Source: Candidatus Woesearchaeota archaeon
GTDB taxonomy: Archaea > Nanobdellota > Nanobdellia > Woesearchaeales > JABGXB01
Direction of reading: 5' to 3'
Assembly: GCA_018675975.1 (NCBI GenBank)
Contig: JABGXB010000003.1
Location: 267,821-331,820, forward strand
Length of the DNA: 64,000 bases
Made by a program: the position numbers and the translations under genes. Positions within the stretch are counted from its first letter, which is position 1; each line of letters begins with the position of its first letter. Shown here piece after piece: positions 1 to 64,000 of this stretch. Under the pieces are notes generated by a model. The model was not told where the DNA came from, did no database searches, and saw only the letters and a list, made by a program, of their open reading frames with translations.

Positions 1-88
1 AATTAAAAAAGAAATATTGACTTTAAAAATAATTATATTCTTAAAACTAAATTAATAGAATTATTTGATTTTTAAAATATAAAAAAAA

Positions 89-98
89 CTTATAAATT
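89..98 (+). promoter_or_regulatory. Candidate archaeal TATA box (cttataaatt) upstream of the bolA-like gene
   Basis: The sequence cttataaatt lies about 20-25 nt upstream of the ATG at 118. The same cTTATAAAt word recurs at a similar distance before many other starts in this window. Confidence 0.4.
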
Positions 99-117
99 CC
101 ACACTAAATCAACAAAT

Positions 118-345
118 ATGATTACAATAGAAGAAATTAAAAATAAATTAGAAAACAGTATGCCTAATGCAATAATTGAAATAAGTAACCCACAAGAAGA
201 TGGAAGACATTTTTTTGCAAAAATAATATGGGATGAATTTGAAAACAAAACATTAGTTGAGCAACATCAATTTGTTTATGAAATTTTAAAAGAAGAAATG
301 AAAGAACAAATACACGCATTAGGATTGGACACTAAATCAAAATAA
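118..345 (+). CDS. bolA: BolA-like protein
   Basis: The 75 aa ORF has a BolA-type C-terminal pattern (HFFAKIIW...LVEQHQFVYEIL...IHALGLDT). It sits directly upstream of a monothiol glutaredoxin, the classic BolA partner. Confidence 0.7.
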   Translation: MITIEEIKNKLENSMPNAIIEISNPQEDGRHFFAKIIWDEFENKTLVEQHQFVYEILKEEMKEQIHALGLDTKSK

Positions 346-357
346 AAGGTTAAAAAA

Positions 358-666
358 ATGGATGAACAAGTTAAAACAAAAATTGAAGAATTAATTAAAT
401 CTAAAAAAGTATTTTTATTTATGAAAGGAACACCTGAAGAACCAGACTGTGGATTTTCAGCAAGAGTAATAGAAGTATTAAATCATTTTAATATAGAGTA
501 TTTAAGTTTTGATATATTAGAAAATGAAGAAATTAGACAAGGAATAAAAGAATATTCAAATTGGCCAACAATCCCACAATTATACATTGATGGAAAGTTT
601 GTAGGCGGTTGTGATATTATTGAAGAAATGGCAAGAAGTGGAGAATTATCTAAACTATTAAATTAA
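358..666 (+). CDS. grxD: Monothiol glutaredoxin (Grx4/GrxD family)
   Basis: CGFS active-site motif (PDCGFS), WPTIPQLYIDGKFVGGCDI glutathione-binding region, and about 100 aa in size. Confidence 0.9.
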   Translation: MDEQVKTKIEELIKSKKVFLFMKGTPEEPDCGFSARVIEVLNHFNIEYLSFDILENEEIRQGIKEYSNWPTIPQLYIDGKFVGGCDIIEEMARSGELSKLLN

Positions 667-715
667 TATTTTAAAGTCAATAAATCTTTATAATTAAATT
701 ATGTCTTAATTTCAT

Positions 716-1189
716 ATGGATATTCTTTGGAAAAACTTATTTAAAAAAAGAAACAATAATTCAATTAGTACAATTATAAAAAATGTCGATTTATTTAATG
801 AATTATCAAAAAAACAAATAAAAGAAATAATTAATTTAGGTCATGTTAGAAACTATAAAGAAAATGAAATCATATTTAATAAAAATGAACAAAGTTTTGG
901 AATGTTTATCATATTAAAAGGTCAAGTTGAGATTTATATAAATAAAAATAATAAAAAACAAATAATTGACAATTATAAACAATCAGAATATTTTGGAGAA
1001 ATCTCATTAATTGATAAAAATATAAGAAAAGTAAATGCAATAGCAAAAAAAGAAACAAAATTGTTTTATGTTTTTGGAGAAGATTTTAAAGAACTATTAA
1101 ACAAAAATAAAGATATTTCAATATTATTCTATAAAAATCTTACAAAAAATTTAATTGAAAAATTAAATTATCTGGAAAAATTATTATGA
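716..1189 (+). CDS. Stand-alone cyclic-nucleotide-binding (CNB/cNMP) domain protein
   Basis: CNB-domain pattern: LFNELSKKQIKEI, GMFIILKGQVEI, YFGEISLIDKNIRKVNAIA. Its stop overlaps the start of the next gene (ATGA). Confidence 0.7.
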   Translation: MDILWKNLFKKRNNNSISTIIKNVDLFNELSKKQIKEIINLGHVRNYKENEIIFNKNEQSFGMFIILKGQVEIYINKNNKKQIIDNYKQSEYFGEISLIDKNIRKVNAIAKKETKLFYVFGEDFKELLNKNKDISILFYKNLTKNLIEKLNYLEKLL

Positions 1190-2244
1190 ATCCTATAAAT
1201 TTAAATAAAAAAATATGGTTAAATTTATTTTTAATTTTAGTCTTTATAACAATATTAGGATATATTTTTTTTCAATTTATTTCAATATTTGGATATGTAT
1301 TAATAGGGGTAATATTAAGTTATATATTAAATCCAATTGTAAAAAAAGTTGAAGCATTAGGATTTTCTAAAAAACATGCATTTAGTATAATAATTACAAT
1401 AAGTTTAATATTCATAATTACTGCAATGACAATTGCAATTCCTTTAATAAATCAAGAAGTTAATTCTCTCTCTAATAAATGGCCAGAAATAAAATCCAAA
1501 ATTAATAATCAAATTCTAACTGAAAAAATAAATAATAAAAATGAATCTACATATTATTTTCCACTATTAAATATTGAAATTGCTAAAAGTAATATAGATG
1601 GATTTTTATTAGATTATTCTTCACAAATAAATATATTTGCAAAAAATTTAATTTCAGTAATATTTAAATTAATTTTAATAGTACCAATTGTAACATATTT
1701 TTTAATCATAAAAAGAAGAAAAATCAAAAAGAAAATATTTCAATTAATTCCAAATAAATATTTTGAAATTATTTTTGCAATGGTAAAAGAAATAAATAAA
1801 TCCATTGAAAATTATATTTCAGCAAAAATAATTCAAGCAGTTATAATTTCAGTTTCAGCTAGTATTGGTTTTATAATAATAAATTTAAATTTTCCAATAT
1901 TTTTAGGAATATTTGTAGGTCTTGCAAATATCATACCTTATATTGGACCATTAATTGGAGCTATACCAGCAATACTTATTGCATATTTATTTTTTGATAC
2001 AAAAATAATTATATTTGTCTTAATTTTATTATTAATCGTACAATTAATTGACAATTTTATAATTCAACCAATAATATTACCAAAATTAGTTAATGAACAT
2101 CCAATTGTAGTTATAGTTATTACATTAATTGGAGCAGAATTATTTGGCCCATTAGGGATGATTATGGCATTGCCAATTTTTATAATAATTAAAATAATAT
2201 TATTAAAAAGTTATATTGCTCTAGACTTCTTATATTCTAAATAA
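1186..2244 (+). CDS. AI-2E family transporter (PerM/UPF0118-like membrane protein)
   Basis: A 352 aa polytopic membrane protein with the typical AI-2E layout and the motif ANIIPYIGPLIGAIPA...DNFIIQPIILPK. Confidence 0.8.
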   Translation: MNPINLNKKIWLNLFLILVFITILGYIFFQFISIFGYVLIGVILSYILNPIVKKVEALGFSKKHAFSIIITISLIFIITAMTIAIPLINQEVNSLSNKWPEIKSKINNQILTEKINNKNESTYYFPLLNIEIAKSNIDGFLLDYSSQINIFAKNLISVIFKLILIVPIVTYFLIIKRRKIKKKIFQLIPNKYFEIIFAMVKEINKSIENYISAKIIQAVIISVSASIGFIIINLNFPIFLGIFVGLANIIPYIGPLIGAIPAILIAYLFFDTKIIIFVLILLLIVQLIDNFIIQPIILPKLVNEHPIVVIVITLIGAELFGPLGMIMALPIFIIIKIILLKSYIALDFLYSK

Positions 2245-2273
2245 TAAATTAAAAGTACTTGATTAAATAAAAA

Positions 2274-2283
2274 CTTATAAATA
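2274..2283 (+). promoter_or_regulatory. Candidate TATA box (cttataaata) for the inserted small ORF
   Basis: Consensus-like TATA word about 20-25 nt upstream of the ATG at 2304. Confidence 0.4.
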
Positions 2284-2303
2284 ATTTAACAATTAATTTT
2301 TAT

Positions 2304-2582
2304 ATGGGAGATAAATGGTATAATTCAGGCATTTCAAATTATATAAGTCAAGGCGTAGCATATTCTTTAATATTTGGAACTCTAATATTAGGAGGCGGTT
2401 CTTGTTACAGACAAAATGTAATTGCAGAAGCCGAGGCTGAAAGAATTAAAAGTGGAAGTTATATTATCCGTCAGGGTGACTTTAATAAAAACGGTAAAAG
2501 AGAAGAATTTATTGAAATAAGAAATAAAAAGTTTTTCTCAATGATTGATGGAATAGATTTAGAATCAAAATTAAAAGAATAA
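2304..2582 (+). CDS. Hypothetical small membrane-anchored protein (cassette between duplicated AI-2E 3' ends)
   Basis: The 92 aa ORF has one hydrophobic segment (VAYSLIFGTLILGGG) and its own TATA-like element. I recognise no family. Confidence 0.4.
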   Translation: MGDKWYNSGISNYISQGVAYSLIFGTLILGGGSCYRQNVIAEAEAERIKSGSYIIRQGDFNKNGKREEFIEIRNKKFFSMIDGIDLESKLKE

Positions 2583-2597
2583 AACTTTTAATTTTAC

Positions 2598-2671
2598 TGC
2601 CAATTTTTATAATAATTAAAATCATACTATTAAAAAGTTATATCGCCCTAGACTTCTTATATTCTAAATAA
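2598..2671 (+). pseudogene. Orphan duplicate of the last 24 codons plus stop of the AI-2E gene
   Basis: The 74 bp at 2598-2671 match 2171-2244 with 4 mismatches. All four are synonymous in the AI-2E frame (both read LPIFIIIKIILLKSYIALDFLYSK-stop). There is no upstream coding continuation. Confidence 0.8.
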
Positions 2672-2744
2672 AAAAATATTATTTTTTAATTGCTTCAAAA
2701 CTAATATCACATGGTTGTTCAAATCTATTAATTAAATAGGGATA

Positions 2745-3734
2745 CTATTCATCTAATGATTCAACATCAGAAATACGTTCAGTTTCTAAAAAAATACTAT
2801 GCTTATCTTTACCATATTTACCATAAAAACCTTTAGTATTTTTTATGAGTTCAAATGACATTGGGTCTGCATCATTTACTTTATTTTCCTTAAAAAACAC
2901 ATTTTTTTTATCTTTAGCAAAAAAACCACCCACAACTTGAAATGTTTCACTATCTGCTTCCGAAATTAAATTCGAATAACTATAAACATGATTTTTATCT
3001 TTTGCATACCCATATTCTAAAACTTCAAAAGTTTTTATATCTGCATTTGACAATATGTTATCATAATGATAAATTCCAAAATATTTTTTATTAAACCCTT
3101 CTGAAAGTTCAATACCAAAACTAAAATTTATATTTAAAAAATATATCACTATAAATAAAATAGTTAATCCAAAAATTATTTTTTTAATATTTTTTTCTTT
3201 AATTAAGATTTCACCTAGATTTTTGATAAAAAAAGATGATATTGCATTTGCAATTATAAATATAAGTAAAATAAAAATAGGTCCAAGAACAAGTATTATA
3301 GGTCCAAGAACAAACATTAAAGCACCAAGATTAATTAATGAAAGTTTAATTAATCTTTCAATTATCGTATTTTGAAAATAAATAGATAATATCATGGCCA
3401 TAATCATTATAAATAAAAAAAATATCATTACCCTAGAAAAAAATAATTTCAAAGATGTTTTGATTTTTTTTTTTTCATCAAAAGGAACATCTTGTAATCT
3501 ATATGCTTGGTATATACTAACAAAGATAATAATAAAAAATGCAATTCCAACAACTAAATTATGTAAACCCGCTTCATAAGGAGTTCCAAAAAAAGTCCCA
3601 TATAATAAATCAAAAAAAACAATAATAACTACAATTATTAATCCAACAATTAATCCTTGTGAAAAAATATTTAAATTTTTAAAATATATCAAATTAGAAT
3701 TTTTTTGTAATTTAGAATTATTAACTTGATCCAT
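2745..3734 (-). CDS. Membrane protein with C-terminal DKNYY-type repeats
   Basis: The N-terminal half has multiple TM segments. The C-terminal part repeats YAKDKNHVYSY / FAKDKKNVFF / YGKDKHSIFL, resembling the DKNYY family. Confidence 0.6.
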   Translation of the reverse strand: MDQVNNSKLQKNSNLIYFKNLNIFSQGLIVGLIIVVIIVFFDLLYGTFFGTPYEAGLHNLVVGIAFFIIIFVSIYQAYRLQDVPFDEKKKIKTSLKLFFSRVMIFFLFIMIMAMILSIYFQNTIIERLIKLSLINLGALMFVLGPIILVLGPIFILLIFIIANAISSFFIKNLGEILIKEKNIKKIIFGLTILFIVIYFLNINFSFGIELSEGFNKKYFGIYHYDNILSNADIKTFEVLEYGYAKDKNHVYSYSNLISEADSETFQVVGGFFAKDKKNVFFKENKVNDADPMSFELIKNTKGFYGKYGKDKHSIFLETERISDVESLDE

Positions 3735-3923
3735 AATATTAAAAACTAAATTAGATTATATAAAGCTAATCAAAAAAAATAGAGTATCACCCACAATAAT
3801 TAATAAATGGTTATTTTTTTTATGAATTCTTTTTAATTTTTTATTATTAAATAAATTACTATAAAAAGAAATATTGTTGATAAAATAAACCCACAATTAA
3901 ATAATCTGTTTTACAAATATTAA

Positions 3924-4442
3924 TTATAAATTATTAATTGGAACCTCTAATATGATGAGTTCTAATTTTTTATTCTCCGGTTGAGAATTTTTTCTATTAA
4001 AATGTACTAGAGTTTTCTTATTCGTAGTTTCTCGAAATCCCATTTTTTTAAAATAATTTAATGAAACTTCATTCCTAGAAGAAATTTGCTCATATATAGC
4101 CTTTAAATTTGAATATTTATTTTTTAAGTCATTAACAATTAAATCAATTACTTTTTTAGAAATACCTTTGTTTTGGTGTTCTGGTAATAAGCCATGAAAT
4201 CTAATCCCTGCGTTTTCAGTATCATCGATTTTAAACAAATAGTAACCCGTTATACCTATTACCTCGTGATTGTCTCTAATAAAATAATTCATACCATTTT
4301 TTTCTTTTATCCAAGTATCAAAAGATGCCTCAATATCTACATAATATTCTGGCTCAAAAATTTGTTTTGCTACATCCATATATTTATGTCTATTGCCAGA
4401 ATTAATCTCCTCGATATTAATTTTCATAATCTTATAATTCAA
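3924..4442 (-). CDS. GNAT family N-acetyltransferase
   Basis: Acetyl-CoA binding motif region HGLLPEHQNKGISKKVIDLIVNDL, followed by the C-terminal YFKKMGF pattern. Confidence 0.7.
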   Translation of the reverse strand: MNYKIMKINIEEINSGNRHKYMDVAKQIFEPEYYVDIEASFDTWIKEKNGMNYFIRDNHEVIGITGYYLFKIDDTENAGIRFHGLLPEHQNKGISKKVIDLIVNDLKNKYSNLKAIYEQISSRNEVSLNYFKKMGFRETTNKKTLVHFNRKNSQPENKKLELIILEVPINNL

Positions 4443-4558
4443 TATATTCTTATAAACATTAGCATAAATAAATAGACCTTCATTTATTGCTTTTTCTCCT
4501 TTTTAGAATTTAAATTTATCTATTATCTAAAACGAAAAATAAATAATTCTTGAAAAGC

Positions 4559-4568
4559 CTTATAAATA
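4559..4568 (+). promoter_or_regulatory. Candidate TATA box (cttataaata) for the HTH-suf operon
   Basis: Consensus-like TATA word about 20-25 nt upstream of the ATG at 4589. Confidence 0.4.
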
Positions 4569-4588
4569 ATAAGTAAACTATAGTTAAC

Positions 4589-4969
4589 ATGGAGCTATTA
4601 TTACCACAAGAAGTAGAAGTACATTATATTATTCCAACTATTAGAAAATATTTTGCACATTATTTAAATCAAAATGGAATGAACCAAACTGAAATTTCTA
4701 AAATTTTTGGAATTACAAAATCTGCAGTATCACAATATTTTAGTAAAAAACGTGGAAATAAAATTACATTTCAAAAAGATTTTGTAAAAGAAATAGAAAT
4801 TGCAACAAAACAAATCACAGATAAATATACTTTTATGTATCAAATGCAAAAATTATTATTAAAATTGAAAAATGATTATTCAATTTGTACAATTCATGAA
4901 CAAATTAATCCAAATTTAAATAATTGTAATCCAGAATTGGTTGGATGCCACTTTAGAAAAACAAAATGA
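4589..4969 (+). CDS. HTH transcriptional regulator with C-terminal Cys/His cluster, translationally coupled to sufB
   Basis: HTH segment NQTEISKIFGITKSAVSQYFSKKRG. The C-terminus reads CTIHEQINPNLNNCNPELVGCH (3 Cys plus His). Its stop overlaps the sufB start (ATGA). Confidence 0.65.
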   Translation: MELLLPQEVEVHYIIPTIRKYFAHYLNQNGMNQTEISKIFGITKSAVSQYFSKKRGNKITFQKDFVKEIEIATKQITDKYTFMYQMQKLLLKLKNDYSICTIHEQINPNLNNCNPELVGCHFRKTK

Positions 4970-6360
4970 GTAAATTAGATTTTGAACCGAATAGAGAAGT
5001 TTATGATAAAAAAGTAAATTTCAAAAAGAATATTGAAACTTCACCTGGACTAAGTGAAGATATTGTTAGATTAATCTCTAAACAAAAAGAAGAACCTGAA
5101 TGGATGTTAAAAAAAAGATTAGAAGCATTAGAATTATTTGAAAAAACAGAATTACCAAAATGGGGACCGAGTTTAGATATTCTAGATTTTGATCAAATTA
5201 AATTTTATGTTGATCCTAATACAAAAGAAACAAATTCTTGGGATGAAGTACCAGATGAAATAAAAGAAACATTTGAAAGATTAGGAATACCAGAAGCAGA
5301 AAGAAAAGGTTTAGCTGGAGTTGGTGCACAATTTGATAGTTCAATGGTTTATCATAATTTAGAAAAAGCATTAAAAGATAAAGGTGTGATTTTTGAAAAT
5401 ATGGATGTTGCAGTAAAAAAATATCCTGAATTAGTAAAAAAATATTTTATGAAACAATGTATTCCAATAAATGATCATAAGTTTATTATGTTACATGCAG
5501 CAGTATGGTCTGGTGGAACTTTTATTTATGTTCCAGAAAATACAAAAGTGGAATTACCATTACAAGCATATTTTAGAATGAATGAAATTATGGGTGGACA
5601 ATTTGAACATACTTTAATTATTTTAGAAAAAAATGCAGAATTACATTATATTGAAGGATGTAGTTCACCAAAATATTCAAAACAATCATTACATGCAGGT
5701 TGTGTTGAAATAATTGTAAATGAAGGAGCAAAGATGCGTTATTCATCAATAGAGAATTGGTCAAAAAATGTATACAACCTAAACACAAAAAGAGCAATTG
5801 TACATAAAAATGCAAAAATTAATTGGGTTAATGGAAATATGGGAAGTTGTAAAACAATGTTATACCCATGTAGTATATTAATTGGAGAAGGGGCAAGTTC
5901 AGATAATTTAGGAATTGCTTTCGCTGGTAAAAATCAAGATCAAGATACGGGAAGCAAAGTTATTCATGCTGCTAAAAATACAAGTTCTACAATAAAAGCA
6001 AAAAGTATTAGTAATTTTGGAGGAATTTCAAGTTATAGAGGACTAGTTGAAGTTAATAAAAATGCAATTAATACTAAAAGTAGTGTAGAGTGTGATGCGT
6101 TAATTATAGATGATAAATCAAGTTCAAACACATACCCGTTTATGAAAATTAATAATAATAAAATAAATATTTCTCACGAAGCAAGTGTTGGTAAAATAGG
6201 CGATGAACAAATTTATTATTTAATGTCAAGAGGATTATCTAAAGAACAAGCAATTCAATTAATTGTTGGTGGATTTATTGAACCGATTAGTAAACAATTA
6301 CCATTAGAATATGCAATTGAATTAAATAAATTAATTGAATTAGAAATTGAAGGTATGTAA
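4966..6360 (+). CDS. sufB: Fe-S cluster assembly scaffold SufB
   Basis: The 464 aa protein carries typical SufB blocks (GVGAQFDSSMVYH, AAVWSGGTFIYVP, HEASVGKIGDEQIYYLMSRGL). Confidence 0.95.
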   Translation: MSKLDFEPNREVYDKKVNFKKNIETSPGLSEDIVRLISKQKEEPEWMLKKRLEALELFEKTELPKWGPSLDILDFDQIKFYVDPNTKETNSWDEVPDEIKETFERLGIPEAERKGLAGVGAQFDSSMVYHNLEKALKDKGVIFENMDVAVKKYPELVKKYFMKQCIPINDHKFIMLHAAVWSGGTFIYVPENTKVELPLQAYFRMNEIMGGQFEHTLIILEKNAELHYIEGCSSPKYSKQSLHAGCVEIIVNEGAKMRYSSIENWSKNVYNLNTKRAIVHKNAKINWVNGNMGSCKTMLYPCSILIGEGASSDNLGIAFAGKNQDQDTGSKVIHAAKNTSSTIKAKSISNFGGISSYRGLVEVNKNAINTKSSVECDALIIDDKSSSNTYPFMKINNNKINISHEASVGKIGDEQIYYLMSRGLSKEQAIQLIVGGFIEPISKQLPLEYAIELNKLIELEIEGM

Positions 6361-7473
6361 ATGAAAGTAGATCAAATTAAATTAAATGCAGAAAATTATT
6401 ATAATAGCACTAAATTTGAAACTATAAAATATGGAATAGGAATTAATGTAAATTTAAATAAATTAAATATTGATAAATTAAAATTCAATAATAGTAAAAA
6501 TAAAATAGATATAATTGCAAATAAAAGTGTTAAAATAATAGATTTTTCTAAATTAAAAACAGAAATAAATTATATTAATAAATTAATAAAAGAAGATGAA
6601 AATAAAATAATCTCATTACATTTTTCTAGGTTTAATAGTGGAAAATTAATAATCATACCAAAAGACACAATCATAACTGAACCAATTATAATAAATTCTG
6701 ATTCACAAGATGAAACTGATTTATATAATATAATAATTATAGCCGAAGAATCTTCAAAAGCAAATATAATTGAAATATCAAAATCTAATAATAAAACTAA
6801 ATTAAAAAGTAATATAATACAAATATTTGCAAATAAAAATAGTAATATCAAATATAATTATATTAATTTAAATGATAAAAAAACTAATTGTTTTAATATA
6901 AAAAGATCAGAAATAAAAAAAGATGCAAATATTGATTTCTTAGACGTTAATTTAGGATCAAATTTTAATCAAAATAGTAATAAAACATATTTAAAAGAAA
7001 GTGGAGCAAATACAAATAATTATGCAATTTATTTTACAAATGAAAAACAAAATTATGATATTGATATAGAAAATATACATGATGGTTCAAATACTAATAG
7101 TAATATAATATCAAAAGCAATATTAGATGACGAATCCAAAATAATTTATAGAAGTAATATTAATGTAAATAAAAATTGTAAAAGATGTAATGGACATCAA
7201 AAAGAAAATACATTATTGATAAGTAAAGATTCAAAAATTGATGCAGTTCCTATGTTAGAAATAAATAATGAAGATGTTAATATTAGTCACGGTGTAACAA
7301 TTTCTGATATTGAAGAAGAAAAATTATATTATTTAAAATCTAGAGGATTAGATGAAGAACAATCTAAAGAAATAATTATTAGAGGATTTATTAATGAATT
7401 AATTGACAAAATTGAAGATAAAAACATTTTACAATTAGTTGAAAAAGAAATAAATAAAAAATTAAAAAAATGA
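6361..7473 (+). CDS. sufD: Fe-S cluster assembly protein SufD (divergent, Asn/Ile-rich)
   Basis: A SufB/D-family C-terminal beta-helix with ISHGVTISDIEEEKLYYLKSRGL. It lies immediately after sufB. Confidence 0.8.
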   Translation: MKVDQIKLNAENYYNSTKFETIKYGIGINVNLNKLNIDKLKFNNSKNKIDIIANKSVKIIDFSKLKTEINYINKLIKEDENKIISLHFSRFNSGKLIIIPKDTIITEPIIINSDSQDETDLYNIIIIAEESSKANIIEISKSNNKTKLKSNIIQIFANKNSNIKYNYINLNDKKTNCFNIKRSEIKKDANIDFLDVNLGSNFNQNSNKTYLKESGANTNNYAIYFTNEKQNYDIDIENIHDGSNTNSNIISKAILDDESKIIYRSNINVNKNCKRCNGHQKENTLLISKDSKIDAVPMLEINNEDVNISHGVTISDIEEEKLYYLKSRGLDEEQSKEIIIRGFINELIDKIEDKNILQLVEKEINKKLKK

Positions 7474-8663
7474 ATGAAAAAGATTTTCCAATATTAAAAA
7501 GAAAAATAAATGGACATAATTTGGTTTATTTAGATAATGCTGCAACTACACAAAAACCAAATCAAGTAATCGATAGTCAAATTGATTATTATAAAAATTA
7601 TAATTCAAATGTACATAGAGGAATACATCAGTTAAGTGAAGAATCAAGTAAAATGTATCATGATGCAAGACAGACAACGGCAGATTTTATTAATGCTAAA
7701 TTTAATGAAGTAGTTTTTACTGCTGGAACAACTGATGGAATAAATATGATTGCTAATAGTTTAAAATCACAATTAAAAAAAGGTGATGAAATCATTTTGA
7801 GCGAAATGGAACATCATTCCAATATTGCTCCTTGGATTAAAATTGCAAAAAAAAAAAAATTAATATTAAAATATATTCCATTAAAAGATTTTGAACTAGA
7901 TTATAAAAAAGCTAAAGATCTAATAAGCGAAAAAACAAAAATAATTGCAATTTCACATATATCAAATGTATTAGGTACTATAAACGATATATCAAAAATA
8001 AAAACAATGATAAAAAATAAAAATATTATTTTTATTTTAGATGCAGCACAAAGTGTTCCACATATAAAAATTGATGTGAAAAAATTAGATATAGATTTTT
8101 TGGTATTTTCTTCACATAAAATGTGCGGACCTACAGGTATTGGAGTTCTTTATGGAAAAGAAGAATTATTAGATAAATTAGAACCAAATCAATATGGTGG
8201 TGGTGCAGTTGAAATAGTAAATAAAGATAATTTTACTTTAACAGAATCACCATTTAAATTTGAAGCTGGAACTCCAAAAATTGCACAAGCCATTGGATTT
8301 GCAAGTGCTATTAAATATTTAAATCACATTGGAATGGATAAAATTGAAAAATATGAACATGAATTATATGAATATGCACATAAGAAAATAAAAGAAATTA
8401 AAAATATTACATTATATGCACCTAAAAAAAATAGAAGTTGTTTAATTTCATTCTCAATTAAAAACATTCACCCTCATGATATTAGTGAAATATTAAATCA
8501 AAAAGGTATTGCAGTTAGAAGTGGTAATCATTGTGCACAGCCATTAACACAAGCAATCAATGTTAATAATACAACAAGAGCATCATTTTATTTTTATAAT
8601 AATAAAAATGATGTAGACAAATTAATTGAAGGAATTAATTATGCAATAAAAATATTGAGTTAA
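7470..8663 (+). CDS. sufS: Cysteine desulfurase SufS (class V aminotransferase)
   Basis: Motifs YLDNAATTQKP, the PLP-lysine context FSSHKMCGPTGIGVLYG, and the catalytic Cys context RSGNHCAQP. Confidence 0.9.
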   Translation: MNEKDFPILKRKINGHNLVYLDNAATTQKPNQVIDSQIDYYKNYNSNVHRGIHQLSEESSKMYHDARQTTADFINAKFNEVVFTAGTTDGINMIANSLKSQLKKGDEIILSEMEHHSNIAPWIKIAKKKKLILKYIPLKDFELDYKKAKDLISEKTKIIAISHISNVLGTINDISKIKTMIKNKNIIFILDAAQSVPHIKIDVKKLDIDFLVFSSHKMCGPTGIGVLYGKEELLDKLEPNQYGGGAVEIVNKDNFTLTESPFKFEAGTPKIAQAIGFASAIKYLNHIGMDKIEKYEHELYEYAHKKIKEIKNITLYAPKKNRSCLISFSIKNIHPHDISEILNQKGIAVRSGNHCAQPLTQAINVNNTTRASFYFYNNKNDVDKLIEGINYAIKILS

Positions 8664-8664
8664 A

Positions 8665-9414
8665 ATGGATTTAGAAATTAAAAATTTATGTGTAGAAGTA
8701 GAAGGAAAAGAAGTATTAAAAAATATTAATATGAAGTTTGAAAAAGGTAAAACTTATGCTATCATGGGACCTAATGGAAGTGGTAAAAGTAGTTTAGCAA
8801 ATACTATTTGTGCAAACCCAAAATACAAAATTACTAAAGGGAAAATTATTTTAAATGGAAAAGACATTACAAAAACAACCCCGGATAAAAGAGCAAGATT
8901 AGGTTTATTTTTATCTTTTCAATATCCTGAAGAAATACCTGGAGCAAGCCTTACAAATTTTTTAAGAATGGCATATAATAATTTACATGAAGAAAAATTA
9001 AATCCAATGAAATTTTTAAAATTATTAAAAGAAAAAATGGCTGAATTAAAAATGGCAGATACATTTAGAAGAAGGTATTTAAATCAAGGTTTTAGTGGGG
9101 GAGAAAAAAAAAGATGTGAAATTTTACAATTAAGTATATTAGAACCAAAATTTGCAATTTTAGATGAAATTGATAGTGGATTAGATGTAGATGCTCTAAA
9201 AATAGTTTGTGATATGATAAATAAAATTAGAAATAACAAAAAAGAAATGACAACTACTCTTATTACACATTATAATAAAATATTACAATATATACATCCA
9301 GATAAAATTTATATTTTATATAATGGAAAAATAATAAAGGAAGGTCAAAAAGAATTAGCCATTGAAATTGAAAATAATGGTTTTGAAAATATAATAAAAG
9401 AAAATGATAAGTAA
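8665..9414 (+). CDS. sufC: Fe-S cluster assembly ATPase SufC
   Basis: Walker A GPNGSGKSS, ABC signature FSGGEKKRCEI, and Walker B AILDEIDSGLD. Confidence 0.95.
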   Translation: MDLEIKNLCVEVEGKEVLKNINMKFEKGKTYAIMGPNGSGKSSLANTICANPKYKITKGKIILNGKDITKTTPDKRARLGLFLSFQYPEEIPGASLTNFLRMAYNNLHEEKLNPMKFLKLLKEKMAELKMADTFRRRYLNQGFSGGEKKRCEILQLSILEPKFAILDEIDSGLDVDALKIVCDMINKIRNNKKEMTTTLITHYNKILQYIHPDKIYILYNGKIIKEGQKELAIEIENNGFENIIKENDK

Positions 9415-9694
9415 AAAAGAATTAATTGAAATTTTTGAAGATGTAATTGATCCAGAAATAAATATTGATATATGGACTATGGGATTAATTTATGATTATA
9501 AAATAGAAAAAGATAGAGTATGGATTAAAATGACCTTTACTACACCAACGTGTCCATTTGGTCCAGAATTAATTGAAGAAATTAAATCTAAAGTATTAAA
9601 CAAAGGATTAGAATTTTGTGATATTGATATAACTTTTGAACCACCTTGGAAACCAAGTGAAGATTTAAAAGAAATGTTAGGTATTGTAGATTAG
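9404..9694 (+). CDS. DUF59/MIP18-family Fe-S assembly protein (SufT-like)
   Basis: Motifs VIDPEINIDIWTMGLIY and TFTTPTCPFGPEL are typical of DUF59. It is the last gene of the suf cluster. Confidence 0.8.
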   Translation: MISKKELIEIFEDVIDPEINIDIWTMGLIYDYKIEKDRVWIKMTFTTPTCPFGPELIEEIKSKVLNKGLEFCDIDITFEPPWKPSEDLKEMLGIVD

Positions 9695-9873
9695 ACAAAT
9701 GTAGTGGTTAAATTTCAAATTTATGTTTAATTATTTAAACTGTCGTTGGTTAAATCAATAAATGTAGTGGTTAAAAATAAAATATATTTTTTATTAATGT
9801 AATTATCGTTAAATAAAGAAGTAAATATAGAAATTAAAAGAATATTTGAATCATCATAAATTTATATAATAAA

Positions 9874-9948
9874 TAGCGGAGGAAGGATTTGAACCTTCGA
9901 CCTTCGGGTTATGAGCCCGATGAGCACTCCAGACTGCTCCACCCCGCT
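9874..9948 (-). tRNA. Initiator tRNA-Met (CAT)
   Basis: The reverse complement folds as a 75 nt cloverleaf: acceptor AGCGGGG/CTCCGCT with A1:U72, anticodon loop CTCATAA flanked by three consecutive G:C pairs, and T-loop TTCAAAT. These are archaeal initiator hallmarks. Confidence 0.9.
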
Positions 9949-10148
9949 ATAATTCTCAGACTTATTAACTATTTATAAAGATTTCTTTGATATTATTTTT
10001 TTTCTATTAAATAATATTCATTCATATTAAAAGATTAAACTCCACACATAAAAAGATTTCAATAAAACAAAATAGAATTGAAAAGTTTTCAATTACATTG
10101 AAATGTTTTTTAACAAGTTTATTTTAAACTAAATGTGTATATGAATTT

Positions 10149-11102
10149 ATGAAAACAAAAAAAACTTTAACTAATTTAGTTTTATCAAGTTTAATTTCAC
10201 TAACGGCTTTTTCTTATAACCCAATGGATACTGGCTATATAGATAATTATAATTTTTATACAAAAAGTGATGCCAGAGAATATATTGTAAAAGAAGAAGC
10301 TGCACTATTAAAACATAGAGCTAAAACAACTAAGAATGAAAATTATAATTTAATTGCAGAAAAATTATTAGACAATATTGAATTAATGAGTAAACAAGCA
10401 TTTCGAGATTTTGAAAAAATACAATTACCTGGGGTACAAATAATTTTAAGTAGTAAAAATTTTGAATCTAGAGTTCAAAATGCATATTTAAAACTAAATG
10501 AAAATTTCCAATTAGATCCGGAATTAAATCAAGCAATAAATAATTTTAATACTTATGAAATAAAAAAATATATTGAAAATCAAAATTTATCAAAAAGAAA
10601 AGATTTAAATTCAGCACAATTAGAATTATTAAATAAATATTCAAAAACAATTAATTCATTTTTATCAGAAAATTATGAAACATTTTCACAAAAATCTTTA
10701 AGTTTACTTTCAAATTATGATTTTAATACACTTGAATTTAAACAATTTAATGATATTCAATATAATACAGTTGATTTAATGTATAAAAAATCAATTGGTG
10801 CATATAATGATACAATAGATAAATTATCTCAAAGCCCATTTGAATCAAAAATATTTAATCAAGTAATTGGTTTAAGTAATAGCATGTTCGGTTTTTTTAA
10901 TAAATTAGATAAAAAATATGGAGTAACAGATAATTTTAAATTTATAATAAATAAAATTGAAACTTATGTAAATGATCAAAATAAAAAAAGAAAAGAAAAA
11001 ATCCAATTAGAATTTATAGATGAAAAAGCACAGTATAATGGAGGAGATTTAAAATATAAATTTCATATCGATAGAGACTCTATATTTCAAAAAATGTTTT
11101 AG
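10149..11102 (+). CDS. Hypothetical secreted or anchored protein
   Basis: N-terminal signal-like segment (KKTLTNLVLSSLISLTAF), and the remainder is helical and Asn/Lys-rich. No recognised family. Confidence 0.5.
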   Translation: MKTKKTLTNLVLSSLISLTAFSYNPMDTGYIDNYNFYTKSDAREYIVKEEAALLKHRAKTTKNENYNLIAEKLLDNIELMSKQAFRDFEKIQLPGVQIILSSKNFESRVQNAYLKLNENFQLDPELNQAINNFNTYEIKKYIENQNLSKRKDLNSAQLELLNKYSKTINSFLSENYETFSQKSLSLLSNYDFNTLEFKQFNDIQYNTVDLMYKKSIGAYNDTIDKLSQSPFESKIFNQVIGLSNSMFGFFNKLDKKYGVTDNFKFIINKIETYVNDQNKKRKEKIQLEFIDEKAQYNGGDLKYKFHIDRDSIFQKMF

Positions 11103-11149
11103 CCATTAAATTTATAAAAGATTTGCCTACCTTAGTTGTATAAGTCTAA

Positions 11150-11232
11150 GCTGAGGTCGCATAGTCTGGTATTGCGCCGGATTGCTAATCCGGTTCCTTC
11201 GGGAAGCGTGGGTTCAAATCCCGCTCTCAGCG
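11150..11232 (+). tRNA. tRNA-Ser (GCT)
   Basis: An 83 nt cloverleaf: acceptor GCTGAGG/TCTCAGC, anticodon stem CCGGA/TCCGG with loop TTGCTAA, long variable arm TTCCTTCGGGAA, T-arm GTGGG-TTCAAAT-CCCGC, and discriminator G. Confidence 0.9.
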
Positions 11233-11271
11233 TTTTTTATTTATTTTATTATAGTCATCTATACTAAAAAA

Positions 11272-11356
11272 ATCCAAATATATATTATGGATTTGAACTA
11301 AAAGTTCACTTTCAAATGCTCTGCATTTGAAAGGTCGAAAATAAATATTTTCAGAC
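11272..11356 (+). other. Four back-to-back hairpins between tRNA-Ser(GCT) and the duplicate of its 3' end
   Basis: Hairpins read directly from the sequence: 11272-11292 (atcca/tggat), 11294-11308 (tgaac/gttca), 11309-11333 (11 bp perfect stem ctttcaaatgc/gcatttgaaag with a 3 nt loop) and 11334-11356 (gtcgaaaata/tattttcagac). Confidence 0.6.
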
Positions 11357-11374
11357 AATCCCGCTCTCAGCGTT
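11357..11374 (+). repeat. Direct repeat of the tRNA-Ser(GCT) 3' end (T-loop to discriminator plus 2 nt)
   Basis: The 18 bp aatcccgctctcagcgtt is identical at 11217-11234 and 11357-11374. Weaker similarity (ttca..aatc) continues just upstream. Both copies are followed by oligo-T. Confidence 0.75.
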
Positions 11375-11422
11375 CTTTTTTTAATAATAATATTTTATAA
11401 ATTAACAAATCATAAAAATAAT

Positions 11423-11695
11423 ATGAGAACTTCTTTATATAAAAATGCAATTGAATGTTCAAATGCTCTTGATGAAAAATTAAAAGAATTTGAATTAAAA
11501 TTAATAAATCCTAAAGATCATTTTGGAAGAGATTTAACTTCTTTTGAAAAAGGAAAATTAGCATATATAAGTCACCTTCCTAATCAAGAATTAAATATAT
11601 TAAATATGGGTCCTCCAAAAAAATTTTATGAAAGATTCAAATATAATTTAGGACAATTATTTGCATCTTTTGTAGATTCATATAATATAGATTAA
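11423..11695 (+). CDS. Hypothetical protein
   Basis: A 90 aa ORF with a TATA-like word upstream (tttataaatt at about 11394). No recognised family. Confidence 0.4.
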   Translation: MRTSLYKNAIECSNALDEKLKEFELKLINPKDHFGRDLTSFEKGKLAYISHLPNQELNILNMGPPKKFYERFKYNLGQLFASFVDSYNID

Positions 11696-11711
11696 AATTC
11701 TACAATATTTT

Positions 11712-13850
11712 TTAAAGATTTTTTTTATTATTATATTCTTTAATTTTACGAGACTGTTCTAAAAGAGTTTCTTCTTTTTCTTTTAATTTAAAATCAACAA
11801 AAGCAGATTTAAAATCCCTAACTAAATATTTATCATCTTTTGAATCAATATTATATTTAGAAATAATCATTTGTGATTGAGGCAAACCAATTTTATATGC
11901 TCTAGATAATTGTTGTTGAGTTAAATATGTTTCTTGAGAATTTATTTCTTTTATTCTTTCAATAATTTTATCTCTTTGTTCCCAATATTTATCTATAAAT
12001 TTTGCAGGATTAAAAAGAGGATCTGACATACCATTTAAAGGAATTAATGCACCCTCATAAGTAACTGCTTTTTTTGCTTTTTCTTCCTTTTTTTTACCAT
12101 GAACATCAATTACGGAATAAAATTCCTTTTCAGTTAAAATTGTATTTAATTCATCTTGATTATCTAAAATAAATTGTCCATATTCAGTAAGTGCATTTTT
12201 AATAGATTCTTGAGTTCCACCAGTAAATTTTGTTAATACAAGACCCGTATATCTTTGACCTTGTCTATATTTTTTTTGTCCTTCTAAAACCGTAAAAAAA
12301 CTAGACCAATTTAATGTTCCAAAATAAGTTTGAAGTACTAATAAATGTGTTTTCGAATGTGGCTCTTTTAAAAAATCCAAATAATCTTTATCAGTCAATA
12401 CATATTCATTACTATTAATTTCTTTATTTTCAGATTCAATTTCTTTTTGAGTAGCACCATCAAGAACAATTGCAGCTAAATCTTTGATTCCATTTTCAAT
12501 ATTATTATCTACAACTTCATCTGAAATAATAGAAACTAAACCTTTCTTTTTATTTTCTGATTCTACTTTATCTTTTAAAAATTGTTTTTGTCCATCTAAA
12601 ATTTTATCTCTATCATACCAAAAATAATCCATAAAATCTTTCAATACGTATTGTTCATTTTCATCAGGTTTAATATCAATACTTTCAAATATTCTATGAA
12701 ATTCTTTTCTTGTAATAGTGCTTTTCATCAGTAATATTGTTTTTAAATCTTCTTTTAAATAAGAATTATTTAATTGATCGTTATTTGTTTCATAAAAATT
12801 ATCTCTATTTTCTATGGAACTTAAAATTGCTTTTTCCTTTCCAACTAAATCAAAACATTCTCGTAAAGAAACACCAAAGTAATTTCCATCTTTTTTAAAT
12901 AAATTATCTAAATCAAAAGATTTAGTAAATTGTAATCTATCTTTATCTAAAATTTGATTATAAATTGCAAATAAAGTATACTTATTATGAGTTTGCTTAT
13001 AAAATTCATCTAATTTTTCAGATTCAAAAGTATTCTTTTCTAATGATTCAATAATAGCATGTCTTTTATCCCAATGATAATCAATAAAACCATGTAATGT
13101 AAAAACTCTTTGTTCGTATTCATCTTTAAAAATTTCTGACGAAATACTTTGAAAATGACTTTTAAAATTTCTTTCTGTAATATTAATTGCATCCATTACT
13201 ATTTTTCGAACATATCTTCGAGTTAATTTTTTACTTAAAACAGTTTCATATTCTTTTAAAAAAGTGTCTCTTCTTTCAATTGCTGCTTCAACATCTTTTT
13301 TCTTACCAGTTAAATCTCTATGTTTAAACAATAAACTTCCTAAATAATCACCCTCTTTATTTTTTTTCCCAAATCTAATTAATGGAGTAAAACTTGAAAT
13401 AGGTTTATCTGTAACTTCATTAAAAATTGCATATAATTCGTGTTTTGGATGATAAGTATTAAAAAATGTTTTTTCTTCTTCTTTTGGACTCTCTTTAACA
13501 ACTTCAGATTTTACATCCTTACTTTCGACTAAAGTCTCTAAAGCAATAGGAGCTTCAACAATAGGAATTTGAACAACAGGCTTAGATTTAATTTTTCTTT
13601 TCTCTTTTTTAACTTTGTCTTCAGTTTCAATATCTTTTTTTACATCATCTATATTTCTACTACTTGCCCTTAATAAAAAAGTCTCTAATGAAATTTTTGA
13701 TTGAGTTTCAACACTATCTTTTTCAACTGGTGTTTCTTTTCCCATTGTTTTATTTACAAAAAGAGTAAACGGACTGATTTCATTAGACTCGATCATTACT
13801 ATTGAGTTAAAAATAACAATTATAAACATTATACCAAATAAAAGATACAT
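11712..13850 (-). CDS. Hypothetical N-terminally anchored protein with three copies of a ~170 aa repeat module
   Basis: An N-terminal TM segment is followed by a Lys/Glu-rich linker. Three modules then each end in a conserved F(I/M)DY(H/F)W(D/Y)(K/D)R(H/D)xI-like motif (GFIDYHWDKRHAII, DFMDYFWYDRDKIL, KFIDKYWEQRDKII). Confidence 0.6.
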   Translation of the reverse strand: MYLLFGIMFIIVIFNSIVMIESNEISPFTLFVNKTMGKETPVEKDSVETQSKISLETFLLRASSRNIDDVKKDIETEDKVKKEKRKIKSKPVVQIPIVEAPIALETLVESKDVKSEVVKESPKEEEKTFFNTYHPKHELYAIFNEVTDKPISSFTPLIRFGKKNKEGDYLGSLLFKHRDLTGKKKDVEAAIERRDTFLKEYETVLSKKLTRRYVRKIVMDAINITERNFKSHFQSISSEIFKDEYEQRVFTLHGFIDYHWDKRHAIIESLEKNTFESEKLDEFYKQTHNKYTLFAIYNQILDKDRLQFTKSFDLDNLFKKDGNYFGVSLRECFDLVGKEKAILSSIENRDNFYETNNDQLNNSYLKEDLKTILLMKSTITRKEFHRIFESIDIKPDENEQYVLKDFMDYFWYDRDKILDGQKQFLKDKVESENKKKGLVSIISDEVVDNNIENGIKDLAAIVLDGATQKEIESENKEINSNEYVLTDKDYLDFLKEPHSKTHLLVLQTYFGTLNWSSFFTVLEGQKKYRQGQRYTGLVLTKFTGGTQESIKNALTEYGQFILDNQDELNTILTEKEFYSVIDVHGKKKEEKAKKAVTYEGALIPLNGMSDPLFNPAKFIDKYWEQRDKIIERIKEINSQETYLTQQQLSRAYKIGLPQSQMIISKYNIDSKDDKYLVRDFKSAFVDFKLKEKEETLLEQSRKIKEYNNKKNL

Positions 13851-13873
13851 ATTAAAAAATACACATTAAAAAA

Positions 13874-15754
13874 TTAATTAAATATTTTAGAAACTTCTTT
13901 TGAAACAATAGTTGGATTAACTTTACCTTTTAATTTGCCCATTAAAATACCCATTAATTTTCCACGATTAATATTAGAATCAGATTTCATTTCAAAATCA
14001 ATAATTTCTTTTATTTTTTTAATTGCTTCACCATCATCTAATAATTTATATTTTTTAGAAATAATTTCAATAGTAGAATTAGTATTTAAAAATTCTAAAA
14101 TAATATCATAAATACAAGCGTGATCAATTTTATTTTCATTCCACAACTCAAAAATAAATCTAGCCATATCTAAATCCCAATTAAACTCTAAATTATCTTT
14201 ACGTCTTAATTCTTTTGGAATGGATAAAAACTTTTCTGCAATACTTGATGATTTTAAATTTTTATTATCTTTAATTAATTCTTCAAAAATATTATTAGAA
14301 TAATCTTTAGAAATATCACGCGCAAGATCTTCACCTAAACCTAAAGATTTATATCGGTTAATTTTATCATCAATTAATTCAGGTAATTCTATATTACTAA
14401 TATCAGGAATAATACTTTTAACATCAGTTTCAGGATACATTCGAGAAGATCCTGGAATCGGTCTCATATAAACACTTGTAAACGTTTTCACTACAGCTCT
14501 AACTTCATCAATTACCCCAATTTTAATTGCCATTCTTGCACGTCTATATGCAGCAAATAAAGCTAAAATAACTTTTTCTTTTTTATCTGCACAAATTATG
14601 AATGCATCTTTTTCTTTACAATTTAATTCATCAATAATATGATTAACTTGAAAATTTTCAATTCCGTATTTTGGCAATTCATCACTATGAAAAATACCAC
14701 CAACACCAGATTCAACTTTTGCATAATCAGATAATTCAGAACCCAATCTACGATTATCTTGAATTTCACATCCTAAAAAACCTTTAAAACAATTTAATTT
14801 AATACCATAAACAACTCCATTATTATCTAAAGCAGAATTAATTACCTTGCTATCAGAGTTCTTAAAAATATCAGATAAATCAAAAATTTCTACATCTTCA
14901 AAATCATTTATATTATCATATTCAACTAATTCTTGATGACCATTAAACATTTTACTTAATTCATGTTTAATTTTATTAAGATTTATTTGTCTTAGAATTT
15001 CACTATCTATAATAATTTGTAAATTTTTTAAATCTTGAGCACCCTTTAACTCAACACGATTTCCACCATGAATTGAAATATTTAAATCTTGTCTAATTGT
15101 ACCAAGACCTCTTTTAACTTTATTCGTACTTCTAAGTAGCATTCCAATTTGGCTTGCAATTTGTTTTGCATGTTCAGGTGTTTTAATAGAAGCATCAGTT
15201 GAAATTTCAATTAAAGGAATACCTTGTCTATCTAATCTATAATCAATAGAATTATTATTTTTTGCTATATCCTTACAAGCATCTTCTTCTAATAAAATTG
15301 AATCAATATTTACATTTCCTATTTCATTTTTTAAAATACCATCACTTGCAATTAAACTAGTTCTTTGAAAACCACTAGTAACTGAACCATTAGCAATTAT
15401 TTTTCTCATTACTTCAATTCGTTTTACAATTTTTGCATTAACAAGTTTTGAAAAAACTAAAACAACATTTAATGCATCTTTATTTAAATCATGAGGAGGC
15501 TCCTCATCTAATTCCACAGAACAAGTTGTATCATAATAACCCTGATAATTATAAATTAAATTTTTTTGCATTTCAACTTTAGCTGCCACATCCATATCCC
15601 CTGACTCACCAGAACTAGCATGCATTTTTCTAGTTATTATAAAATCAGGCTCATCATCTCGCAATATAGAAGGACAATTACAAAACAATTTATTAGTATT
15701 TAATTGCTGATGAATTTCAATACCAATTTTTAAATTTAATTTATTATAATCCAT
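13874..15754 (-). CDS. gatE: Glutamyl-tRNA(Gln) amidotransferase subunit E
   Basis: The 626 aa protein starts with the GatB/E-type block GIEIHQQLNT..KLFCNC and ends in a YqeY-like tail. It lies directly downstream of gatD on the same strand. Confidence 0.95.
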   Translation of the reverse strand: MDYNKLNLKIGIEIHQQLNTNKLFCNCPSILRDDEPDFIITRKMHASSGESGDMDVAAKVEMQKNLIYNYQGYYDTTCSVELDEEPPHDLNKDALNVVLVFSKLVNAKIVKRIEVMRKIIANGSVTSGFQRTSLIASDGILKNEIGNVNIDSILLEEDACKDIAKNNNSIDYRLDRQGIPLIEISTDASIKTPEHAKQIASQIGMLLRSTNKVKRGLGTIRQDLNISIHGGNRVELKGAQDLKNLQIIIDSEILRQINLNKIKHELSKMFNGHQELVEYDNINDFEDVEIFDLSDIFKNSDSKVINSALDNNGVVYGIKLNCFKGFLGCEIQDNRRLGSELSDYAKVESGVGGIFHSDELPKYGIENFQVNHIIDELNCKEKDAFIICADKKEKVILALFAAYRRARMAIKIGVIDEVRAVVKTFTSVYMRPIPGSSRMYPETDVKSIIPDISNIELPELIDDKINRYKSLGLGEDLARDISKDYSNNIFEELIKDNKNLKSSSIAEKFLSIPKELRRKDNLEFNWDLDMARFIFELWNENKIDHACIYDIILEFLNTNSTIEIISKKYKLLDDGEAIKKIKEIIDFEMKSDSNINRGKLMGILMGKLKGKVNPTIVSKEVSKIFN

Positions 15755-15759
15755 TTTAA

Positions 15760-17058
15760 TTATCTTAAAAAAGAATCCTTATTTATATGATTATCAATTT
15801 CACCCTTTAAATTTTTATTATATAATTCAAGAATTTGACTCAAATCTATATTTTTACTCAATAAATAAGCAATTTTACAAAAAGCAGTTTCTATAGTTGT
15901 ATCCATTAAATGTCCAGCAATATTTAATTCGCTTAATTTTCTACCAGTAGAATAAACATTTTGATTAATTCTTCCATAAATAGTTTGTGCTGTAAAAATA
16001 ATTGGAATTTTTTGACTCATATTTTTTATCCAATCATAAAATTTATTATGATTTATTGTAAAGTTATCAATTTCATTAATTGGCATATTCCCAATACCAA
16101 CAGAACATATAATTAATGCATCAAAATTATTATACATTTCAAATTCATCTATATGCATATTGGGATGAATATATAAGATTCCAATTTTTAAATTAGAATT
16201 TAATTTAATTAATTTATTTTCAATTTTCTTATAATAATTATATTTTTCAAATTCATATGTTTTTGAAATTTTATCTTCAATCACATTTACACTTGCAAGT
16301 TCAATAGAATTAATTTGTCGAAACGCACCTCTAAAAGTTGTATGCATTTTTCTTACATTAACACCTTTTAAAATGTGACAAATATTATCTGATTCATTTT
16401 TATGCATACAAATAAAGATTCCTGATTTATCATATGTAGATAAAAATTTACTTGCTGCAGCCATATTAATATAAGCATCACTACTTCCCCTATCACTACT
16501 TCTTTGAGCACCAACAATTACAACTGGAATAGTTAAATCCTCAAACATAAAAGAAAGTGCCGCACTAGTATAATGTAAAGTATCCGTACCATGAGTAATT
16601 ATAACACCATCATAATGATTTTCAACTGCTAACTTTATTTCTTCTGCAATTAAATTATAATGATCAAATCTCATATCTTCAGACCACATTGCAGCTAATA
16701 ATTTAGTATCAAAATTACAATATTTATGCATTAAGCTAAACATATTTAATAATTCTTCAGGAGTTATTTTACTAATTACACCACCTGTTGCATAATCAAC
16801 CTTTGAAGCAATCGTTCCACCAGTATGTAATATTAAAATATTTTTCTTATCAGACGAATGAGAAAATAAATTTTCAATTTCTTTTGAATTATTTTGACTA
16901 TTTTTTTTTATAATTTCAAGTTTAGAACTTGCAGGTAAAGAAATATTATAACCTGAAGATAATTTTAAAACAATAAAATCTCCATCTTGTTTAATAAAAA
17001 TACCTTCATATAATTTACCATCATTTTCAATTTGTATAAAATCTTTAAATTCTGCCAT
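15760..17058 (-). CDS. gatD: Glutamyl-tRNA(Gln) amidotransferase subunit D (asparaginase-like)
   Basis: Asparaginase-type motifs HTGGTIAS and ITHGTDTL, with the archaeal GatD N-terminal domain. Confidence 0.95.
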   Translation of the reverse strand: MAEFKDFIQIENDGKLYEGIFIKQDGDFIVLKLSSGYNISLPASSKLEIIKKNSQNNSKEIENLFSHSSDKKNILILHTGGTIASKVDYATGGVISKITPEELLNMFSLMHKYCNFDTKLLAAMWSEDMRFDHYNLIAEEIKLAVENHYDGVIITHGTDTLHYTSAALSFMFEDLTIPVVIVGAQRSSDRGSSDAYINMAAASKFLSTYDKSGIFICMHKNESDNICHILKGVNVRKMHTTFRGAFRQINSIELASVNVIEDKISKTYEFEKYNYYKKIENKLIKLNSNLKIGILYIHPNMHIDEFEMYNNFDALIICSVGIGNMPINEIDNFTINHNKFYDWIKNMSQKIPIIFTAQTIYGRINQNVYSTGRKLSELNIAGHLMDTTIETAFCKIAYLLSKNIDLSQILELYNKNLKGEIDNHINKDSFLR

Positions 17059-17105
17059 AGAAATAGTTTTATTTAATGATTTTTAAATATTGTGACTATT
17101 AATAT

Positions 17106-18089
17106 TTAATTAAGCAATAAAGAAGTATCATATCCTGATAATTTATCCAAATCTAATAAATAATTATAAAAATCTTCAAAAGCAAGTCTTTGTGTAATAT
17201 CATCAGATTCAGCATATTTCTTACACCTATCAATCATATTTTTTAATCTATGATCTAAAAAATCCGTATTGGCACCAAAATCATTTTTATATAATACAGA
17301 ATGAATATCATACTTGGTATTCATCATACTGTAAAAACAACCAACAGCAAAATAAAATGTTCCATGTTCACTTAAATTATTATCTTCATAAAAATCCATT
17401 ATTAAATCAAATGTATCAGCATTAATCAATTCCATATTTGAATGACCAATCATTAAAGATCTAAAAGTGTGTTCCATTTTTGAAACAAGACAAGTGCCAT
17501 AATTTTCAGAATTATTATCTTGAATAAAATCATCAATATAATTTTTATCTGAAAATAAACCACCTTCAAATTTTTTTGTTAACTCAAATATAAATTTAGC
17601 ATGTTCAAAATTAATCCTAGAATCCTCTTTGTAAATCTGAGAGGCTTTTTCATAAAAATCATTACTTTCTCTTAAATGATTTGGAAACATATTTCCATCC
17701 AATTCCAAATAAGCCTTTCCTAAAGATAATAAAATATTTTTTTCTAATTCAGAATTTTTTTGGCCATGAAATATATAAGAAAGATGTAAATGTTTAATTT
17801 CACTCAATGGATCTTCATCATTAGAACATGATTTTGACCGTCTGTATAAATATAAAGCTTGTTCACCTCTTTGAAAAATAGGATATGTATATATTAAATC
17901 ATTAATTTCATTTTCTATATTAAATTTTAAATTCGTATGATAATCTTCACCATTAATTAATTCATGTTCAAGTACTTTGTAAAATGCACGAGAATAACAT
18001 TTTAATGAATCCTCAAAGTAACATTCAATCATAAATTCTCTGGCATGATTTAAAGTTGTAATTATTTGCTGTTTAATTCCTACTTCCAC
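17106..18089 (-). CDS. Hypothetical all-helical protein
   Basis: A 327 aa intact ORF with a repeat-helix (TPR-like) feel. No catalytic motif recognised. Confidence 0.5.
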   Translation of the reverse strand: MEVGIKQQIITTLNHAREFMIECYFEDSLKCYSRAFYKVLEHELINGEDYHTNLKFNIENEINDLIYTYPIFQRGEQALYLYRRSKSCSNDEDPLSEIKHLHLSYIFHGQKNSELEKNILLSLGKAYLELDGNMFPNHLRESNDFYEKASQIYKEDSRINFEHAKFIFELTKKFEGGLFSDKNYIDDFIQDNNSENYGTCLVSKMEHTFRSLMIGHSNMELINADTFDLIMDFYEDNNLSEHGTFYFAVGCFYSMMNTKYDIHSVLYKNDFGANTDFLDHRLKNMIDRCKKYAESDDITQRLAFEDFYNYLLDLDKLSGYDTSLLLN

Positions 18090-18111
18090 AACTCATACCA
18101 AAATCATGTAT

Positions 18112-18678
18112 TTATAAAGGTTTAGAAAATAATTTATTTTTAAATTCAGTCAATTTTTTATCATAATGTAATTTTAAAATATATTGTGATAAGTAATGAA
18201 ATCTAAATTTAAAATCAGTAACATATTTTAAAAATTCATTCCAATTACACTCAATTACTTTTATTTTTTCTCCATTATCTAATGATTGATCATATTTTTT
18301 AATACAATTTTTTGCAATATAAAAATGACAATTCCATTTAATTTTCCCATCTTTATTAAACACTTTAAACAATTTCCAATCATTTGAAACAAAACCACTC
18401 TCTTCTTTTAATTCTCTTTTTGCTGCTTGTAATGGAGTTTCTCCATTATCAATTCTACCACCAAAACAACCATGAACCCAATTATTCATACTAGGTTGAG
18501 TTTCATAAGGAATACATATTTTATTATCTTTTATTGCCAAAATTTGAACACCATCTGCTGTAACTGCAGTTTCAAAATATCCAACTTTACCATCATACAT
18601 TTTTTCTTTCCAAGAATAAATATCAATAAATTTACCAGAATATTTTTTTTTCAAATTATTTTTTTTATTAAAACTCAT
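18112..18678 (-). CDS. NUDIX hydrolase
   Basis: Nudix box GGRIDNGETPLQAAKRELKEESGF. Confidence 0.85.
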   Translation of the reverse strand: MSFNKKNNLKKKYSGKFIDIYSWKEKMYDGKVGYFETAVTADGVQILAIKDNKICIPYETQPSMNNWVHGCFGGRIDNGETPLQAAKRELKEESGFVSNDWKLFKVFNKDGKIKWNCHFYIAKNCIKKYDQSLDNGEKIKVIECNWNEFLKYVTDFKFRFHYLSQYILKLHYDKKLTEFKNKLFSKPL

Positions 18679-18711
18679 AAAATAAATTAGACTTTTGCAA
18701 TTATAAAATTA

Positions 18712-19335
18712 TTATTTTTTAAAATCTTTTAAAACCATTTCTAATAAATCAGAATTACAATTAAATTTTTTTATTAATTCATGCTCAATATGTCTATTCC
18801 ATTTATAATTTTTCAAATAAACAGGTATTCCTTCATTTGCACATTCTAATGCATACCTTTCTGAATCTTCAACTATAAAAAGTCCATTATTTATTTTAAT
18901 TAATTCTGGTTTAGTAGGTCCATATCCATGATAATATTTTGTTGCAAAAAGTACTTTTTCAACTGAAGGAAAATGTAAACGGATATAATTTTCAGTATCT
19001 CCATATGTATCCATTAATCGACTAGTTAAACATTGAATTCTAAAATATTCAGACAAATCATTAATACAATTTTGTGCATGTGCAATTGGTATTAAATTTG
19101 TATAAGCACCATTTTTGATATATTTCTGAAAAATACTTATTACATATTTAGAATCATGATTAGTGTGAGTAGTAATATCAGCAGATTTTAAATTTTCAAA
19201 TAAAAGTCTATCATTACCAACTAAACCATGATATTCATTCCAAAAATTACAAAAATCAGGTAATAAATGCACTAAAACTTCATCAATATCAAAAAAAATT
19301 AATTTTTTAGAATTATCATTTAAATCAAATTTCAT
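18712..19335 (-). CDS. HAD-superfamily 5'(3')-deoxyribonucleotidase-like phosphatase
   Basis: HAD motif I FFDIDEVLV, and a C-terminal FIVEDSERYA...YKWN pattern resembling the NT5C family. Confidence 0.6.
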   Translation of the reverse strand: MKFDLNDNSKKLIFFDIDEVLVHLLPDFCNFWNEYHGLVGNDRLLFENLKSADITTHTNHDSKYVISIFQKYIKNGAYTNLIPIAHAQNCINDLSEYFRIQCLTSRLMDTYGDTENYIRLHFPSVEKVLFATKYYHGYGPTKPELIKINNGLFIVEDSERYALECANEGIPVYLKNYKWNRHIEHELIKKFNCNSDLLEMVLKDFKK

Positions 19336-19402
19336 ATTTCAAAATAAAATAAGTTTTTTATAAAATTATGTTATTACTAATTAAATAATTAATATAAATT
19401 GA

Positions 19403-21691
19403 TTATCCAAAATAACTTTTAATATTATTTTTTATTTCTCTTGCATTAGAAAATTTAAATTTATCTTTAATTTCCTCATATGCTTTTTCAATTTCATCAT
19501 TACTACTAGGTCCAACCCTTTTTAATGCATCATTAAAATCATCCATTGTTACAGATTCCGAATCCATATTTTTTCTCAATGCACTAATTCCAGACTCCCT
19601 ACATAAACTTTGTAAATCTGCACCAACATAATATTCTGTTTCTGTTGCTATAAATTCTAAATCTACATCTTCAGATAATTTCATATTTTTTGTATGAACT
19701 TTTAAAATATTTAATCTTGCTTCATAATCAGGCGTCCCAACTAAAATAATTCTATCAAATCTTCCTGGACGTAATAAACCATTATCAATTATATCTGGTC
19801 TATTAGTTGCAGCAATAATCACAACATCATGTAATTCTTCTAAACCATCCATTTCAGTAAGTAAAGTATTTACAATTCTTTCTGTAACTTTTGAATCTGT
19901 TGTATTTGTTCTTTTTGGTGCAATTGCATCAATTTCATCAAAAAATAAAATACTCGGACTTGTTTCACGTGCCTTATTAAATAATTTTTTAATAGTTTTT
20001 TCAGACTCACCAACCCATTTACTAATTACATCACTACCTTTAACTAAAATAAAATTAGCTTTTGATTCATTAGCAACTGCTTTAGCAAGTAATGTTTTTC
20101 CAGTACCTGGAGATCCATAAAGTAAAATACCTCTTGGTGGATTAATTCCAATTCGTGAAAAACTTTTTGGATGTTTTAATGGCCATTCAACTGCTTCTTT
20201 CAAATCGTTTTTAACATCATTTAAACCACCAATATTTTCCCAACTAACTTTTGGAACTTCAATAAATATTTCTCTAAGTGCACTAGGTCTAACAACTTTT
20301 AATGCATCTTTTAAATCATCTTCACTAACAACTAATTTTTTTAATACACTTTCAGAAATTGGTTCATCTTCATTTAATTTAATTTCAGGAAGTAAACGCC
20401 TCAAAACAATCATTGCTGATTCTTTTACTAAACTACTCAAATCAGCACCAGTAAAACCATAAGTTTGATCTGCAATTGTTTTTAATATATCAGGATTTGT
20501 AAGTGGCATATTTCTTGTATGAATTTTTAAAATATGTAATCTACTATTTGCATTTGGTGCACCTATATGAATTTCACGATCAAATCTTCCAGGCCGTCTC
20601 AATGCAGGATCTAAAGAATTAACTAAATTACTTGCAGCAACTACAATAACTTTGCCTCTTTTATTTAATCCATCCATTAATGTTAATAATTGAGCTACTA
20701 CTCTTCTTTCAACTTCACCTTTACTTTCTTCTCTTTTAGTTGCAATTGCATCAATTTCATCAATAAAAATAATACTTGGGGCATTTTTTTCTGCTTCTTC
20801 AAAAATCCCTCTTAGATTTTTTTCACTTTCCCCATAAAACTTTGACATTATTTCTGGACCATTAATTAAATAAAAACTAGCATTTGTTTCAGCTGCAACA
20901 GCTCTTGCAAGTAATGTTTTACCAGTTCCAGGAGGACCATGTAATAAAACTGCTTTTGGTGCTTCAATACCTAAATGATCAAATAATTCAGGATGTTTTA
21001 GAGGAACTTCAACCATTTCTCTAATTTTTTTAACTTCATCTTCTAAGCCACCAATATCTTCATAACTAATATCATGAATATGTGAACTATCTTCAACTTC
21101 ATCAACACCTTGTGATTGAAATTCTATTATAGTATCATTTGTAATTATAACTGGCTTATTATTAGGTTTTGTAGATATAATAAAATATTTCATATCTGAA
21201 TGAAATAAAAATTTATTTTGCATATCATCAATCAATCTATAAATTTCATTATAATGTGGACTACCTGATAATGTTTTTCTTCTTCTTTTACTCCCACCAA
21301 TACTTACAACATCACCTTTGTAAATTGGTCTACCCAAAAGACCTTGTTTAAATAAATTTGCGGGAGCATCAATAATAATATTTTTTCTTGCAGGGGCAAT
21401 TACAACTTTTTCAGCAGATTTAACATCAGCCTTTCTAACTTTTACACTTTCACCTAAACTAGTTCTTGCATTACGCCTTACAATACCATCAATTCTAATT
21501 ACAGGCCTACCTATGTCCCCAGGATATGCCCTATCAACAATAGCAACTGTTTTTCTCGTACCCTCAATTTCAACAATATCGCCAACTTCAATATCAATTT
21601 GTTTCATTAAATTATAATCTATTCTAACTATACCCTTATTAACATCATCTTCAATTGATGCAATTACATCCAACTGTATTTCTTTTGACAT
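19403..21691 (-). CDS. cdc48: CDC48/VCP-type AAA+ ATPase
   Basis: The N-domain is followed by two AAA modules, each with a Walker A motif ([16 protein letters not shown]), Walker B motifs ([16 protein letters not shown]), and RPGRFDR second-region-of-homology motifs. Confidence 0.95.
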
Positions 21692-21848
21692 TTTATTATT
21701 TTTTTAATTTATTTTGTTTCACTTCTTATTTATTTTAATAAATTATATATTAATATTAATTATTATACTATTAAAAAAAGAAATTAAATTATAATATATA
21801 TTAAATTGAAATGTGTATATTTCAAAACACACATTTAATTACCTAATA

Positions 21849-22304
21849 TTATTTTTTTGTTGATTTTGGACTCTCACTTGCCTTATCATCACTTTCTTCT
21901 GGTTTATTAAATTTTAACTTCGGCATATTGATAGGCGATGGTAATCCAACTTGTTCACTTAAAAAAATTGATTTAACTAAACTTTTACTATTAATTAAAT
22001 TATAATATTGTTCTCTTAATTCAAGAGGCATTTCTTTATTTTTTTTATATTCATCCGCAACTTCTTTTGAATTATCTATAATATCAATAAAATTTCCTTC
22101 TAATCTTATTTTCCCAATGGAAGGCTTATAAGAAATTGTATAAGAAAATTCCACTAATAAACCATTATTAGTTTGACCATGACCTTGAACATTTGCATAT
22201 TTTAAATCTTCAATTTTAATATCATGATTAATTGTAATTTTTCCTTTCGGACTACTAAGTCTTGTTGCATCAAATTTTGTAAAAGCGAATCCCATAAGTG
22301 CCAT
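21849..22304 (-). CDS. Hypothetical protein (possible SecB-like fold)
   Basis: The 151 aa protein has a beta-rich N-terminal half, then a helix, then GLPSPINMPKLKF. This loosely recalls SecB-type chaperones. The tail is acidic and Ser-rich. Confidence 0.45.
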   Translation of the reverse strand: MALMGFAFTKFDATRLSSPKGKITINHDIKIEDLKYANVQGHGQTNNGLLVEFSYTISYKPSIGKIRLEGNFIDIIDNSKEVADEYKKNKEMPLELREQYYNLINSKSLVKSIFLSEQVGLPSPINMPKLKFNKPEESDDKASESPKSTKK

Positions 22305-22531
22305 TTTTATTACCTATTTTTATTTTTTTGTTTTTTTAATATATATTTTTATAATTTTTTATTATAATTTTTTTCTATATATCATTTATTTTTAATTATA
22401 TATCATTATAATTATTTAATTCAATTTGGAAAGATTTAACCGACTTTAAAAATATTATGTATAATAAAAAATATAGATAATTTTCCTTAAAACTTATAAA
22501 AGATTCATTTTCACTCAAATTAGGTGTAAAA

Positions 22532-23188
22532 GTGAAATTAAATGAAGGAGATTTTGTAAAATTAAATTATACGGGTTATTTAAAATCTAATAATTTTTGT
22601 ATTGATACAACTATAGAAGAAATTGCAAAAAAGCAAAATATTTTTTCAAAGGAATTTAAATATGGACCAGTTACAGTATGTATTGGAAAAAATAATATTC
22701 TGAATGGAATTGATAAAAATTTAAGTGATAAAGATGAAAAAGAATCTTTTGAATTAGAATTGGAACCAAAAGAGGCTTTTGGAGAAAAAAATAATAATTT
22801 GGCATCAGTTCCATTTAATCAATTTAAGGCAAATAAAGTTAATGTACAAATTGGAGATCAAATTATGTATAATGAAAAACCTGCATTTGTTAAATTTGTA
22901 AATAATAGAATTGTTATGTTAGATTTTAACCATCCTTATGCTGGTGAAATTATAAATTATAAAATAGAATTATTAGGAAAAGTGGAAGATAAAAAAAATC
23001 AATTTATTGCCTTGGTTATTAATAGATTAAATTTTAATGAAGAAATGTTTAGTGTGGAATTAAATGATAATATTATTAATTTTACAATAAATGAAAAAGA
23101 ACTTCCAAAACAATTTCAAGATGAATTTGAAAAATACGTAAAAGAATCCATTGAAATTGAAAAAATAAATTATAGTTTTAAAAAATAA
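22532..23188 (+). CDS. Long-type FKBP peptidyl-prolyl cis-trans isomerase (SlyD/archaeal FKBP26-like)
   Basis: Motifs GDFVKLNYTGYL and LDFNHPYAGEIINYKIELL. It uses a GTG start preceded by AGGTG at 22522-22526 and a TATA word at 22493-22502. Confidence 0.8.
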   Translation: MKLNEGDFVKLNYTGYLKSNNFCIDTTIEEIAKKQNIFSKEFKYGPVTVCIGKNNILNGIDKNLSDKDEKESFELELEPKEAFGEKNNNLASVPFNQFKANKVNVQIGDQIMYNEKPAFVKFVNNRIVMLDFNHPYAGEIINYKIELLGKVEDKKNQFIALVINRLNFNEEMFSVELNDNIINFTINEKELPKQFQDEFEKYVKESIEIEKINYSFKK

Positions 23189-23277
23189 TTATTTTTTAAC
23201 TATTTTTATTTTATTTATATTGTACACTTACAAAATATTTATTAATATGATAAAAACAAAATCTGTATTAAAAGAGG

Positions 23278-24441
23278 ATGGTAATGGATAGTTTTATTTC
23301 GTCGGCAAAAGCCCAGATTGAACAACAAGTAGAAGAAGATCAAAATCAGACTGAATTATTAAATAAATCAATTCAGACTGAACCTAAATATGATACTTCA
23401 ATTGATGATGAATTAGCTACAATTCTAAAAAGACAACAAGCTAAAATTAAAGTTGTTGGAATAGGTGGTGGTGGAAATAATACTATTAATAGAATTAGTG
23501 AAGTTGGTATTTATGGAATTCAAACTATTGCAATAAATACTGATGCTCAAGATTTATTATATACTACTGCAGAAAAAAAGATTTTAATTGGTAAAGAAAT
23601 TGCACGTGGTCTTGGTGCGGGTTCAGTTCCAAAAGTTGGTGAAGAAGCTGCACGTGAATCTGAAAACGAATTAAAAGAAATTACATCCGGATCAGATATG
23701 ATTTTTATTACATGTGGTATGGGTGGTGGTACTGGTACTGGTGCGGCACCTGTTATTGCAGAATTTGCTAAAAAAGCAGGAGCATTAACTGTTGGTGTTG
23801 TAACTGTTCCTTTTTTAATGGAAGGTTCAAGACGTCATGAAAATGCTATAATGGGCCTTGAAAAAATGGAACATTATGTTGATACTTTAATTGTTATTCC
23901 AAATAATAAATTATTAGAATTAGCTCCTGATTTACCTTTACAAACAGCATTTAAAGTTGCTGATGAAATTCTAACAAACTCAGTTAAAGGAATTGCTGAA
24001 TTAGTAACAAAAGCTGGTTTAGTTAATTTAGATTTTGCAGATATTCGAACAGTTATGGGTAATGGTGGTATTGCACTTATTGGTGTTGGAGAAAGTGATA
24101 ATGAAAACAGAGCTCAAGAAGCAGTAGATAAAGCAATAAATAATCCACTTTTAGATGTTGATATTAGTGGAGCAAGTGGTGCTTTAATTAATGTTAGCGG
24201 CGGTCCAGATATGACTTTAGATGAAGCTAGAAAAGTTGTTGAAACAATTTCACAAAAACTAGATGAAGATGCAAGAATTATTTGGGGAGCACAAATTAGT
24301 AAAGATTTAGAAAGTACATTAAGAGTAATGTTAATTGTAGTTGGTGTAAATAGTAGTCAAATATTTGGAAATAAAGTAAGAAAGTCAACAACTAAAAAAC
24401 ACGATATGGAAAAAGAATTAGGTATTGACTTTATTGAATAA
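23278..24441 (+). CDS. ftsZ: Cell division GTPase FtsZ
   Basis: Motifs GIGGGGNN and the tubulin signature [16 protein letters not shown], plus NTDAQ. There is an N-terminal extension of about 50 aa. Confidence 0.95.
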
Positions 24442-24455
24442 AATTTATTTTTTTA

Positions 24456-25112
24456 TTAAATATTATTTTTAGAATTATTATAAATATATTTTGCAGCATC
24501 CAAAAAATCTTTTGCAATAAAAATATCTCCTTTTAATTGTTCAACTTTTTGTCTATCTCCTAGTTCTCTTGTTTTATAACTTTCAACTAAAATTCCAGTT
24601 CCTCCAATATTTAAACCCATTTGAACGTCAGAAAAACGATCCCCAATCATATAAATTTTACAATCTTCTTTTTTTACATTTAAATCAGTTAATGCTTTTT
24701 CAATCATACCAATATTTGGTTTTAAATCAAGACAGTTTTCTCTAATATATTTTTGATCTACTCTTCTTCCTTTTTCTAGTGCTTTTTTTACATAATTAGA
24801 ATCAACAAATGGACATGCATAATAATGATCAACTAAAGCTTCTTCATCTCTTAATTTATCTAAAATATATCTATTTACTTCATGCATTCTCTCAAAGGTT
24901 AAATTATCAAAATTTCCTCCTTCAAGTGCAACTCCAGATTGATTAGTTAAAATAAAAAACCGTGAATTTGGAATCTGATTAATTAATTTAATTCCATCCA
25001 CAACACCATCTAAAAAACTAACTTGTTCACGCCAATTAGAACTACTACCTAAATAAAAATTTTTATCTAAATTTATAGTCCCATCCCTATCAGAAAAAAC
25101 TAAAGTATACAT
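24456..25112 (-). CDS. HAD-IIIA phosphatase (GmhB/HisB-N-like)
   Basis: Motif I FSDRDGTIN, motif II LTNQSG, motif III KPNIGM, and motif IV GDRFSD. Confidence 0.7.
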   Translation of the reverse strand: MYTLVFSDRDGTINLDKNFYLGSSSNWREQVSFLDGVVDGIKLINQIPNSRFFILTNQSGVALEGGNFDNLTFERMHEVNRYILDKLRDEEALVDHYYACPFVDSNYVKKALEKGRRVDQKYIRENCLDLKPNIGMIEKALTDLNVKKEDCKIYMIGDRFSDVQMGLNIGGTGILVESYKTRELGDRQKVEQLKGDIFIAKDFLDAAKYIYNNSKNNI

Positions 25113-25181
25113 AATTTCAAAAAAATTATTATATTTATAAAATTAATTAGAAAATAAAAATTTAAATAAAAAAAATAAAAA

Positions 25182-25856
25182 TTAATCTCGTCTTATTACA
25201 TTAATATCTTCTATTCTACGAGTCATTGGAATTGGAACTGCTGCATCCAGCAATTCAATTACAACTTCTTCTTTAAATAAATCTACTCTTGTAATTTTTG
25301 CTCTTTCCTTTTTGAAAGGACCAGCTATAATTTCTACTATATCTCCTTTTCTAATGTCAACTTCTTTTTTCTCAGTAGATATTAAATGTAAAACTTCTTT
25401 TTCAGAAATTGGTGTTGGCAATACATTTCTTGCATATGGTATTCTAAATGCAGCCTTATCAACTTCATATTTGTCAGAAGCTTCAATAAAAATAAAACTT
25501 TTAATTCCGTGTGGAATAATAATTGAAAAAATATTTAATTCTTTTCTCTTTGCATTTGCTGTTAAAAAATCAGCCACAGTTTCTTCTCTATTGGCAGTAC
25601 ATTTTAATGCAAAAATAGGATTATTAATTACATTTTCAACTTCTTTTGAATTGTTTTCATTATTTTGATTATTTGAATTATCTTTAGGTTCTTGATATAC
25701 TTCTTTACCTGCAAGTGGACCTTGAGGTTCACTTTTTTTTTCATTATTATTTTTAATTACTATAGTAGAAGACTTACCGTCACTATCTGCTTTATCTAAT
25801 TCATTAGATAAATCATCTACACTGAAATTTTCAAACTCATCATCATATCCTGACAT
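25182..25856 (-). CDS. spt5: Transcription elongation factor Spt5 (archaeal NusG) with acidic N-terminal extension
   Basis: The NGN domain starts near IFALKCTANRE and the KOW motif is GDIVEIIAGPFKKERAKITRVD. About 80 extra N-terminal residues are rich in Asp, Glu and Asn. Confidence 0.85.
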   Translation of the reverse strand: MSGYDDEFENFSVDDLSNELDKADSDGKSSTIVIKNNNEKKSEPQGPLAGKEVYQEPKDNSNNQNNENNSKEVENVINNPIFALKCTANREETVADFLTANAKRKELNIFSIIIPHGIKSFIFIEASDKYEVDKAAFRIPYARNVLPTPISEKEVLHLISTEKKEVDIRKGDIVEIIAGPFKKERAKITRVDLFKEEVVIELLDAAVPIPMTRRIEDINVIRRD

Positions 25857-25933
25857 TTTAAATCCTCTTAAGTCTAGTTTAAAGATTACCTAACTAGAAA
25901 TATAATAATAGGTATAGCTCATTCTTTATAAAT

Positions 25934-26161
25934 TTAATTCTTACTTACTTTTATTATATTAACTGGACATGATAATTCAGCATTTTTTGCTGATTCATAT
26001 TCATCTTCAGTTTCAACCTTATTAAAAAAATCTTTATTTTGTTTAGAATCAATTAAATTGCTTTTCCCATCCTTTTCATCAATAATAAACAAATTAGGAG
26101 CTTCTTCAACACATGCATTACAACCTATGCATTTTCGTCTTAAATGATTTATATTAATCAA
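25934..26161 (-). CDS. Small ferredoxin-like Fe-S protein
   Basis: The 75 aa protein has CIGCNAC near the N-terminus and a distal CP (LSCPVNI). It overlaps the end of the U32 gene by 8 bp. Confidence 0.7.
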   Translation of the reverse strand: MININHLRRKCIGCNACVEEAPNLFIIDEKDGKSNLIDSKQNKDFFNKVETEDEYESAKNAELSCPVNIIKVSKN

Positions 26162-27395
26162 TATTTATCACCTTGAATAATTTATCATTTGGTCTAATTA
26201 TTTCATTTATATGTGTAGTAAAAACATCTCCTTTATTTACAATATCAACAAATTTTTCATTTAACATTAATTCATTAACTTTATTTTCAATAACGCCAGT
26301 GGTCTGACCAGTTATCATAATATTATCATCTTTACTAATTGAATCAGAATGAATTTTAAATTCAGCTATATTGGTTTTTTTAAAATAATTTGTACAGATA
26401 CCGATTAATATTTTTTTTTTTGTCGCAATACTGCCTCTTTGATTATGCCATTGACCTAAATGACGTCCAAGATAATAACCATCCCAAAATCCTCTATTAT
26501 AAACACCAGATAATCTTTTTTTCCAATTATCTATTTTTTCTATATTAAATGTCCCATCCAATATAGAATTTAAAGCTTCTTTATAACATTCAGTTGTAAC
26601 TTTTACATAGTCTGCTGATTTTCCCCTGCCCTCTATTTTTAAAACAGTTACACCAGCATTAATTATTTTATCTAAAAAATCAATTGTACACAAATCTTTT
26701 GGAGACATTATATATTCATTATCAATTTTTAATTCATTTCCTTCTTCATCTTTAACAGTATATGTACGACGACAATTTTGTTTACAAGCACCACGATTAG
26801 CAGAAGAATTTGCAGTATGTAGACTTAAATAACATTTACCACTAACTGCCATACATAATGCACCATGAACAAAAATTTCAATTCCAACTAAATTTCCATT
26901 TGGCCCACATATATTTTCTTTTTTTATTAAATCACATATTTCTTTTACTTGTTTTATAGTACATTCTCTTGAAAGTACAATTACATCAGCAAATTTTGAA
27001 AAAAATTTAACTGTTTCAAAATTAGTAACATTTGCTTGAGTAGAAATATGTACAGATAATCCAATTTCATTTGCATAATTGATTACAGCTAAATCTGAAG
27101 CAATAACAGAATCAATCCCACTATTTTTTGCACAACTTACAATTTCTTTCATTAAAACTATATCGTGACTATATACTATTGTATTTAGAGTTAAATAGGT
27201 TTTTACATTTTTTATTTTACATTGTTGAGCAATTTTTTTTAAATCTTCAATAGTAAAATTAATTGAACTTCTAGCTCTCATATTTAACTGTTCAATTCCA
27301 AAATAAATTGAATCAGCACCTGCATTTAATGCAGCATTTAAATTCTCCCAACTCCCAACTGGAGCCATAATTTCATATTTCATATTATATTGCAA
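26154..27395 (-). CDS. Peptidase U32 family protein (RlhA/TrhP/UbiU-like)
   Basis: Typical U32 blocks: ELMAPVGS-like start (EIMAPVGSWENLNAALNAGADSIYFG), IFVHGALCMAVSGKCYLS, and a Cys-rich stretch SSANRGACKQNCRR. Confidence 0.85.
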   Translation of the reverse strand: MQYNMKYEIMAPVGSWENLNAALNAGADSIYFGIEQLNMRARSSINFTIEDLKKIAQQCKIKNVKTYLTLNTIVYSHDIVLMKEIVSCAKNSGIDSVIASDLAVINYANEIGLSVHISTQANVTNFETVKFFSKFADVIVLSRECTIKQVKEICDLIKKENICGPNGNLVGIEIFVHGALCMAVSGKCYLSLHTANSSANRGACKQNCRRTYTVKDEEGNELKIDNEYIMSPKDLCTIDFLDKIINAGVTVLKIEGRGKSADYVKVTTECYKEALNSILDGTFNIEKIDNWKKRLSGVYNRGFWDGYYLGRHLGQWHNQRGSIATKKKILIGICTNYFKKTNIAEFKIHSDSISKDDNIMITGQTTGVIENKVNELMLNEKFVDIVNKGDVFTTHINEIIRPNDKLFKVINID

Positions 27396-27425
27396 AAATA
27401 GTTTATTATAAAATTAGTGTTTTAA

Positions 27426-27707
27426 TTAATTTTGTCCAAGACCAAAATTCTCTAAAAAACTTAAAACAACTTTATATTCAGTTAAATATTTATATCCCTT
27501 ATCTGTTAAAATATAGTTTTTACCACGTTTTTGAAATTCTTCTGATATAAATCCCTTAGACATTAATTCATTCAAATATTCTTTCATCATCGTATGACTT
27601 AAATTACTTTTATACATTAAATGAGTAGGCTTAATTTTTCCACCCTTATCCATGATGGATTTTAATATATCAAAGATTACTTGTAACTTTTCTCTCTTCT
27701 TACTCAT
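27426..27707 (-). CDS. Small winged-helix DNA-binding protein
   Basis: A 93 aa protein with the pattern IKPTHLMYKSNLSHTMMKEYLNELMSKGFI...YILTDKGYKYL, typical of archaeal wHTH regulators. Confidence 0.6.
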   Translation of the reverse strand: MSKKREKLQVIFDILKSIMDKGGKIKPTHLMYKSNLSHTMMKEYLNELMSKGFISEEFQKRGKNYILTDKGYKYLTEYKVVLSFLENFGLGQN

Positions 27708-28001
27708 ATTTTAACACGTTTTTCTTTCTTTTTAAATATTTATATTATAATTTTATACAATAGTGGCAAAATATTAAATATAATCTCTGATATTACCCAA
27801 ATTCTTAATCATTTCTAATAAAAAATAAAAGAAAAAAAAAGAAAGAGAGAAAAGGGTTTTTTTTGGAGGCTTAAGATATTTAAAATCTTAATATTAAGTA
27901 ATATATTATAATTTATAAAAGCTATAAAGAAAACATAGTTAATAAAAAACTAGACAAATATTGCATAAAGCTTAAAAATAAAAATCGAAAAATCAGTATA
28001 A

Positions 28002-28658
28002 ATGGTATATACTAGTTTAGGTCCTGCTTGGTTTGAAACATATGGAATTATATTTGAAATCATATTTATTCTAATTACAGGTTTAATTGCTTTAAGATCA
28101 TATCGAGCATATAAATTAATTAAAAAGAAAGAATTATTAACATTTACATTATCATTTGGACTTTTTTGTTTAGCATTTTTTACACAATTTATAATTAATT
28201 TATTAATTGTATTAAATAAACAATCAAAAGATCATTTACTTTCTCCATTAAATACTTTAAATACAGTAATTACATCGAATTTTCAATTAAGTAGCATGTG
28301 TTATTTTTTCTTTTCATTATTTACAATATGTGGTTTATTATTATTCATATATTTAACATTTGAAATTAGAAATAGAAGATTATTATTACTATTATTTGTA
28401 TTAGTAGTATTAGCACAAATAACTGCAATAAATAAAATTGTTTTATTTTATGTATTCTCCACAATTTTTTATGGATTTATAGTTGAATTTTATTATAGAA
28501 AAAAAATAAAAGTTGCATTTTTAGGTTTTGTATTTTTATTAATTAGCAATATATCATTTTTATTTATACCACTTAGTGAATTTGCATTTGTAATTGGAAA
28601 TTTTTTAACACTAGTTGGTTATTTAATTCTAGCAAAATTATTGAAAAAAAATAATTAA
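28002..28658 (+). CDS. Hypothetical polytopic membrane protein
   Basis: A 218 aa protein with about 6 hydrophobic segments. No recognised family. Confidence 0.5.
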   Translation: MVYTSLGPAWFETYGIIFEIIFILITGLIALRSYRAYKLIKKKELLTFTLSFGLFCLAFFTQFIINLLIVLNKQSKDHLLSPLNTLNTVITSNFQLSSMCYFFFSLFTICGLLLFIYLTFEIRNRRLLLLLFVLVVLAQITAINKIVLFYVFSTIFYGFIVEFYYRKKIKVAFLGFVFLLISNISFLFIPLSEFAFVIGNFLTLVGYLILAKLLKKNN

Positions 28659-28736
28659 TAATTATAGTATATGATTTTATCTATATAATTTATTACATAA
28701 AATAACTTTATATAATAATTAACCAAAATAAATAGT

Positions 28737-29189
28737 ATGGATGAAAATATAATTAAACAAAGAATAATTCAACATACCTTATCACACGCTGATGAATATA
28801 GAGGTTATTTAACTCATTCAGGATTATTTCATTTAACAAATAATTTAGAATTAATTGGAAAATATCCTAGTGGAAGATTATTTCAAGGATTTTTAGTTGA
28901 TATTCTTGCTAATGAAATTAAACCTATATCTAATACAAACAAATCTCCTTTTTTGTCTTATCAAGTTAAAAAATTAAAACCAAATAATTTTGAATCTTTA
29001 ATTCTATCAGGAAAATATACTTTATCATATGACCCTGAAAAAAAAATGGTTTATTTAAAATCTAGAGAAATTGAAAAAGTAGAAAATATGAATGCATTAA
29101 GAAATGAAGAATTTTATAGATTATCTGCAGGAATGATGGGTTATAAAAATGACATTAATCCAATGATTAAAATATTATTTGAAGAATAA
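28737..29189 (+). CDS. Hypothetical protein (first gene of the ThyX/ParB-like/kinase cluster)
   Basis: A 150 aa intact ORF with a TATA-like ctttatataat at 28706-28716. No recognised family. Confidence 0.5.
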   Translation: MDENIIKQRIIQHTLSHADEYRGYLTHSGLFHLTNNLELIGKYPSGRLFQGFLVDILANEIKPISNTNKSPFLSYQVKKLKPNNFESLILSGKYTLSYDPEKKMVYLKSREIEKVENMNALRNEEFYRLSAGMMGYKNDINPMIKILFEE

Positions 29190-29273
29190 AAAATTAAATT
29201 TAAAATATAGATTTTAAAATTACAAAATACTTATAATAAATTTGAACTCATTTAAAATAAAAAAGGTGTATAT

Positions 29274-31034
29274 ATGAATTATCAAATGAAGAATTTTTCC
29301 ACTGAGCAAACTGAATTATTAAGATCATTTCTTTTTACAGCTCCACATAGTAATGTAAGTTTAATTTATCCACAACAATTAGTTGCAGGTGAAGAACTAG
29401 CCCCATTAATTTCAGCATATTCAAGAAGCAATCAACCACTTCAAGAAAGAGTATTAGAATTTGTTGATAAACAAAAAAATACAGAAGCTAAAGCACTATT
29501 ACCACATTTACCAGAATTAATGAAAACATTTAGAAATGAAGATGGTTCATTAAAAATTAGTAAAAAAACAAGAAACTTTTCTAAAAAATGGGTTCTTGCG
29601 CACGGTCACAGTTCAATAAAAGAAATGAATTCTATTTTTGGATGTGTTGAAGGAATTTCAGACATTTGTGGAAAATTAATTACTGGACATCCTTTAGCCC
29701 ACCCTCAAGTTAAGTCATCAAGATATATTTCTTTTGAAGATACATTAGATATGGCATTAGTAGATCCAGACATTCAAAACTTATCTTGTTCAAATGAAAT
29801 TATAGAACATTTAAAAGAATTAAATACAGAATATCTTAATGCAACTAAATATTTAGCAAATGCAGTATTTAAATCTGAAGAAACTGATCAAATAAGAGAA
29901 TTTTTAACTCGAGACTCAGTATTAGATATGCATGGTGAAAAATTATTTAATCGTGCTAAAAAAAAAGATCCAGAATTAGTAAAAACTGACACATTAATAG
30001 AAGAATTAAAATCACAGGCTTATGAAAATATAAATAGTGATGAGTATGTAATGGGACAACTTGAAAAATTTGTTCTTGATAGAAGTAGAGTATATTTACC
30101 TGGTTCAACTAGAACAAGTTTAGGTTTTATGATTGATGGTAGAACATGTGAAGAAATCATTACAACATTATTAACTAGTCCTTTAATAGAAGCCCAAAGT
30201 TTTGGTAATCAAATTTGGACTGAAACAAAAAAAATCTCACCTGTTTTATTAGGAGATCAATCCCATATTAAAAAAGATGAATGGAAATATGAGTTAGATA
30301 CGGACTTTAGAAAAGAATTAGCTACACGATTAGATTATATTGTCATGCACTCTGAACAAAAATTTGGAAGAGTTTATTCACCAAGCTTTGTACATTCAAG
30401 AGGAGAAGATACAAGATCTGCAGTTATGGCTGCATATAAATATAGTGATTTTTCTTTTGATGATTTAATAGAACAATTAAAAGAAAAAGATGTTAAATGG
30501 ATTTTAGATAGAACTCACGAACATAGAAATAAATTTGATCAATTACATGAAAGTGGTGGTCATGGTGGTATGCTTACTGAAATGACTATGCCATATCATG
30601 GTTATAGAGATATGTTTAGACATAGAAAAGGAGCAAGATCTAATCAATTATATACAACAGTTCACGGTTTTGAAAATGTTGAAATTTTTAATCATTTTGA
30701 TATAAATTCAAGATATGAATTATTAATGAATAAAAATAATGAATTATTTAGAAAAGCAGCAAAAGAAAATCCCCATGCTGCACAAAAAGTTGTTGCCTTT
30801 GGTCAATTATGTAGAGCAGCACACAGTTGGTCATTAGAACAAATTGGATATATTGCAAGAATAAGAGCGAATATTGAAACCGGAAATATTAGTTATGTAA
30901 AAACTGTTCATCAAATTGTAGATGGTGTAAAAAGATTATCACCACAATTAGCATCAAAAATAAATTATAATCAAGAAATGTTTCCAGAACATATTTGGAA
31001 AGAAGGTTATGATTTATTTAGAAGTAAAAAATAA
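29274..31034 (+). CDS. thyX: Long-form (tandem-fold) ThyX-like flavin-dependent thymidylate synthase
   Basis: Motifs YSRS and HGHSSIKE (compare ThyX HGHxxxxEH) in the first half. The first half reads GHPLAHPQVKSSRY (SxRY kept, RHR lost). The second half reads FRHRKGARSNQ (RHR kept) and AHSWSLEQIGYIARIR. An AGGTG Shine-Dalgarno lies at 29264-29268. Confidence 0.7.
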   Translation: MNYQMKNFSTEQTELLRSFLFTAPHSNVSLIYPQQLVAGEELAPLISAYSRSNQPLQERVLEFVDKQKNTEAKALLPHLPELMKTFRNEDGSLKISKKTRNFSKKWVLAHGHSSIKEMNSIFGCVEGISDICGKLITGHPLAHPQVKSSRYISFEDTLDMALVDPDIQNLSCSNEIIEHLKELNTEYLNATKYLANAVFKSEETDQIREFLTRDSVLDMHGEKLFNRAKKKDPELVKTDTLIEELKSQAYENINSDEYVMGQLEKFVLDRSRVYLPGSTRTSLGFMIDGRTCEEIITTLLTSPLIEAQSFGNQIWTETKKISPVLLGDQSHIKKDEWKYELDTDFRKELATRLDYIVMHSEQKFGRVYSPSFVHSRGEDTRSAVMAAYKYSDFSFDDLIEQLKEKDVKWILDRTHEHRNKFDQLHESGGHGGMLTEMTMPYHGYRDMFRHRKGARSNQLYTTVHGFENVEIFNHFDINSRYELLMNKNNELFRKAAKENPHAAQKVVAFGQLCRAAHSWSLEQIGYIARIRANIETGNISYVKTVHQIVDGVKRLSPQLASKINYNQEMFPEHIWKEGYDLFRSKK

Positions 31035-31066
31035 AAAAAAAAGAATAATAAAAAAGAGGTTAGTAA

Positions 31067-31696
31067 ATGAATTTAAGTATATATAGTGAGATTCCAATGC
31101 ATCAAGTTATTGAAGAAGTTAGAAAATCCCCTATGTTAAAATCTGATACTCAATTTCCTTACAAAAATGCAAATATTAGTTTACGTAATGTCGGTATGGG
31201 TGAAATTAATCCAACAAGTTTATATGCATTAAAAGCTAATTTGGATTTTCAAAAAAACTTAAGAGAATATATATTAAATAGATTTGGTTTTGATACATTA
31301 AGATTAAGTTCTGGTCTTATATTAGAAAATAAAGATGGGGAGCGTCAAACATTAATACCTCCTATAGTTGAAGTATCAGAAAGAGAAGTTAAGTTCATTC
31401 CACAAAAAGATGAATTATCATATGAAAATTCATATAAAATAAAAATACCGTGTTTACTTGATGGTATTCATCGCGCACTATGTGCAAAAGAATTAGGTAT
31501 AGATTTAAATGTAATTTTTATTTATGATTCAGATACCAATTATCCTGTTTATGCACATCCAAATGAATGGGATTTAGTTAAAATTTGTGATAGTATACCA
31601 AAAGAAAAAAGTCAAAAAAAAATGTATTTAAGAGATGATCATTCTAGTTTGTATAAATCATTTGCACACTTAGGTTCAAGTGGTCTTAGAAAATGA
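31067..31696 (+). CDS. ParB/sulfiredoxin-fold (ParB N-terminal domain-like) protein
   Basis: Signature LIPPIVEV...IPCLLDGIHRALCAKELGIDLNVIFI, matching the DGxHR core of ParB-NTD-like domains. Its stop overlaps the next start (ATGA). Confidence 0.6.
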   Translation: MNLSIYSEIPMHQVIEEVRKSPMLKSDTQFPYKNANISLRNVGMGEINPTSLYALKANLDFQKNLREYILNRFGFDTLRLSSGLILENKDGERQTLIPPIVEVSEREVKFIPQKDELSYENSYKIKIPCLLDGIHRALCAKELGIDLNVIFIYDSDTNYPVYAHPNEWDLVKICDSIPKEKSQKKMYLRDDHSSLYKSFAHLGSSGLRK

Positions 31697-32850
31697 GTAA
31701 TTTAGTTTTAGTTGAAGGAATAAGTGGAGCTGGTAAAAGTACAGCAATTAATTTTATTCAATCTTATCTTTCAACATTCAATATTCAAAGTCACACATTT
31801 AATGAACCCGGTCATATGCGAGATGAAATTAAAAAATATCATAATAGAGAAGACAGAGATCTTCAATTAGAATTTGATCATTATGTTTTATCCAGAAAAG
31901 TTGATTTACATCATAAAGTAATGCCAACTATAAAAAATCACCCAAAGGATACTATCCTCATTGATCGAAGTTGGATTTCTACAATGGTTTATCAACAAAC
32001 AGAACAATGTCCAATGATAAATATTCGTGATTATCATTCCTTTTATCCCAAACACAATTTAGCATTACTCTTAATTTGTGATCCTGAAACTGCATATCAA
32101 AGAATTTTAAAAAGAAAAGAAACTCAAGGAATAGAATTAAGTACATCTGAAAATCCAAAAAGAATTGCTGAACTTAGAAAAAGTTATATTGAAGCATTTG
32201 ATTTAGTAGATTATTCTGTAATTATTAATACTGATGGAAGTGAAAATGCAGTTAATTGTATTTTAAAATCTTATATGAATAAATTATTAGGAATTAAAGA
32301 AAAAAAAATTGTTTTTTTAGATAAAGATGGTACTTTAGTTGACAATTCTAAATATCCAGAAGTAATTCCAACGGATGAAATTCTTTTTGCAGATACATTA
32401 GAAGGATTATATAAATTAAAAAGTGCAGGATATGAATTTCATATGATTTCTTCTCAACCATGGGTTGCTAAAGGTCAATTAAGTTTAGATCAAACAAATG
32501 AAATTTTTGAAAGTGTTATAGAACAATATAAAAAATATGGAATTGAATTTACTGGATATGGTTTTTGTGAACATCATAGAAGTGATAATTGTCCAGATAA
32601 AAAACCAAATACAGGTTTATTAGAACAAATAGCAACTCAACAAAATATTGATATTTCTCAAAGCTTTTTTATAGGAGATATGGAATCGGATATTGAATGC
32701 GGTTATAATTTTGGATTACAAACTGGATTAGTAACTAAATATTCAAATGCAAAAACAATAGATAATTTATCTCAACAAAGATTTAAAAGAACTCCAAATT
32801 ATACTGCAATTAATTTGAATGAAATTGCAAATCAAATAATTGAAAATTAA
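31693..32850 (+). CDS. Fusion protein: thymidylate-kinase-like P-loop kinase (N-terminal) plus HAD-IIIA phosphatase (C-terminal)
   Basis: The N-terminal half has VEGISGAGKST, NEPG and LIDRSWISTMVYQQ (Tmk-like). From about residue 205 it has FLDKDGTLV, ISSQP, CEHHRSDNCPDKKPNTG and IGDMESD (GmhB/PNK-3'-phosphatase-type HAD). Confidence 0.75.
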   Translation: MSNLVLVEGISGAGKSTAINFIQSYLSTFNIQSHTFNEPGHMRDEIKKYHNREDRDLQLEFDHYVLSRKVDLHHKVMPTIKNHPKDTILIDRSWISTMVYQQTEQCPMINIRDYHSFYPKHNLALLLICDPETAYQRILKRKETQGIELSTSENPKRIAELRKSYIEAFDLVDYSVIINTDGSENAVNCILKSYMNKLLGIKEKKIVFLDKDGTLVDNSKYPEVIPTDEILFADTLEGLYKLKSAGYEFHMISSQPWVAKGQLSLDQTNEIFESVIEQYKKYGIEFTGYGFCEHHRSDNCPDKKPNTGLLEQIATQQNIDISQSFFIGDMESDIECGYNFGLQTGLVTKYSNAKTIDNLSQQRFKRTPNYTAINLNEIANQIIEN

Positions 32851-33025
32851 TATTTGTTAATTATATTAATTAAAAAAACTAAATTGTTTTTTTTTTGTAA
32901 AAAGAGTTCGAACGTTAATTCCTTACATTTGAATTTAATGAATATATAAAAACAAAAAAACAATATAATTCACTAAGCAGATAAAACAAAACATTATAAA
33001 GCAAATGTATCTATAAAAATAATAC

Positions 33026-33041
33026 ACACTAGGAATAGTGT
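33026..33041 (+). promoter_or_regulatory. Candidate NrdR box 1 (palindrome acactaggaatagtgt)
   Basis: A 16 bp site with perfect inverted ACACTA/TAGTGT arms that resembles the NrdR-box consensus as I remember it (acaCwAtATaTwGtgt). It lies just downstream of a TATA-like ctataaaa (33011-33018) in the 304 bp region upstream of nrdR. Confidence 0.5.
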
Positions 33042-33058
33042 CACAGCAAATATTAATA

Positions 33059-33074
33059 ACACAATATACGGGGA
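33059..33074 (+). promoter_or_regulatory. Candidate NrdR box 2 (weaker: acacaatatacgggga)
   Basis: The left arm and AT core match the remembered consensus and the right arm is degenerate. It starts 33 bp after box 1, about three helical turns, as in tandem NrdR boxes. Confidence 0.3.
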
Positions 33075-33154
33075 GTTAATAAATTTTTAAACCAGAAAAA
33101 AATACTAAATTAGCTTTAGCTCTGTAAAATAAAAAACAAATAAAAAATAAAAAA

Positions 33155-33604
33155 ATGAAATGCCCACATTGTAATTCAGATGATTTGAAAGTAAATGAAA
33201 CAAGAGAAACAGAATCAAATAGTTTTAGAAGAAGAAGAGAATGCAATAATTGTGAAGAAAGATTTACTACATATGAAAAAATTCAAGAATTATTAATTAG
33301 TGTAAAAAAAGAAAGTGGAAAATTAGAAAATTATACTAAAGAAAAATTAGAAAAAAGTTTTTTGATTGCTTGTAATAAAAGACCAATAACAAGAATTCAA
33401 ATATTAAAAATTATTGAAAACATTGAAAATAAAATAAGAAATAATTTTAAAAATGAAATTTCATCTAAGACATTAGGTGAATATGTAATGGAAGAATTAA
33501 AAATTTTAGATCCAATATCATATATTAGATATGCTTCAGTATACAAAGATTTTGATGATTTAGATAAATTTAATCAAGAATTAATATTATTAAAGGTGAA
33601 TTGA
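33155..33604 (+). CDS. nrdR: Transcriptional repressor NrdR
   Basis: N-terminal zinc ribbon CPHC...CNNC with ERFTTYE, followed by an ATP-cone. About 150 aa. It sits immediately upstream of the RNR gene. Confidence 0.9.
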   Translation: MKCPHCNSDDLKVNETRETESNSFRRRRECNNCEERFTTYEKIQELLISVKKESGKLENYTKEKLEKSFLIACNKRPITRIQILKIIENIENKIRNNFKNEISSKTLGEYVMEELKILDPISYIRYASVYKDFDDLDKFNQELILLKVN

Positions 33605-36600
33605 ATGGAACAAAGTATTGAAACAAAACGAACTGGTATAAAAGTTAAAAAAGTTTTTTGTAGTGATAATATAAGCCCATTTGAAACTGTTGAATTTGAA
33701 AACAGATCAAGTGTGATAAAAAATAGAGATGGTTCTATATTATTTGAAATAAATAATATTCATGCTCCAAAAAAATGGTCGCAAGTTGCCGTAGATATAA
33801 TGGCACAAAAATATTTTAGAAAAAGTGGAGTTCCACAATATGATGAAAATCAAAATGAAATTAAAGATGAATTTTCAAATATAATTACAGGTTCAGAAAC
33901 AGATATTACTCAACCAATAAAAAGATTAACTGGATGTTGGAGACATTGGGGAGAAAAATATAATTATTTTGATACGCAACAAGATGCAATTAATTTTGAA
34001 CAAGAAATACAATATATGTTATTACATCAAATCGCTGCACCAAATAGTCCACAATGGTTTAATACGGGACTTAAATGGGCATATAATATTTCTGGAAGTG
34101 CACAAGGACATTATTATGCTGAACATGAAACAGGTGAAATTAAATTATCTGAGGATGCATATTCAAGACCTCAACCGCATGCATGTGCGGATTATTATAC
34201 ACAAGTGTATACTGATAAGGGTACAATGTATATTGGAGATATAGTTGAAAATAATTTAACTAATATAAAAGTATTTGATGGAGAAAAATATGTAAAAGTT
34301 CTTGCAATCAAAAACAATGGAAAAAAAGAAGTGTTTAAAATTCAATTAAAAAATGGAAATTATATTAAATTAACTCAAGATCATTTAGTGCTATCATCAC
34401 AAAAAAGAAAAAAAAATGGTGGAAATTATAACTGGAATTATGTAAAAGATGTAAAATTAGGTCACAAATTACAACAACCATTAATTCTAGATATTAAAGA
34501 AAAAAATGTATTTAGTGATGATTTAGCAAAAGCAAGATTAGCCGGTTGGATAGTTGGAGACGGATCAGTTGGAATTTATGAAAATGTAATGAGATTGGAA
34601 ATTATTTCTATTAAAGAAGAAGAATTTGAATCAATAATAAATGATATTCAAGAAGTATTTGGACAAGAAGTTAATTTTTGGATTAGTAAATTTAAAACAA
34701 AAAACGAAAATTTAGATGGTAAAAGAATTCATTTAGCAGGTAAAAAAATACATAAATTAATTGAAGACTATGATTTACTAAAATCTTCATTTAATGCAGA
34801 AGTACCTCAAAAAATAATTAATGGGTCACCACAAGAAAAAAGAGAATTTTTAAAAGCCTTATTTCAAGCAGATGGTTGTGTCAGAATTAGAAAAGATGAA
34901 AATAGAAATTCAGGAGATGTGTGTTTAACTACAATTTCAGAAAATCTTTCATTTGGAGTTTTACAATTATTAAATTCATTAGGTATTTATTGTAGAATTA
35001 ATAAATATAGTGATAAAAGAGAAAATCGAAAAGATGTTAATCAAGTTATAGTATCTTATGGTAGTGCAAGAGAACAATTTCAAGAACAAATTTCTTTTAT
35101 ATGTTCTCAAAAAACCGAAAAATTAGAATTATTAAATAAAATTATAACAAAATCAAAAACACTTCCATTAATAAGAGAAGAAACAATTATTTCAATTGAA
35201 TCTGAAGGCATTAAAGATGTTTATGATATTCAAACAGAATCTTCAAAATTTCTTGGAAATGGAATTGTAATACATAATTGTTTTATTCAATCAGTTAAAG
35301 ATGATTTAGTTAATCAAGGTGGAATATTTGACCTTTGTACAAGAGAGGCAAGAATATTTAAATATGGTTCTGGAACTGGTTCAAATTTTTCACAATTAAG
35401 AGGTCAGTCTGAAAAATTATCAGGTGGTGGAAGATCTTCAGGTATGATGTCATTTTTAAAAATATTTGATGTGGCAGCTGGAGCAATTAAATCAGGTGGT
35501 ACAACAAGACGTGCAGCAAAAATGGTTTGTCTTGATTTGGATCATCCAGAAATTATTGAATTTATTGATTGGAAAGCAAATGAAGAAAAAAAAGTTGCTA
35601 ATTTAATTACTGGTTCAAAAAATTCAAAATATCATTTACAAAAAATATTAAAAGAAGCAAGTTCAAATTCAAATATAGAAAAAAATCCAAAATTAAAATC
35701 AGCAATTAAAGAAGCTATTGAACAAAATATTTCTTTAAATTATATTGATAGAGTTTTAAAACTTGCAAATCAAGGAATAACTGAATTTGAAACTCCCGAG
35801 TTTGATAATCATTTTGAAGGTGAAGCATATTCTACAGTTAGTGGACAAAATTCAAATAATTCAATAAGAATACCAAATTCATTTTATGAAGCTGTTCATA
35901 AAGACTTAGATTGGAATTTAAAAAATAGAACTGATGGAAAAATTTCAAAAACTGTAAGAGCAAAATGGCTTTATGATAAAATTGGACAAGCTGCTTGGGC
36001 TTGTGCAGATCCTGGTGTTCAATTTGATACGACAATTAATGAATGGCATACATGTCCAAAAGATGGAAGAATTAATGCAAGTAATCCTTGTTCTGAATAT
36101 ATGTTTTTAGATGATACTGCATGTAATTTAGCTAGTATTAATTTAATTCATTTTATTAATGATAGTGGACATTTTAATGAAGAAAAATTTGCTCATGCAT
36201 GTGAACTTATGACAATTGTTTTGGAAATTTCAGTTACTATGGCTCAATTTCCAAGTGATGAAATTGCAAAAAGAAGTTGGGAATATAGAACATTAGGTTT
36301 AGGTTTTGCAAATTTAGGGACATTACTCATGGTTAAAGGAATTTCTTATGATAGTGATGAAGCTAGAAGTATAGCTGGAGGAATTAGTGCCATAATGTGT
36401 GGAACTGCTTATGAAACATCTGCTAAACTCGCAAAACATCTAGGACCTTTTAACAGATATGAACATAATAAAGATGACATGTTAAGAGTTATTAGAAATC
36501 ATAGACGTGCTGCATATAATGTTTCAAATGAAGAGTATGAAAAATTAGAAATTACTCCAGTTGGCATTGATGAAAATTTATGTCCAAATAATATTTTACA

Positions 36601-38146
36601 AAAAGCTAGAAATTCATGGGATAATGCACTTGAACTTGGACAAGAATATGGATTTAGAAATGCACAAGTAACTGTTATTGCACCAACCGGAACTATTGGA
36701 CTTTTAATGGATTGTGATACTACAGGAGTTGAGCCAGACTTTGCAATTGTTAAATATAAAAAACTTGCAGGCGGTGGTTATTTTAAAATTGTAAATCATT
36801 CAGTTATTAAAGCATTGAGAACTTTAGGTTATGAAAAAGATCAAATTATTGATATTAAAAAATATTGTATAGGTCATCAAACATTAGTGGGTTGTCCAAC
36901 CATAAATCATAAAATTTTAAAAGATAAAGGATTTGATGAAGAAAAATTAGAACTTATTGAAAAACAATTAGAAACTGCATTTGATTTGAGTTTTGTTATG
37001 AATAAAAATATTTTAAGTGAAGAATTTTTAAAAAAATTAGGATTTAGTGATGAACAATTAAATTCTGAAATGTTTGATTTACTAGAAGAATTAAAATTTA
37101 CAAAAGAACAAGTTGATATTGCAAATGAATATGTTTTTGGAACAATGACAGTTGAAGATGCTCCATACTTATTAGAAGAACATTATTCAGTTTTTGATTG
37201 TGCAAATAAATGTGGAAAAAAAGGTAATAGATATATTGACACTTATGGACATATTAATATGATGGCAGCAGTTCAACCTTTTATTTCTGGTGCAATTAGT
37301 AAAACAATTAATATGGATTCAGAAGTTAGTGTTAAAGATATTTTAGATGCTTATGAAGCTAGTTGGAAATTAATGCTTAAAGCAAATGCATTATATAGAG
37401 ATGGATGTAAATTAAGTCAACCATTAAATACTGCTGTTTTTGAAAGTGAATACAATTTAAATTTATCTGAAGAAGATATTGATGAAACAGTTGATTCAGC
37501 AGCAATTCAACAACAAATTCAAACAATGAAAGCAAATCAGTTGCCGAGAAAAAGAGGTGGTTTTGTTCAAGAAGCAACTGTTGCAGGTCACAAAATATAT
37601 TTAAGAACTGGTGAATATAATGACGGAAAATTAGGTGAAATTTTTATTGACATGTATAAGGAAGGTGCTGCCTTTAAAGCACTAATAAATTGTTTTGCAG
37701 TTGCAATAAGTAAATCTCTACAATTTGGTGTTCCTTTAGAAGAATTTGTTGAACAGTTTACATTTACTAGATTTGAACCGGCAGGTTTAGTAACTGGACA
37801 TGAATATATTAAAAATTCTACGTCAATATTAGATTATGTATTTCGTGTTCTAGGCTATGAATATTTAGGTAGAGATGATTTAATTCATGTAAAACCTAAA
37901 AGAAAACCACTAGACATTATAGAACATGAAGATGATCCAAGAGATAAACATAAAACACTAGATAGTTTTTCTAATAGAAAAAATGTAGAAGAGACTAGAA
38001 ACGAAATGCTTTTTAAAAAAATTAATACTGCCAAATCAAGAGGATATACTGGAGAAGCATGTGGTTCTTGTGGTAGTATGAGAGTAAAAAGAAATGGAAG
38101 TTGTACACTTTGTGAAGATTGTGGTTCTACTAGTGGTTGCAGTTAG
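33605..38146 (+). CDS. nrdJ: Class II (adenosylcobalamin-dependent) ribonucleotide reductase, interrupted in frame by one intein
   Basis: Blocks [24 protein letters not shown] active-site region, [27 protein letters not shown], and a C-terminal Cys-rich tail CGSCGS...CTLCEDCG. The protein is 1513 aa including the 365 aa intein. Confidence 0.9.
34184..35278 (+). mobile_element. Intein with LAGLIDADG homing-endonuclease domain inside nrdJ
   Basis: It begins with Cys (PQPHA|CADYY) and ends with HN followed by Cys (GIVIHN|CFIQSV). The two LAGLIDADG blocks are [11 protein letters not shown] (34538-34570) and [11 protein letters not shown] (34850-34882). Removing the insert restores the conserved HACFIQSV extein sequence. 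Confidence 0.85.
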
Positions 38147-38248
38147 AAATTAATTTTTTTATTAAAATTTTATATTTAATTAATTATTAATTTTTTTATA
38201 TATTTTATAATATAAAAATTTATAAAAAAAAAATGATACGATAAATAT

Positions 38249-38572
38249 ATGTCAAAATACTTATCTATAGAAATGATATTTGATTCAATAAATAAAACAT
38301 ATAAAATGCGTTCTGAAGTAAAAGATGAAATGATAGAAGAATTCATTTCAGATTTCATGAGATCTGGTATAGTTGAATCTACACCTAACGGAGATGTAAT
38401 TGAAAGAAACGAATACAAAGTAATTTTACAATTACATTTTGGACCTGTTGACGACTATAGAATTCAAACAAATACAAATAATAGAGATTTAACTATGGGA
38501 ATAATATGTGGTGCATTAGGATACTTAAAGAGTAACCCAAAAATTGATACTAAATTATATAAGTTAAATTAA
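38249..38572 (+). CDS. Hypothetical protein
   Basis: A 107 aa ORF with a normal-looking composition. I prefer it over the overlapping low-complexity reverse ORF at 38176-38418. Confidence 0.4.
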   Translation: MSKYLSIEMIFDSINKTYKMRSEVKDEMIEEFISDFMRSGIVESTPNGDVIERNEYKVILQLHFGPVDDYRIQTNTNNRDLTMGIICGALGYLKSNPKIDTKLYKLN

Positions 38573-38590
38573 TAAAATAATATCAAAAAA

Positions 38591-39103
38591 TTAATTCAAT
38601 TTATTACATAAATAATTAAATTCAGTACAGAAAAGTTCCAATCTTTCAATTATTTGATCATTAATAATTTCACTACCACTAATATCATTATATGTTGAAT
38701 AAACAAATCTTGGTAAAATAATACATCTAAAATCTAACATTAAGCTATTTACAAATGATAATGGTGCCATATAAGAACTTGAACCACCTGCAGAACATAA
38801 AATGCCAATTAATTTTTCACTTAAAGATTTTCCTGCAAGTTCAATTACATTTTTTGCTGAGCTATTAATATTATAATTATAAATTGGAAGTGCAAAAATC
38901 ACCCCATCTGCATTTTCAATTTGTTTTTTTAATTCAATTACATTAGTAAATTCATAACATTTCCCTGCATCACACATTGGCAAATCAAAATGAAATAAAT
39001 CGATAAATTCAATATCACAATCTAATCGAGATTTAACATATTTTGCAAGAATTCTACTTTTACTATCTTTATTTAAGCTTGTAGATATAATTAAAACTTT
39101 CAT
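38591..39103 (-). CDS. NAD(P)H-dependent FMN reductase (flavodoxin-like fold)
   Basis: Pattern MKVLIISTSLNKDSKSR...ADGVIFALPIYNYNINSSAKNVIE, typical of the FMN_red family. Confidence 0.7.
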   Translation of the reverse strand: MKVLIISTSLNKDSKSRILAKYVKSRLDCDIEFIDLFHFDLPMCDAGKCYEFTNVIELKKQIENADGVIFALPIYNYNINSSAKNVIELAGKSLSEKLIGILCSAGGSSSYMAPLSFVNSLMLDFRCIILPRFVYSTYNDISGSEIINDQIIERLELFCTEFNYLCNKLN

Positions 39104-39132
39104 AAAATTAGGATATAAATGAAATTTAAAAA

Positions 39133-39915
39133 TTATTTGTTTTTGTAAATTAATTCTTTCATTACTTTTTGAAATTCAATAGCATTTGCTTTGATATTTT
39201 CATAATCATGCCCTGAAATATTATCAATTTCGCCTTTTTCTAATTTCTTTGTAATATCATATAAATGAGAAAAAAAATGTACATGTTTTCCATCAAGTTT
39301 ATTCAAATTTACAAATCTGACTTGTAATAAATCAGGAATTAATTGTGGAAGTCCTGGCATTTCACCAATTTTCATTAAAGCTGCCTGAGATGAATCATAA
39401 CAAGCCCAATATAAATCTACAACTGCATTTATAATTTTTATTGAACTATTATGCATTGCTGCACAACTTTTTTTATAAAATTCGTTTATCATTTCTTCAG
39501 TTCCTTTTATTTTACCATCTTCTAAAAGATATTGTAAAGTCTCAAACATACCTAAATCATAAACTGGATAACCTGTTCTTAATATATTTACTAAAATTGG
39601 ATGACCTTTTTTTGCATAATCCCAAAAATTTGATAATTTTAAGGTTTGTAAATGAATTTTAAAATTAAGTTTTCTCAATATATTTGCAACTACAACCCTA
39701 TATGTTTGTATAAATTCCGCAGTTAATGCATATTTAACATCATCAACAACAATTAAAATATCTATATCACTTTGAGAATCATGATTAATACTCCAATTAT
39801 TTTCAGATATTTTTTTAACATCATATTTTGAATAAGATCCAAAAACTACAATTGTTTTAATAAAATTCTCAAGTTCAGGCAATATTTCTTTAGAAAACGA
39901 AATAGCATAATCCAC
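39133..39915 (-). CDS. Pol-beta-superfamily nucleotidyltransferase with helical (HEPN-like) C-terminal domain
   Basis: NTase motif FGSYSK...SDIDILIVVDD. The C-terminal ~120 aa are predicted helical, but no clear Rx4-6H motif was seen. Confidence 0.65.
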   Translation of the reverse strand: MDYAISFSKEILPELENFIKTIVVFGSYSKYDVKKISENNWSINHDSQSDIDILIVVDDVKYALTAEFIQTYRVVVANILRKLNFKIHLQTLKLSNFWDYAKKGHPILVNILRTGYPVYDLGMFETLQYLLEDGKIKGTEEMINEFYKKSCAAMHNSSIKIINAVVDLYWACYDSSQAALMKIGEMPGLPQLIPDLLQVRFVNLNKLDGKHVHFFSHLYDITKKLEKGEIDNISGHDYENIKANAIEFQKVMKELIYKNK

Positions 39916-40023
39916 TTGCTTATCCGCATAAAATTTTTTATTAGGATGAGAATTTATATCGTATTTGAACTTAATTGGTACACCTCTGATTAAAAAATAG
40001 AATTGTGATTTATAAAATTAAGC

Positions 40024-41961
40024 TTAATTGTTATATTTATTAAAAATAAAAATACCAGAACCTAAAATAAATATACTAAAAAAGATAAAAATATACCAAA
40101 TTATATTAACCATTTTACTATTTGTACTATTTTGAATTTCATTTACAATAATATTGCTATTTAATGAATCTTCATTTGAATTGATATTAATATTATTTAA
40201 TTCTAAATTTAAATTTAATAATTTTTTTTCCATTTCATTTCTTTTTGATTCCATTTCTAAATTAATTTTATCAATCTTATTTTTTAATTCATTATTCATA
40301 TTATTAACATCCTTTGAATTATCAACAATATTTGAATTATCATTTAAGCATTTAATTACATTAATTGAAATTGATTTTTTCAATAATTCATTATTATTTT
40401 TATTAAATGCTTGTAAAATAATATCACGTTCCCCTAATTTATTATTAATATTATAATTAAAACTAAAAGATTGATCATCTCCTTCATCTAAACTAAATTC
40501 TTTATTTAATTCAATATCATCATCAGTTAATTGTAAAGTTAAGTCTTCAATATCTCTACTACCAACATTTACTAAATCTCCATTTATTTTTATACCATTA
40601 AATGAACATAAATCTATTTCTTTTGTATAAAATAAATTATCAATAATTAATTCTTCTCTATCTTTTTTTATTTTTACTCTGATAGTAAAATTTGCTTCAT
40701 GAAAATAACTCTCATTATCCAATACACTAGCATATAAATTGAAATTTGATCTTTCTTCTTTATTATCAAATGGTATTATTGATTCATCAAAATCAATATC
40801 AATAGTTTCACAATCATTTTTTACAATATCTAATTCTTCTTCATCAATATCAATTCTAAACATTTCACCATATAATCTTATATTTTCTAAATCTGTATTT
40901 TTTACATTACAAATTTTAACTTCAGCTGATATTTGATCCCCTACTTTAAAATCATCATCATAGGCTCTACCTGAATTATCAAAACGTTCTTTTTTATCAT
41001 TTCTATGTAATTTTACAAATTCAAATTCAAGTGGATTTTTAGGATTTACATTAATTTTTCCATCAATTGTAATTACTTCATTTAAAACATTTGTTAATTC
41101 TAATTGAAAACTATTTTCACCATAATTTAATTGAGGATTAAAAATAATATCATTAACTTCCAGTCCATTAAATTTCCATTTATAATTTACAATAAAATTA
41201 CTATTTGTTAAATCTAAAAATTGTTCATATAAGTTAAATGAACTTAAATCCTCTTCATTTAAATTAATAGTAATATTATTATTTAATGATAAAAAATCAC
41301 TATGTGTTTTATTTGTTACAATAGTATATATTTTCCCATTAGGAATATTATTACTATCATTTTTTTGAAATAAAACATGCAAATAAAGATTCTTATTTTG
41401 ATAATTAATTAAATCACCATCATTTAAAATAATTGTAAGTTTTTTATCACCGCCTTGATAAAAAGGATAAACATTCCAATCATCTTTATTTAAACCAAAT
41501 TTTTCATAAGTAAAATCATCATTTGAATTTAAAATTAAAGCATTCCATAAAAAATTCATTCCACTATTAATATATCTACTAATCAATTCTGAATATATTA
41601 TTTCATTTGAATCATTAGGTCTATCAATTACATTTATAGTTTCTTGTTTAATTTTATATTGACCTAAACTATTTTTTAAAATAAATGTAATATTATGAAT
41701 TCCACTATTATGATATACATGATTTATATTATTTAAATTATAATGTTTTAATTCATTTGTACCAAAATCAACTATTGAATAATCTAAATTAAAACCGCTT
41801 TGAGTTAAAGTATTTAATGTAAAATTAAAAGGCTCATTTACATAAATAGTTGTAGGTAATTCCACAGTATAATCCATACCATTTTCAAATACACCATTTA
41901 CAGAAATTAAACTAATTGATATAAAAAATATTAAAACTAATAATTTATTTATTATTTTCAT
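40024..41961 (-). CDS. Large surface protein (signal peptide, beta-rich ectodomain, coiled coil, C-terminal TM anchor)
   Basis: N-terminal signal segment LLVLIFFISISLISVNG and C-terminal TM segment IIWYIFIFFSIFILGSGIFIF. It shares a ~150 aa module with the upstream paralog. Confidence 0.6.
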   Translation of the reverse strand: MKIINKLLVLIFFISISLISVNGVFENGMDYTVELPTTIYVNEPFNFTLNTLTQSGFNLDYSIVDFGTNELKHYNLNNINHVYHNSGIHNITFILKNSLGQYKIKQETINVIDRPNDSNEIIYSELISRYINSGMNFLWNALILNSNDDFTYEKFGLNKDDWNVYPFYQGGDKKLTIILNDGDLINYQNKNLYLHVLFQKNDSNNIPNGKIYTIVTNKTHSDFLSLNNNITINLNEEDLSSFNLYEQFLDLTNSNFIVNYKWKFNGLEVNDIIFNPQLNYGENSFQLELTNVLNEVITIDGKINVNPKNPLEFEFVKLHRNDKKERFDNSGRAYDDDFKVGDQISAEVKICNVKNTDLENIRLYGEMFRIDIDEEELDIVKNDCETIDIDFDESIIPFDNKEERSNFNLYASVLDNESYFHEANFTIRVKIKKDREELIIDNLFYTKEIDLCSFNGIKINGDLVNVGSRDIEDLTLQLTDDDIELNKEFSLDEGDDQSFSFNYNINNKLGERDIILQAFNKNNNELLKKSISINVIKCLNDNSNIVDNSKDVNNMNNELKNKIDKINLEMESKRNEMEKKLLNLNLELNNININSNEDSLNSNIIVNEIQNSTNSKMVNIIWYIFIFFSIFILGSGIFIFNKYNN

Positions 41962-41972
41962 TGTACCTCAAT

Positions 41973-44039
41973 TTAAATATAAACTAATAAAATAAGTCCA
42001 AATATTAACATCAATACAACACCAATTGCTATAATTAATAATATTGTTTGTTTTTTTTGTTCTGATTTATTTAAATTATCTTGTAAATCATTATCTAAAT
42101 TTATGTTTTGATTTTCTAATAATAATTTTTTATATTCACTAATAAAATCATCATTATTATTTTCAACACCATTTAATTCATTTAATAATTTTAAATTCTT
42201 TTCATATAAATCTTGATCAGTTTGAATATTATTTGAACAATCATTTAATGAAATATCTAATTCTTTATAGTCAACTATATAATTATCCCTATATACTTCT
42301 GCAAAAAATTTATACTGTCCAATGGATGCAGAATTTGGAAAATTAAAATTTGTGAAAGCACTAAATTCATTATCATTTTTATAATCAATATCGAAATCTT
42401 TTATTGATTCAAAATTGAATTGCTCTGAATAAAATCTAACATGCCCATTTTCATCATTATCACCAATATTAAATATTAATGCAGATAATGAAATTGCTTT
42501 ATTATCAAAACAATTTTGTACTACAGTTGGAGTTACTAAAAATTTTTTGAATAATAAATCATGATTTTTTCTATCTACTTTTAATTTAACTGTAAAATTA
42601 TCTTCTTGAAAATAATCTAAATCATCTCTACCTTCAATATTAATAAACATATTAAATGTTTTATCTTCAGCATCATAAGGAATGTGATCTTTATCAAATT
42701 TAACTGAACGTACTTCACACTCATCTTCTGATAATGTAAAATCTGATTTCTCATCATCATCTAAATCACTACCATCATCAATATCTTTTATTATAGCACT
42801 AATTGCAATATCTTCAATATTAATATCTGAATTACTATCATAATCATTACATACTTTAATTTCTACACTAAAATCTTGACCTGGCTTAATATCTTTTGAA
42901 TATCTTTCTCCACTATTTCTAATTCTATCTGATTTGTCATTAACAATTACTTTTACTCTATCAATTCTTAACATTTTTCTTTGAATCGGTTTAATATCTG
43001 CTTCAATCACTTTACCATTAAAAGATAATTTAATTTCACCCAATAAATCAATATCTATTGGACGACTTGAACTTGCATGAATATTAAATGTTTTATTTTC
43101 TAATTCATTTAATGCAAAATTAGTTTCAAAATTACTATATTCAATAAATGAATCAAAAGAACTAATATCTAAACCAATATTTTCTAAATTTGATTCACCA
43201 GTATTTTTAACAGTGAAATTAAAATCAAATTCAGATTCTAATCCACTAATATTAATTTGAATTTCATTAGGTATAATTGTTAATTCCTGTATTTTTTCTC
43301 TTACTTCAATATTTGAAATTTGATAATTTTTATTAAAATTAAATTCTGACTGATCTACATTTAAATCGTATTTATACAAACCGCTAACTAAATCATTACT
43401 AATAAAAACTTCAAAACTTAAATTTTTCACTTCAGATTTATTTAATAAAATTATTTTCTTTTCAACATCTAAAGGAAAAAAACTTGATGTTTTTAATAAA
43501 TTATTAAAATTAATTTCAACTTGAGTATCATAATTTGATTGACTAATAAATTCAAATTCAATAGTATTTGTTTTACCCTTTACTATTTTTTTTGTTATTG
43601 CCTTTACATCAAATTGTGTATTTCTAGAAATATCTAAACTAATTGGCAATAATGTTTGTTCAGATTTACTATCTGTTGCAATTATTGTCCCATTATATTT
43701 ACCATAAGTAGGATTATTTGATAAATCAATAAAAAAATCAACTGATTTTTGTCCATTAGCATCAAAATTTCCTAATTGTGCATTTACACCATTTAATTCA
43801 ATAGCTAAAAATTCACCATTAGCATTTGATAAAACAAGTCCACTAAGTGCAATATTTACATTTGTTGAATCTAAATTTGTAATTTTAAACTGACTATTAA
43901 CTTTAGATGTTCTAAGTCCATTACTTAAATCACTTAATTCTATACTTTCTTTGTCAAAATTAGGTACTGCATTACTAAATGCTGAAACTAATGTTGCAAA
44001 TATAATCAAAAATGCAAATAAATGCGTTAATTTTTTCAT
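41973..44039 (-). CDS. Large surface protein, paralog of 40024-41961
   Basis: N-terminal signal segment LTHLFAFLIIFATLVSAFS and C-terminal TM segment ILLIIAIGVVLMLIFGLILLVYI. The shared module aligns as KPGQDFSVEIKVCN... against KVGDQISAEVKICN... Confidence 0.6.
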   Translation of the reverse strand: MKKLTHLFAFLIIFATLVSAFSNAVPNFDKESIELSDLSNGLRTSKVNSQFKITNLDSTNVNIALSGLVLSNANGEFLAIELNGVNAQLGNFDANGQKSVDFFIDLSNNPTYGKYNGTIIATDSKSEQTLLPISLDISRNTQFDVKAITKKIVKGKTNTIEFEFISQSNYDTQVEINFNNLLKTSSFFPLDVEKKIILLNKSEVKNLSFEVFISNDLVSGLYKYDLNVDQSEFNFNKNYQISNIEVREKIQELTIIPNEIQINISGLESEFDFNFTVKNTGESNLENIGLDISSFDSFIEYSNFETNFALNELENKTFNIHASSSRPIDIDLLGEIKLSFNGKVIEADIKPIQRKMLRIDRVKVIVNDKSDRIRNSGERYSKDIKPGQDFSVEIKVCNDYDSNSDINIEDIAISAIIKDIDDGSDLDDDEKSDFTLSEDECEVRSVKFDKDHIPYDAEDKTFNMFINIEGRDDLDYFQEDNFTVKLKVDRKNHDLLFKKFLVTPTVVQNCFDNKAISLSALIFNIGDNDENGHVRFYSEQFNFESIKDFDIDYKNDNEFSAFTNFNFPNSASIGQYKFFAEVYRDNYIVDYKELDISLNDCSNNIQTDQDLYEKNLKLLNELNGVENNNDDFISEYKKLLLENQNINLDNDLQDNLNKSEQKKQTILLIIAIGVVLMLIFGLILLVYI

Positions 44040-44191
44040 TCATATCCTCTTATATACATATTTTAAATAATATTACCACAAAGCGGTGACATTTTATAAA
44101 TGTTATCAATTTTAACAAACATTGTTTATAAATGTCAAAAAAGATAAAAAAAGACTAAATTGTTTATAAATAAAATTAAAATAAATTATAT

Positions 44192-44701
44192 TTATTGGGG
44201 CAATTGGTTTAGTTTTTCCATAATAGATGAAAGTTCAGGCTTTTTTTCATAAAATGTATAATTTGCCATTTTCATAAAACTTCTAAAAACATCTAAATTT
44301 TCTATATTTGGACTTCCTAAACTAAAATTATAAATATAATCACTATCCAGTTTTGCGGGTGTTATTACACTTTTGTCATCAATAGAAACTAAATCCAAAT
44401 CATAAGCTCTTGCAACCCCCTGCATATCTCCAATATATTGTTTTAAATCCTCAAAAAAACTATTAACAGAAACTACATTATCAAAAGAATCTAATCTAAC
44501 TTTCGCTGATAAATTCAATCGTAAATTCAATTGATTTCCAAAAAATAATTTATATGCTAATCCACCATTAAACCCAACAAATATCCTTTCAGAAAAATCT
44601 TTGCACTCTTCTTCATCTGCAAATGACGTTTGGTTTAATGCTTGTACAAAATAACCATTTAATATTTCACGTTTATTAAAATCTAATTTTAATTTTTTCA
44701 T
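44192..44701 (-). CDS. Hypothetical protein
   Basis: A 169 aa intact ORF with no recognised family. Confidence 0.5.
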   Translation of the reverse strand: MKKLKLDFNKREILNGYFVQALNQTSFADEEECKDFSERIFVGFNGGLAYKLFFGNQLNLRLNLSAKVRLDSFDNVVSVNSFFEDLKQYIGDMQGVARAYDLDLVSIDDKSVITPAKLDSDYIYNFSLGSPNIENLDVFRSFMKMANYTFYEKKPELSSIMEKLNQLPQ

Positions 44702-44763
44702 TTTAAAAAAAGATTCAATAATTAACTTAAAAATATTGTTCTATATTTGATATACATATTTAA

Positions 44764-45111
44764 TTACATCAAACTAAGTCCTTTTATTACCCTATCAATA
44801 TTTTCTTCAGTATCTGGGCCAAGCCCCATACAAGTCACCGTTCCAGGTTCAACTACAGTTCTTCCTGCATCTGTTATAATTGCAGTTTTAATACCATATT
44901 CATCTGCTGTTGCTTTTAATCGATACAAATCTTTTTCATCATTTACTTTTACAACTACTTTTTTCATACCACTTTGTCTCCATGGTTTTACAATTTTATC
45001 ATTAGATCTCAAAACTGCTTCAACTGCACCATGAGCTACTTGGGCTGCTAATTTACCTTTAGGTAATTTCAAACTTGATATCACTATAATTGCTTGTTTA
45101 TATTCAGTCAT
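44764..45111 (-). CDS. pth2: Peptidyl-tRNA hydrolase, archaeal/eukaryotic type
   Basis: A 115 aa protein with the motifs KLPKGKLAAQVAHGAVEA and TDAGRTVVEPGTVTCMGLGP, characteristic of PTH2. Confidence 0.9.
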   Translation of the reverse strand: MTEYKQAIIVISSLKLPKGKLAAQVAHGAVEAVLRSNDKIVKPWRQSGMKKVVVKVNDEKDLYRLKATADEYGIKTAIITDAGRTVVEPGTVTCMGLGPDTEENIDRVIKGLSLM

Positions 45112-45154
45112 AATAGAAATAATAATTATCTTAATATAAATTTAACCAATTATT

Positions 45155-46759
45155 TTAATGAATTTTAACTACTTCACCAGTTAAAGATCTTAATTGATGT
45201 TTTGTAATTTTCACATCCACTTTTTTATTTAATGGAATTCTTCCTTTAATTCCAACAATTAATGGATACGTACCTAAATGTCTTGCAAAAGTTATATTTC
45301 CATCATAAATTTCAGTAATTAAATTTTTTAAAATTAAACCCTCTGGAGCAATTCGTTTTAACATAGGATTATCAATATTTTGACGAATATCATTTCTCCA
45401 TTTCCAATAATATTTTTGATTACGCTTTGTTTTTGACATTTCTTTTTTCATTTCACTTAATTTTGTCCCACCATAATCTACTACGCGTCTAATATTAATT
45501 CTTCTCAACATTAAACCATCATCATATATTTTTTTTAAACATTTCATATTAATTTCATGTGTTTTTTTAGTTTCACCAGGAAGACCAAATAAAAGATTAA
45601 GTCCAGGCAATAATTTTGGCATACCATTTGGACCTCTTTCAGACCCATATTCATTCACAATTTCAATAGCTTTCATTGTAATTTTTTGTTCACTATTTAA
45701 ATTATTTATTTCAATTATTTTTGGATCAAATGTTTCTGCACCAAATGCTGTTATATTACCCTCTGTAAAATATTTAACTGCAAGTTTTGTAATATCACGA
45801 CCCCATTTATGTTTTACAATAGTCCTTGGACTTACATTATCAATATGAAAATTTTCAATATCAGGACATGCACTCCAAATATCTTTTAATAATGATTCAA
45901 TTTCATCTTTATTTCCACCTTGATACATAAAAAAATCACTTTGTTTTCCTAAACGAAAACTTCTAATACCTAATTTATAAAATTCAACAACTTCATCATA
46001 AATATCTTTTTTTACCCTATGTTCAGTTCTATTTTTTAATGGTTCAGTACAAAAACTACATTTACCTGTTGAACAACCTTTTCCAGTTTCAATTTCAACT
46101 ATAACACGTTTAGGAAAAAGAGGATGTTGTTCTACTATTTTCGAACCTAATAAGCTAACTTCTCTATAATCATCAAAATTATATCTTTGTAAAAATTGAT
46201 CTCCATTATTTATATCTCCATTCGATTCAATTTTTTTAATTAATTCAATTAAATATGGTTCTTTATTTACATGTAAAACAAAATCAAATGAATCAATAAA
46301 ATCATATATTTTTTTATCAATTTTTTTTCCACCCTCGAGTTGAGTACCATGTTCACTTGCAGCAGGACCTGCAAAAATTTTAAAACAATTAAAATAAGAA
46401 GCTAATCTTTCAACTTCATGAATATTTCCAGGTATTGCACTTAAATATTTTCCAGGTACATGAATTCCACAAATAATAATTAATACCTTAGTATTTTTTA
46501 TTATTTTTTCAATTTCATCCAAACTTCTTGTTCTATTATAAATTGAAATATCAGTTTTATGATTTTTTTTTTCCTCACTAATTTCTTTTTTTAATTCAAT
46601 AGTTTTTTTATAATATCTTAAATCATCAACAGTTAAATAATTAGGATTAATTTTATTTTTTATAATTGCACCAGCAATATATCTAGGATAAGTGCCTAAA
46701 AAAGGAGGAACTCCTAAACCCGCCGGTTCATCGGTGTAAAAATCTAATATCGTATACAT
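45155..46759 (-). CDS. Radical SAM protein with N-terminal Rossmann-like domain and C-terminal TRAM-like tail
   Basis: The Cys cluster is GCSTGKCSFC in a radical-SAM core context, followed by LLFGLPGET and the C-terminal VDVKITKHQLRSLTGEVV. I placed the start at the Met of MYTILDFY (46759). The ORF track's alternative start at 46825 would overlap the upstream gene by 32 bp. Confidence 0.8.
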   Translation of the reverse strand: MYTILDFYTDEPAGLGVPPFLGTYPRYIAGAIIKNKINPNYLTVDDLRYYKKTIELKKEISEEKKNHKTDISIYNRTRSLDEIEKIIKNTKVLIIICGIHVPGKYLSAIPGNIHEVERLASYFNCFKIFAGPAASEHGTQLEGGKKIDKKIYDFIDSFDFVLHVNKEPYLIELIKKIESNGDINNGDQFLQRYNFDDYREVSLLGSKIVEQHPLFPKRVIVEIETGKGCSTGKCSFCTEPLKNRTEHRVKKDIYDEVVEFYKLGIRSFRLGKQSDFFMYQGGNKDEIESLLKDIWSACPDIENFHIDNVSPRTIVKHKWGRDITKLAVKYFTEGNITAFGAETFDPKIIEINNLNSEQKITMKAIEIVNEYGSERGPNGMPKLLPGLNLLFGLPGETKKTHEINMKCLKKIYDDGLMLRRINIRRVVDYGGTKLSEMKKEMSKTKRNQKYYWKWRNDIRQNIDNPMLKRIAPEGLILKNLITEIYDGNITFARHLGTYPLIVGIKGRIPLNKKVDVKITKHQLRSLTGEVVKIH

Positions 46760-46793
46760 AAAAGAGTGAAAAATTAAAAGTTTATAAAAATAC

Positions 46794-47003
46794 TCAATAC
46801 CATTTTTTAATATCTTTACATGCAAAAGTCCTATCTGCTTGCTTATTTAAATCATATGCCAGAATACACCATTGTTCTTCTTTATGCCATTCATTAGATA
46901 TAAAAACTATTTTTTTTGGTATTATATTTCTAATCGAAGTTTCACCTCTATAATTAGTATATAATAATTTAACTTTTTTATTTAAATCTATATCTTCCAT
47001 CAT
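46794..47003 (-). CDS. Small protein with WYL-like beta-barrel signature
   Basis: The pattern YRGETSIRNIIPKKIVFISNEWHKEEQWCILAYDLNKQADRTFACKDIKKW follows the WYL-domain layout (R.i.P....W.l.a.D....R.F....I). I moved the start to MMEDID (47003) because a TATA element lies 47015-47031. The ORF track start is 47051. Confidence 0.4.
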   Translation of the reverse strand: MMEDIDLNKKVKLLYTNYRGETSIRNIIPKKIVFISNEWHKEEQWCILAYDLNKQADRTFACKDIKKWY

Positions 47004-47014
47004 AAAAAATAATC

Positions 47015-47031
47015 CTTTATAATTTATAAAG
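47015..47031. promoter_or_regulatory. Palindromic double TATA element (ctttataatttataaag) between divergent genes
   Basis: A 17 bp perfect palindrome made of two back-to-back TATA words. It lies about 20 nt from the minus-strand ATG at 47003 and about 29 nt from the plus-strand ATG at 47052. Confidence 0.45.
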
Positions 47032-47051
47032 TTAAAATACTCAAAAAACAT

Positions 47052-47651
47052 ATGACATATATTGATAATATGATAAGAATTACAAATGAAATCACATTAG
47101 AATTTGAAAAAAATATAATCAAAAAAAAAATCAATTATAATAATATTAATACTGAAAAATTATTAATTTTGTCAAATGAAATGATTCATGATTCAAGTAT
47201 ATATCAAAAAAATATAATTTTAAAATTTTCTACACTAATATATTGTATTGCAAAAATGATTAAAGAACAAAAAAATAAAAAATCAAATAATTTAGAAACC
47301 ATATTTTGTAAATATTATAATAATTTAAAATTAATGTACACTTATTTAAAAAAAAATAATATCAATAAATTTGAAAATAAAATAGTTGAAATTTTTAATT
47401 TAATTTTAAAAAATAATAATAAATTTAATATTTATATTCAAGACATAATTAATTCAACGACAATAAAAAAAGGCTCTAAATTAGTTGATCATGGAATAAG
47501 TATTGAAACAGTTAGTAAAATGACTGGTTTAAATCAATGGGAATTATATAATTATTTAGGTAAAACTAATTTTGAAATAGTATTAGATGAAAAAATACAA
47601 AAAACTCAAAAAAGGCTAGATCATGCTAAAAAAATATTTAATATAAAATGA
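47052..47651 (+). CDS. Protein with C-terminal UPF0175-like HTH (antitoxin-like) and a ~140 aa N-terminal extension
   Basis: The C-terminal segment ISIETVSKMTGLNQWELYNYLGK resembles UPF0175. Its stop overlaps the start of the PIN-like gene (ATGA). Confidence 0.45.
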   Translation: MTYIDNMIRITNEITLEFEKNIIKKKINYNNINTEKLLILSNEMIHDSSIYQKNIILKFSTLIYCIAKMIKEQKNKKSNNLETIFCKYYNNLKLMYTYLKKNNINKFENKIVEIFNLILKNNNKFNIYIQDIINSTTIKKGSKLVDHGISIETVSKMTGLNQWELYNYLGKTNFEIVLDEKIQKTQKRLDHAKKIFNIK

Positions 47652-48346
47652 AACAATTAATATTTGATGCAGGTATAATTATTAATTTATCATTAAATAA
47701 TTTACTTTGGATTTTACCAAAATTAAAAAAACAATTTAATGGAGAATTTATTATACCAAATGCAGTTGAATATGAAATAATAACAAAACCATTACAAATA
47801 AAAAGATTTAAATTAGAGGCAATACAAGTTTTTAATCAAGTACAAAATAAAACTTTAACTATTTCAAATGATAAAAATATAAAACAAATTTATGATCAAA
47901 TAGATCAATTAGCAAATACATCTTTTTCTTGTAATGGACAAATAATTAAAATTATACATAGTGGTGAAATTAGTGTTATTGCCCATGCAATTAATCAAAA
48001 TGCTACTGCAGCAATTGATGAAAGAGCTATGAGAGAATTATTAGAAAATCCAAATGGTTTCTTAAAACATCTTAAAAAAAAATTAAAAAGAAATATACAA
48101 ATGGATAAAGAAAAAATTAAAAAATTAAAATCTTTAACTAAAAATATACAAATAATAAGAAGCAGTGAAATTGTTACAATTGCATATGATTTAGGATTAT
48201 TTAATTTTTATATTGAAAAAGGAATTGAAAAAATATTAAAACAACCAAAAAAACAATTATTAGACTCTTTATTATGGGGAACTAAATTAAGAGGATGTAG
48301 TATAACTGATAAAGAAATAGAATATATTGAAAAAAAAGAAGTATAA
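47648..48346 (+). CDS. PIN-like (DUF3368-type) nucleic-acid-binding protein
   Basis: N-terminal LIFDAGIIINL...FIIPNAVEYEI, then HSGEISVIAHAINQNATAAIDERAMREL. This follows the DUF3368/PIN pattern (D-[AS]-G...iP..V..E...GE...i.lA......D). Confidence 0.55.
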   Translation: MKQLIFDAGIIINLSLNNLLWILPKLKKQFNGEFIIPNAVEYEIITKPLQIKRFKLEAIQVFNQVQNKTLTISNDKNIKQIYDQIDQLANTSFSCNGQIIKIIHSGEISVIAHAINQNATAAIDERAMRELLENPNGFLKHLKKKLKRNIQMDKEKIKKLKSLTKNIQIIRSSEIVTIAYDLGLFNFYIEKGIEKILKQPKKQLLDSLLWGTKLRGCSITDKEIEYIEKKEV

Positions 48347-48347
48347 A

Positions 48348-49298
48348 TTAAATATCAGGTCTATCGAATTTCTTAGTTTTTGGTTTTTTTTCATTAAATT
48401 GAAATCTCTCAATTATATTTTCACCATCATTAGTATTCTTCATAACACCCCAGCCCGGAAATTTATTATCTTGATTGGCAGTATACATTTCTTTAATTTT
48501 AGGAATACCAAAACTCGGTGAATCCCCTTCAGCATTATCATATATATTTTTTAATTTATTTGCACTATACATAAAACTATTTTCTTGGCTTGAATTGTAA
48601 AAACCTTTTTTTAAATCTATTGAACCCGAAGATTCATATTCAGATTTTGAAACAAAATTATTAACTAAATTTTTATCTATTCCAGAATCAGTTAATTTTT
48701 TTATAATATCACTACGTAAATGTATATCCTCACCCACTTCATTAACTTGAACAACTTCATCAATATTAGGTTTAAAACCATCCATATCAATTTTAATTAG
48801 TTTAATAGGAGCATCTACTTCAATATTTTTTTGTTTAATTTCCTCATGTTCTATACTTTCTTCTTTTAAAATTTCAATACTATCTATATTTTTATTTTTT
48901 TCAAAATTTTTATTTTTATTTTCAACTATTTCATTATCCTTATATTTTTTTTTGAAAATAAACCTTTTTGCCTTTTCAATTAAATTAAATTTTTTATTAT
49001 AATCAATATAATTAGATTTATGTTCATTTTCACTTTGAGTTTTAAAATCAAACTCATAGTTAGGTTGATTTTGATTATTTGAATTAGAATTACTTGAAAA
49101 TATATTTAATAAATCCATTAAATTACCTATTTTTAATAATTTTTTAGGTTTATTTTCTTTAATATTGGAATTTTCATTTACTAAATCATCATTAAATTCA
49201 TTTTTACTATTTTTAATTAATTTTTTACTTTCTTTTACATTTTTTGTATTATTTTTTAATACTTTTTTTGATTTTTTTTTAATTAACATTTTTTCCAA
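48348..49298 (-). CDS. Hypothetical Lys/Asn-rich protein
   Basis: A 316 aa ORF. The N-terminal two thirds are low-complexity and the C-terminal ~120 aa look globular. No recognised family. Confidence 0.45.
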   Translation of the reverse strand: MEKMLIKKKSKKVLKNNTKNVKESKKLIKNSKNEFNDDLVNENSNIKENKPKKLLKIGNLMDLLNIFSSNSNSNNQNQPNYEFDFKTQSENEHKSNYIDYNKKFNLIEKAKRFIFKKKYKDNEIVENKNKNFEKNKNIDSIEILKEESIEHEEIKQKNIEVDAPIKLIKIDMDGFKPNIDEVVQVNEVGEDIHLRSDIIKKLTDSGIDKNLVNNFVSKSEYESSGSIDLKKGFYNSSQENSFMYSANKLKNIYDNAEGDSPSFGIPKIKEMYTANQDNKFPGWGVMKNTNDGENIIERFQFNEKKPKTKKFDRPDI

Positions 49299-49346
49299 AA
49301 TATAATAAAACCATTATTATTTAAATAATTAAGCATACGTTTATAA

Positions 49347-52064
49347 ATGAAAAATCTAATTTTATTAATATTGACAGGCCAAAAAAACATAATTAAAGTA
49401 GTGATAATACTAGCATTTTTGATGAGTATAGTGATTTTTTTAAATTACAGTCCATCATTAACAGGAAATTTAGTATATGACTCTAAAGCTTTGTTTAATG
49501 AATTTTTAGATGTTGAAATTTTAATTGGAGATAAAATAAATAAATTAACAGATCATATTGAAATAATTTTTGATGATGATATAGTGTTTAAAGGCAGTGT
49601 TCAAAATTTATTTGATGTTAAAGTAATTGTTGGAAGTAATAATTTATCAAGTTTTGAAGAAATAAAAGATTATACATTTAAAAATAATTTAAAAGGAAAT
49701 ATTTTAATTAAACCAGACTTAATAATTACATTAAATATCACAGGAAACAAAACTACAGCTCTTGATCAAAACAATTTAACTCTAACAAACATTACTTATT
49801 TTTTAAATTATAATGGAAGTCAATTAAATTTAGAGGAAAATGAATTTCAAATCATTGAAAATTATAAAAATCTTAATTCAAATTTAACTATTAATGAATA
49901 TTTAAATCAAACGAATAATACATTAAACGAACAAATATTAAATATAGTAAATCAAAATGAATTTAGTTTATCTAATCAAAGTAATTCTTTTAATATTATA
50001 GTACCAGCATCAATTATACAACAAAAATATAATAATATAATAAATATAAGTGAAAATAGTAATTTAAACAATTTAGTAAATGTAAGTATTGATGAATATG
50101 ATTGGAATATAACAAAATTATCGCATACAATTGAATCTAATAATGATAATATTATTTTAGGTAACTTAAAAATACAAGAAATTTATTTTGATTCAGTAAA
50201 TCCATCAATTGTATTTAATAATAATACAATCAATATAAATGAAAATAAAATTAGTGCAGAGTTTATACTAACTTTAGATGACGTTCAATTAAAATTTGCA
50301 AATTTAAAAAATATTGAAAATACAGTGAATTATTCTAATGATATAATAAGTAATTTATTAGAAAACAATTTGAACTGGTATGAAATTAGTCAAATTAATG
50401 GTGAATTTATTTCAGAGGATACAAATTTAGATTATGAAGTTCAAAAAATAAATGATTTTGATTATATAATTAATGGAACTAAAGACACATTATTTTTTGA
50501 TTTTTCAAATTTAAGTATTAATACAAGAGAATTTGACTATAAAAGTAATTCAGACACATTAGGTAAAAAGAATTTCACATTAAAAGTTACTATTGATAAA
50601 AATACTAAACAATATGATTATACAATTGACTTAGCCACATCATGTCAAGAAAATTGGGTTTGCAAACCAGGAACTTGTTTAGCTGACAATACACAAAAGA
50701 ATAATTGTATTGACGAGAATGGATGCGGTACACAATTTTTAAAACCAGTTGAAACCAAAGCCTGTGTTTATAGTTGTACTCAAAATTGGAATTGTACTGA
50801 ATTTAGTCAATGTAATGAATTAAATTTTCAATTTAGAGTTTGTACTGATAAAAATAATTGTCAAAAATATAATAATACTGCAACTAAACTAATTGAAAAA
50901 GAAAAATTAAGTGAAATTCAAAGTTGTAAAGATAATTGTAATGAAGACTGGAGATGTACATCTTGGTCTTCCTGTTCTAAAGATCAAATATATAGAAGTT
51001 GTACTGATAAAAATACATGTGGAAGTGAAATATTAAAACCCAAAGTCGAAGCAAGTTGTAATGAAATAGTCGATGATCAATATTTAAAAATTTATGAAAA
51101 ATTCTTAGAATCTGAAAATTATGTTAATTTATTAAATCCAAAAAAAAATGAAAAAACAGCAAAAAATACATTGATTGAAAAAAAAGAAGAAAAAAAAGAA
51201 ACGAAAACAGAAAATAGATTAGTTGGTTTTTCAATAAAAGAAGAAGATAATTCAACATCTAGCGGAAAAATTATTATTTTTGTATTAATTGCAATGGGAG
51301 TATTATCATTTACATTTAATGAAAGGGGAAATATAAAACAATTTGTTGGTGAAAGTAATAAAAAAGAATATTTTAAAAATTATTTGAATATTAAAAAACA
51401 AAAAGTTTTACAATTATTTAATAGAAATAATGATGAAAATAATCAAAACAATCAAGAGAATAATCAATTTAATAATTTAAGTTATAATTATTCAAACAAT
51501 ATACAAAGTTCTAATATGGATAATAATGTTAATAATAATGATACAAATAACAATTCAGACAATCAAAATAATTTTAATCAAAATATAAAAATTAATAATT
51601 ATAATCCGAATAATCAATCTCAACAATTAAATTCATACTTAAATTATTATCAAAAATTAGGATATAATGATTATCAAATTAAAAGTTTTTTAATGCAAAA
51701 AGGATACAATTTAAGTCAAATAAATGGTTCATTTAATAGTCAATTAGGTCAAAATAATAATGAGAATAATAATATAAAAAAAGAATTTCATTTTGCAACA
51801 GCCGAGAGTAATAAAAAAACTCATCAAATTACAGTTAATAAAAATATATTTAATAATGCATTAGGGCTATTAAAAAATGATTTTGGAATTGCAAAAGCAC
51901 CAACATCTTTAGTTGCAAAAAGAAATTTTTCATTTACTATATCTCTTATTGAAAAAAATGTAGATGAAAATACTATAATTGAAATATTAAAAAAAAAAGA
52001 CATTAGTGAATCAAATGCATTAGAATTAATTGATAGAGCTAAAGAAAAATTAAATAAATTCTAA
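49347..52064 (+). CDS. Large membrane-spanning protein: ectodomain with three Cys-rich repeats, TM segment, Asn/Gln-rich cytoplasmic tail
   Basis: There is an N-terminal TM segment. Three Cys-rich repeats follow: CQENWVCKPGTC...C...C, CTQNWNCTEFSQC...C...C and CNEDWRCTSWSSC...C...C. A second TM segment (IIIFVLIAMGVLSF) is followed by a long N/Q-rich tract. Confidence 0.6.
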   Translation: MKNLILLILTGQKNIIKVVIILAFLMSIVIFLNYSPSLTGNLVYDSKALFNEFLDVEILIGDKINKLTDHIEIIFDDDIVFKGSVQNLFDVKVIVGSNNLSSFEEIKDYTFKNNLKGNILIKPDLIITLNITGNKTTALDQNNLTLTNITYFLNYNGSQLNLEENEFQIIENYKNLNSNLTINEYLNQTNNTLNEQILNIVNQNEFSLSNQSNSFNIIVPASIIQQKYNNIINISENSNLNNLVNVSIDEYDWNITKLSHTIESNNDNIILGNLKIQEIYFDSVNPSIVFNNNTININENKISAEFILTLDDVQLKFANLKNIENTVNYSNDIISNLLENNLNWYEISQINGEFISEDTNLDYEVQKINDFDYIINGTKDTLFFDFSNLSINTREFDYKSNSDTLGKKNFTLKVTIDKNTKQYDYTIDLATSCQENWVCKPGTCLADNTQKNNCIDENGCGTQFLKPVETKACVYSCTQNWNCTEFSQCNELNFQFRVCTDKNNCQKYNNTATKLIEKEKLSEIQSCKDNCNEDWRCTSWSSCSKDQIYRSCTDKNTCGSEILKPKVEASCNEIVDDQYLKIYEKFLESENYVNLLNPKKNEKTAKNTLIEKKEEKKETKTENRLVGFSIKEEDNSTSSGKIIIFVLIAMGVLSFTFNERGNIKQFVGESNKKEYFKNYLNIKKQKVLQLFNRNNDENNQNNQENNQFNNLSYNYSNNIQSSNMDNNVNNNDTNNNSDNQNNFNQNIKINNYNPNNQSQQLNSYLNYYQKLGYNDYQIKSFLMQKGYNLSQINGSFNSQLGQNNNENNNIKKEFHFATAESNKKTHQITVNKNIFNNALGLLKNDFGIAKAPTSLVAKRNFSFTISLIEKNVDENTIIEILKKKDISESNALELIDRAKEKLNKF

Positions 52065-52777
52065 TTCCATATTGCAATCAAACAAACATTTTTATTAAGA
52101 AATATTTTTTTACTATTTTTAAATTGCTTTAAATTATTAACTTCAATTTCAAAATCAAACATTGATAATTTTTTGGAATTTAAAATATATATCAAACCTC
52201 TATATCCTGGATTTGTAACAATAGAATTTTTTAATTGATCATGTAATTCTTCACCTTCATGAATATGTCCAGAAAATGATATTTCAATATTATTATTTGA
52301 TATAAAATTTGAAAAATCTTTATTACCAACATAATTTGTAATTTTAATATCAAGTAATGTACCAAATGGAGGTCCATGTATCATTAATACTTCATATAAT
52401 TTTTTTTTATTTTTTTTTATTTCTAAATTCGCAAATTTTAAAAATTCAGCATCTTTTTGTGCAAACCCACCACCACCATAACCAATAATAAACAAATCTT
52501 TGAATATTACTGATTTTTTATGAATAAAAATTAAATTTTTAAAATCTTTAATATCATTTTTAGCAGTATTTAACATTTCATGATTACCATGAATAATATA
52601 AGTTTTAACACTATAATCATTTAAAATTTTTAATGATTCTTTGCTTCCTTGACCAAACCAAGAATAGTCCCCACAACATAAACAAACTTCAGCACCATAT
52701 TTTTTAATTAATTTCCCTGCCGTTTTCATTGCATCAATTTCTACATGCATATCAGTTATTGCATAAATAATTCTCAT
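52061..52777 (-). CDS. Calcineurin-like metallophosphoesterase
   Basis: Motifs TDMH, GDYSW, GNHE and GHIHE, in the canonical order. Confidence 0.8.
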   Translation of the reverse strand: MRIIYAITDMHVEIDAMKTAGKLIKKYGAEVCLCCGDYSWFGQGSKESLKILNDYSVKTYIIHGNHEMLNTAKNDIKDFKNLIFIHKKSVIFKDLFIIGYGGGGFAQKDAEFLKFANLEIKKNKKKLYEVLMIHGPPFGTLLDIKITNYVGNKDFSNFISNNNIEISFSGHIHEGEELHDQLKNSIVTNPGYRGLIYILNSKKLSMFDFEIEVNNLKQFKNSKKIFLNKNVCLIAIWN

Positions 52778-52795
52778 ATCACTATTATAATAAAA

Positions 52796-53125
52796 TTATT
52801 TATAAGGTTTATCCGAATAATAAGAAAAATCATTATTCGTACTATTTTTACTTTTCACATTTGAATAATGATCCAATATTTCATTTAATGATTTATTTAA
52901 ATCACTATTATTACTTTCTTGATTTAATTTTTTAGATTCAATTAAATCATTAATACTAATATCATTTTTTTTATATTCTATAATTTCTTTTATTGAGTAA
53001 ACAATAGTTTTTTCTACTAGTTTATATATAAAATCCTCAATTAAATAATTAAAAGTTAGATGAGTAAAAATAGATGCTGATATTAAACCAGTAACTATTT
53101 TTACCTTTTTACCATTTAACTTCAT
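52796..53125 (-). CDS. Hypothetical small membrane-anchored protein
   Basis: A 109 aa protein with one N-terminal hydrophobic segment. It overlaps the upstream Lrp gene by 17 bp. Confidence 0.4.
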   Translation of the reverse strand: MKLNGKKVKIVTGLISASIFTHLTFNYLIEDFIYKLVEKTIVYSIKEIIEYKKNDISINDLIESKKLNQESNNSDLNKSLNEILDHYSNVKSKNSTNNDFSYYSDKPYK

Positions 53126-53600
53126 TTTCTATCAATAATCCAGATATTAAATCAGGATTTGAAAAAAAATCTTCCTTTTTTATATCACCCATTAAATAAA
53201 ATACTTCTTTTTTTTTTATTTTTGTATTTAATTCTAATTTTTCTATAAAATCCTCTAATGCATTCATATCCTTACAAATAATTTCTAATGTAACATCATA
53301 TCCATTATTTATTCTAGATAAAGAATTTACAAAAATGCTTTTAGTCAAATAATTCAAACCTTCATTTTTATTTTCAGGCTTAAATTTAATTAATAGCATT
53401 GCCTTAATATTAAAGCCTATATAAGAGAAATCTACTATACAGGTATGTTTTAGTATAAATTTACTAAAATTATTACGTAAAGACTCAAAAATGGTTGATA
53501 CAGGCACATGAGTCTTCCTAGATAGATTAGTTAATTTCTCTCTATTGTTTTTCCTCAATAAAGCTAATAGTTTTAGTTTTTTTTGATCCATTGTTATCAC
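53109..53600 (-). CDS. Lrp/AsnC family transcriptional regulator
   Basis: An N-terminal HTH (LLALLRKNNREKLTNLSRKTHVPVSTIFESL) is followed by a RAM-like ligand domain. About 160 aa. Confidence 0.75.
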   Translation of the reverse strand: MITMDQKKLKLLALLRKNNREKLTNLSRKTHVPVSTIFESLRNNFSKFILKHTCIVDFSYIGFNIKAMLLIKFKPENKNEGLNYLTKSIFVNSLSRINNGYDVTLEIICKDMNALEDFIEKLELNTKIKKKEVFYLMGDIKKEDFFSNPDLISGLLIENEVKW

Positions 53601-53706
53601 AATATCCCTTAAGCAATACTTTGCTATATATTTAGGTAAATAAAGAATTCTTATAATAATTTAATCAGCTGAATTTATTTTCAGCAAAATATTTAAACTA
53701 GATTTA

Positions 53707-54375
53707 TTGACTAAAATTATGTTAGAAGAATTTAATGATCAAATACCGTTTTATAATTATTTAGATATAATAAAAGAATATTATGATAATGATTTTGAAA
53801 AAGAATTTGTAAATAAAAAATCTAAAGAATTAAATAAATTATATGGAACTAAAAAAATTGAATTACCTTTAAATTTAATTAAGCAAAATAAACTTTATAT
53901 TTTTCAAAATAGTAATTTAGAATTAATATTTTTAGAATTATTAAAAAATCATTTAAACAAAGTAAAAATTGTAGTTGAAATTAATAAACAAGAAATTGCA
54001 TATTTACAAGGATTTTTATCTAATTATTCTATTGAAAAAATATGTAAAATATTATCATTTGGAGATGAACTACAATATTCAAGAGTATTAGATTTAGCAA
54101 AATATGGACATTTCCCTCAAATTAATTTAGTTATTGATTTAGATTATTCAAAAGTAGTAGATTTTTTTAAAATAATAAATTTACTATATTTATTAGGTGC
54201 AAATACATCTTTTGGTTTTTACGAGGATAAAAAGAAAATTGCTATTATAGACTACTCTTATACATTAATATTTAATACAGATTTTTTTAATAAAAATATT
54301 TTAAATAAAGTAATTAATAATATAAAAAATAAAATACCAAAATTTCCAATAAATTTATTTGGACATGAAGAATAA
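53707..54375 (+). CDS. Hypothetical protein
   Basis: A 222 aa ORF with a TTG start in the track; ATG at 53719 is an alternative. No recognised family. Confidence 0.45.
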   Translation: MTKIMLEEFNDQIPFYNYLDIIKEYYDNDFEKEFVNKKSKELNKLYGTKKIELPLNLIKQNKLYIFQNSNLELIFLELLKNHLNKVKIVVEINKQEIAYLQGFLSNYSIEKICKILSFGDELQYSRVLDLAKYGHFPQINLVIDLDYSKVVDFFKIINLLYLLGANTSFGFYEDKKKIAIIDYSYTLIFNTDFFNKNILNKVINNIKNKIPKFPINLFGHEE

Positions 54376-55006
54376 AATGAAAATCCATATTGGAAGTAAT
54401 AATAATAATTTAGCAAAAGATTTTATTGAAATAGATTCAACATTTGAAAGATTAAGCCCAATTAATTATTATAAAAAAATAATAAATTCCAATCCTAATA
54501 AAAAATTTATAATAAAAGCAAATAAAGAAATAACACATTTTAATTTTATAAAAAATTTATCATTTGTAGATTCTCAAGAAGAAATCATATTAGATAAAAA
54601 AGGACCAAGTTCAATATTATTACATAAATTTAAACAAATATGTGATTTATTTAATGACAAATTATTATTTATATTATTTAAATTCCCTTATGGTTTTAAA
54701 AACACATTTCAAAATAGAGAGTTTTTATTTAAATTAAATAAAATATTCAATACACCAATAGCATTTGAATTTGAAAATAAAGAATTTGAAAATTATTATA
54801 ATGAATTTAATCAACTCAATATAATAATAGTAAATAAAAATTCAAACATTTGTGGAAATTTTATTCAAAATTTAGATATCCATAATATGAATTATAAAAC
54901 TAATTTAAATAATCTATATTTGATGATAAATAGTCAAGAAGAATTAAATATTGCCACAAAAATAATTGAAAAATACAAAAATCAAAGCACTATTAGCAAT
55001 TTTTGA
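54359..55006 (+). CDS. Possible DUF72 (UPF0759) family protein
   Basis: The segment FIEIDSTFERLSPINYYKK...KFIIKANKEITH resembles the DUF72 pattern (F..vE.N.tFY..p.....F.F.vKa...iTH). It is shorter than typical members. Confidence 0.45.
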   Translation: MDMKNKMKIHIGSNNNNLAKDFIEIDSTFERLSPINYYKKIINSNPNKKFIIKANKEITHFNFIKNLSFVDSQEEIILDKKGPSSILLHKFKQICDLFNDKLLFILFKFPYGFKNTFQNREFLFKLNKIFNTPIAFEFENKEFENYYNEFNQLNIIIVNKNSNICGNFIQNLDIHNMNYKTNLNNLYLMINSQEELNIATKIIEKYKNQSTISNF

Positions 55007-55064
55007 TTTAAAAAAATAAAAATAATCAAAACACTTAAAAACCACATAATTTTTTGTCAATTAA

Positions 55065-55137
55065 AGTCCCGTAGTGTAGTGGCCTATCATCGTGCCCTTT
55101 GGAGGCGCGGACCCCGGTTCAAATCCGGGCGGGACTA
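55065..55137 (+). tRNA. tRNA-Gln (TTG)
   Basis: A 73 nt cloverleaf: acceptor AGTCCCG/CGGGACT with A1:U72, anticodon stem GTGCC/GGCGC with loop CTTTGGA, T-arm CCCGG-TTCAAAT-CCGGG, and discriminator A. Confidence 0.9.
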
Positions 55138-55179
55138 CTTTTTATTCTCAAATAATTTTCCAGAAACATATTGGAAATA

Positions 55180-55189
55180 CTTATAAATA
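55180..55189 (+). promoter_or_regulatory. Candidate TATA box (cttataaata) for the 499 aa orphan gene
   Basis: The consensus TATA word lies about 75-80 nt upstream of the ATG at 55264. That implies an unusually long leader for this genome. Confidence 0.4.
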
Positions 55190-55206
55190 AAAAATTATTT
55201 CAAATA

Positions 55207-55216
55207 GTGATATCAC
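55207..55216. promoter_or_regulatory. Perfect 10 bp palindrome gtgatatcac at the predicted transcription start
   Basis: It lies about 20-25 nt downstream of the TATA word, where archaeal repressors typically bind. Confidence 0.35.
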
Positions 55217-55263
55217 CACTAAATGGGTACGATATGATGGAAACAATAAACTTGAATTAAAAA

Positions 55264-56763
55264 ATGAATAAATTATACTCAGCAATATTTGCAGTGTCCA
55301 GATCTACAAATTTGGATACTATTTTAGATTCTACTAGAAGATGGATTGCAAACAGTCCACACAATAATATTACAATTGATAGATTAAAAGATTTAGGAAG
55401 AGACGACTTTTTTGTAGAAGATGAAATAGATGATAGAACAATAACTATAACATCACAAAATATTATGAGCGATCAAGAATATTACACTTCATCCAAGCAA
55501 AGAGTTGCAAATAGTGTTGGTACATATACATCAGAATTAACACTTAAAGAATCTTATGGATTAGACACTATTGTTTCTTTACAAATTTATTTTGAAGGAA
55601 ATGTTATAAAACCATTTTTCAAACCAAGTCTATTGCCTTATTTTATCCTTAAGGATTCAAAAAAAGCATTTGATGGTAAAATTCTTAATATTCAAGGTGA
55701 ATATCATTTGTCTAAAAAAGGAAGTGAAAAATTTTTAGCCGAAGTATTAAATAATGAAAGTGAAAATAAATTGCCAGTGATATATGTTAGTAAAAATGAT
55801 CAAAATGAATGGGAACTAAATCCAACTTATTTAGCAAAAACTTTATCTGGTTTAGCACATGTAATTTGTGAAGATGATAAAGACTCAAAATTTATTTTAA
55901 AAGAATTATGTGATGGAAATAATTGTTATGATGGTGCTGTTGGAGTTTATAATCCAAACGGTATGCGTTTATTTTTTTTAAAAGATAATGATTACAGTCA
56001 CATTCTTGGAGACGTAACAAAAGAATTAAATTTTGAAGATAAAATTATTCACTATATTAATTCATTATCCAAATATAAAACAACACCAACTAATTTAACA
56101 TATTCAGCAGTTAATAGAATACAACAAGCAGAAAGAATAAATTTTTTAAAAAATGAACTCGCCAATAGAAAAGGTAATGAAAAAAATGAAAATATATTTG
56201 AAGAATTGTGTGTTTTATTAGAAAAAGATAAAGAAGTTTTAATCAGAGATAATGATGCAACATTAGATGAACTTCAAGAAAGATTAGATGAATGTCAATC
56301 TTTAAGATCTAAAATTGAATTTCTATCACAACAACAAAATCAAAATGGAACTCCATCTGAATTTTTTGGTAATATGAGTGATATTCAAAGACTTCACCCT
56401 GAAGAATTTAATGACTATATAATTAGTTTAGTAAAAAAAGATTATGAAAGTATTAAAACTCAAGATGACACAAGAAAAATACAATTTACTAAAAGATTTT
56501 TAGAAGAAAACCCAAGATCTGGTAATACCCCATTAGAAGAAATAAGAAAAAGTTTATCTCAAATTAATGGTAAAACTATTGCTAAAAGTGATTTAAATTT
56601 TTTAAATCAATTTGGATTTATTGTTGGTCAAGGATCAAATCATTATAAAATAACCATCCCAGGTTATAGTGGTTTTTGGACAATGCCAAGTACTCCAAGT
56701 GATAAAAGATCATTAAAAAATAATTTATCTGGTTTTATTAATAAATTCTTTTTATCTAAATAA
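55264..56763 (+). CDS. Hypothetical multidomain protein (N-terminal beta-rich domain, Rossmann-like segment, coiled coil, C-terminal small alpha/beta domain)
   Basis: A 499 aa intact ORF with a LPVIYVS...LAHVICEDD beta-alpha-beta segment and a coiled coil at about residues 285-365. The C-terminus GQGSNHYKITIPGYSGFWTMPSTPSDKRSLKNNLSGFINKF faintly recalls the HicA/YcfA layout. No family assigned. Confidence 0.6.
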   Translation: MNKLYSAIFAVSRSTNLDTILDSTRRWIANSPHNNITIDRLKDLGRDDFFVEDEIDDRTITITSQNIMSDQEYYTSSKQRVANSVGTYTSELTLKESYGLDTIVSLQIYFEGNVIKPFFKPSLLPYFILKDSKKAFDGKILNIQGEYHLSKKGSEKFLAEVLNNESENKLPVIYVSKNDQNEWELNPTYLAKTLSGLAHVICEDDKDSKFILKELCDGNNCYDGAVGVYNPNGMRLFFLKDNDYSHILGDVTKELNFEDKIIHYINSLSKYKTTPTNLTYSAVNRIQQAERINFLKNELANRKGNEKNENIFEELCVLLEKDKEVLIRDNDATLDELQERLDECQSLRSKIEFLSQQQNQNGTPSEFFGNMSDIQRLHPEEFNDYIISLVKKDYESIKTQDDTRKIQFTKRFLEENPRSGNTPLEEIRKSLSQINGKTIAKSDLNFLNQFGFIVGQGSNHYKITIPGYSGFWTMPSTPSDKRSLKNNLSGFINKFFLSK

Positions 56764-56783
56764 ACAAAAAAATAAATAAAAAA

Positions 56784-57479
56784 TTAATCATTGTTTTTTA
56801 TAATTTCAAAATCTCTCAAATTCTTATCATAAAAAATTGAAGATCCTTTAGCAAGTGCATGATAAGGAAAACTACACCCTCCTAAAAATGAAACCTCTAA
56901 ATCTCCTTCAGTTCCTTTTTCCATTATTTCGTTTAAACCAGAATTATTGCAAACACCAGTAAAAACAGGATTAACATCTTTACGCATATTTGATCTATAA
57001 GTATTTAATATTTCAATTGCAGCAGTACTTTTTTTAACACTTTTTGCTAAACTAAATAATAATTGACCACCTTCTGTAGAAACTAAATAAATATCACCCG
57101 GAGTGGATCTATATTTTAATGATCCTAATACAAAATGTTCATTTAAAATAGCAGAAGAATCCAAACCTGGAAAATTCATCATAAAAGAATCAATTTCTTG
57201 TTCTCCTAACAAGTCATCAAAATCTTTAACATTTTTAGTCTTCCCAACTAAAGAGTAAGAATTCAATCCATTATGTGAACTTAATAATTGTAAATTATTT
57301 CTTTCTAAAGTTTCATCAGTAATTCCTTTTATTACTAAATCTTTAGCTATTCTTGCACAAGGAGTTATGTATTTTTCAACACTTCCATCTAGTTTTGGCA
57401 CCATAACCAAGGAATCAACCATCATTCCTACTGTCTCATCCTCAAACCTATGACTATATAATATTAAATCTCTTTTCAT
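56784..57479 (-). CDS. Hypothetical protein
   Basis: A 231 aa intact ORF, convergent with the 499 aa gene (20 bp gap). It looks globular and not low-complexity. No recognised motif. Confidence 0.55.
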   Translation of the reverse strand: MKRDLILYSHRFEDETVGMMVDSLVMVPKLDGSVEKYITPCARIAKDLVIKGITDETLERNNLQLLSSHNGLNSYSLVGKTKNVKDFDDLLGEQEIDSFMMNFPGLDSSAILNEHFVLGSLKYRSTPGDIYLVSTEGGQLLFSLAKSVKKSTAAIEILNTYRSNMRKDVNPVFTGVCNNSGLNEIMEKGTEGDLEVSFLGGCSFPYHALAKGSSIFYDKNLRDFEIIKNND

Positions 57480-57618
57480 TGTAAAAAAAATAAAGATATC
57501 TCATTGATAAAATAAATCGATTTTTTAATATAAATTAATTCAAAAATACCAATTAAAACTATAGTTTACAAAATATATTCATTTATAAAACAAAAAAATC
57601 ACTAAAAAGTGGTTACAA

Positions 57619-59049
57619 ATGATAAAAACTAATATTGGAATAAGCACATTTAATGATATGGATATTAGTCTTGAATCTAAAGAAACAAGAGAAAATAGTA
57701 ATTTAGAAGCAACCTTAGAACAAGTAGAAGTTAATGAACTTGATTCTCAAAAAGAAATTGAAGAATATAAACAAGAAATTACTAATTTTTTACCACAATT
57801 ATATGAAATTTTATTTGAAAATGGTAGAATTAAAGATAGTATGAAATCATTTAATGAAATAGAATTAAGTGATTTAGAAAATGAATTAAATTCACGTGAA
57901 ATTGATCCACAAAAAGAATCAAGAAGATCATTGACATTGAAACAATTAGTTAATTACACTAGGTCAAATTTAAAAGTTGATTATAAAGATGAATATAATC
58001 AAAAAAATGTTATTATTATTGACTATTTCGGAACTAAAATTGCATTAGATGATTCATTTTTAAAAATATTTCAAAAAAATAAAAGCAAATTAAAAATTAA
58101 AGATCTTAATCAAAAGAATATAGAAGACTTAAAAAAACAAATTAGTGAAATAGAAAAAAAATATGAACATCTTAAACCAGAAAGTAAAAAAAAAGAAAGT
58201 AAAATAAATTTTAAAAAATTGGCAACTATTGCAGCTACAACAGCAACAATATGTATGGGATCATATTTAACATTATATGGAATAATACATTATAATAGTA
58301 TAAATGAAGAACAAAGAATTATTAGTCAAAATGAATTATTCTTAAGCCCACGTAAAAACTTTCAAAGAAGTATAAAAAATAAAAAAACTAAAATTGATAA
58401 TTTTTTATTATATGAAACTACCGATTTTGGACAATTATCAAATTCTAAATTGCGTGAGTTAGATAATATAGATTTTAATCAAATGTTTTCAATTGATAAA
58501 AATAAATATCAAAATATACCTGAAAGATTATTAGAAAAAAAAATCAAAGAATTTTCACAATATGAAAATGAATTTGTTTTAGCTATAAAAAATATTTGTA
58601 AAAAAATTGCAAAGTCTATTGATGAATTTAATAATCAATATAAAAATAATACATTTAAAATAGAAAAACAATTAGCTCAAAAAATATCAGAAGATGTTAA
58701 ACAAAATAATAGATCATTACCAAGTATAATGTACACATTTTTAACAGAAAAAAATGTTTCTTTGTATATTAAAAATAGAGTTAAGAACAAAAATTCCGAA
58801 ATATTAAATTATAAAAGAGTAACCAACCCAAATAAATTACAAATTAATTATCTAATGGAAATGACTTTAAATTCTTATTTTACTAATGGAATTGAAACTG
58901 CAATAAAAACACAACTTGGAGTGGATTCATATTTGGATTATTTAGATAGTAAAAATCAAGATGAAATAAAATTAAAGGCACCAAAAACATTAACTCATTT
59001 AATTCAAAAAATAAATCAATTTATAATACATAAAAACAAAAATTTTTAA
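57619..59049 (+). CDS. Hypothetical protein with a central TM segment and coiled-coil N-terminal half
   Basis: A 476 aa protein with a single hydrophobic segment (LATIAATTATICMGSYLTLYGII). A TATA word lies at 57582-57590. Confidence 0.5.
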   Translation: MIKTNIGISTFNDMDISLESKETRENSNLEATLEQVEVNELDSQKEIEEYKQEITNFLPQLYEILFENGRIKDSMKSFNEIELSDLENELNSREIDPQKESRRSLTLKQLVNYTRSNLKVDYKDEYNQKNVIIIDYFGTKIALDDSFLKIFQKNKSKLKIKDLNQKNIEDLKKQISEIEKKYEHLKPESKKKESKINFKKLATIAATTATICMGSYLTLYGIIHYNSINEEQRIISQNELFLSPRKNFQRSIKNKKTKIDNFLLYETTDFGQLSNSKLRELDNIDFNQMFSIDKNKYQNIPERLLEKKIKEFSQYENEFVLAIKNICKKIAKSIDEFNNQYKNNTFKIEKQLAQKISEDVKQNNRSLPSIMYTFLTEKNVSLYIKNRVKNKNSEILNYKRVTNPNKLQINYLMEMTLNSYFTNGIETAIKTQLGVDSYLDYLDSKNQDEIKLKAPKTLTHLIQKINQFIIHKNKNF

Positions 59050-59071
59050 AAAAACTTAATTTTAAAATAAT

Positions 59072-60133
59072 ATGAAAATTTGTCCAAAATGTCAAAAAAA
59101 TGAAACAAATAATAAATTTTGTAATTTTTGTTATTCGAATCTATTAAATATAATATTAAAAGAAAAATATGATTTAGAAAAATGTAATGATTGTAAATCT
59201 ATTTTTATTACAAATAAACAATATAAACAAATAAATGAAAAAACTTTTATTGAATTATTATTGGGCCAAATTAGATTTAATAATCAATATAATTTAGATG
59301 TTGAAAATGTAGATGCGGCATATTATAATTATGATAGAAAAGATATTGAATTTGAAATAGAAAATATAAAATTTGTAATCTTAGATATTGATTTAATCAT
59401 AGACATAAAAGAATTTGAAAATATAGAACAAAAAATTAATTTGAAAAAGAAAATTGAATATAAAATAGTTAATAATAAATGTAAAGAATGTCAGAAATTT
59501 GATTCAGAATATTTTGAAGGAATATTACAAGTTAGATTTGATAAAAAAGAATTTAATAATGATTATCAAAATATTAAAGAAAAAATTAAAGAAATTATAA
59601 TTGACTATAGAGCTCAAATTAATAAAATGGTGGAATTAGAAAATGGAATCGATTTTTATGTCCTTAATAAAAAATTATTGCCAAATATGGGTAATTTAAT
59701 ATTAAATAAAATTGTTGGTGAAGAAAAAATTTCAGCAACTTTGTTTTCAAGAAATAATCAAACAAGTAAAGATATATATAGATTAAAATATTTGACAAAA
59801 TTAAAAAATTTATTTTTATTTGATTATATTGAATATAATGGTGAAGTTTATCAAATAATTAAAATTAAGAAAAAGAATTTAATTGCAAAAAATATTATTA
59901 ATAATCAAAATACAAATTTATATAATAATATAGCAGATATAAATAAAATAAATGAATTTTTAGAAGCAGAAGTAATTAGAATACAACCTAATATTCAAAT
60001 ACTCGATCCAATAGATTTTTCTGTTAAAAATATTATTAATGAATCTGAACAAATAAAACAAAAATTAAATTATGATAGTAAAGTAAATATCATTAGATTA
60101 GAAGATAAAATATATATAGTTGACCAAAATTAA
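59072..60133 (+). CDS. NMD3-family protein (archaeal homolog of the 60S export adaptor, COG1499-like)
   Basis: Four CxxC pairs (CPKC, CNFC, CNDC, CKEC) and the FEGILQVR motif, at about 350 aa. Confidence 0.7.
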   Translation: MKICPKCQKNETNNKFCNFCYSNLLNIILKEKYDLEKCNDCKSIFITNKQYKQINEKTFIELLLGQIRFNNQYNLDVENVDAAYYNYDRKDIEFEIENIKFVILDIDLIIDIKEFENIEQKINLKKKIEYKIVNNKCKECQKFDSEYFEGILQVRFDKKEFNNDYQNIKEKIKEIIIDYRAQINKMVELENGIDFYVLNKKLLPNMGNLILNKIVGEEKISATLFSRNNQTSKDIYRLKYLTKLKNLFLFDYIEYNGEVYQIIKIKKKNLIAKNIINNQNTNLYNNIADINKINEFLEAEVIRIQPNIQILDPIDFSVKNIINESEQIKQKLNYDSKVNIIRLEDKIYIVDQN

Positions 60134-60225
60134 CCAAAGTCAAAAGAGATAATTTTACAATCAATAGGAATTATATATATTGAATTGGAACAAAGTTTTA
60201 TATACATATTTAAAAAAATAAAAAT

Positions 60226-60387
60226 ATGGAAAAATATGGTATTTTTTATGATCAAATTAAAATTGATAGAATAAAAAATATGAAACAAGAAGAAAATCAT
60301 AATTTTAAAATTCCATTAAGTAAATATTTTATTTATATTTTAATATATATTATCCTAATAATATTAATAAATATTTTATTTAAATGA
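60226..60387 (+). CDS. Possible small tail-anchored membrane protein (below the ORF-track cutoff)
   Basis: I translate 53 codons as MEKYGIFYDQIKIDRIKNMKQEENHNFKIPLSKYFIYILIYIILIILINILFK. It lies in an otherwise empty 240 bp gap, and its end overlaps the convergent 3' end of the AMP phosphorylase gene by 12 bp. Confidence 0.25.
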   Translation: MEKYGIFYDQIKIDRIKNMKQEENHNFKIPLSKYFIYILIYIILIILINILFK

Positions 60388-61878
60388 ATAAGGATCAGCT
60401 AATTTTAAAAAATTATTAATTTGATTTAATTTAATGTTTGTATATGAATATACTCTAAATAGAATTTCATTTTTTTTAACTTTATCATTTTGTTTTTTTA
60501 ATAAATAAACACCACATCCTTTATGACTTGGAGCTCCAGCCATTTTTGCAATTTTACTTATAATTTTATTATCAATTTGTTTTACAATACCAGATTTATT
60601 TGATTTAACTTCATATATACATTTTGATAATTTATTTTTTAAATTATTAGTGCCATTTATTTTTTTCCCACCTTGTGCCACAATTATTTCATTAAATTTA
60701 TCAAATGCTTTATTAGAATATAAAATGTCACGAGCTACAATTTCACCTTGACCTTTTTTATATAAACCACCAAGCTCTAACATATTACCAGCTAATTTAA
60801 TACTTTTATCAATTAAATCTTTTAAATGATCATGTTGATTTTTTAATACATCATAAACATCGATTGCCTCTAAAACGGGACCCAAACCACAACCAATTGG
60901 ATTTTTTCCATCAGTTAAAACAGCATGAACATTTAGTCCAATTGAATGTCCTACTTTTTCAAAATCAGATTTTAATGAAAGTGCGTCTTTTTTTGAGCTT
61001 ATTTTAGAACCCATCCCATAAGGAATATCAATTAATACTTTATTACTACTAACACTTCTTTTTTTGGATAAAACTGAAGCTATTAATTGACCTCTTGGAT
61101 CTAAAGAAAGAGGATGTTCAACATTAATTATTATATCATCTGCAGGAGCTAAATCTAAAGCCCCACCCCATGTAATACATGCACCAGTTTTTTTTACAAC
61201 TTTTTTCATTTTAGAAATATCTAAATCTACATTAGTAAAAACTTCAAATGTATCTGCAGTACCAGCAGGAGATGTAATTGAACGTGAAGAAGTTTTAGGA
61301 ACTACATAACCTGCAACTGCTAATATTGGAACAACAATCATTGTAGTTCTATTTCCAGCAACACCACCTATACAATGCTTATCAATCACATTTTTAGAAC
61401 CAAATTTAATTATTTTACCAGTTTCAACCATGGATTTAGTTAATGCAATTGTTTCATCTAAATTTAAAGGATTACAATAACAAGCACTAACAAAATATGT
61501 AATTTCAACTTCAGTTAATATATTGTCTTTTATATCATTAATAATTTTTGTAAATTGATCTTTATTTAATCTTTCACCTTGTAATTTCTTTTTAATATAA
61601 TTTAATGTAATAGGTTCATTAATGTGAAATAATCTAACAATATCATTATGTTTTAAATTTAATTTTTCTCTTACTTCATCTAATACACCAACTTGGCCAT
61701 TTTTTAAAAAATCCGAATCAATTATATCAACCATAGCAATAAGTTCTTTTTTATTAAATCTAATACCCATTCTACTTTTTGGAGGAATATTTAATTTTGC
61801 ACAATCATATTTAGTTAAATATACTACTAAAGGACCACCAGTTTTAATTTTAATTTTTTTTATTTTAAAGTACATCAT
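60376..61878 (-). CDS. deoA: AMP phosphorylase (archaeal thymidine-phosphorylase family, DeoA-type)
   Basis: A ~500 aa protein with the extra N-terminal domain and the motifs IDKHCIGGVAGNRTT and PKTSSRSITSPAGTADTFE. Confidence 0.85.
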   Translation of the reverse strand: MMYFKIKKIKIKTGGPLVVYLTKYDCAKLNIPPKSRMGIRFNKKELIAMVDIIDSDFLKNGQVGVLDEVREKLNLKHNDIVRLFHINEPITLNYIKKKLQGERLNKDQFTKIINDIKDNILTEVEITYFVSACYCNPLNLDETIALTKSMVETGKIIKFGSKNVIDKHCIGGVAGNRTTMIVVPILAVAGYVVPKTSSRSITSPAGTADTFEVFTNVDLDISKMKKVVKKTGACITWGGALDLAPADDIIINVEHPLSLDPRGQLIASVLSKKRSVSSNKVLIDIPYGMGSKISSKKDALSLKSDFEKVGHSIGLNVHAVLTDGKNPIGCGLGPVLEAIDVYDVLKNQHDHLKDLIDKSIKLAGNMLELGGLYKKGQGEIVARDILYSNKAFDKFNEIIVAQGGKKINGTNNLKNKLSKCIYEVKSNKSGIVKQIDNKIISKIAKMAGAPSHKGCGVYLLKKQNDKVKKNEILFRVYSYTNIKLNQINNFLKLADPYSFK

Positions 61879-62942
61879 TTTCCATTTGCTTTATTCATTT
61901 TAAAATAAATTTTCATTAAGTTATAGGTAATAATTACAATAAACGGACCTATTATCAAACCACTTAGTCCAAAAATTGAAAGACCACCTAATACACCTAA
62001 AATAATAAAGTATACATCAATTAAAACTAAGTTTGCCATTACTTTTGGTTTTATTATATTATCAATAGAACCAACAATAACACCACCTATGAAAATAATG
62101 ATTGCATCTGAAAAATATGGAATTCCTGTTGACATACCAAATAAAACTTTAAAAATTAAAAGTGGCATCCAAATAAGACCCGTACCCAAAAAAGGAATTG
62201 ATCCTAAAAGACCAGTTAAAATACCAAACACTATGGGGTATTCTATATTTGCTAAATAATAAGCAAAACCTGCAATAATTGCCTGTATAAATGCAGTTAA
62301 TAAAAATCCAAATGTAAAACCTTTTAATAAATTATGAAATTCCTTAAACAAGTTTTTAGTATCTTTTGAATTTAATGGACTCAATTTACATATTGCCTTA
62401 TAAATTTCTAATTTTTTTGATAAAAAATACCACATTGATAAAAATGTTAAAAATAAAAATAACATTAAATCTGGAAGTAATAATATAAATTTTGAAAATA
62501 TATTAAATGAATTTTCTAAAAATCCTGAACCACTTTTATTTTTTGAATTAAATATATCAGACAAATACCTTTGTGCAGTAATATCATCTCTTAAAGCATC
62601 AAATTTAATAACAATATCACATAAAAAATCTCCTTCACAAGTTGTTATTTCCCCTCTAGCATATTTTTGAATTGTATTAATTGAATTATCAATTTTAAAA
62701 AAAAATGATTGTGTAATAAAATAAATTATTAATAATATAATAAAAATTGTTAAAAATGTAATAAATGCAGATCTATAATCTTTATCTTTAATGAAAGTAA
62801 ATCTATCTTGAAGTGGACTAAAAATAAAAGTTAAAAATGCACCAAAAACTATAGCAGCTAAAAAACTTGAAAATAGCCAAATTGAAAGAACTAAAAATAC
62901 AATCAAAAGTAAATTTACAGATTTTTTTCTATCGATATTCAC
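61875..62942 (-). CDS. AI-2E family transporter (second paralog)
   Basis: A polytopic membrane protein with the motif LLGSIPFLGTGLIWMP...DNIIKPKVMA. It uses a GTG start 12 nt downstream of the tRNA-Val 3' end, and its stop overlaps the deoA start. Confidence 0.8.
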   Translation of the reverse strand: MNIDRKKSVNLLLIVFLVLSIWLFSSFLAAIVFGAFLTFIFSPLQDRFTFIKDKDYRSAFITFLTIFIILLIIYFITQSFFFKIDNSINTIQKYARGEITTCEGDFLCDIVIKFDALRDDITAQRYLSDIFNSKNKSGSGFLENSFNIFSKFILLLPDLMLFLFLTFLSMWYFLSKKLEIYKAICKLSPLNSKDTKNLFKEFHNLLKGFTFGFLLTAFIQAIIAGFAYYLANIEYPIVFGILTGLLGSIPFLGTGLIWMPLLIFKVLFGMSTGIPYFSDAIIIFIGGVIVGSIDNIIKPKVMANLVLIDVYFIILGVLGGLSIFGLSGLIIGPFIVIITYNLMKIYFKMNKANGK

Positions 62943-62954
62943 ACCTCTTTCAAC

Positions 62955-63026
62955 ATGGACCTAGCCGGGATCGAACCGGCGATCTTTACTAAGTCAAAGT
63001 AACGTCATACCACTAGACCATAGGTC
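62955..63026 (-). tRNA. tRNA-Val (GAC)
   Basis: The reverse complement gives a 72 nt cloverleaf: acceptor GGACCTA/TAGGTCC, anticodon stem TTACT/AGTAA with loop TTGACTT, T-arm GCCGG-TTCGATC-CCGGC, and discriminator A. Position 37 is U, which is unusual. Confidence 0.85.
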
Positions 63027-63048
63027 CTTAATTATATTCTAATATATT

Positions 63049-63057
63049 TGTTTATAA
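63049..63057 (-). promoter_or_regulatory. Candidate TATA box (cttataaac on the minus strand) for tRNA-Val
   Basis: It lies about 25 nt upstream of tRNA-Val position 1 and downstream of the oligo-T that follows tRNA-Ser(TGA). Confidence 0.45.
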
Positions 63058-63077
63058 GAATATCGAATAAAATAAAA

Positions 63078-63160
63078 ACGCCGAGACTGAGATTCGAACT
63101 CAGAATCCCTTACGGGACAAGCTTTCAAGGCTTGCGCAATACCAGATTATGCGATCTCGG
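63078..63160 (-). tRNA. tRNA-Ser (TGA)
   Basis: The reverse complement gives an 83 nt cloverleaf: acceptor GCCGAGA/TCTCGGC, anticodon stem CAAGC/GCTTG with loop CTTGAAA, long variable arm TCCCGTAAGGGAT, T-arm CTGAG-TTCGAAT-CTCAG, and discriminator G. Confidence 0.9.
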
Positions 63161-63201
63161 CAACGTTTTTGACGAATCGCGACCATTAATGAAATTAATG
63201 A

Positions 63202-63216
63202 CATGCGATCTCGGCA
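63202..63216 (-). repeat. Direct repeat of the tRNA-Ser(TGA) 5' end (2 nt of leader plus positions 1-13)
   Basis: The 15 bp atgcgatctcggcaa is identical at 63148-63162 and 63202-63216 (plus-strand coordinates). The spacer contains the palindrome cattaatgaaattaatg at 63183-63199. Confidence 0.65.
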
Positions 63217-63255
63217 ATCTTAAATACATTCTCAAAAATTATTGTTTTTATAAAA

Positions 63256-64000
63256 TTAATGACTTTTTGCAATATAAACCACATGTTTTGCAGGTTTACC
63301 ACAAACAATACAATTACAAAATACTTCCTCATTTTTATTAAACCAAACACCTCTTACTTCAGCTTTTGTTTCTTTTTCAATTACTCCAGCACATTCCGCA
63401 CCATCCATATCAATTGAACAAAATGAAGTTCTTATCATTTTACCATCATCAATATTTTTTTTAATATCATTTTTATTTTGAACATCTATTACAGTTTTAT
63501 CAAATACTTCATCTGCTTGAGAAATCATATTTTGAGTAAAAGTTTCTTTAATTGAATTAATATGAGGAATTAAATCATTCATTGAAACAGTATTTTTTTC
63601 AGATATGTCTCTTCTAAAAATAATAATTTGATTATTTTCAACATCACGCGGACCAACTTCAATTCTTATAGGAACACCTTTTAATTCCCAATGATTATAT
63701 TTGTAACCCGGGCTAAATTCTTTTCTATCATCAATTTTAACAGAATAATTTAATTTTTCTAATTGATTTTTTATTAACTCCACTCTAGAATCTACAATAT
63801 CAAATTTATTTTTAAAATAAATTGGAATAATTATTATTTGTAATGGAGCTATATCCCAAGGTAATTTTAAACCAGTATCATCACCATGAAATGTTATTAA
63901 AGCACCATAATTTCTAGAATGACATGGACCATAACAAGTAATCCAACCTAATTTTTCACTTTCATCCTTATCTTTAAATTTAACATTAAATGCCTCACTA
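63256..64000 (-). CDS. proS: Prolyl-tRNA synthetase, archaeal/eukaryotic type (3' part; 5' end lies beyond the window)
   Basis: The reading frame stays open from 63999 down to the stop at 63256. It encodes FHGDDTGLKLPWDIAPLQIIIIPI (class II motif-3 / anticodon-domain junction) and a C-terminal Zn-type tail CNCIVCGKPAKH. The track's Met at 63783 is an internal GTG. Confidence 0.85.
   Translation of the reverse strand, partial: SEAFNVKFKDKDESEKLGWITCYGPCHSRNYGALITFHGDDTGLKLPWDIAPLQIIIIPIYFKNKFDIVDSRVELIKNQLEKLNYSVKIDDRKEFSPGYKYNHWELKGVPIRIEVGPRDVENNQIIIFRRDISEKNTVSMNDLIPHINSIKETFTQNMISQADEVFDKTVIDVQNKNDIKKNIDDGKMIRTSFCSIDMDGAECAGVIEKETKAEVRGVWFNKNEEVFCNCIVCGKPAKHVVYIAKSH

Follow-up and report, generated by a model that had tools for sequence, protein, structure and literature searches.

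The fusion gene and its operon

We analyzed a 64,000-nucleotide stretch of a Woesearchaeota contig (hereafter, the window) and focused on the open reading frame at 31693–32850 of its forward strand. This ORF runs from ATG to TAA and encodes an intact two-domain protein of 385 amino acids. A thymidylate kinase (Tmk) domain (residues 1–199; 31693..32289, +), assigned by Pfam PF02223, NCBIfam TIGR00041, and alignment to the solved Tmk 2pbr, is followed by a HAD-IIIA phosphatase domain of the GmhB/HisB-N type (residues 200–385 and the stop codon; 32290..32850, +), assigned by TIGR01656, TIGR01662, and Foldseek. The gene stands at the end of an operon whose members are coupled in translation. It is preceded by a gene for a long ThyX-like protein of 586 amino acids (29274..31034, +; Pfam Thy1) and by a gene for a 209-residue protein of family PF24392 (31067..31696, +); the stop codon of this second gene and the ATG of the fusion ORF overlap. 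UniRef names family PF24392 “ParB-like catalytic effector” (here, ParB-CE). A run of ten T at 32887..32896 (+), 37 nt past the stop codon, may be an archaeal oligo-T terminator closing the operon.

A preliminary description of this DNA had proposed a Tmk-like P-loop kinase joined to a HAD-IIIA phosphatase that carries a Zn-type loop. This domain make-up was borne out by Pfam and NCBIfam matches. All the motifs it had quoted were found: EGISGAGKST (residues 8–17), EPG (38–40), and DRSWISTMVYQQ (91–102) on the kinase side, and FLDKDGTLV (208–216), ISSQP (252–256), CEHHRSDNC (292–300), KKPNTG (303–308), and GDMESD (328–333) on the phosphatase side. Such a motif set is far above chance expectation. 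An AlphaFold2 model of the fusion (pLDDT 87.8, pTM 0.87) had as its structural neighbors in Foldseek Tmk (TM 0.75–0.82) and GmhB/HisB-N (TM 0.80–0.83), and no solved structure in this search covered both halves. PADLOC returned Tmk-like matches only. A Tmk-HAD fusion was not described in the literature that we searched; its enzymes are of known kinds, and their fusion is a new variant.

The kinase half

The N-terminal half scored 63.2 bits against Pfam Thymidylate_kin PF02223 (residues 7–184, E 3e-17; gathering score 27) and, in a PDB sequence search, matched over 30 different Tmk sequences with solved structures, at E-values down to 1e-24. Its P-loop, GISGAGKS (residues 9–16; 31717..31740, +), follows the pattern GxxGxGK(S/T) as G9-I-S-G-A-G-K15-S16 and is near-invariant in ten homologues. 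The alignment to Aquifex Tmk 2pbr covers the P-loop, EPG, Y64..R68, D91-R92, Y100-Q101, and R137/R141; R68, R92, Q101, R137, and R141 do not vary within the family, and the other Tmk positions are invariant or near-invariant in ten fusion homologues. From established Tmk structures, we take Y64/R68, D91-R92, Y100-Q101, and the LID residues R137/R141 to be the contacts to dTMP. The half shares its fold with the Tmk proteins of Aquifex aeolicus (2pbr) and S. aureus (2ccj), at a TM of about 0.8, and retains their P-loop, DR motif, aromatic and Arg dTMP contacts, YQ base contact, and basic LID. It differs from them by the added C-terminal HAD domain and by a divergence that puts it below the equivalog cut-off of NCBIfam TIGR00041 (69.6 bits; cut-off 83.25). 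The Tmk proteins of related modules elsewhere pass this cut-off (108.6 bits in L102, 122.3 in L091, and 90.2 in L090; L and P numbers denote loci).

The phosphatase half

The C-terminal half scored above the cut-offs of HAD-SF-IIIA (TIGR01662; 82.4 bits, cut-off 44.6) and of the Histidinol-ppas domain (TIGR01656; 86.7 bits, cut-off 84.15, residues 203–359). HAD motifs I–IV are all present (D210, D212, and T214; S253/S254; K303/K304; D329 and D333), and D210, D212, S253, K303/K304, D329, and D333 are invariant or near-invariant in ten homologues. Motif I, DKDGT (residues 210–214; 32320..32334, +), provides the predicted nucleophile Asp210 and general acid/base Asp212. An alignment of homologues delimits the Zn-loop, C292-E-H294 ... 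C300-P-D302 (32566..32598, +).

GmhB and HisB-N are the best matches of this domain in both sequence and fold (GmhB 3l8h, TM 0.83), with a common cap-less HAD core, the DxDxT / S / K / GDxxxD motifs, and the Zn loop. The fused HAD differs from GmhB in its fourth Zn ligand, which is Asp302 here and Cys (CxC) in four of ten homologues; we take the E. coli GmhB pattern to be CxH...CxC. Presumably, it also differs in the residue after GD, Met here and Lys in E. coli GmhB. Unlike GmhB and HisB-N, it has no heptose or histidine gene context, and its conserved neighbor is ParB-CE. The nearest non-archaeal relatives are bacterial proteins whose genes adjoin those of GT9 heptosyltransferase, HldE-like, and other glycosyltransferase proteins. 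Since these relatives lie in true heptose (GmhB) contexts, a sugar bisphosphate may be the substrate of the fused domain.

The partner proteins

The ThyX-like protein matched Pfam Thy1 (residues 96–324, E 4.6e-10, 40 bits; gathering score 24.8). It reached 26.9 bits against the thyX equivalog TIGR02170 (cut-off 87.9), and PDB sequence searches with it, by single sequence and by profile, gave no significant match; being so divergent, it might not make dTMP. By eye, the ThyX motif RHRxxSxxxxSxRY is split, with S148/R150/Y151 (SxRY) in the N-terminal half and R449-H450-R451 in the C-terminal half. Alignments of the two halves by hhalign against T. maritima ThyX (TM0449) and against each other were not significant, so the idea of a tandem duplication with complementary motifs comes from inspection. 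Orthologues of 555–616 amino acids lie directly upstream of ParB-CE in at least ten loci. PADLOC gave no match for the ThyX-like protein.

The protein at 31067–31696 belongs to the ParB/Srx superfamily by both family HMM and core fold, and its family, PF24392, comprises 392 clusters at 50% identity. Its nearest solved folds are the phosphotransferases Srx, SbnI, and SerK. About 90–100 of its 209 residues superpose on this enzymatic branch of the superfamily, although it has no detectable sequence similarity to sulfiredoxin, SerK, or SbnI, no HTH domain, and a different set of conserved residues. PDB sequence searches with ParB-CE (single sequence and profile) gave no significant match, and a single-sequence word-index search gave none. 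Neither ParB-CE nor a ParB-thymidylate link was described in the literature that we searched, and the link of ParB-CE to thymidylate metabolism appears to be undescribed. A paper on a ParB-dependent phage T-dioxygenase deals with a ParB of the chromosome-segregation type, which acts on DNA.

Conservation of the operon and its parts

The operon is common to about 12 Woesearchaeota/Nanoarchaeia loci, where it often adjoins NrdR and ribonucleotide reductase (RNR). The three-gene order, with overlapping or abutting ORFs, is found in the window and in L001, L003, L006–L011, L013, L099, and L100. Its dNTP-synthesis neighbors are NrdR and class II RNR in the window, NrdR and NrdD in L007, and RNR in L003; in the window, an NrdR-box pattern is present upstream of nrdR and was not found upstream of the operon. 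In the closest relatives (L102/L103, 48% identity), the same operon encodes Tmk (6992–7606) and HAD (7599–8126) as separate genes with an 8-nt overlap. A GT4 glycosyltransferase gene adjoins the HAD gene in L102. A free-standing HAD orthologue directly precedes ParB-CE in seven loci of Nanoarchaeia/Pacearchaeota (L016, L018, L019, L021, L104, L106, and L108). As for the concern that the fusion might be sporadic, it is not so within its own clade; it is, however, taxonomically narrow, occurring in 8 of 185,579 GTDB species. A gene of about 725 codons convergent to the HAD or fusion gene (L005, L016, L017, and L020) was considered as a ThyX relative and rejected; it encodes a membrane protein with no Pfam match.

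The same parts recur in other combinations. L090 has, in order, a ThyX-like gene, a ParB-CE-HAD fusion, and Tmk; L091 encodes HD-ParB-CE followed by an HD-Tmk fusion; L092 carries a ParB-CE-NUDIX fusion; and in P0092 a Tmk-like kinase comes after ParB-CE. CPR Nomurabacteria have a dCTP-deaminase (DCD) gene and a Tmk-ThyX(long) fusion that diverge from a ParB-CE and HAD-IA pair, all inside the secE-nusG-rplKAJ cluster. In L180 and L090, the HAD partner is a capped protein of the HAD-IA type. Pyrimidine 5'-nucleotidases are among the named families nearest to these two proteins, with every score below cut-off, which suggests a small-molecule nucleotide substrate. ParB-CE is also found without Tmk or TS neighbors (L088 and L092) and on phage-like contigs (L088/L089, and L179 with terminase); in the phage locus L179, a ThyA-like gene with a pterin-binding domain overlaps ParB-CE.

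Proposed function of the module

Judging from sequence, we consider it probable that the fusion is a genuine bifunctional enzyme acting on free pyrimidine deoxynucleotides, in a dTTP-precursor operon of Woesearchaeota/Nanoarchaeia. From their family membership, the ThyX-like protein would convert dUMP to dTMP and the N-terminal half of the fusion would be the organism’s thymidylate kinase (dTMP + ATP -> dTDP). The C-terminal half would be a HAD-IIIA phosphomonoesterase, active and Mg-dependent, with GmhB-like sugar-bisphosphate phosphatases as its ancestors. The fusion may have arisen from two adjoining, translationally coupled genes that ended an operon of long ThyX, ParB-CE, Tmk, and HAD, and the arrangements in CPR bacteria would be equivalent thymidylate modules. 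The domain identities, the intact motifs, the conserved operon with its dNTP-synthesis neighbors, the separate Tmk and HAD genes of L102/L103, the fusions among the partners, and the nearest folds of ParB-CE favor this reading. The score of the Tmk half under its equivalog cut-off, the divergence of the ThyX-like protein, the heptose contexts of the bacterial HAD relatives, the loci in which ParB-CE lacks Tmk or TS neighbors, and its UniRef name weigh against it.

The preliminary description had argued that a nucleotide kinase fused to a phosphatase would be futile for free dTMP. This argument is weakened by the repeated fusion or operon linkage of Tmk to non-homologous phosphohydrolases in thymidylate clusters, and by the precedent of Trypanosoma brucei, in which a nucleotidase-then-kinase route to dTTP was established experimentally, comprising an HD-domain 5'-nucleotidase, cytidine deaminase, thymidine kinase, TS, and TMPK (PMC5098729). 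Phosphatase and kinases are jointly productive in dTTP synthesis in T. brucei, and an HD-domain hydrolase fills the place of the phosphatase in the ParB-CE/Tmk module of L091. In T. brucei, however, each enzyme is a protein of its own and a classical TK serves as the kinase, whereas here the candidate kinase has a ParB/Srx fold and the roles are putative.

More tentatively, the phosphatase and the Srx/SerK-like ParB-CE could work as a dephosphorylation/rephosphorylation pair, either feeding the monophosphate pool or policing it. In one version, a deoxypyrimidine nucleotide would be dephosphorylated and the nucleoside or nucleotide re-phosphorylated, as in the nucleotidase-CDA-TK route of T. 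brucei; in another, the hydrolase would yield dUMP and ParB-CE would take the place of an absent kinase (e.g., TK or NDK). The preliminary description had also suggested that kinase and phosphatase might act at separate positions of a small nucleotide- or sugar-like molecule, and for such a scheme ParB-CE is the more likely kinase partner. The fusion serves as a Rosetta stone that ties the widespread, uncharacterized ParB/Srx-fold family PF24392 and a set of interchangeable phosphohydrolases to TS and Tmk, a link found in phages as well as in the smallest cellular genomes known (DPANN and CPR). Should ParB-CE and the hydrolase perform a missing step toward dTTP (e.g., replacing TK, NDK, or dUTPase), a gap in the metabolic reconstruction of these symbionts would be filled and the ParB fold would gain a new catalytic role.

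Alternative readings

The kinase-N/phosphatase-C order, which the preliminary description had likened to T4 Pnkp, is literally the order found here, and both T4 Pnkp and mammalian PNKP combine a kinase and a DxDxT phosphatase, the latter from the same broad HAD-IIIA branch, in one chain. A Pnkp-like end healer, with 5'-kinase and 3'-phosphatase acting on DNA or RNA ends, would also agree with the suitability of cap-less HAD-IIIA enzymes for large substrates and with a marginal pass of Pfam PNK3P (24.6 bits; threshold 22), which lies beneath much stronger GmhB/HisB matches. Yet every test called the kinase half Tmk, a P-loop family other than PNK, and no polynucleotide kinase appeared among its matches in Pfam, NCBIfam, PDB-sequence, or Foldseek searches. 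A kinase inside Tmk with its dTMP-binding residues was what the preliminary description had named as evidence against its own comparison, and the matches are to Tmk only, with the contacts kept. Mammalian PNKP was weakly matched, through its phosphatase domain only (25.8 bits, compared with 90.5 for GmhB in the PDB sequence search, placing the HAD half about 65 bits nearer to GmhB/HisB-N); the DNA-3'-phosphatase family TIGR01664 gave 33.8 bits (cut-off 107.65), and TIGR01663 matched via residues 199–330 only, far below its cut-off. Together with the lack of a structure spanning both halves, the gene context, which is nucleotide synthesis and not repair, with no ligase or repair genes in the operon, and the nature of the counterpart partners elsewhere (capped small-molecule HAD-IA, HD, and NUDIX enzymes) speak against this kinship; the T4 analogy, however tempting, is wrong, and end healing is scarcely credible. 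It is also quite unlikely that the HAD half is a plain GmhB, a heptose 1,7-bisphosphate phosphatase serving glycans, and that it became joined to Tmk neutrally, through chance gene adjacency and without functional coupling. GmhB proteins are its best named matches, and the glycosyltransferase surroundings of its bacterial relatives (GT9, HldE-like) and the GT4 neighbor in L102 fit this reading, but it falls below every GmhB equivalog cut-off (NF006506, 89.7 bits, cut-off 178; TIGR00213, 70.3 bits, cut-off 149.6), as it does below that of HisB-N. Moreover, no GmhA, HldE, or heptosyltransferase gene was found near any archaeal copy in the loci examined, the HAD orthologue, with or without an attached Tmk, keeps its ParB-CE neighbor throughout Nanoarchaeia, and non-homologous HAD-IA, HD, and NUDIX proteins occupy its place beside ParB-CE/Tmk in other lineages.

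ParB-CE and the hydrolase might instead be a nucleotide-degrading or -sensing effector or regulatory pair, engaged in conflict or pool control and merely co-localized with thymidylate genes, with the phosphatase half regulating or draining the dTMP/dUMP pool in a substrate cycle with Tmk. The UniRef family name, the presence of NTPases among ParB-fold proteins, and the NUDIX and HD hydrolase fusions are in line with such a pair, and a parallel exists in eukaryotes, where kinase/nucleotidase substrate cycles regulate dNTP pools. We nonetheless find this distinctly improbable, given that ParB-CE had no PADLOC match, that in minimal genomes, which rarely keep dispensable regulators, its translation is coupled to that of ThyX and Tmk, and that the loci examined showed no immunity-, toxin-, or sensor-type neighbors. 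Finally, a TS homologue, a dNMP kinase, and a phosphohydrolase are present together here, a combination that classically marks prereplicative base replacement. A non-canonical pyrimidine pathway with the logic of phages T4, SPO1, and PBS2 would have the divergent TS homologue make a C5-modified dUMP or dCMP, the Tmk-like half phosphorylate the modified dNMP, the phosphatase (HAD here; HD or NUDIX elsewhere) destroy the canonical nucleotide, and ParB-CE add a further step. The futile-cycle problem would then disappear, and the two TS partners of ParB-CE are unusually long and divergent forms (the ThyX-like protein at 40 bits and the phage ThyA-like protein, with its pterin-binding domain, at 34.7 bits). 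The phage-like contigs that carry ParB-CE also favor this pathway. Against this stand the chromosomal location of the operon in housekeeping surroundings (NrdR/RNR, and the ribosomal-protein cluster in CPR), the module Tmk proteins that pass the dTMP-kinase equivalog cut-off, the retention of the thymine-contact residues in the kinase half, the CPR ThyX half and DCD that nearly reach their equivalog cut-offs (80.1 of 87.9 and 90.5 of 92.8 bits, respectively), and the absence of the full-length Tmk-HAD fusion from IMG/VR. We regard such a pathway as unlikely. That the module makes a C5-modified pyrimidine dNTP and not ordinary dTTP, with the hydrolase removing the canonical nucleotide, is very unlikely; if true, it would mean a prereplicatively modified base throughout the cellular genomes of some DPANN archaea and CPR bacteria, and a new step catalyzed by a ParB-fold enzyme.

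Elsewhere in the window, the protein encoded at 24456–25112 (−) had been described as a free-standing paralog of the phosphatase half. It is indeed a HAD-IIIA protein (TIGR01662, 55.9 bits, above cut-off), but not a close relative, with 33% identity over 70 amino acids. Against a profile of the fused-HAD clade it scored 42 bits, compared with 193–282 for true orthologues and 105–137 for bacterial GmhB-context proteins.

A rare kinase-phosphatase fusion at the end of a conserved operon

The window (G+C ~23%) carries archaeal FtsZ, Spt5, GatD/GatE, CDC48, a Suf cluster and tRNAs, and MAGs labelled Woesearchaeota or Nanoarchaeia are the source of the fusion protein's relatives; the window is therefore part of a DPANN archaeal chromosome. 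All sequences compared here are MAGs or metagenomes. The ORF at 31693-32850 (+), bounded by ATG and TAA, encodes a 385-aa protein in which every motif quoted in the preliminary description is present. Pfam places Thymidylate_kin at residues 7-184 (E 3.3e-17), and NCBIfam places a HAD-IIIA/histidinol-phosphatase-like domain at residues 203-359, scoring above the cut-offs of TIGR01662 (82.4 bits; cut-off 44.6) and TIGR01656 (86.7 bits; cut-off 84.15) and below the equivalog cut-off of the GmhB model NF006506 (89.7 bits; cut-off 178). An AlphaFold2 model built from ten homologues was confident (pLDDT 87.8, pTM 0.87), and a Foldseek search against PDB matched it only to thymidylate kinases (TM 0.75-0.82) and to GmhB/HisB-N (TM 0.80-0.83), with no chain spanning both halves. 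The two-domain observation was thereby confirmed: the protein consists of two known enzymes joined in a new form. This form is rare: a set of 5.8 billion proteins yields 11 full-length clusters, 8 of 185,579 GTDB species have it, and IMG/VR contains no full-length representative.

The fusion gene is the final gene of a conserved operon. Upstream of it are genes encoding a 586-aa ThyX-family protein (29274-31034; Pfam Thy1, E 4.6e-10) and a 209-aa ParB-CE protein (31067-31696; PF24392), the stop codon of the latter overlapping the ATG of the fusion gene; a run of ten Ts follows the fusion gene. The order long ThyX-like, ParB-CE, Tmk-HAD is kept in loci L001, L003, L006-L011, L013, L099 and L100 from other genomes and metagenomes, whose fusion proteins are 36-44% identical to the window copy, and L005 and L012 retain at minimum ParB-CE and the fusion. 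The window copy of the operon adjoins NrdR and a class II ribonucleotide reductase (RNR), the L007 copy NrdR and NrdD, and the L003 copy an RNR. In the window, NrdR (33155-33604; TIGR00244, 149 bits) directly abuts the 1513-aa class II enzyme, which carries a LAGLIDADG intein (33605-38146). A perfect NrdR-box-like palindrome, ACACTAGGAATAGTGT, is found ~115 nt upstream of nrdR (33026-33041), and none was found upstream of the ThyX-like operon. NrdR is typically bacterial; here it is encoded by a DPANN archaeon.

The closest relatives of the fusion (48% identity; L102/L103, two metagenomes) have the same operon, but with Tmk (6992-7606) and HAD (7599-8126) as separate genes overlapping by 8 nt. 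Their free-standing Tmk scores 108.6 bits, above the NCBIfam dTMP-kinase equivalog cut-off of 83.25. This arrangement marks the window protein as the product of a merger between two neighbouring, translationally coupled genes.

The assignment of 29274-31034 to ThyX is based on a modest Pfam match and on motif inspection; hhalign support was not significant. Of the ThyX motif, the N-terminal half retains SxRY (S148/R150/Y151) without RHR, and the C-terminal half RHR (R449-H450-R451) without SxRY. The protein looks like two ThyX copies in tandem that have degenerated in complementary ways. This long form is shared by a Tmk-ThyX fusion from CPR bacteria (L180).

The kinase half resembles thymidylate kinase rather than polynucleotide kinase

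The preliminary description had likened the fusion to T4 Pnkp, a reading that the family comparisons do not bear out. Aquifex aeolicus Tmk aligns along the full length of the kinase half, including the P-loop, EPG, the aromatic-xxx-Arg motif Y64..R68, D91-R92 and Y100-Q101; ten fusion homologues show no variation at R68, R92, Q101 or the LID arginines R137 and R141, so that the dTMP-site residues are in place. Among solved structures, the fusion-family profile matches upwards of 30 different Tmk sequences of bacterial, archaeal, eukaryotic and poxviral origin (E down to 1e-24). It matches mammalian PNKP through the phosphatase domain only (25.8 bits; GmhB, 90 bits), and T4 Pnkp is not among the matches listed against solved structures. 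The fusion also scores far under the NCBIfam cut-offs for DNA 3'-phosphatase (TIGR01664) and PNK-3'Pase (TIGR01663). The likeness to T4 Pnkp is therefore confined to domain order and membership of the broad HAD-IIIA branch. Given its family and its conserved residues, the most likely substrate of the Tmk half is dTMP.

The phosphatase half is associated with ParB-CE

Scoring the comparison loci against a fused-HAD profile gave 233-282 bits for fused copies, 193-226 bits for free-standing HADs of other Nanoarchaeia, Woesearchaeota and Pacearchaeota, and 105-137 bits for bacterial free-standing HADs. The protein at 24456-25112 (-), previously described as a free-standing paralog of the phosphatase half, is indeed a HAD-IIIA protein, but at 42 bits it is a remote relative. 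Its gene sits between FtsZ and Spt5, and a long insert replaces the CxH...CxC loop. A related protein, P0012, fuses an NTP-transferase to a HAD domain, suggesting that this lineage has a nucleotide-sugar role.

Bacterial relatives of the fused domain are surrounded by GT9 heptosyltransferase, HldE-like and other glycosyltransferase genes, a genuine GmhB context. The free-standing archaeal orthologues are immediately followed by a ParB-CE gene in each of L016, L018, L019, L021, L104, L106 and L108/L109, with no Tmk or ThyX-like gene beside these pairs. Together, these contexts argue for GmhB-like ancestry of the fused domain and the gain of a new, conserved association with ParB-CE. By its sequence, the phosphatase half appears catalytically intact. 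In four loci, the HAD or fusion gene converges with the gene for a conserved ~725-aa protein that crosses the membrane several times and has no Pfam match (L005 9103-11268, L016 4570-6753, L017 872-3061 and L020 8585-10750, all -); the copies share only 20-24% identity, yet have many invariant positions.

ParB-CE links thymidylate enzymes with diverse phosphohydrolases

The ParB-CE family comprises 392 clusters at 50% identity, distributed over DPANN, CPR, Actinobacteria, Proteobacteria and phage-like contigs. UniRef names it 'ParB-like catalytic effector', and a literature search found no description of it. The structure model is very confident (pLDDT 97.3), and a DGxHR motif is near-invariant. 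Sampling its gene contexts independently of the fusion protein showed that ParB-CE is tied, by fusion or overlapping operon, to Tmk, to both non-homologous thymidylate synthase (TS) families and to three non-homologous phosphohydrolase superfamilies. L090 (3-3432) encodes a ThyX-like protein, ParB-CE, a ParB-CE-HAD fusion of a different HAD subfamily and Tmk (90.2 bits); L091 (665-5735) encodes HD-ParB-CE and HD-Tmk fusions (Tmk 122.3 bits), with a NUDIX protein two genes on; and L092 encodes a ParB-CE-NUDIX fusion. At the locus of the related protein P0092, ParB-CE is directly followed by a Tmk/dNK-like kinase, and on a phage-like contig with a terminase match (L179, 4545-6642) a fusion of ThyA-family and pterin-binding domains overlaps ParB-CE, beside the terminase match. 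In Candidatus Nomurabacteria (CPR; L180-L183, e.g. GCA_020427915.1, 1892-6157), the secE-nusG-rplK-rplA-rplJ cluster contains a differently fused version of the module: genes for a dCTP deaminase and for a Tmk-ThyX(long) fusion protein of 774 aa are oriented divergently from a gene pair encoding ParB-CE and a HAD-IA protein. In L180 and L090, the HAD partners are capped HAD-IA proteins whose nearest named families, all below cut-off, include pyrimidine 5'-nucleotidases. Since non-homologous hydrolases take the place of the HAD elsewhere, it probably acts on a phosphorylated small molecule, a nucleotide or a sugar, rather than on the end of a polynucleotide.

On a huge-phage-like contig (L088/L089), neither Tmk nor TS was found near ParB-CE. 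There, ParB-CE has a 200-aa C-terminal extension and is followed by a small SLOG/DprA-like protein (6001-7556). This 157 kb ENA contig carries HNH, HU, Cpn10 and clamp loader genes, and the same protein occurs on contigs up to 658 kb.

A putative free-nucleotide route to dTTP

The quartet of TS, Tmk, ParB-CE and hydrolase recurs in minimal genomes beside RNR, NrdR or dCTP deaminase, which indicates a putative free-nucleotide route leading to dTTP. We consider such a precursor module the better-than-even interpretation, in which the Tmk half would phosphorylate dTMP. Any specific role for the HAD/ParB-CE pair is decidedly more tentative. Given the phosphotransferase-like fold of ParB-CE, the simplest reading is that the two would form a dephosphorylation/rephosphorylation pair; alternatively, the hydrolase would make dUMP from dUDP or dUTP, and ParB-CE would replace NDK. 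By analogy, a non-futile phosphatase/kinase arrangement has an experimental precedent in T. brucei, where dTTP synthesis needs a 5'-nucleotidase, cytidine deaminase and thymidine kinase, and where the 5'-nucleotidase candidate is an HD-domain protein shown to dephosphorylate dNMPs (PMC5098729). The chief worth of the fusion is as a lead to a thymidylate module that is centred on a ParB-fold enzyme, occurs in DPANN, CPR and phages, and appears not to have been described before.

Other readings appear improbable. A pathway resembling base replacement, serving a modified pyrimidine, would fit the very divergent TS partners and the presence of ParB-CE in phages, but it is a long shot: Tmk copies belonging to the module qualify as true dTMP-kinase equivalogs, and in CPR both ThyX and DCD fall just short of their equivalog cut-offs. 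We hold it equally unlikely that a plain GmhB became fused to Tmk by accident, as the heptose context is missing and ParB-CE is a constant neighbour. An 'effector' or pool-control role, for which the database name of ParB-CE is the sole support, finds no PADLOC match and ranks no higher, and end healing of the Pnkp kind, having failed the family tests, is the least plausible of all.

Other genes in the window

An adjacent NUDIX hydrolase and NT5C-type 5'(3')-deoxyribonucleotidase (18112-18678 and 18712-19335, both -) show that the genome has a separate classical deoxynucleotidase. Six large ORFs of 476-905 aa, at 11712-13850 (-), 40024-41961 (-), 41973-44039 (-), 49347-52064 (+), 55264-56763 (+) and 57619-59049 (+), had no Pfam match at E 1e-4 or better. 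An AMP/thymidine-phosphorylase-like protein (60376-61878, -; Glycos_trans_3N, Glycos_transf_3 and PYNP_C) may be part of the archaeal nucleotide-salvage (pentose bisphosphate) pathway.

Follow-up and report, generated by a model that had tools for sequence, protein, structure and literature searches.

The window, by which we mean the whole 64-kb stretch of DNA that was analyzed, contains a gene for the transcriptional repressor NrdR placed directly before nrdJ, the sole ribonucleotide reductase gene within these 64 kb. The TGA stop codon of nrdR (33602–33604) directly adjoins the ATG of nrdJ at 33605, which points to a single transcript and coupled translation. On the other side, the stop of a tmk-HAD gene at 32850 is separated from the nrdR start by a gap of 304 bp (32851–33154). 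The base composition of the window is 23% GC and that of this intergenic region 19% GC. The coding features of the operon are as follows.

33155..33604, + strand: nrdR, 149-aa Zn-ribbon + ATP-cone transcriptional repressor (TIGR00244, Pfam)
33595..33599, + strand: GGTGA, a Shine-Dalgarno-like element read from the sequence, within the end of nrdR and separated by 5 nt from the nrdJ start
33605..38146, + strand: nrdJ, B12-dependent (class II) ribonucleotide reductase; 1513 aa, with an intein counted in (Pfam, NF005736, TIGR02504)
34184..35278, + strand: LAGLIDADG intein of 365 aa inside nrdJ (Intein_splicing and LAGLIDADG_3, Pfam)

A bacterial or candidate-phyla-radiation origin of the contig was considered and rejected, as archaeal markers were found on both sides of nrdR-nrdJ.

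13874–15754: GatE
15760–17058: GatD
19403–21691: CDC48 AAA ATPase (TIGR01243, 991 bits)
25182–25856: Spt5 (NGN + KOW)
59072–60133: NMD3

The DNA is chromosomal, as shown by five tRNA genes, the Suf genes, and FtsZ in the window. A partial protein identical (100%) to the NrdR bears the NCBI name Candidatus Woesearchaeota archaeon. One protein of the window weakly matched the PACE-CTERM S-layer model, and PHROGs and PDB sequence searches with the ThyX-like protein gave no match.

The first-pass annotation had described the product of the first gene as a typical NrdR, with CPHC/CNNC motifs and an ATP-cone, ahead of nrdJ, and the profile searches bore this out. The protein scored 149.2 bits against the TIGR00244 equivalog model (cut-off 124.65), 58.5 bits against Zn_ribbon_NrdR (PF22811; cut-off 27.2), and 59.4 bits against the ATP-cone (PF03477) at aa 49–135. 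The N-terminus reads MKCPHC, and the two CxxC motifs, CPHC at aa 3–6 and CNNC at aa 30–33, retain the zinc cysteines C3, C6, C30, and C33. The E. coli NrdR structure (PDB 9fxk) aligned over the full length (residues 1–146, E=1.8e-30), and the S. coelicolor protein matched with E=1.2e-22. In the S. coelicolor repressor, the RRRR motif and R17 contact the DNA, and D15 is a conserved DNA-specificity residue (PMC9110341). R17 and the RRRR stretch (25–28) are retained in the archaeal protein, the RFTTYE sequence is also present, and the segment YIRYASVY preserves the outer nucleotide site (ASVY). Position 15 is glutamate, a conservative change from the aspartate of S. coelicolor; E15 is also found in the NrdR of L021–L023, L025, L029, and P0082, and of the bacterial locus L028. 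Judged by these comparisons, the ORF at 33155–33604 encodes a genuine full-length NrdR.

The nrdJ product scored 1720 bits against NF005736 and 564 bits against TIGR02504. It contains the Pfam domains Ribonuc_red_2_N, Ribonuc_red_lgC (the barrel), and TSCPD, and no ATP-cone was found in it by Pfam. The intein lies at the insertion point PQPHA|C...HN|CFIQ, its boundaries being taken from the translated sequence.

The 304-bp region upstream of nrdR was reported in the first-pass annotation to hold a 16-bp palindrome followed, 33 bp later, by a weaker second site. We found both.

33026..33041, + strand: NrdR box 1, ACACTAGGAATAGTGT (matrix score 11.2 bits; the sole match to ACACWANNNNTWGTGT)
33059..33074, + strand: NrdR box 2, ACACAATATACGGGGA (matrix score 11.6 bits; rank 6th among 63985 positions)

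The boxes are 33 bp apart from start to start, with a spacer of 17 bp, and lie 80 nt upstream of the nrdR ATG. The arms of box 1 (ACACTA/TAGTGT, 6 bp each) are perfectly inverted around a non-palindromic centre, GGAA, so that 12 of its 16 positions are palindromic. The six conserved positions of an NrdR box are C4, A6, A8, T9, T11, and G13. Box 1 keeps C4, A6, T11, and G13 and has GA in place of the central AT (G8, A9), and box 2 keeps C4, A6, A8, T9, and G13 and has C in place of T11. The key G and C of the boxes persist despite the 19% GC of their surroundings. The pattern ACACWANNNNTWGTGT occurs once in the 64 kb, against an expectation of 0.02.

The scoring matrix was made from 10 boxes of E. 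coli and S. coelicolor for which binding has been measured (Table 1 of PMC13584703) and their reverse complements, and all box pairs at spacers of 14–18 bp were scored across the 64 kb. The results showed that the pair 33026/33059 was the top box pair (22.8 bits, against 13.4 bits for the runner-up) and that its score was reached in 3 of 1000 first-order Markov nulls of 64 kb, so that the pair stands above background. When box 1 was held fixed and spacers from 10 to 29 were scanned, a spacer of 17 alone yielded a positive partner, and there was neither an upstream partner (a ‘box 0’) nor a third box following box 2. The bacterial loci L007, L009, L019, and L028 were positive controls, in which the matrix gave pairs of 26–29 bits directly upstream of nrdR; loci lacking a box pair near nrdR had best scores of only about 5–16 bits.

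An NrdR operator consists of two 16-bp, partly palindromic boxes upstream of a ribonucleotide reductase operon, separated by a spacer of about 15–16 bp (14–18 tolerated), and the two sites at 33026 and 33059 have this layout. That they are chance palindromes in AT-rich DNA, with no function, would fit the low GC content of the window and the fact that, taken singly, the boxes score approximately 11 bits and are no higher than 6th and 8th among its positions. However, the rarity of the pair score in the nulls, the position of the top pair within the one 304-bp region where an operator is expected, and the homologous pairs in 11 other archaeal loci described below make such an explanation extremely improbable. 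By these scores, the tandem candidate NrdR boxes at nrdR-nrdJ are beyond a chance match.

The first-pass annotation also suggested a search for the same palindrome elsewhere in the genome, for example near thyX and tmk. Within the 64-kb window, no further regulon member (thyX-like, tmk, NT5C, and NUDIX genes being among those considered) came to light: apart from 33026/33059, no pair exceeded 13.4 bits at spacers of 14–18 or 16.0 bits at spacers of 12–29, all such secondary pairs being inside ORFs.

The possibility exists that the operator is decaying, i.e. that NrdR has been kept while its site has been weakened (C11, G8, and the spacer of 17), leaving regulation leaky or lost in a reduced genome. 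Neither box matches the published regular expression in its strict form, C.[AT].[AT][AT].[AT].G, each deviating at one position (box 1 at G8, box 2 at C11; A9 of box 1 is allowed), and none of the 11 other archaeal loci has so long a spacer, 17 being one more than their upper value of 16. In bacteria, A6/T11 double mutations abolish the binding of NrdR, T11 having been tested only together with A6 (PMC13584703). On the other hand, NrdR needs two boxes and, within them, depends critically on C4 and G13 but can dispense with the middle AT, the central substitutions A8C and T9G hardly changing the binding (PMC13584703); both boxes of the window retain C4 and G13. Spacers of 15–17 bp gave good binding and repression for four bacterial NrdRs (PMC12051234), C11 is also present in box 2 of L025, and NrdR itself is encoded by an intact ORF in which no key motif is missing. 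We therefore regard decay of the operator as quite unlikely.

Box pairs were found before nrdR or nrdJ in 11 other archaeal loci (L004, L013, L015, L021–L025, L029, L030, and L032), which are labelled Woesearchaeota, Nanoarchaeota, Micrarchaeota, and, in one case, Methanobacteriota. In all 11, the pair is the top-scoring one, lies immediately upstream of nrdR or nrdJ, and has a score of 15–33 bits with a spacer of 15–16; the spacer of 17 is found only in the window. Across the 12 archaeal loci, C4 and G13 are invariant in both boxes, as are A3, T11, and T14 in box 1 and A6 in box 2. The box 1 form ACACTAnnnnTAGTGT (ACACTA-nnnn-TAGTGT, with a centre that is not AT) is common to the window and L021, L022, L023, and L025. 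In these four loci, nrdR stands directly before nrdJ and the MetRS gene (metG) is nearby; the source names of their contigs are Woesearchaeota, Nanoarchaeia, or Nanoarchaeota.

The gene order varies among the other loci. In L024, nrdR adjoins thioredoxin and nrdJ, and in L027 the order is nrdD-nrdG-nrdR. The search with NrdJ homologs yielded L029, where nrdR-nrdJ lies beside Nop10, eIF2-alpha, and L44e, and three loci with nrdJ alone: L030 (by eIF2-gamma), L032 (by aS21 and aEF-1-beta), and L031. The matrix scan gave no box pair in L026 and L031, and none within the DNA of locus L027, which begins inside nrdD. The window NrdR was matched by 20 genome and 21 metagenome loci with a maximum identity of 47%, and this set held no close relatives for promoter footprinting.

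The first-pass annotation placed both boxes just downstream of a TATA-like ctataaaa. Such an element is present, and a second candidate lies further upstream.

32993..33000, + strand: TATA-like element ATTATAAA, ending 25 nt before box 1; its conserved position makes it the candidate core promoter
33011..33019, + strand: second TATA-like element, cTATAAAAA, ending 6–8 nt before box 1 and including ctataaaa (33011–33018)

In 10 of the 12 archaeal loci, representing 6 of 8 independent lineages, an 8-mer with at most one mismatch from TTTAWAWA ends 18–26 nt before box 1. The chance of this recurrence is ~2e-4, or ~2e-3 when the choice of the distance window is allowed for. This recurrence supports the claim that the boxes are set on an apparent archaeal TATA promoter, although the operative TATA element may be ATTATAAA, at the conserved distance, and not the ctataaaa singled out earlier. 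Archaeal TATA boxes are centred near −26. Taken together with the distance between the TATA element and box 1, this suggests that box 1 begins within a few bases of the predicted transcription start.

It is also possible that the boxes are functional and that another TATA element is the operative one, either TATAAAAA (33012–19), in which case box 1 would lie between TATA and the start, or the strings TTAATAAA/TTTTTAAA (33076–33091) just after box 2, in which case box 2 would lie on the BRE. NrdR would then block the binding of TFB/TBP and not the recruitment of polymerase. Several TATA-like 8-mers do occur in this A/T-rich leader of 19% GC, and a MAFFT alignment pairs the proximal element at 33011 with TTTATAAA of the relatives, but only via a 17-nt gap. 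Furthermore, in L013 and L015 the linker between the boxes contains a perfect TTTATAAA, 22 nt before the ATG, which by its position is a leaderless layout with the boxes flanking the TATA box. Against these observations, the distance common to 10 of the 12 loci is that of the distal ATTATAAA alone, and L021–L025 do not conserve the TATA-like strings that follow box 2. The use of another TATA element is in our view unlikely, if less so than decay of the operator. All of the candidate layouts, as read from the DNA, would put NrdR on core promoter DNA.

Shahid et al. (2026, PMC13584703) reported NrdR from 77% of the genomes of bacteria and 22% of those of archaea. Earlier papers described it as rare or absent in archaea (PMC9110341, PMC12176259, 10.1101/2025.03.28.645925), and the remark in the first-pass annotation that it is rare in archaea is accordingly out of date. 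The same annotation proposed that NrdR had been acquired horizontally together with its operator logic. A recent and genome-specific acquisition of nrdR and its operator from a bacterium would agree with the far more common occurrence of NrdR in bacteria and with the fact that the window NrdR is about as near to Firmicutes NrdR (50% identity) as to archaeal NrdR (52–53%). The NrdJ extein, moreover, shares 58–64% identity with DPANN NrdJ sequences bearing the labels Woesearchaeota, Micrarchaeota, and Diapherotrites, and equally 58–64% with NrdJ of Bacteroidota, Ignavibacteria, and Kapabacteria, a cross-domain identity which indicates an inter-domain transfer at some time.

Several results speak against a recent date for such an event. 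The GC3 of nrdR (7.3%) and of the nrdJ exteins (7.9–9.3%) matches that of the other 52 ORFs in the window (9.1 +/- 2.5%). Several DPANN lineages, represented by MAGs under the names Woesearchaeota, Nanoarchaeia, and Micrarchaeota, have the nrdR-nrdJ arrangement together with box pairs, four of the loci sharing the nearby metG, and the TATA-to-box geometry is archaeal and likewise shared. In a rough, midpoint-rooted neighbor-joining tree of NrdJ, most archaeal sequences were apart from those of Bacteroidota, Ignavibacteria, and Kapabacteria; as the tree has no outgroup, it does not settle the direction of transfer. In the corresponding tree of NrdR, the archaeal sequences were loosely together, with intrusion of Megamonas and of a bacterial sequence (FtsA context), and the mean identity was 53% among archaeal sequences and 46% between archaeal and bacterial ones. 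Since NrdR is short and the backbone of its tree unresolved, we make no claim as to the donor lineage. The phylogeny of NrdR and NrdJ, which had been proposed as a way to find the donor, thus set most archaeal NrdJ apart without naming a source.

A recent import confined to this genome is very unlikely on this evidence. The host-like GC3, the operon shared among relatives, and the mostly joint grouping of the archaeal sequences show that the nrdR-nrdJ system is a long-resident, shared feature of the archaeal group. An ultimate bacterial origin of the system is plausible, in keeping with the cross-domain identity of NrdJ, and would then be old and shared. Horizontal acquisition together with the operator is thus plausible only as an old event. 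The first-pass annotation had itself named a finding that would overturn its proposal, namely that NrdR is common and vertically inherited in this archaeal lineage, and the frequency of NrdR in archaea, the recurrence of the operon in DPANN MAGs, and the host-like GC3 together largely amount to that.

Taking the evidence together, the likely explanation of the locus is that a canonical NrdR repressor controls its own operon, nrdR-nrdJ, in a DPANN (Woesearchaeota-like) archaeon. The box deviations G8 and C11 (mutations of T11 weaken the binding in bacteria), the spacer of 17, E15, the 80 nt between the boxes and the ATG, and the extra TATA-like strings in the leader were counted against this explanation. 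Bacterial NrdR binds DNA as a tetramer in a dATP/ATP-dependent manner (PMC9110341; the bacterial mechanism is also described in PMC12176259). By analogy, rising dATP would cause NrdR loaded with ATP and dATP to form a tetramer, the two Zn-ribbon pairs of which would bind and kink both boxes. Box 1 would cover approximately the transcription start and box 2 about +33 to +49, so that TBP and TFB could perhaps still bind while the recruitment of RNA polymerase, promoter opening, or promoter escape would be blocked. With ATP only, NrdR would form higher oligomers unable to bind DNA, and the operon would be transcribed. NrdR would in this manner provide, at the level of transcription, the overall dATP feedback that NrdJ, having no ATP-cone, lacks at the level of the enzyme.

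Archaea are known to have repressors of bacterial type whose binding sites are at the TATA box or downstream of it, such as MDR1, LrpA, and Phr, which belong to other protein families (DtxR, Lrp, ArsR-like). The predicted archaeal NrdR would resemble them in covering the start region and in keeping RNA polymerase from TBP/TFB, and it would differ from them in being a Zn-ribbon/ATP-cone sensor of the dATP/ATP ratio.

A close parallel is the S. coelicolor nrdRJ operon (PMC9110341; PDB 7p37), in which nrdR likewise stands directly before a class II nrdJ and encodes a protein of the same Zn-ribbon and ATP-cone architecture. That operon is autoregulated via two 16-bp boxes over the promoter and start, and autoregulation in the archaeon is predicted. 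The S. coelicolor operon has a −35/−10 promoter, a spacer of 15, and D15, whereas the archaeal one has a TATA-type promoter, a spacer of 17, and E15. The GA centre of box 1 and C11 of box 2 are also unlike the S. coelicolor operator, and the archaeal nrdJ belongs to a long, TSCPD-containing subfamily of ~1150 aa and carries an intein. The E. coli repressor (PDB 9fxk, 9gex; PMC12176259, PMC13584703) shares the RRRR motif, R17, and an outer nucleotide site of the YIRFASVY type, and the E. coli protein requires two boxes; in contrast with the archaeal gene, it controls three ribonucleotide reductase operons and is encoded away from them. Among archaea, nrdR was found directly upstream of ribonucleotide reductase genes in the haloarchaeal nrdR-nrdAB/nrdR-nrdBA clusters, which were interpreted as transfers from bacteria and the operators of which were not analyzed (Lundin et al. 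2010, PMC3019208). Those clusters encode class I enzymes in Halobacteria and are in some cases on plasmids, whereas the window encodes a class II enzyme in DPANN.

Because the feature is also present in related archaea, the locus is a further example of a known repressor family and a known operator type in a host group for which it appears not to have been described, and not a one-off transfer; it reveals no new kind of system. Among the top full-text literature matches, there was no description of NrdR in DPANN, Woesearchaeota, Nanoarchaeota, or Pacearchaeota. We know of no archaeal NrdR that has been characterized experimentally. The published NrdR-box surveys cover bacterial genomes only, and the conserved archaeal promoter geometry may be the sole new element. 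We consider the following proposal evenly balanced between true and false: the NrdR operator of DPANN archaea would have been fitted to archaeal promoters in a conserved arrangement, in which the TATA element ends 18–26 nt before box 1 and the repressor lies over the start and the first ~50 transcribed bases (L013 and L015 having the linker TATA instead), and a lineage variant would combine an ACACTA-nnnn-TAGTGT box 1 having G/C-containing centres with an E15 repressor.

NrdR has so far been studied as a bacteria-specific regulator and antibacterial target. The window and the 11 other archaeal loci display the whole two-box operator, together with the predicted logic of a dATP/ATP-sensing repressor, in genome-reduced DPANN archaea. 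The nrdR-nrdJ promoter offers a simple system in which to ask how a bacterial-type repressor would block the archaeal pre-initiation complex, and, if the geometry is read correctly, it would be a compact case of a bacterial nucleotide-sensing repressor acting on the archaeal basal transcription machinery, suggesting that the supply of dNTPs in these symbionts is under transcriptional feedback control.

The genes immediately 5′ of nrdR lie on the same strand as nrdR and are followed by an oligo-T run.

29274-32850, + strand: same-strand gene cluster immediately 5′ of nrdR
within 29274-32850, + strand: divergent ThyX-like protein, 586 aa (Pfam Thy1, 40 bits)
31067-31696, + strand: ParB-CE domain protein
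31693-32850, + strand: thymidylate kinase-HAD-IIIA phosphatase fusion (tmk-HAD)
32887-32896: run of ten T, 37 nt past the tmk-HAD stop codon

The T run is probably the terminator of the operon upstream of nrdR and, if so, the nrdR promoter region constitutes a separate transcription unit. No NrdR boxes (the 16-bp operator sites of the repressor) were found for the cluster. The ThyX-like protein scored 26.9 bits against TIGR02170, far under the cut-off of 87.9, and searches of PDB and PHROG with it gave no match. Together with the ParB-CE and tmk-HAD genes it forms an unusual dTMP-related gene set.

At the nrdR promoter, the homologous archaeal loci L021, L022, and L023 carry a CAGATAA motif at the BRE position, directly 5′ of the TATA box TTTATAAA. 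The counterpart in the window is GCAGATAAA at 32977-32985, offset by 7-8 nt from ATTATAAA. The CAGATAA-type motif may be a lineage-specific BRE or the site of a second regulator. Between box 2 and the nrdR start codon lies the following stretch:

33075-33154: very A-rich stretch of 80 nt, box 2 to the nrdR ATG

This stretch, which is a putative long leader if it is transcribed, measures 148-162 nt in the relatives L021 and L022; an Rfam search with the window stretch found nothing, and no Shine-Dalgarno sequence precedes nrdR in the window. The arrangement is different in the loci L013 and L015, where the DNA linking box 1 to box 2 (882-896 and 3970-3984, respectively) contains a perfect TTTATAAA, 22 nt 5′ of the nrdR ATG, and box 2 adjoins the ATG. 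Such an arrangement is a leaderless-mRNA layout with the TATA box predicted to be sandwiched by NrdR, unlike that of the window and L021-L025, which is of the long-leader type.

The region beyond nrdJ contains two large ORFs, which are likely to encode surface proteins of the DPANN cell.

40024-41961, − strand: large ORF, weak match to the PACE-CTERM putative S-layer model (37 bits; cut-off 110)
41973-44039, − strand: neighbouring large ORF, no family match

The strongest box pairs among the loci scored by weight matrix were those of L030 (2879-2926, 30.8 bits) and L032 (3342-3389, 32.7 bits), both of them archaeal nrdJ loci without a neighbouring nrdR. Since the boxes are present and nrdR is not adjacent, the NrdR gene must be at another location in these genomes. 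In L031 (labelled Diapherotrites), nrdJ is present and NrdR boxes are entirely absent.

The window nrdJ (33605-38146) is itself interrupted in its N-terminal part.

34184-35278: LAGLIDADG homing-endonuclease intein, 365 aa, insertion point PQPHA|C...HN|CFIQ

Other DPANN MAGs (P0126, P0150, P0165, P0178, and P0182) and one Kapaibacterium (P0192) encode NrdJ homologs of approximately 1500 aa that share the Pfam intein domains of the window NrdJ, which hints at movement of the nrdJ intein between archaea and bacteria of these groups.

What the first reader, a model, noticed from the sequence alone, without database searches (positions are those of the whole stretch)
55138..59049. Island of three large orphan genes next to tRNA-Gln
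Seen in sequence: directly downstream of tRNA-Gln(TTG) lie three intact ORFs that match no family I can recognise and are not low-complexity. They are a 499 aa multidomain protein, a convergent 231 aa globular protein only 20 bp away, and a 476 aa protein with a coiled coil and one TM segment. The 499 aa protein has a beta-rich N-terminal domain, a Rossmann-like LPVIYVS...HVICEDD segment, a ~80 aa coiled coil, and a small C-terminal domain GSNHYKITIPG...TMPSTPSDKRSLKNN that loosely recalls the HicA/YcfA layout. Unlike most genes here, the first gene has a long leader with a perfect palindrome at the predicted transcription start.

Established knowledge: tRNA-flanked blocks of orphan multidomain genes are typical locations for defence or accessory systems.

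Inference: this may be an accessory or defence-like module. No integrase or att repeat was found, so mobility is unproven.
Basis: partly seen in the sequence, partly recalled or inferred. Interest (0 to 1): 0.65.

Follow-up and report, generated by a model that had tools for sequence, protein, structure and literature searches.

The report
HEC-07-like defence protein with HicA RNase
One of the three "orphan" genes in this tiny archaeon belongs to a large unnamed family related to a proven anti-virus protein but carrying a different RNA-cutting tail, while the other two genes are true orphans with no sign of working with it.

Summary
The sequence features are real: tRNA-Gln, three intact ORFs (499, 231 and 476 aa), a 20-bp convergent gap and a 10-nt palindrome in the leader. 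The window comes from a marine Candidatus Woesearchaeota (DPANN) genome.

The 499 aa protein (A) is not an orphan. A profile search finds 3,588 cluster representatives, in DPANN archaea, many bacterial phyla, small plasmids, an ICE and proviral contigs. No Pfam, NCBIfam or PHROG model covers the family.

No neighbour is conserved across 83 family loci, so A most likely acts alone as a sensor–RNase defence protein. This function is inferred, not shown.

B (231 aa) and C (476 aa) match only themselves and never accompany A's relatives. No integrase, att repeat or presence/absence polymorphism was found, so a three-gene module or mobile island is not supported.

Verdict: effector-swapped variant of a known defence kind; moderate interest.

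The parts
55065..55138 (+). tRNA-Gln(TTG). This is a context landmark only; no evidence shows it served as an integration site.
   Evidence: ARAGORN. No second copy of its 3' end occurs in the window.
55139..55263 (+). 125-nt leader of gene A. It holds a TATA-like TTATAAAT (55181-55188) and the perfect palindrome GTGATATCAC (55207-55216), a possible operator at the predicted transcription start.
   Evidence: Sequence. Palindrome statistics: 12 G/C-containing 10-nt palindromes in 64 kb, and this one is unique. It is not conserved in archaeal homologues. Its function is untested.
55264..55680 (+). Gene A, N-terminal alpha+beta domain (aa 1-139). Near-invariant W27 and W88, invariant P125 and D137. 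The second half aligns with HEC-07.
   Evidence: Family alignments. hhalign to HEC-07 starts at window residue 86. The model has low confidence here.
55681..55998 (+). Gene A, thioredoxin-fold domain without CxxC (aa 140-245). Motifs LPVIYVS, GLAHV and GAVGVYNP; invariant P171, H199 and G224.
55999..56568 (+). Gene A, helical linker with a long coiled coil (aa 246-435; predicted helices 280-301 and 306-357).
   Evidence: Model secondary structure. PDB sequence hits are coiled-coil proteins only.
56569..56763 (+). Gene A, C-terminal HicA-like (dsRBD-type alpha-beta-beta-beta-alpha) putative RNase domain (aa 436-499 plus stop). The invariant His460 (codon 56641-56643) lies in GSNH, as in E. coli HicA.
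   Evidence: PADLOC HicA-like E=2.2e-6. The family C-terminal profile's top PDB hit is E. coli HicA 6hpb_A. hhalign 89%. Pfam HicA_toxin is the top family for 10/38 isolated domains. Predicted topology. H460 is invariant in 118 sequences.
56784..57479 (-). Gene B, a 231 aa soluble ORFan convergent with A. There is no evidence of a functional link to A.
   Evidence: Matches only itself among 5.8 billion proteins. No profile or PDB hits. AlphaFold single-sequence pLDDT 32. Absent near 83 family loci.
57619..59049 (+). Gene C, a 476 aa ORFan with a charged N-terminal half, one borderline hydrophobic segment (aa 201-225) and a C-terminal domain of about 250 aa. It lies 22 bp upstream of NMD3 on the same strand.
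   Evidence: Matches only itself. No profile or PDB hits. Hydropathy. Absent near family loci.

Best explanation
Gene A (55264-56763) encodes a stand-alone, single-polypeptide immune or abortive-infection protein. It belongs to a large, so far unmodelled family that shares the sensor scaffold of the validated defence protein HEC-07. That scaffold is an N-terminal alpha+beta domain, a thioredoxin-fold domain lacking CxxC, and a coiled coil. The family carries a divergent HicA-like RNase domain at the C-terminus where HEC-07 has a RelE-like one.

Inferred mechanism:
- The N-terminal and thioredoxin-like domains keep the HicA-like domain inactive, probably in a coiled-coil dimer.
- An infection cue sensed by these domains releases the RNase.
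- The RNase uses the invariant His460 to cleave cellular and/or viral RNA and stops translation.

Genes B and C are lineage-specific orphan genes of this DPANN archaeon that merely lie next to A. C may be co-transcribed with the housekeeping gene NMD3.

Shown here: homology, domain folds, conserved residues, stand-alone and patchy distribution, and carriage on mobile elements. Inferred: RNase activity, autoinhibition, the trigger, and an antiviral role in this archaeon.
For: Homology to HEC-07:
- PADLOC HEC-07 model PDLC04161 matches the window protein at E=4.4e-7 over aa 157-365.
- The same model matches 74 of 78 family members, best 1.3e-16.
- hhalign of the family profile against the tested HEC-07 protein WP_033943166.1 (first 399 aa, from Table S2 of 10.1101/2024.01.29.577857) gives 94.8% probability, E=5e-8, over 230 columns. 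The DG, AHV and Y.P motifs are in register.
- HEC-07 is described as AdoMetDC-like + thioredoxin-like without CxxC + RelE. It was among the 7 of 9 candidates that reduced plaquing in E. coli as a single gene.

Thioredoxin fold:

HicA-like C-terminus:
- PADLOC HicA-like E=2.2e-6.
- The top PDB hit of the domain profile is E. coli HicA, with the His aligned.
- hhalign gives 89%.
- Pfam HicA_toxin is the top family for the isolated domains.
- The predicted topology is alpha-beta-beta-beta-alpha.
- H460 is invariant.

Stand-alone and accessory behaviour:
- No neighbour cluster occurs in more than 6 of 83 loci.
- Neighbours range from housekeeping genes to DarTG, PD-Lambda-2, RM-I S subunits, integrases and transposases.
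- Members occur as ICE cargo in Dickeya and as the main cargo of 5.9-kb mobilizable Klebsiella plasmids.
- Members occur on 24 IMG/VR contigs.

Archaeal context:
- An archaeal clade exists: the 13 best genome hits are archaeal MAGs and they cluster in an NJ tree.
- DPANN archaea are reported to favour compact single-gene systems (PMC12988326).
Against: - No experiment exists on this protein or on any HicA-type member.
- The window protein's own matches are sub-threshold. The PADLOC hit covers only 41% of the HEC-07 profile. BLASTP to HEC-07 gives E=0.17. Its C-terminal domain alone does not hit Pfam HicA_toxin at E<=1.
- The AlphaFold model is poor overall (mean pLDDT 58; the N-domain is mostly <50). 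Foldseek against the PDB found nothing significant.
- The last 150 residues of HEC-07 could not be retrieved. The RelE-versus-HicA difference therefore rests on the preprint's description and on where the profile match ends.
- In the archaeal loci the gene sits among housekeeping genes, with no defence island around it.
- No virus of this host is known.
Confidence: 0.55

Rival explanations
1. A, B and possibly C form a lineage-specific multi-gene module. For example, B could be a novel antitoxin or regulator that neutralises the HicA-like domain of A.
For: A and B are convergent with only 20 bp between their stops. A and B have higher G+C (0.255 and 0.282) than the flanking genes DUF72 and NMD3 (0.17). 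Classical HicA toxins need a HicB partner (Gerdes, mBio 2024). The order A-B-C is fixed in all population contigs.
Against: No relative of B or C lies next to any of 83 other family loci (tblastn E>0.5). No neighbour family is conserved. HEC-07 works alone. B shows no HicB, HTH or RHH signature in Pfam, NCBIfam or PADLOC. Convergent orientation rules out co-transcription of A and B. The population is clonal, so the fixed order carries no information. G+C of 0.25-0.28 is within the window's range.
Confidence: 0.08
2. A is not an immune protein. It is a plasmid/MGE addiction or stress-responsive toxin: a fused, self-inhibited HicA-type toxin-antitoxin whose role is element maintenance or growth arrest.
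For: A member is the main cargo of 5.9-kb ColE1-type plasmids, beside a RelE/ParE pair. Another is ICE cargo. The effector is related to a TA toxin. Fused HicA proteins are known.
Against: The closest characterised relative protects against phages. Many members are chromosomal and lie far from MGE genes, including the archaeal ones. Addiction and defence roles are not mutually exclusive.
Confidence: 0.2
3. A is a housekeeping or regulatory RNA-binding protein of the archaeon, with the dsRBD-like domain used for RNA binding rather than cleavage. The whole block is ordinary lineage-specific core genome.
For: It is flanked by housekeeping genes (DUF72, tRNA-Gln, NMD3, AMP phosphorylase, ProRS) with no MGE marks. 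The gene order is fixed in the population. The archaeal homologues also sit among housekeeping genes, and L021/L022 are syntenic.
Against: The distribution is sparse and patchy across very distant phyla and on plasmids, an ICE and proviral contigs. The neighbourhoods of the DPANN homologues are not syntenic with the window. The HicA catalytic His is invariant. The family is homologous to a validated defence protein.
Confidence: 0.12

Closest known systems
HEC-07 (Hma-embedded candidate 07; PADLOC models PDLC04158-04161; tested protein WP_033943166.1 of Pseudomonas aeruginosa; Payne et al., bioRxiv 10.1101/2024.01.29.577857)
   Same: Both are single large polypeptides of about 500-550 aa. The N-terminal domain (at least its second half), the thioredoxin-fold domain without CxxC and the following helical region are homologous, with shared DG, AHV and Y.P motifs. 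Both have a small C-terminal RNase-toxin-type domain with a conserved His. Both are stand-alone genes.
   Different: The C-terminal effector is HicA-like (dsRBD-type, His about 40 residues from the end) and not RelE-like (His543 of 549). The PADLOC profile match stops at position 402 of 553. Sequence identity is very low (BLASTP E=0.17). The host is a DPANN archaeon. No activity data exist.
HicA toxins of type II HicAB toxin-antitoxin systems (e.g. E. coli HicA, PDB 6HPB; Pfam PF07927)
   Same: The predicted alpha-beta-beta-beta-alpha unit is about 60 residues. The G-S-N-H-x-K motif is identical to E. coli HicA 'GSNHLK', and the invariant His is aligned. HicA_toxin is the top Pfam family for the isolated domains.
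   Different: The domain is fused to a 435-residue N-terminal region and is not a free 60-aa toxin. There is no HicB gene. It falls below Pfam's threshold. It carries a family-specific KT.SD.R.G.N motif in the second half. RNase activity has not been shown.
Gerdes Class 14 'SMC-HicA' fusion proteins (mBio 2024, PMC10865869; example WP_223300692.1)
   Same: Class 14 is described as coiled coils plus 'a globular domain' plus a C-terminal canonical HicA domain, encoded as a single gene. Some members of the present family cross-hit SMC-like PADLOC models (LmuB, JetC) through their coiled coil.
   Different: Class 14 is described as an SMC ATPase fusion, sometimes with a NERD domain. The present family has no ATPase motifs or SMC head. 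Identity of the two groups could not be tested because the sequence sheet is truncated in the held copy.
CapRel(SJ46)-type fused toxin-antitoxin defence proteins (works-like comparison; cited in Gerdes 2024)
   Same: The logic is the same: one polypeptide in which a regulatory or sensor part holds a translation-targeting toxin domain inactive until an infection cue arrives.
   Different: The folds and chemistry are unrelated (a tRNA pyrophosphokinase versus a putative RNase). The analogy is inferential only.

Membership tests
HEC-07 (PADLOC) | Matches the PADLOC HEC-07 profile HMMs | tested here: inconclusive
   PDLC04161 E=4.4e-7, 27 bits, covering profile positions 178-402 of 553. PDLC04159 E=0.0014. 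74/78 family members hit, best 1.3e-16. The match is partial and weak for the window protein.
HEC-07 (PADLOC) | Second domain with a thioredoxin fold lacking the CxxC active site | tested here: met
HEC-07 (PADLOC) | N-terminal AdoMetDC-like domain | tested here: inconclusive
HEC-07 (PADLOC) | C-terminal RelE-family RNase domain with a conserved His near the extreme C-terminus | tested here: not met
   The C-terminus is HicA-like. The HEC-07 profile match ends before the effector domain. The HEC-07 C-terminal sequence itself was not retrievable.
HEC-07 (PADLOC) | Functions as a single gene | tested here: met
   No conserved neighbour occurs in 83 loci. This is genomic evidence only.
HEC-07 (PADLOC) | Protects against phage or virus infection | not testable with these tools
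   This needs expression and challenge assays.
HicA toxin (PF07927 / HicAB type II TA) | dsRBD-like alpha-beta-beta-beta-alpha fold of about 60 residues | tested here: met
   Predicted elements are H441-449, E453-456, E460-464, E472-475 and H481-496, at pLDDT about 65-75. This is a prediction only.
HicA toxin (PF07927 / HicAB type II TA) | Conserved catalytic His preceded by Gly in the first strand | tested here: met
   H460 is invariant in 118 sequences. The window's 'GSNHYK' aligns with E. coli HicA 'GSNHLK'.
HicA toxin (PF07927 / HicAB type II TA) | Recognised by the curated Pfam model at its gathering score | tested here: not met
   The window protein has no PF07927 hit. 10/38 isolated family domains hit at best E=2.1e-4.
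HicA toxin (PF07927 / HicAB type II TA) | Adjacent or fused HicB antitoxin | tested here: not met
   No HicB-like gene or domain was found. B has no profile hits and is not conserved with the family.
Gerdes Class 14 SMC-HicA | SMC-like coiled-coil protein with a C-terminal HicA domain; sequence relatedness to WP_223300692.1 | not testable with these tools
   The sequence sheet is truncated in both held copies. Only a descriptive resemblance is available.
tRNA-linked genomic island | Integrase or recombinase at the island border | tested here: not met
   No integrase or transposase family occurs among the 24 genes within +/-10 kb.
tRNA-linked genomic island | Direct repeat of the tRNA 3' end (att) at the far border | tested here: not met
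   Only one match to the 22-nt 3' end of tRNA-Gln occurs in the window, allowing up to 3 mismatches.
tRNA-linked genomic island | Presence/absence polymorphism among close relatives | tested here: inconclusive
   All >20 contigs with the exact NMD3 or A protein have the block and are 100% identical. No other close relative was found among GTDB representatives.

The most novel reading that the evidence does not exclude
The HEC-07 scaffold (N-domain + CxxC-less thioredoxin fold + coiled coil) may be a general, widespread infection-sensing platform with interchangeable RNase warheads (RelE or HicA). On this reading, the HicA-type branch (>3,500 clusters at 50% identity, no model in Pfam, NCBIfam, PHROGs or PADLOC 2.0) includes an archaeal clade that is one of the few immune systems of genome-reduced DPANN archaea. 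The invariant His/Ser/Asp/Pro constellation in the thioredoxin-fold domain would be the trigger- or ligand-binding site.
Probability: 0.4. Interest if true: 0.6.

Novelty: new variant of a known kind. Interest (0 to 1): 0.45.

Why it matters
If this is right, thousands of proteins now labelled 'hypothetical' or 'coiled-coil domain-containing' can be annotated. These proteins occur in bacteria, plasmids, prophages and DPANN archaea. They would be relatives of a validated defence system with a swapped RNase effector.

It would add a candidate immune gene to DPANN archaea, which are reported to be poor in CRISPR and restriction-modification and to rely on compact single-gene systems (PMC12988326).

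It gives a clean natural experiment for how one sensor scaffold controls two unrelated RNase toxins, RelE-like and HicA-like.

It also shows that the two neighbouring orphan genes should not be assumed to belong to the system.

Tried and rejected
- Pfam, NCBIfam and PHROGs on A, B and C gave nothing significant.
- PDB sequence searches with A, the 7- and 118-sequence family profiles and the middle-domain profile gave only coiled-coil noise or nothing.
- Foldseek of the A model against the PDB gave no hit at E<=0.001.
- I tested whether B is a diverged trypsin-like protease, like the convergent gene that follows the homologue in L003. BLASTP showed no similarity. Rejected.
- AlphaFold on B as a single sequence gave pLDDT 32, which is unusable, so no fold search was run on it.
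- dN/dS from population variants was impossible, because all contigs are 100% identical.
- Synteny with close relatives, using the neighbouring AMP phosphorylase against GTDB genomes, found no relatives.
- The locus search failed with the broad alignments A3 and A1 because no conserved stretch was found. It worked with the tighter alignment A6.
- tRNA adjacency as a family trait is only sporadic.
- A conserved upstream palindrome is absent in the archaeal homologues.
- Retrieval of the Class 14 SMC-HicA sequences and of the HEC-07 C-terminus failed because the cells or sheets are truncated.
- The family was not found in the phage genome collection. It is present on IMG/VR proviral contigs.


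Full report
**1. What is there**

The window is very AT-rich (G+C 0.234). It matches a Candidatus Woesearchaeota archaeon, a DPANN archaeon. The exact 499 aa protein is NCBI HOK68_00290, and it lies on GCA_018667555.1 contig JABIUC010000018.1 and on a 1.03-Mb JGI contig.

- tRNA-Gln(ttg) lies at 55065-55138.
- Gene A is 55264-56763 (+), 499 aa.
- Gene B is 56784-57479 (-), 231 aa, convergent with A, with 20 bp between the stops.
- Gene C is 57619-59049 (+), 476 aa.

The flanking genes are ordinary. Upstream are DUF72 and an Lrp/AsnC-like regulator. Downstream are NMD3, AMP phosphorylase, an AI-2E-type transporter and ProRS.

**2. Gene A is not an orphan**

The word-indexed search found only six distant relatives, at 20-24% identity. 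A profile built from them, scored against 1.84 billion cluster representatives, found far more:
- 3,588 proteins at E<=1e-3 and 862 at E<=1e-30.
- The best 150 are all full-length proteins of about 460-525 aa.

Alignments of 78 and 118 members show an invariant or near-invariant residue set (window numbering):
- N-domain: W27, W88, P125, D137.
- Middle domain: P171, S176, G196, A198, H199, V200, G224, Y229, P231.
- C-terminal domain: G451, F452, H460, D468, R470, Y471, S479, D480, R482, N486.

No Pfam, NCBIfam or PHROG model covers the family. Public records call its members 'hypothetical protein' or 'coiled-coil domain-containing protein'.

**3. Relationship to HEC-07**

- PADLOC's HEC-07 model PDLC04161 matches the window protein at E=4.4e-7, aligning aa 157-365 to profile positions 178-402 of 553.
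- The same model matches 74 of 78 family members, best 1.3e-16.
- HEC-07 comes from Payne et al., bioRxiv 10.1101/2024.01.29.577857. It is a single protein with three parts: an AdoMetDC-like N-domain, a thioredoxin-like domain lacking CxxC, and a C-terminal RelE-family RNase domain with a conserved His543.
- HEC-07 was one of seven of nine candidates that reduced plaquing in E. coli.
- I recovered the first 399 residues of the tested protein, WP_033943166.1, from the preprint's Table S2.
- hhalign of the 78-member family profile against these residues gives 94.8% probability and E=5e-8 over 230 columns.
- The aligned region runs from the second half of the N-domain, through the middle domain, into the helical region. 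The DG, G.AHV and Y.P motifs are aligned.
- Pairwise BLASTP of the window protein against HEC-07 is not significant by itself (E=0.17). It does align GLAHVI with GVAHVI.

**4. Domain folds**

An AlphaFold model built from the 7-sequence alignment is poor overall (mean pLDDT 58). It is usable for residues ~140-260 (pLDDT 70-83) and ~440-496 (about 65-75).
- Foldseek against the PDB gave nothing significant.
- The sequence has no CxxC.
This independently reproduces what was reported for HEC-07.
- Residues 246-435 are helical with a long coiled coil. That coiled coil explains the coiled-coil noise in the PDB sequence searches.

**5. The C-terminus is HicA-like**

The evidence:
- PADLOC 'HicA-like' matches at E=2.2e-6, aa 447-486. 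It also matches 28/78 members.
- A profile of the isolated domain has E. coli HicA (6hpb_A) as its top hit among 177,635 PDB sequences. The E-value is weak (0.052), but the family's invariant His aligns on the His of HicA's GSNH.
- hhalign gives 89% probability.
- Pfam HicA_toxin is the top family for isolated domains: 10/38, best 2e-4. The window's own domain does not reach E<=1.
- The predicted topology is alpha-beta-beta-beta-alpha.
- The window reads GSNHYK where E. coli HicA reads GSNHLK.

From my own knowledge of the HicA literature, that His is the catalytic residue of HicA mRNA interferases.

The HEC-07 profile match ends before the effector domain. In this family the conserved His lies ~40 residues from the end, whereas in HEC-07 it is residue 543 of 549. 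The effector has therefore been swapped, with a HicA-like domain in place of the RelE-like one.

**6. Stand-alone, patchy and often on mobile elements**

- A pattern scan of one genome per GTDB species found 156 relatives, and 80 loci were fetched. The 13 best are archaeal MAGs, mostly labelled Woese-, Nano- or Pacearchaeota and some labelled Methanosarcinales. Many bacterial phyla follow.
- In an NJ tree the archaeal members cluster together, and the window protein sits on a long branch.
- Clustering 1,389 neighbour ORFs from 83 loci shows no neighbour family present in more than 6 loci, and none at a fixed position.
- The genes within +/-2 positions range widely. The archaeal loci have housekeeping genes (RNA polymerase B, RadA, eIF-2beta, endonuclease V). 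Others have DarTG, PD-Lambda-2, type I RM S subunits, integrases and transposases.
- Members are ICE cargo in Dickeya.
- One lies next to a resolvase and an AbiJ-like gene.
- One is the main cargo of 5.9-kb ColE1-type mobilizable Klebsiella plasmids.
- Members occur on 24 IMG/VR contigs. None occurs in the GenBank phage collection.

**7. Genes B and C**

- Both match only themselves among 5.8 billion proteins.
- Both hit nothing in Pfam, NCBIfam, PADLOC, PHROGs or PDB.
- tblastn of B and C against the 83 family loci finds nothing (E>0.5).
- B's single-sequence model is unusable (pLDDT 32).
- B shows no similarity to the convergent Trypsin_2 gene that follows the homologue in L003.
- C has typical K/N/I-rich composition and one borderline hydrophobic segment at aa 201-225. 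It lies 22 bp upstream of NMD3 on the same strand.
- Orphan genes are common here: 11 of the 24 genes around the locus have no Pfam hit.

Nothing links B or C to A beyond adjacency.

**8. Island and mobility**

- No integrase lies within +/-10 kb, and there is no second copy of the tRNA 3' end.
- The order DUF72-tRNA-Gln-A-B-C-NMD3 is the same in every contig that carries the exact A or NMD3 protein. This covers more than 20 contigs from several metagenome samples, and all are 100% identical in sequence. The population is clonal, so this says nothing about presence or absence.
- No close relative genome was found.
- G+C of A and B (0.255 and 0.282) exceeds that of the immediate flanks (0.17). 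It is still within the window's range.
- tRNA adjacency recurs only sporadically in the family.
- Around A there is no dense defence island. The only nearby PADLOC hits are generic: a metallophosphoesterase to PDC-S10 and a DUF3368 protein to PDC-S70.

**9. The leader**

GTGATATCAC at 55207-55216 is a perfect palindrome ~20-25 nt downstream of a TATA-like element. G/C-containing 10-nt palindromes are rare in the window: 12 in 64 kb, or ~0.02 expected per 125 nt. The motif is unique here and has no counterpart upstream of the archaeal homologues. It may be an operator, but this is untested.

**10. Mechanism**

Best estimate, confidence 0.55. A is a single-polypeptide sensor-effector.
- The N-terminal and thioredoxin-fold domains hold the HicA-like RNase inactive, probably in a coiled-coil dimer.
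- An infection cue releases the RNase, and RNA cleavage arrests translation.
- The logic is the same as proposed for HEC-07 and for fused toxin-antitoxin defence proteins such as CapRel, which Gerdes cites.
- Shown here: homology, folds, conserved residues and genomic behaviour. Inferred: activity, trigger and antiviral role.

Rivals:
- An MGE addiction or stress toxin (0.2).
- A housekeeping RNA-binding role (0.12).
- A true A-B(-C) module (0.08).

**11. Novelty**

The kind is known: HEC-07, and HicA domains in defence contexts. Gerdes' Class 14 'SMC-HicA' may be the same proteins, but this could not be tested. What appears new:
- The link between the HicA-type proteins and the HEC-07 scaffold.
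- The size of the unmodelled family.
- Its archaeal clade. DPANN archaea are reported as depleted in CRISPR and RM and enriched in single-gene systems (PMC12988326).

I rate this a new variant of a known kind, of moderate interest. The 'three-gene orphan island' reading is not supported.

Noticed in passing
window 47052-48346 (+): A 199 aa gene overlaps the start of a 232 aa DUF3368 (PIN-like) gene. The layout looks like a toxin-antitoxin pair. The DUF3368 protein weakly hits PADLOC PDC-S70 (E=2e-5), and a small ORF with a faint WYL hit lies just upstream.
   Followed up: partly
window 52061-52777 (-): A calcineurin-like metallophosphoesterase matches the PADLOC candidate PDC-S10 at E=3e-13. 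This may be generic metallophosphatase similarity and not evidence of defence.
   Followed up: partly
window, ORF not located (one of the 59 ORFs scanned, outside 45158-59049): One window protein hits the PADLOC TIR effector and PycTIR models at about 1e-10. Others give weak AbiLi, AbiO, Nhi, VakA and PDC-S01 hits. The strong IetA/TRIP13 and DndA/SspA hits are probably housekeeping AAA+ ATPase and cysteine desulfurase cross-matches.
   Followed up: no
window 54359-61878 compared with L004-L017: Contigs from more than ten different metagenome assemblies, including Saanich Inlet 2009 (SI34jun09_200m) and several ENA and Logan runs, are 100% identical to the window over about 7.5 kb. The single exception is one substitution in NMD3 in L004. 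This DPANN population is remarkably clonal.
   Followed up: partly
window 49347-52064 (+): A 905 aa protein has an N-terminal hydrophobic segment, repeated Cys-rich CxxxxC modules, a second hydrophobic segment and a long Asn-rich low-complexity tail. It has no Pfam hit and looks like a lineage-specific surface protein.
   Followed up: no
L098 (Klebsiella pneumoniae plasmid NZ_CP028803.2, 5,897 bp): A ColE1-type mobilizable plasmid has as its largest gene a member of the HEC-07/HicA-like family (WP_064169724.1). It lies directly downstream of a TraY-domain/RelE-ParE pair. Near-identical plasmids recur in several clinical isolates.
   Followed up: partly
L021 9341-12452 and L022 2331-5439: In two archaeal MAGs the family gene is packed with zero or overlapping spacing between same-strand genes of 221 aa and 131 aa. 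These neighbours are conserved between the two loci. This is the only recurrent tight neighbourhood seen, and it could be plain synteny of related genomes.
   Followed up: no
L003 4364-5029 (-): In one homologue's locus a Trypsin_2 serine-protease gene is convergent with the family gene, only 3 bp from its end. This resembles the A/B layout in the window, but the two downstream proteins are unrelated.
   Followed up: yes
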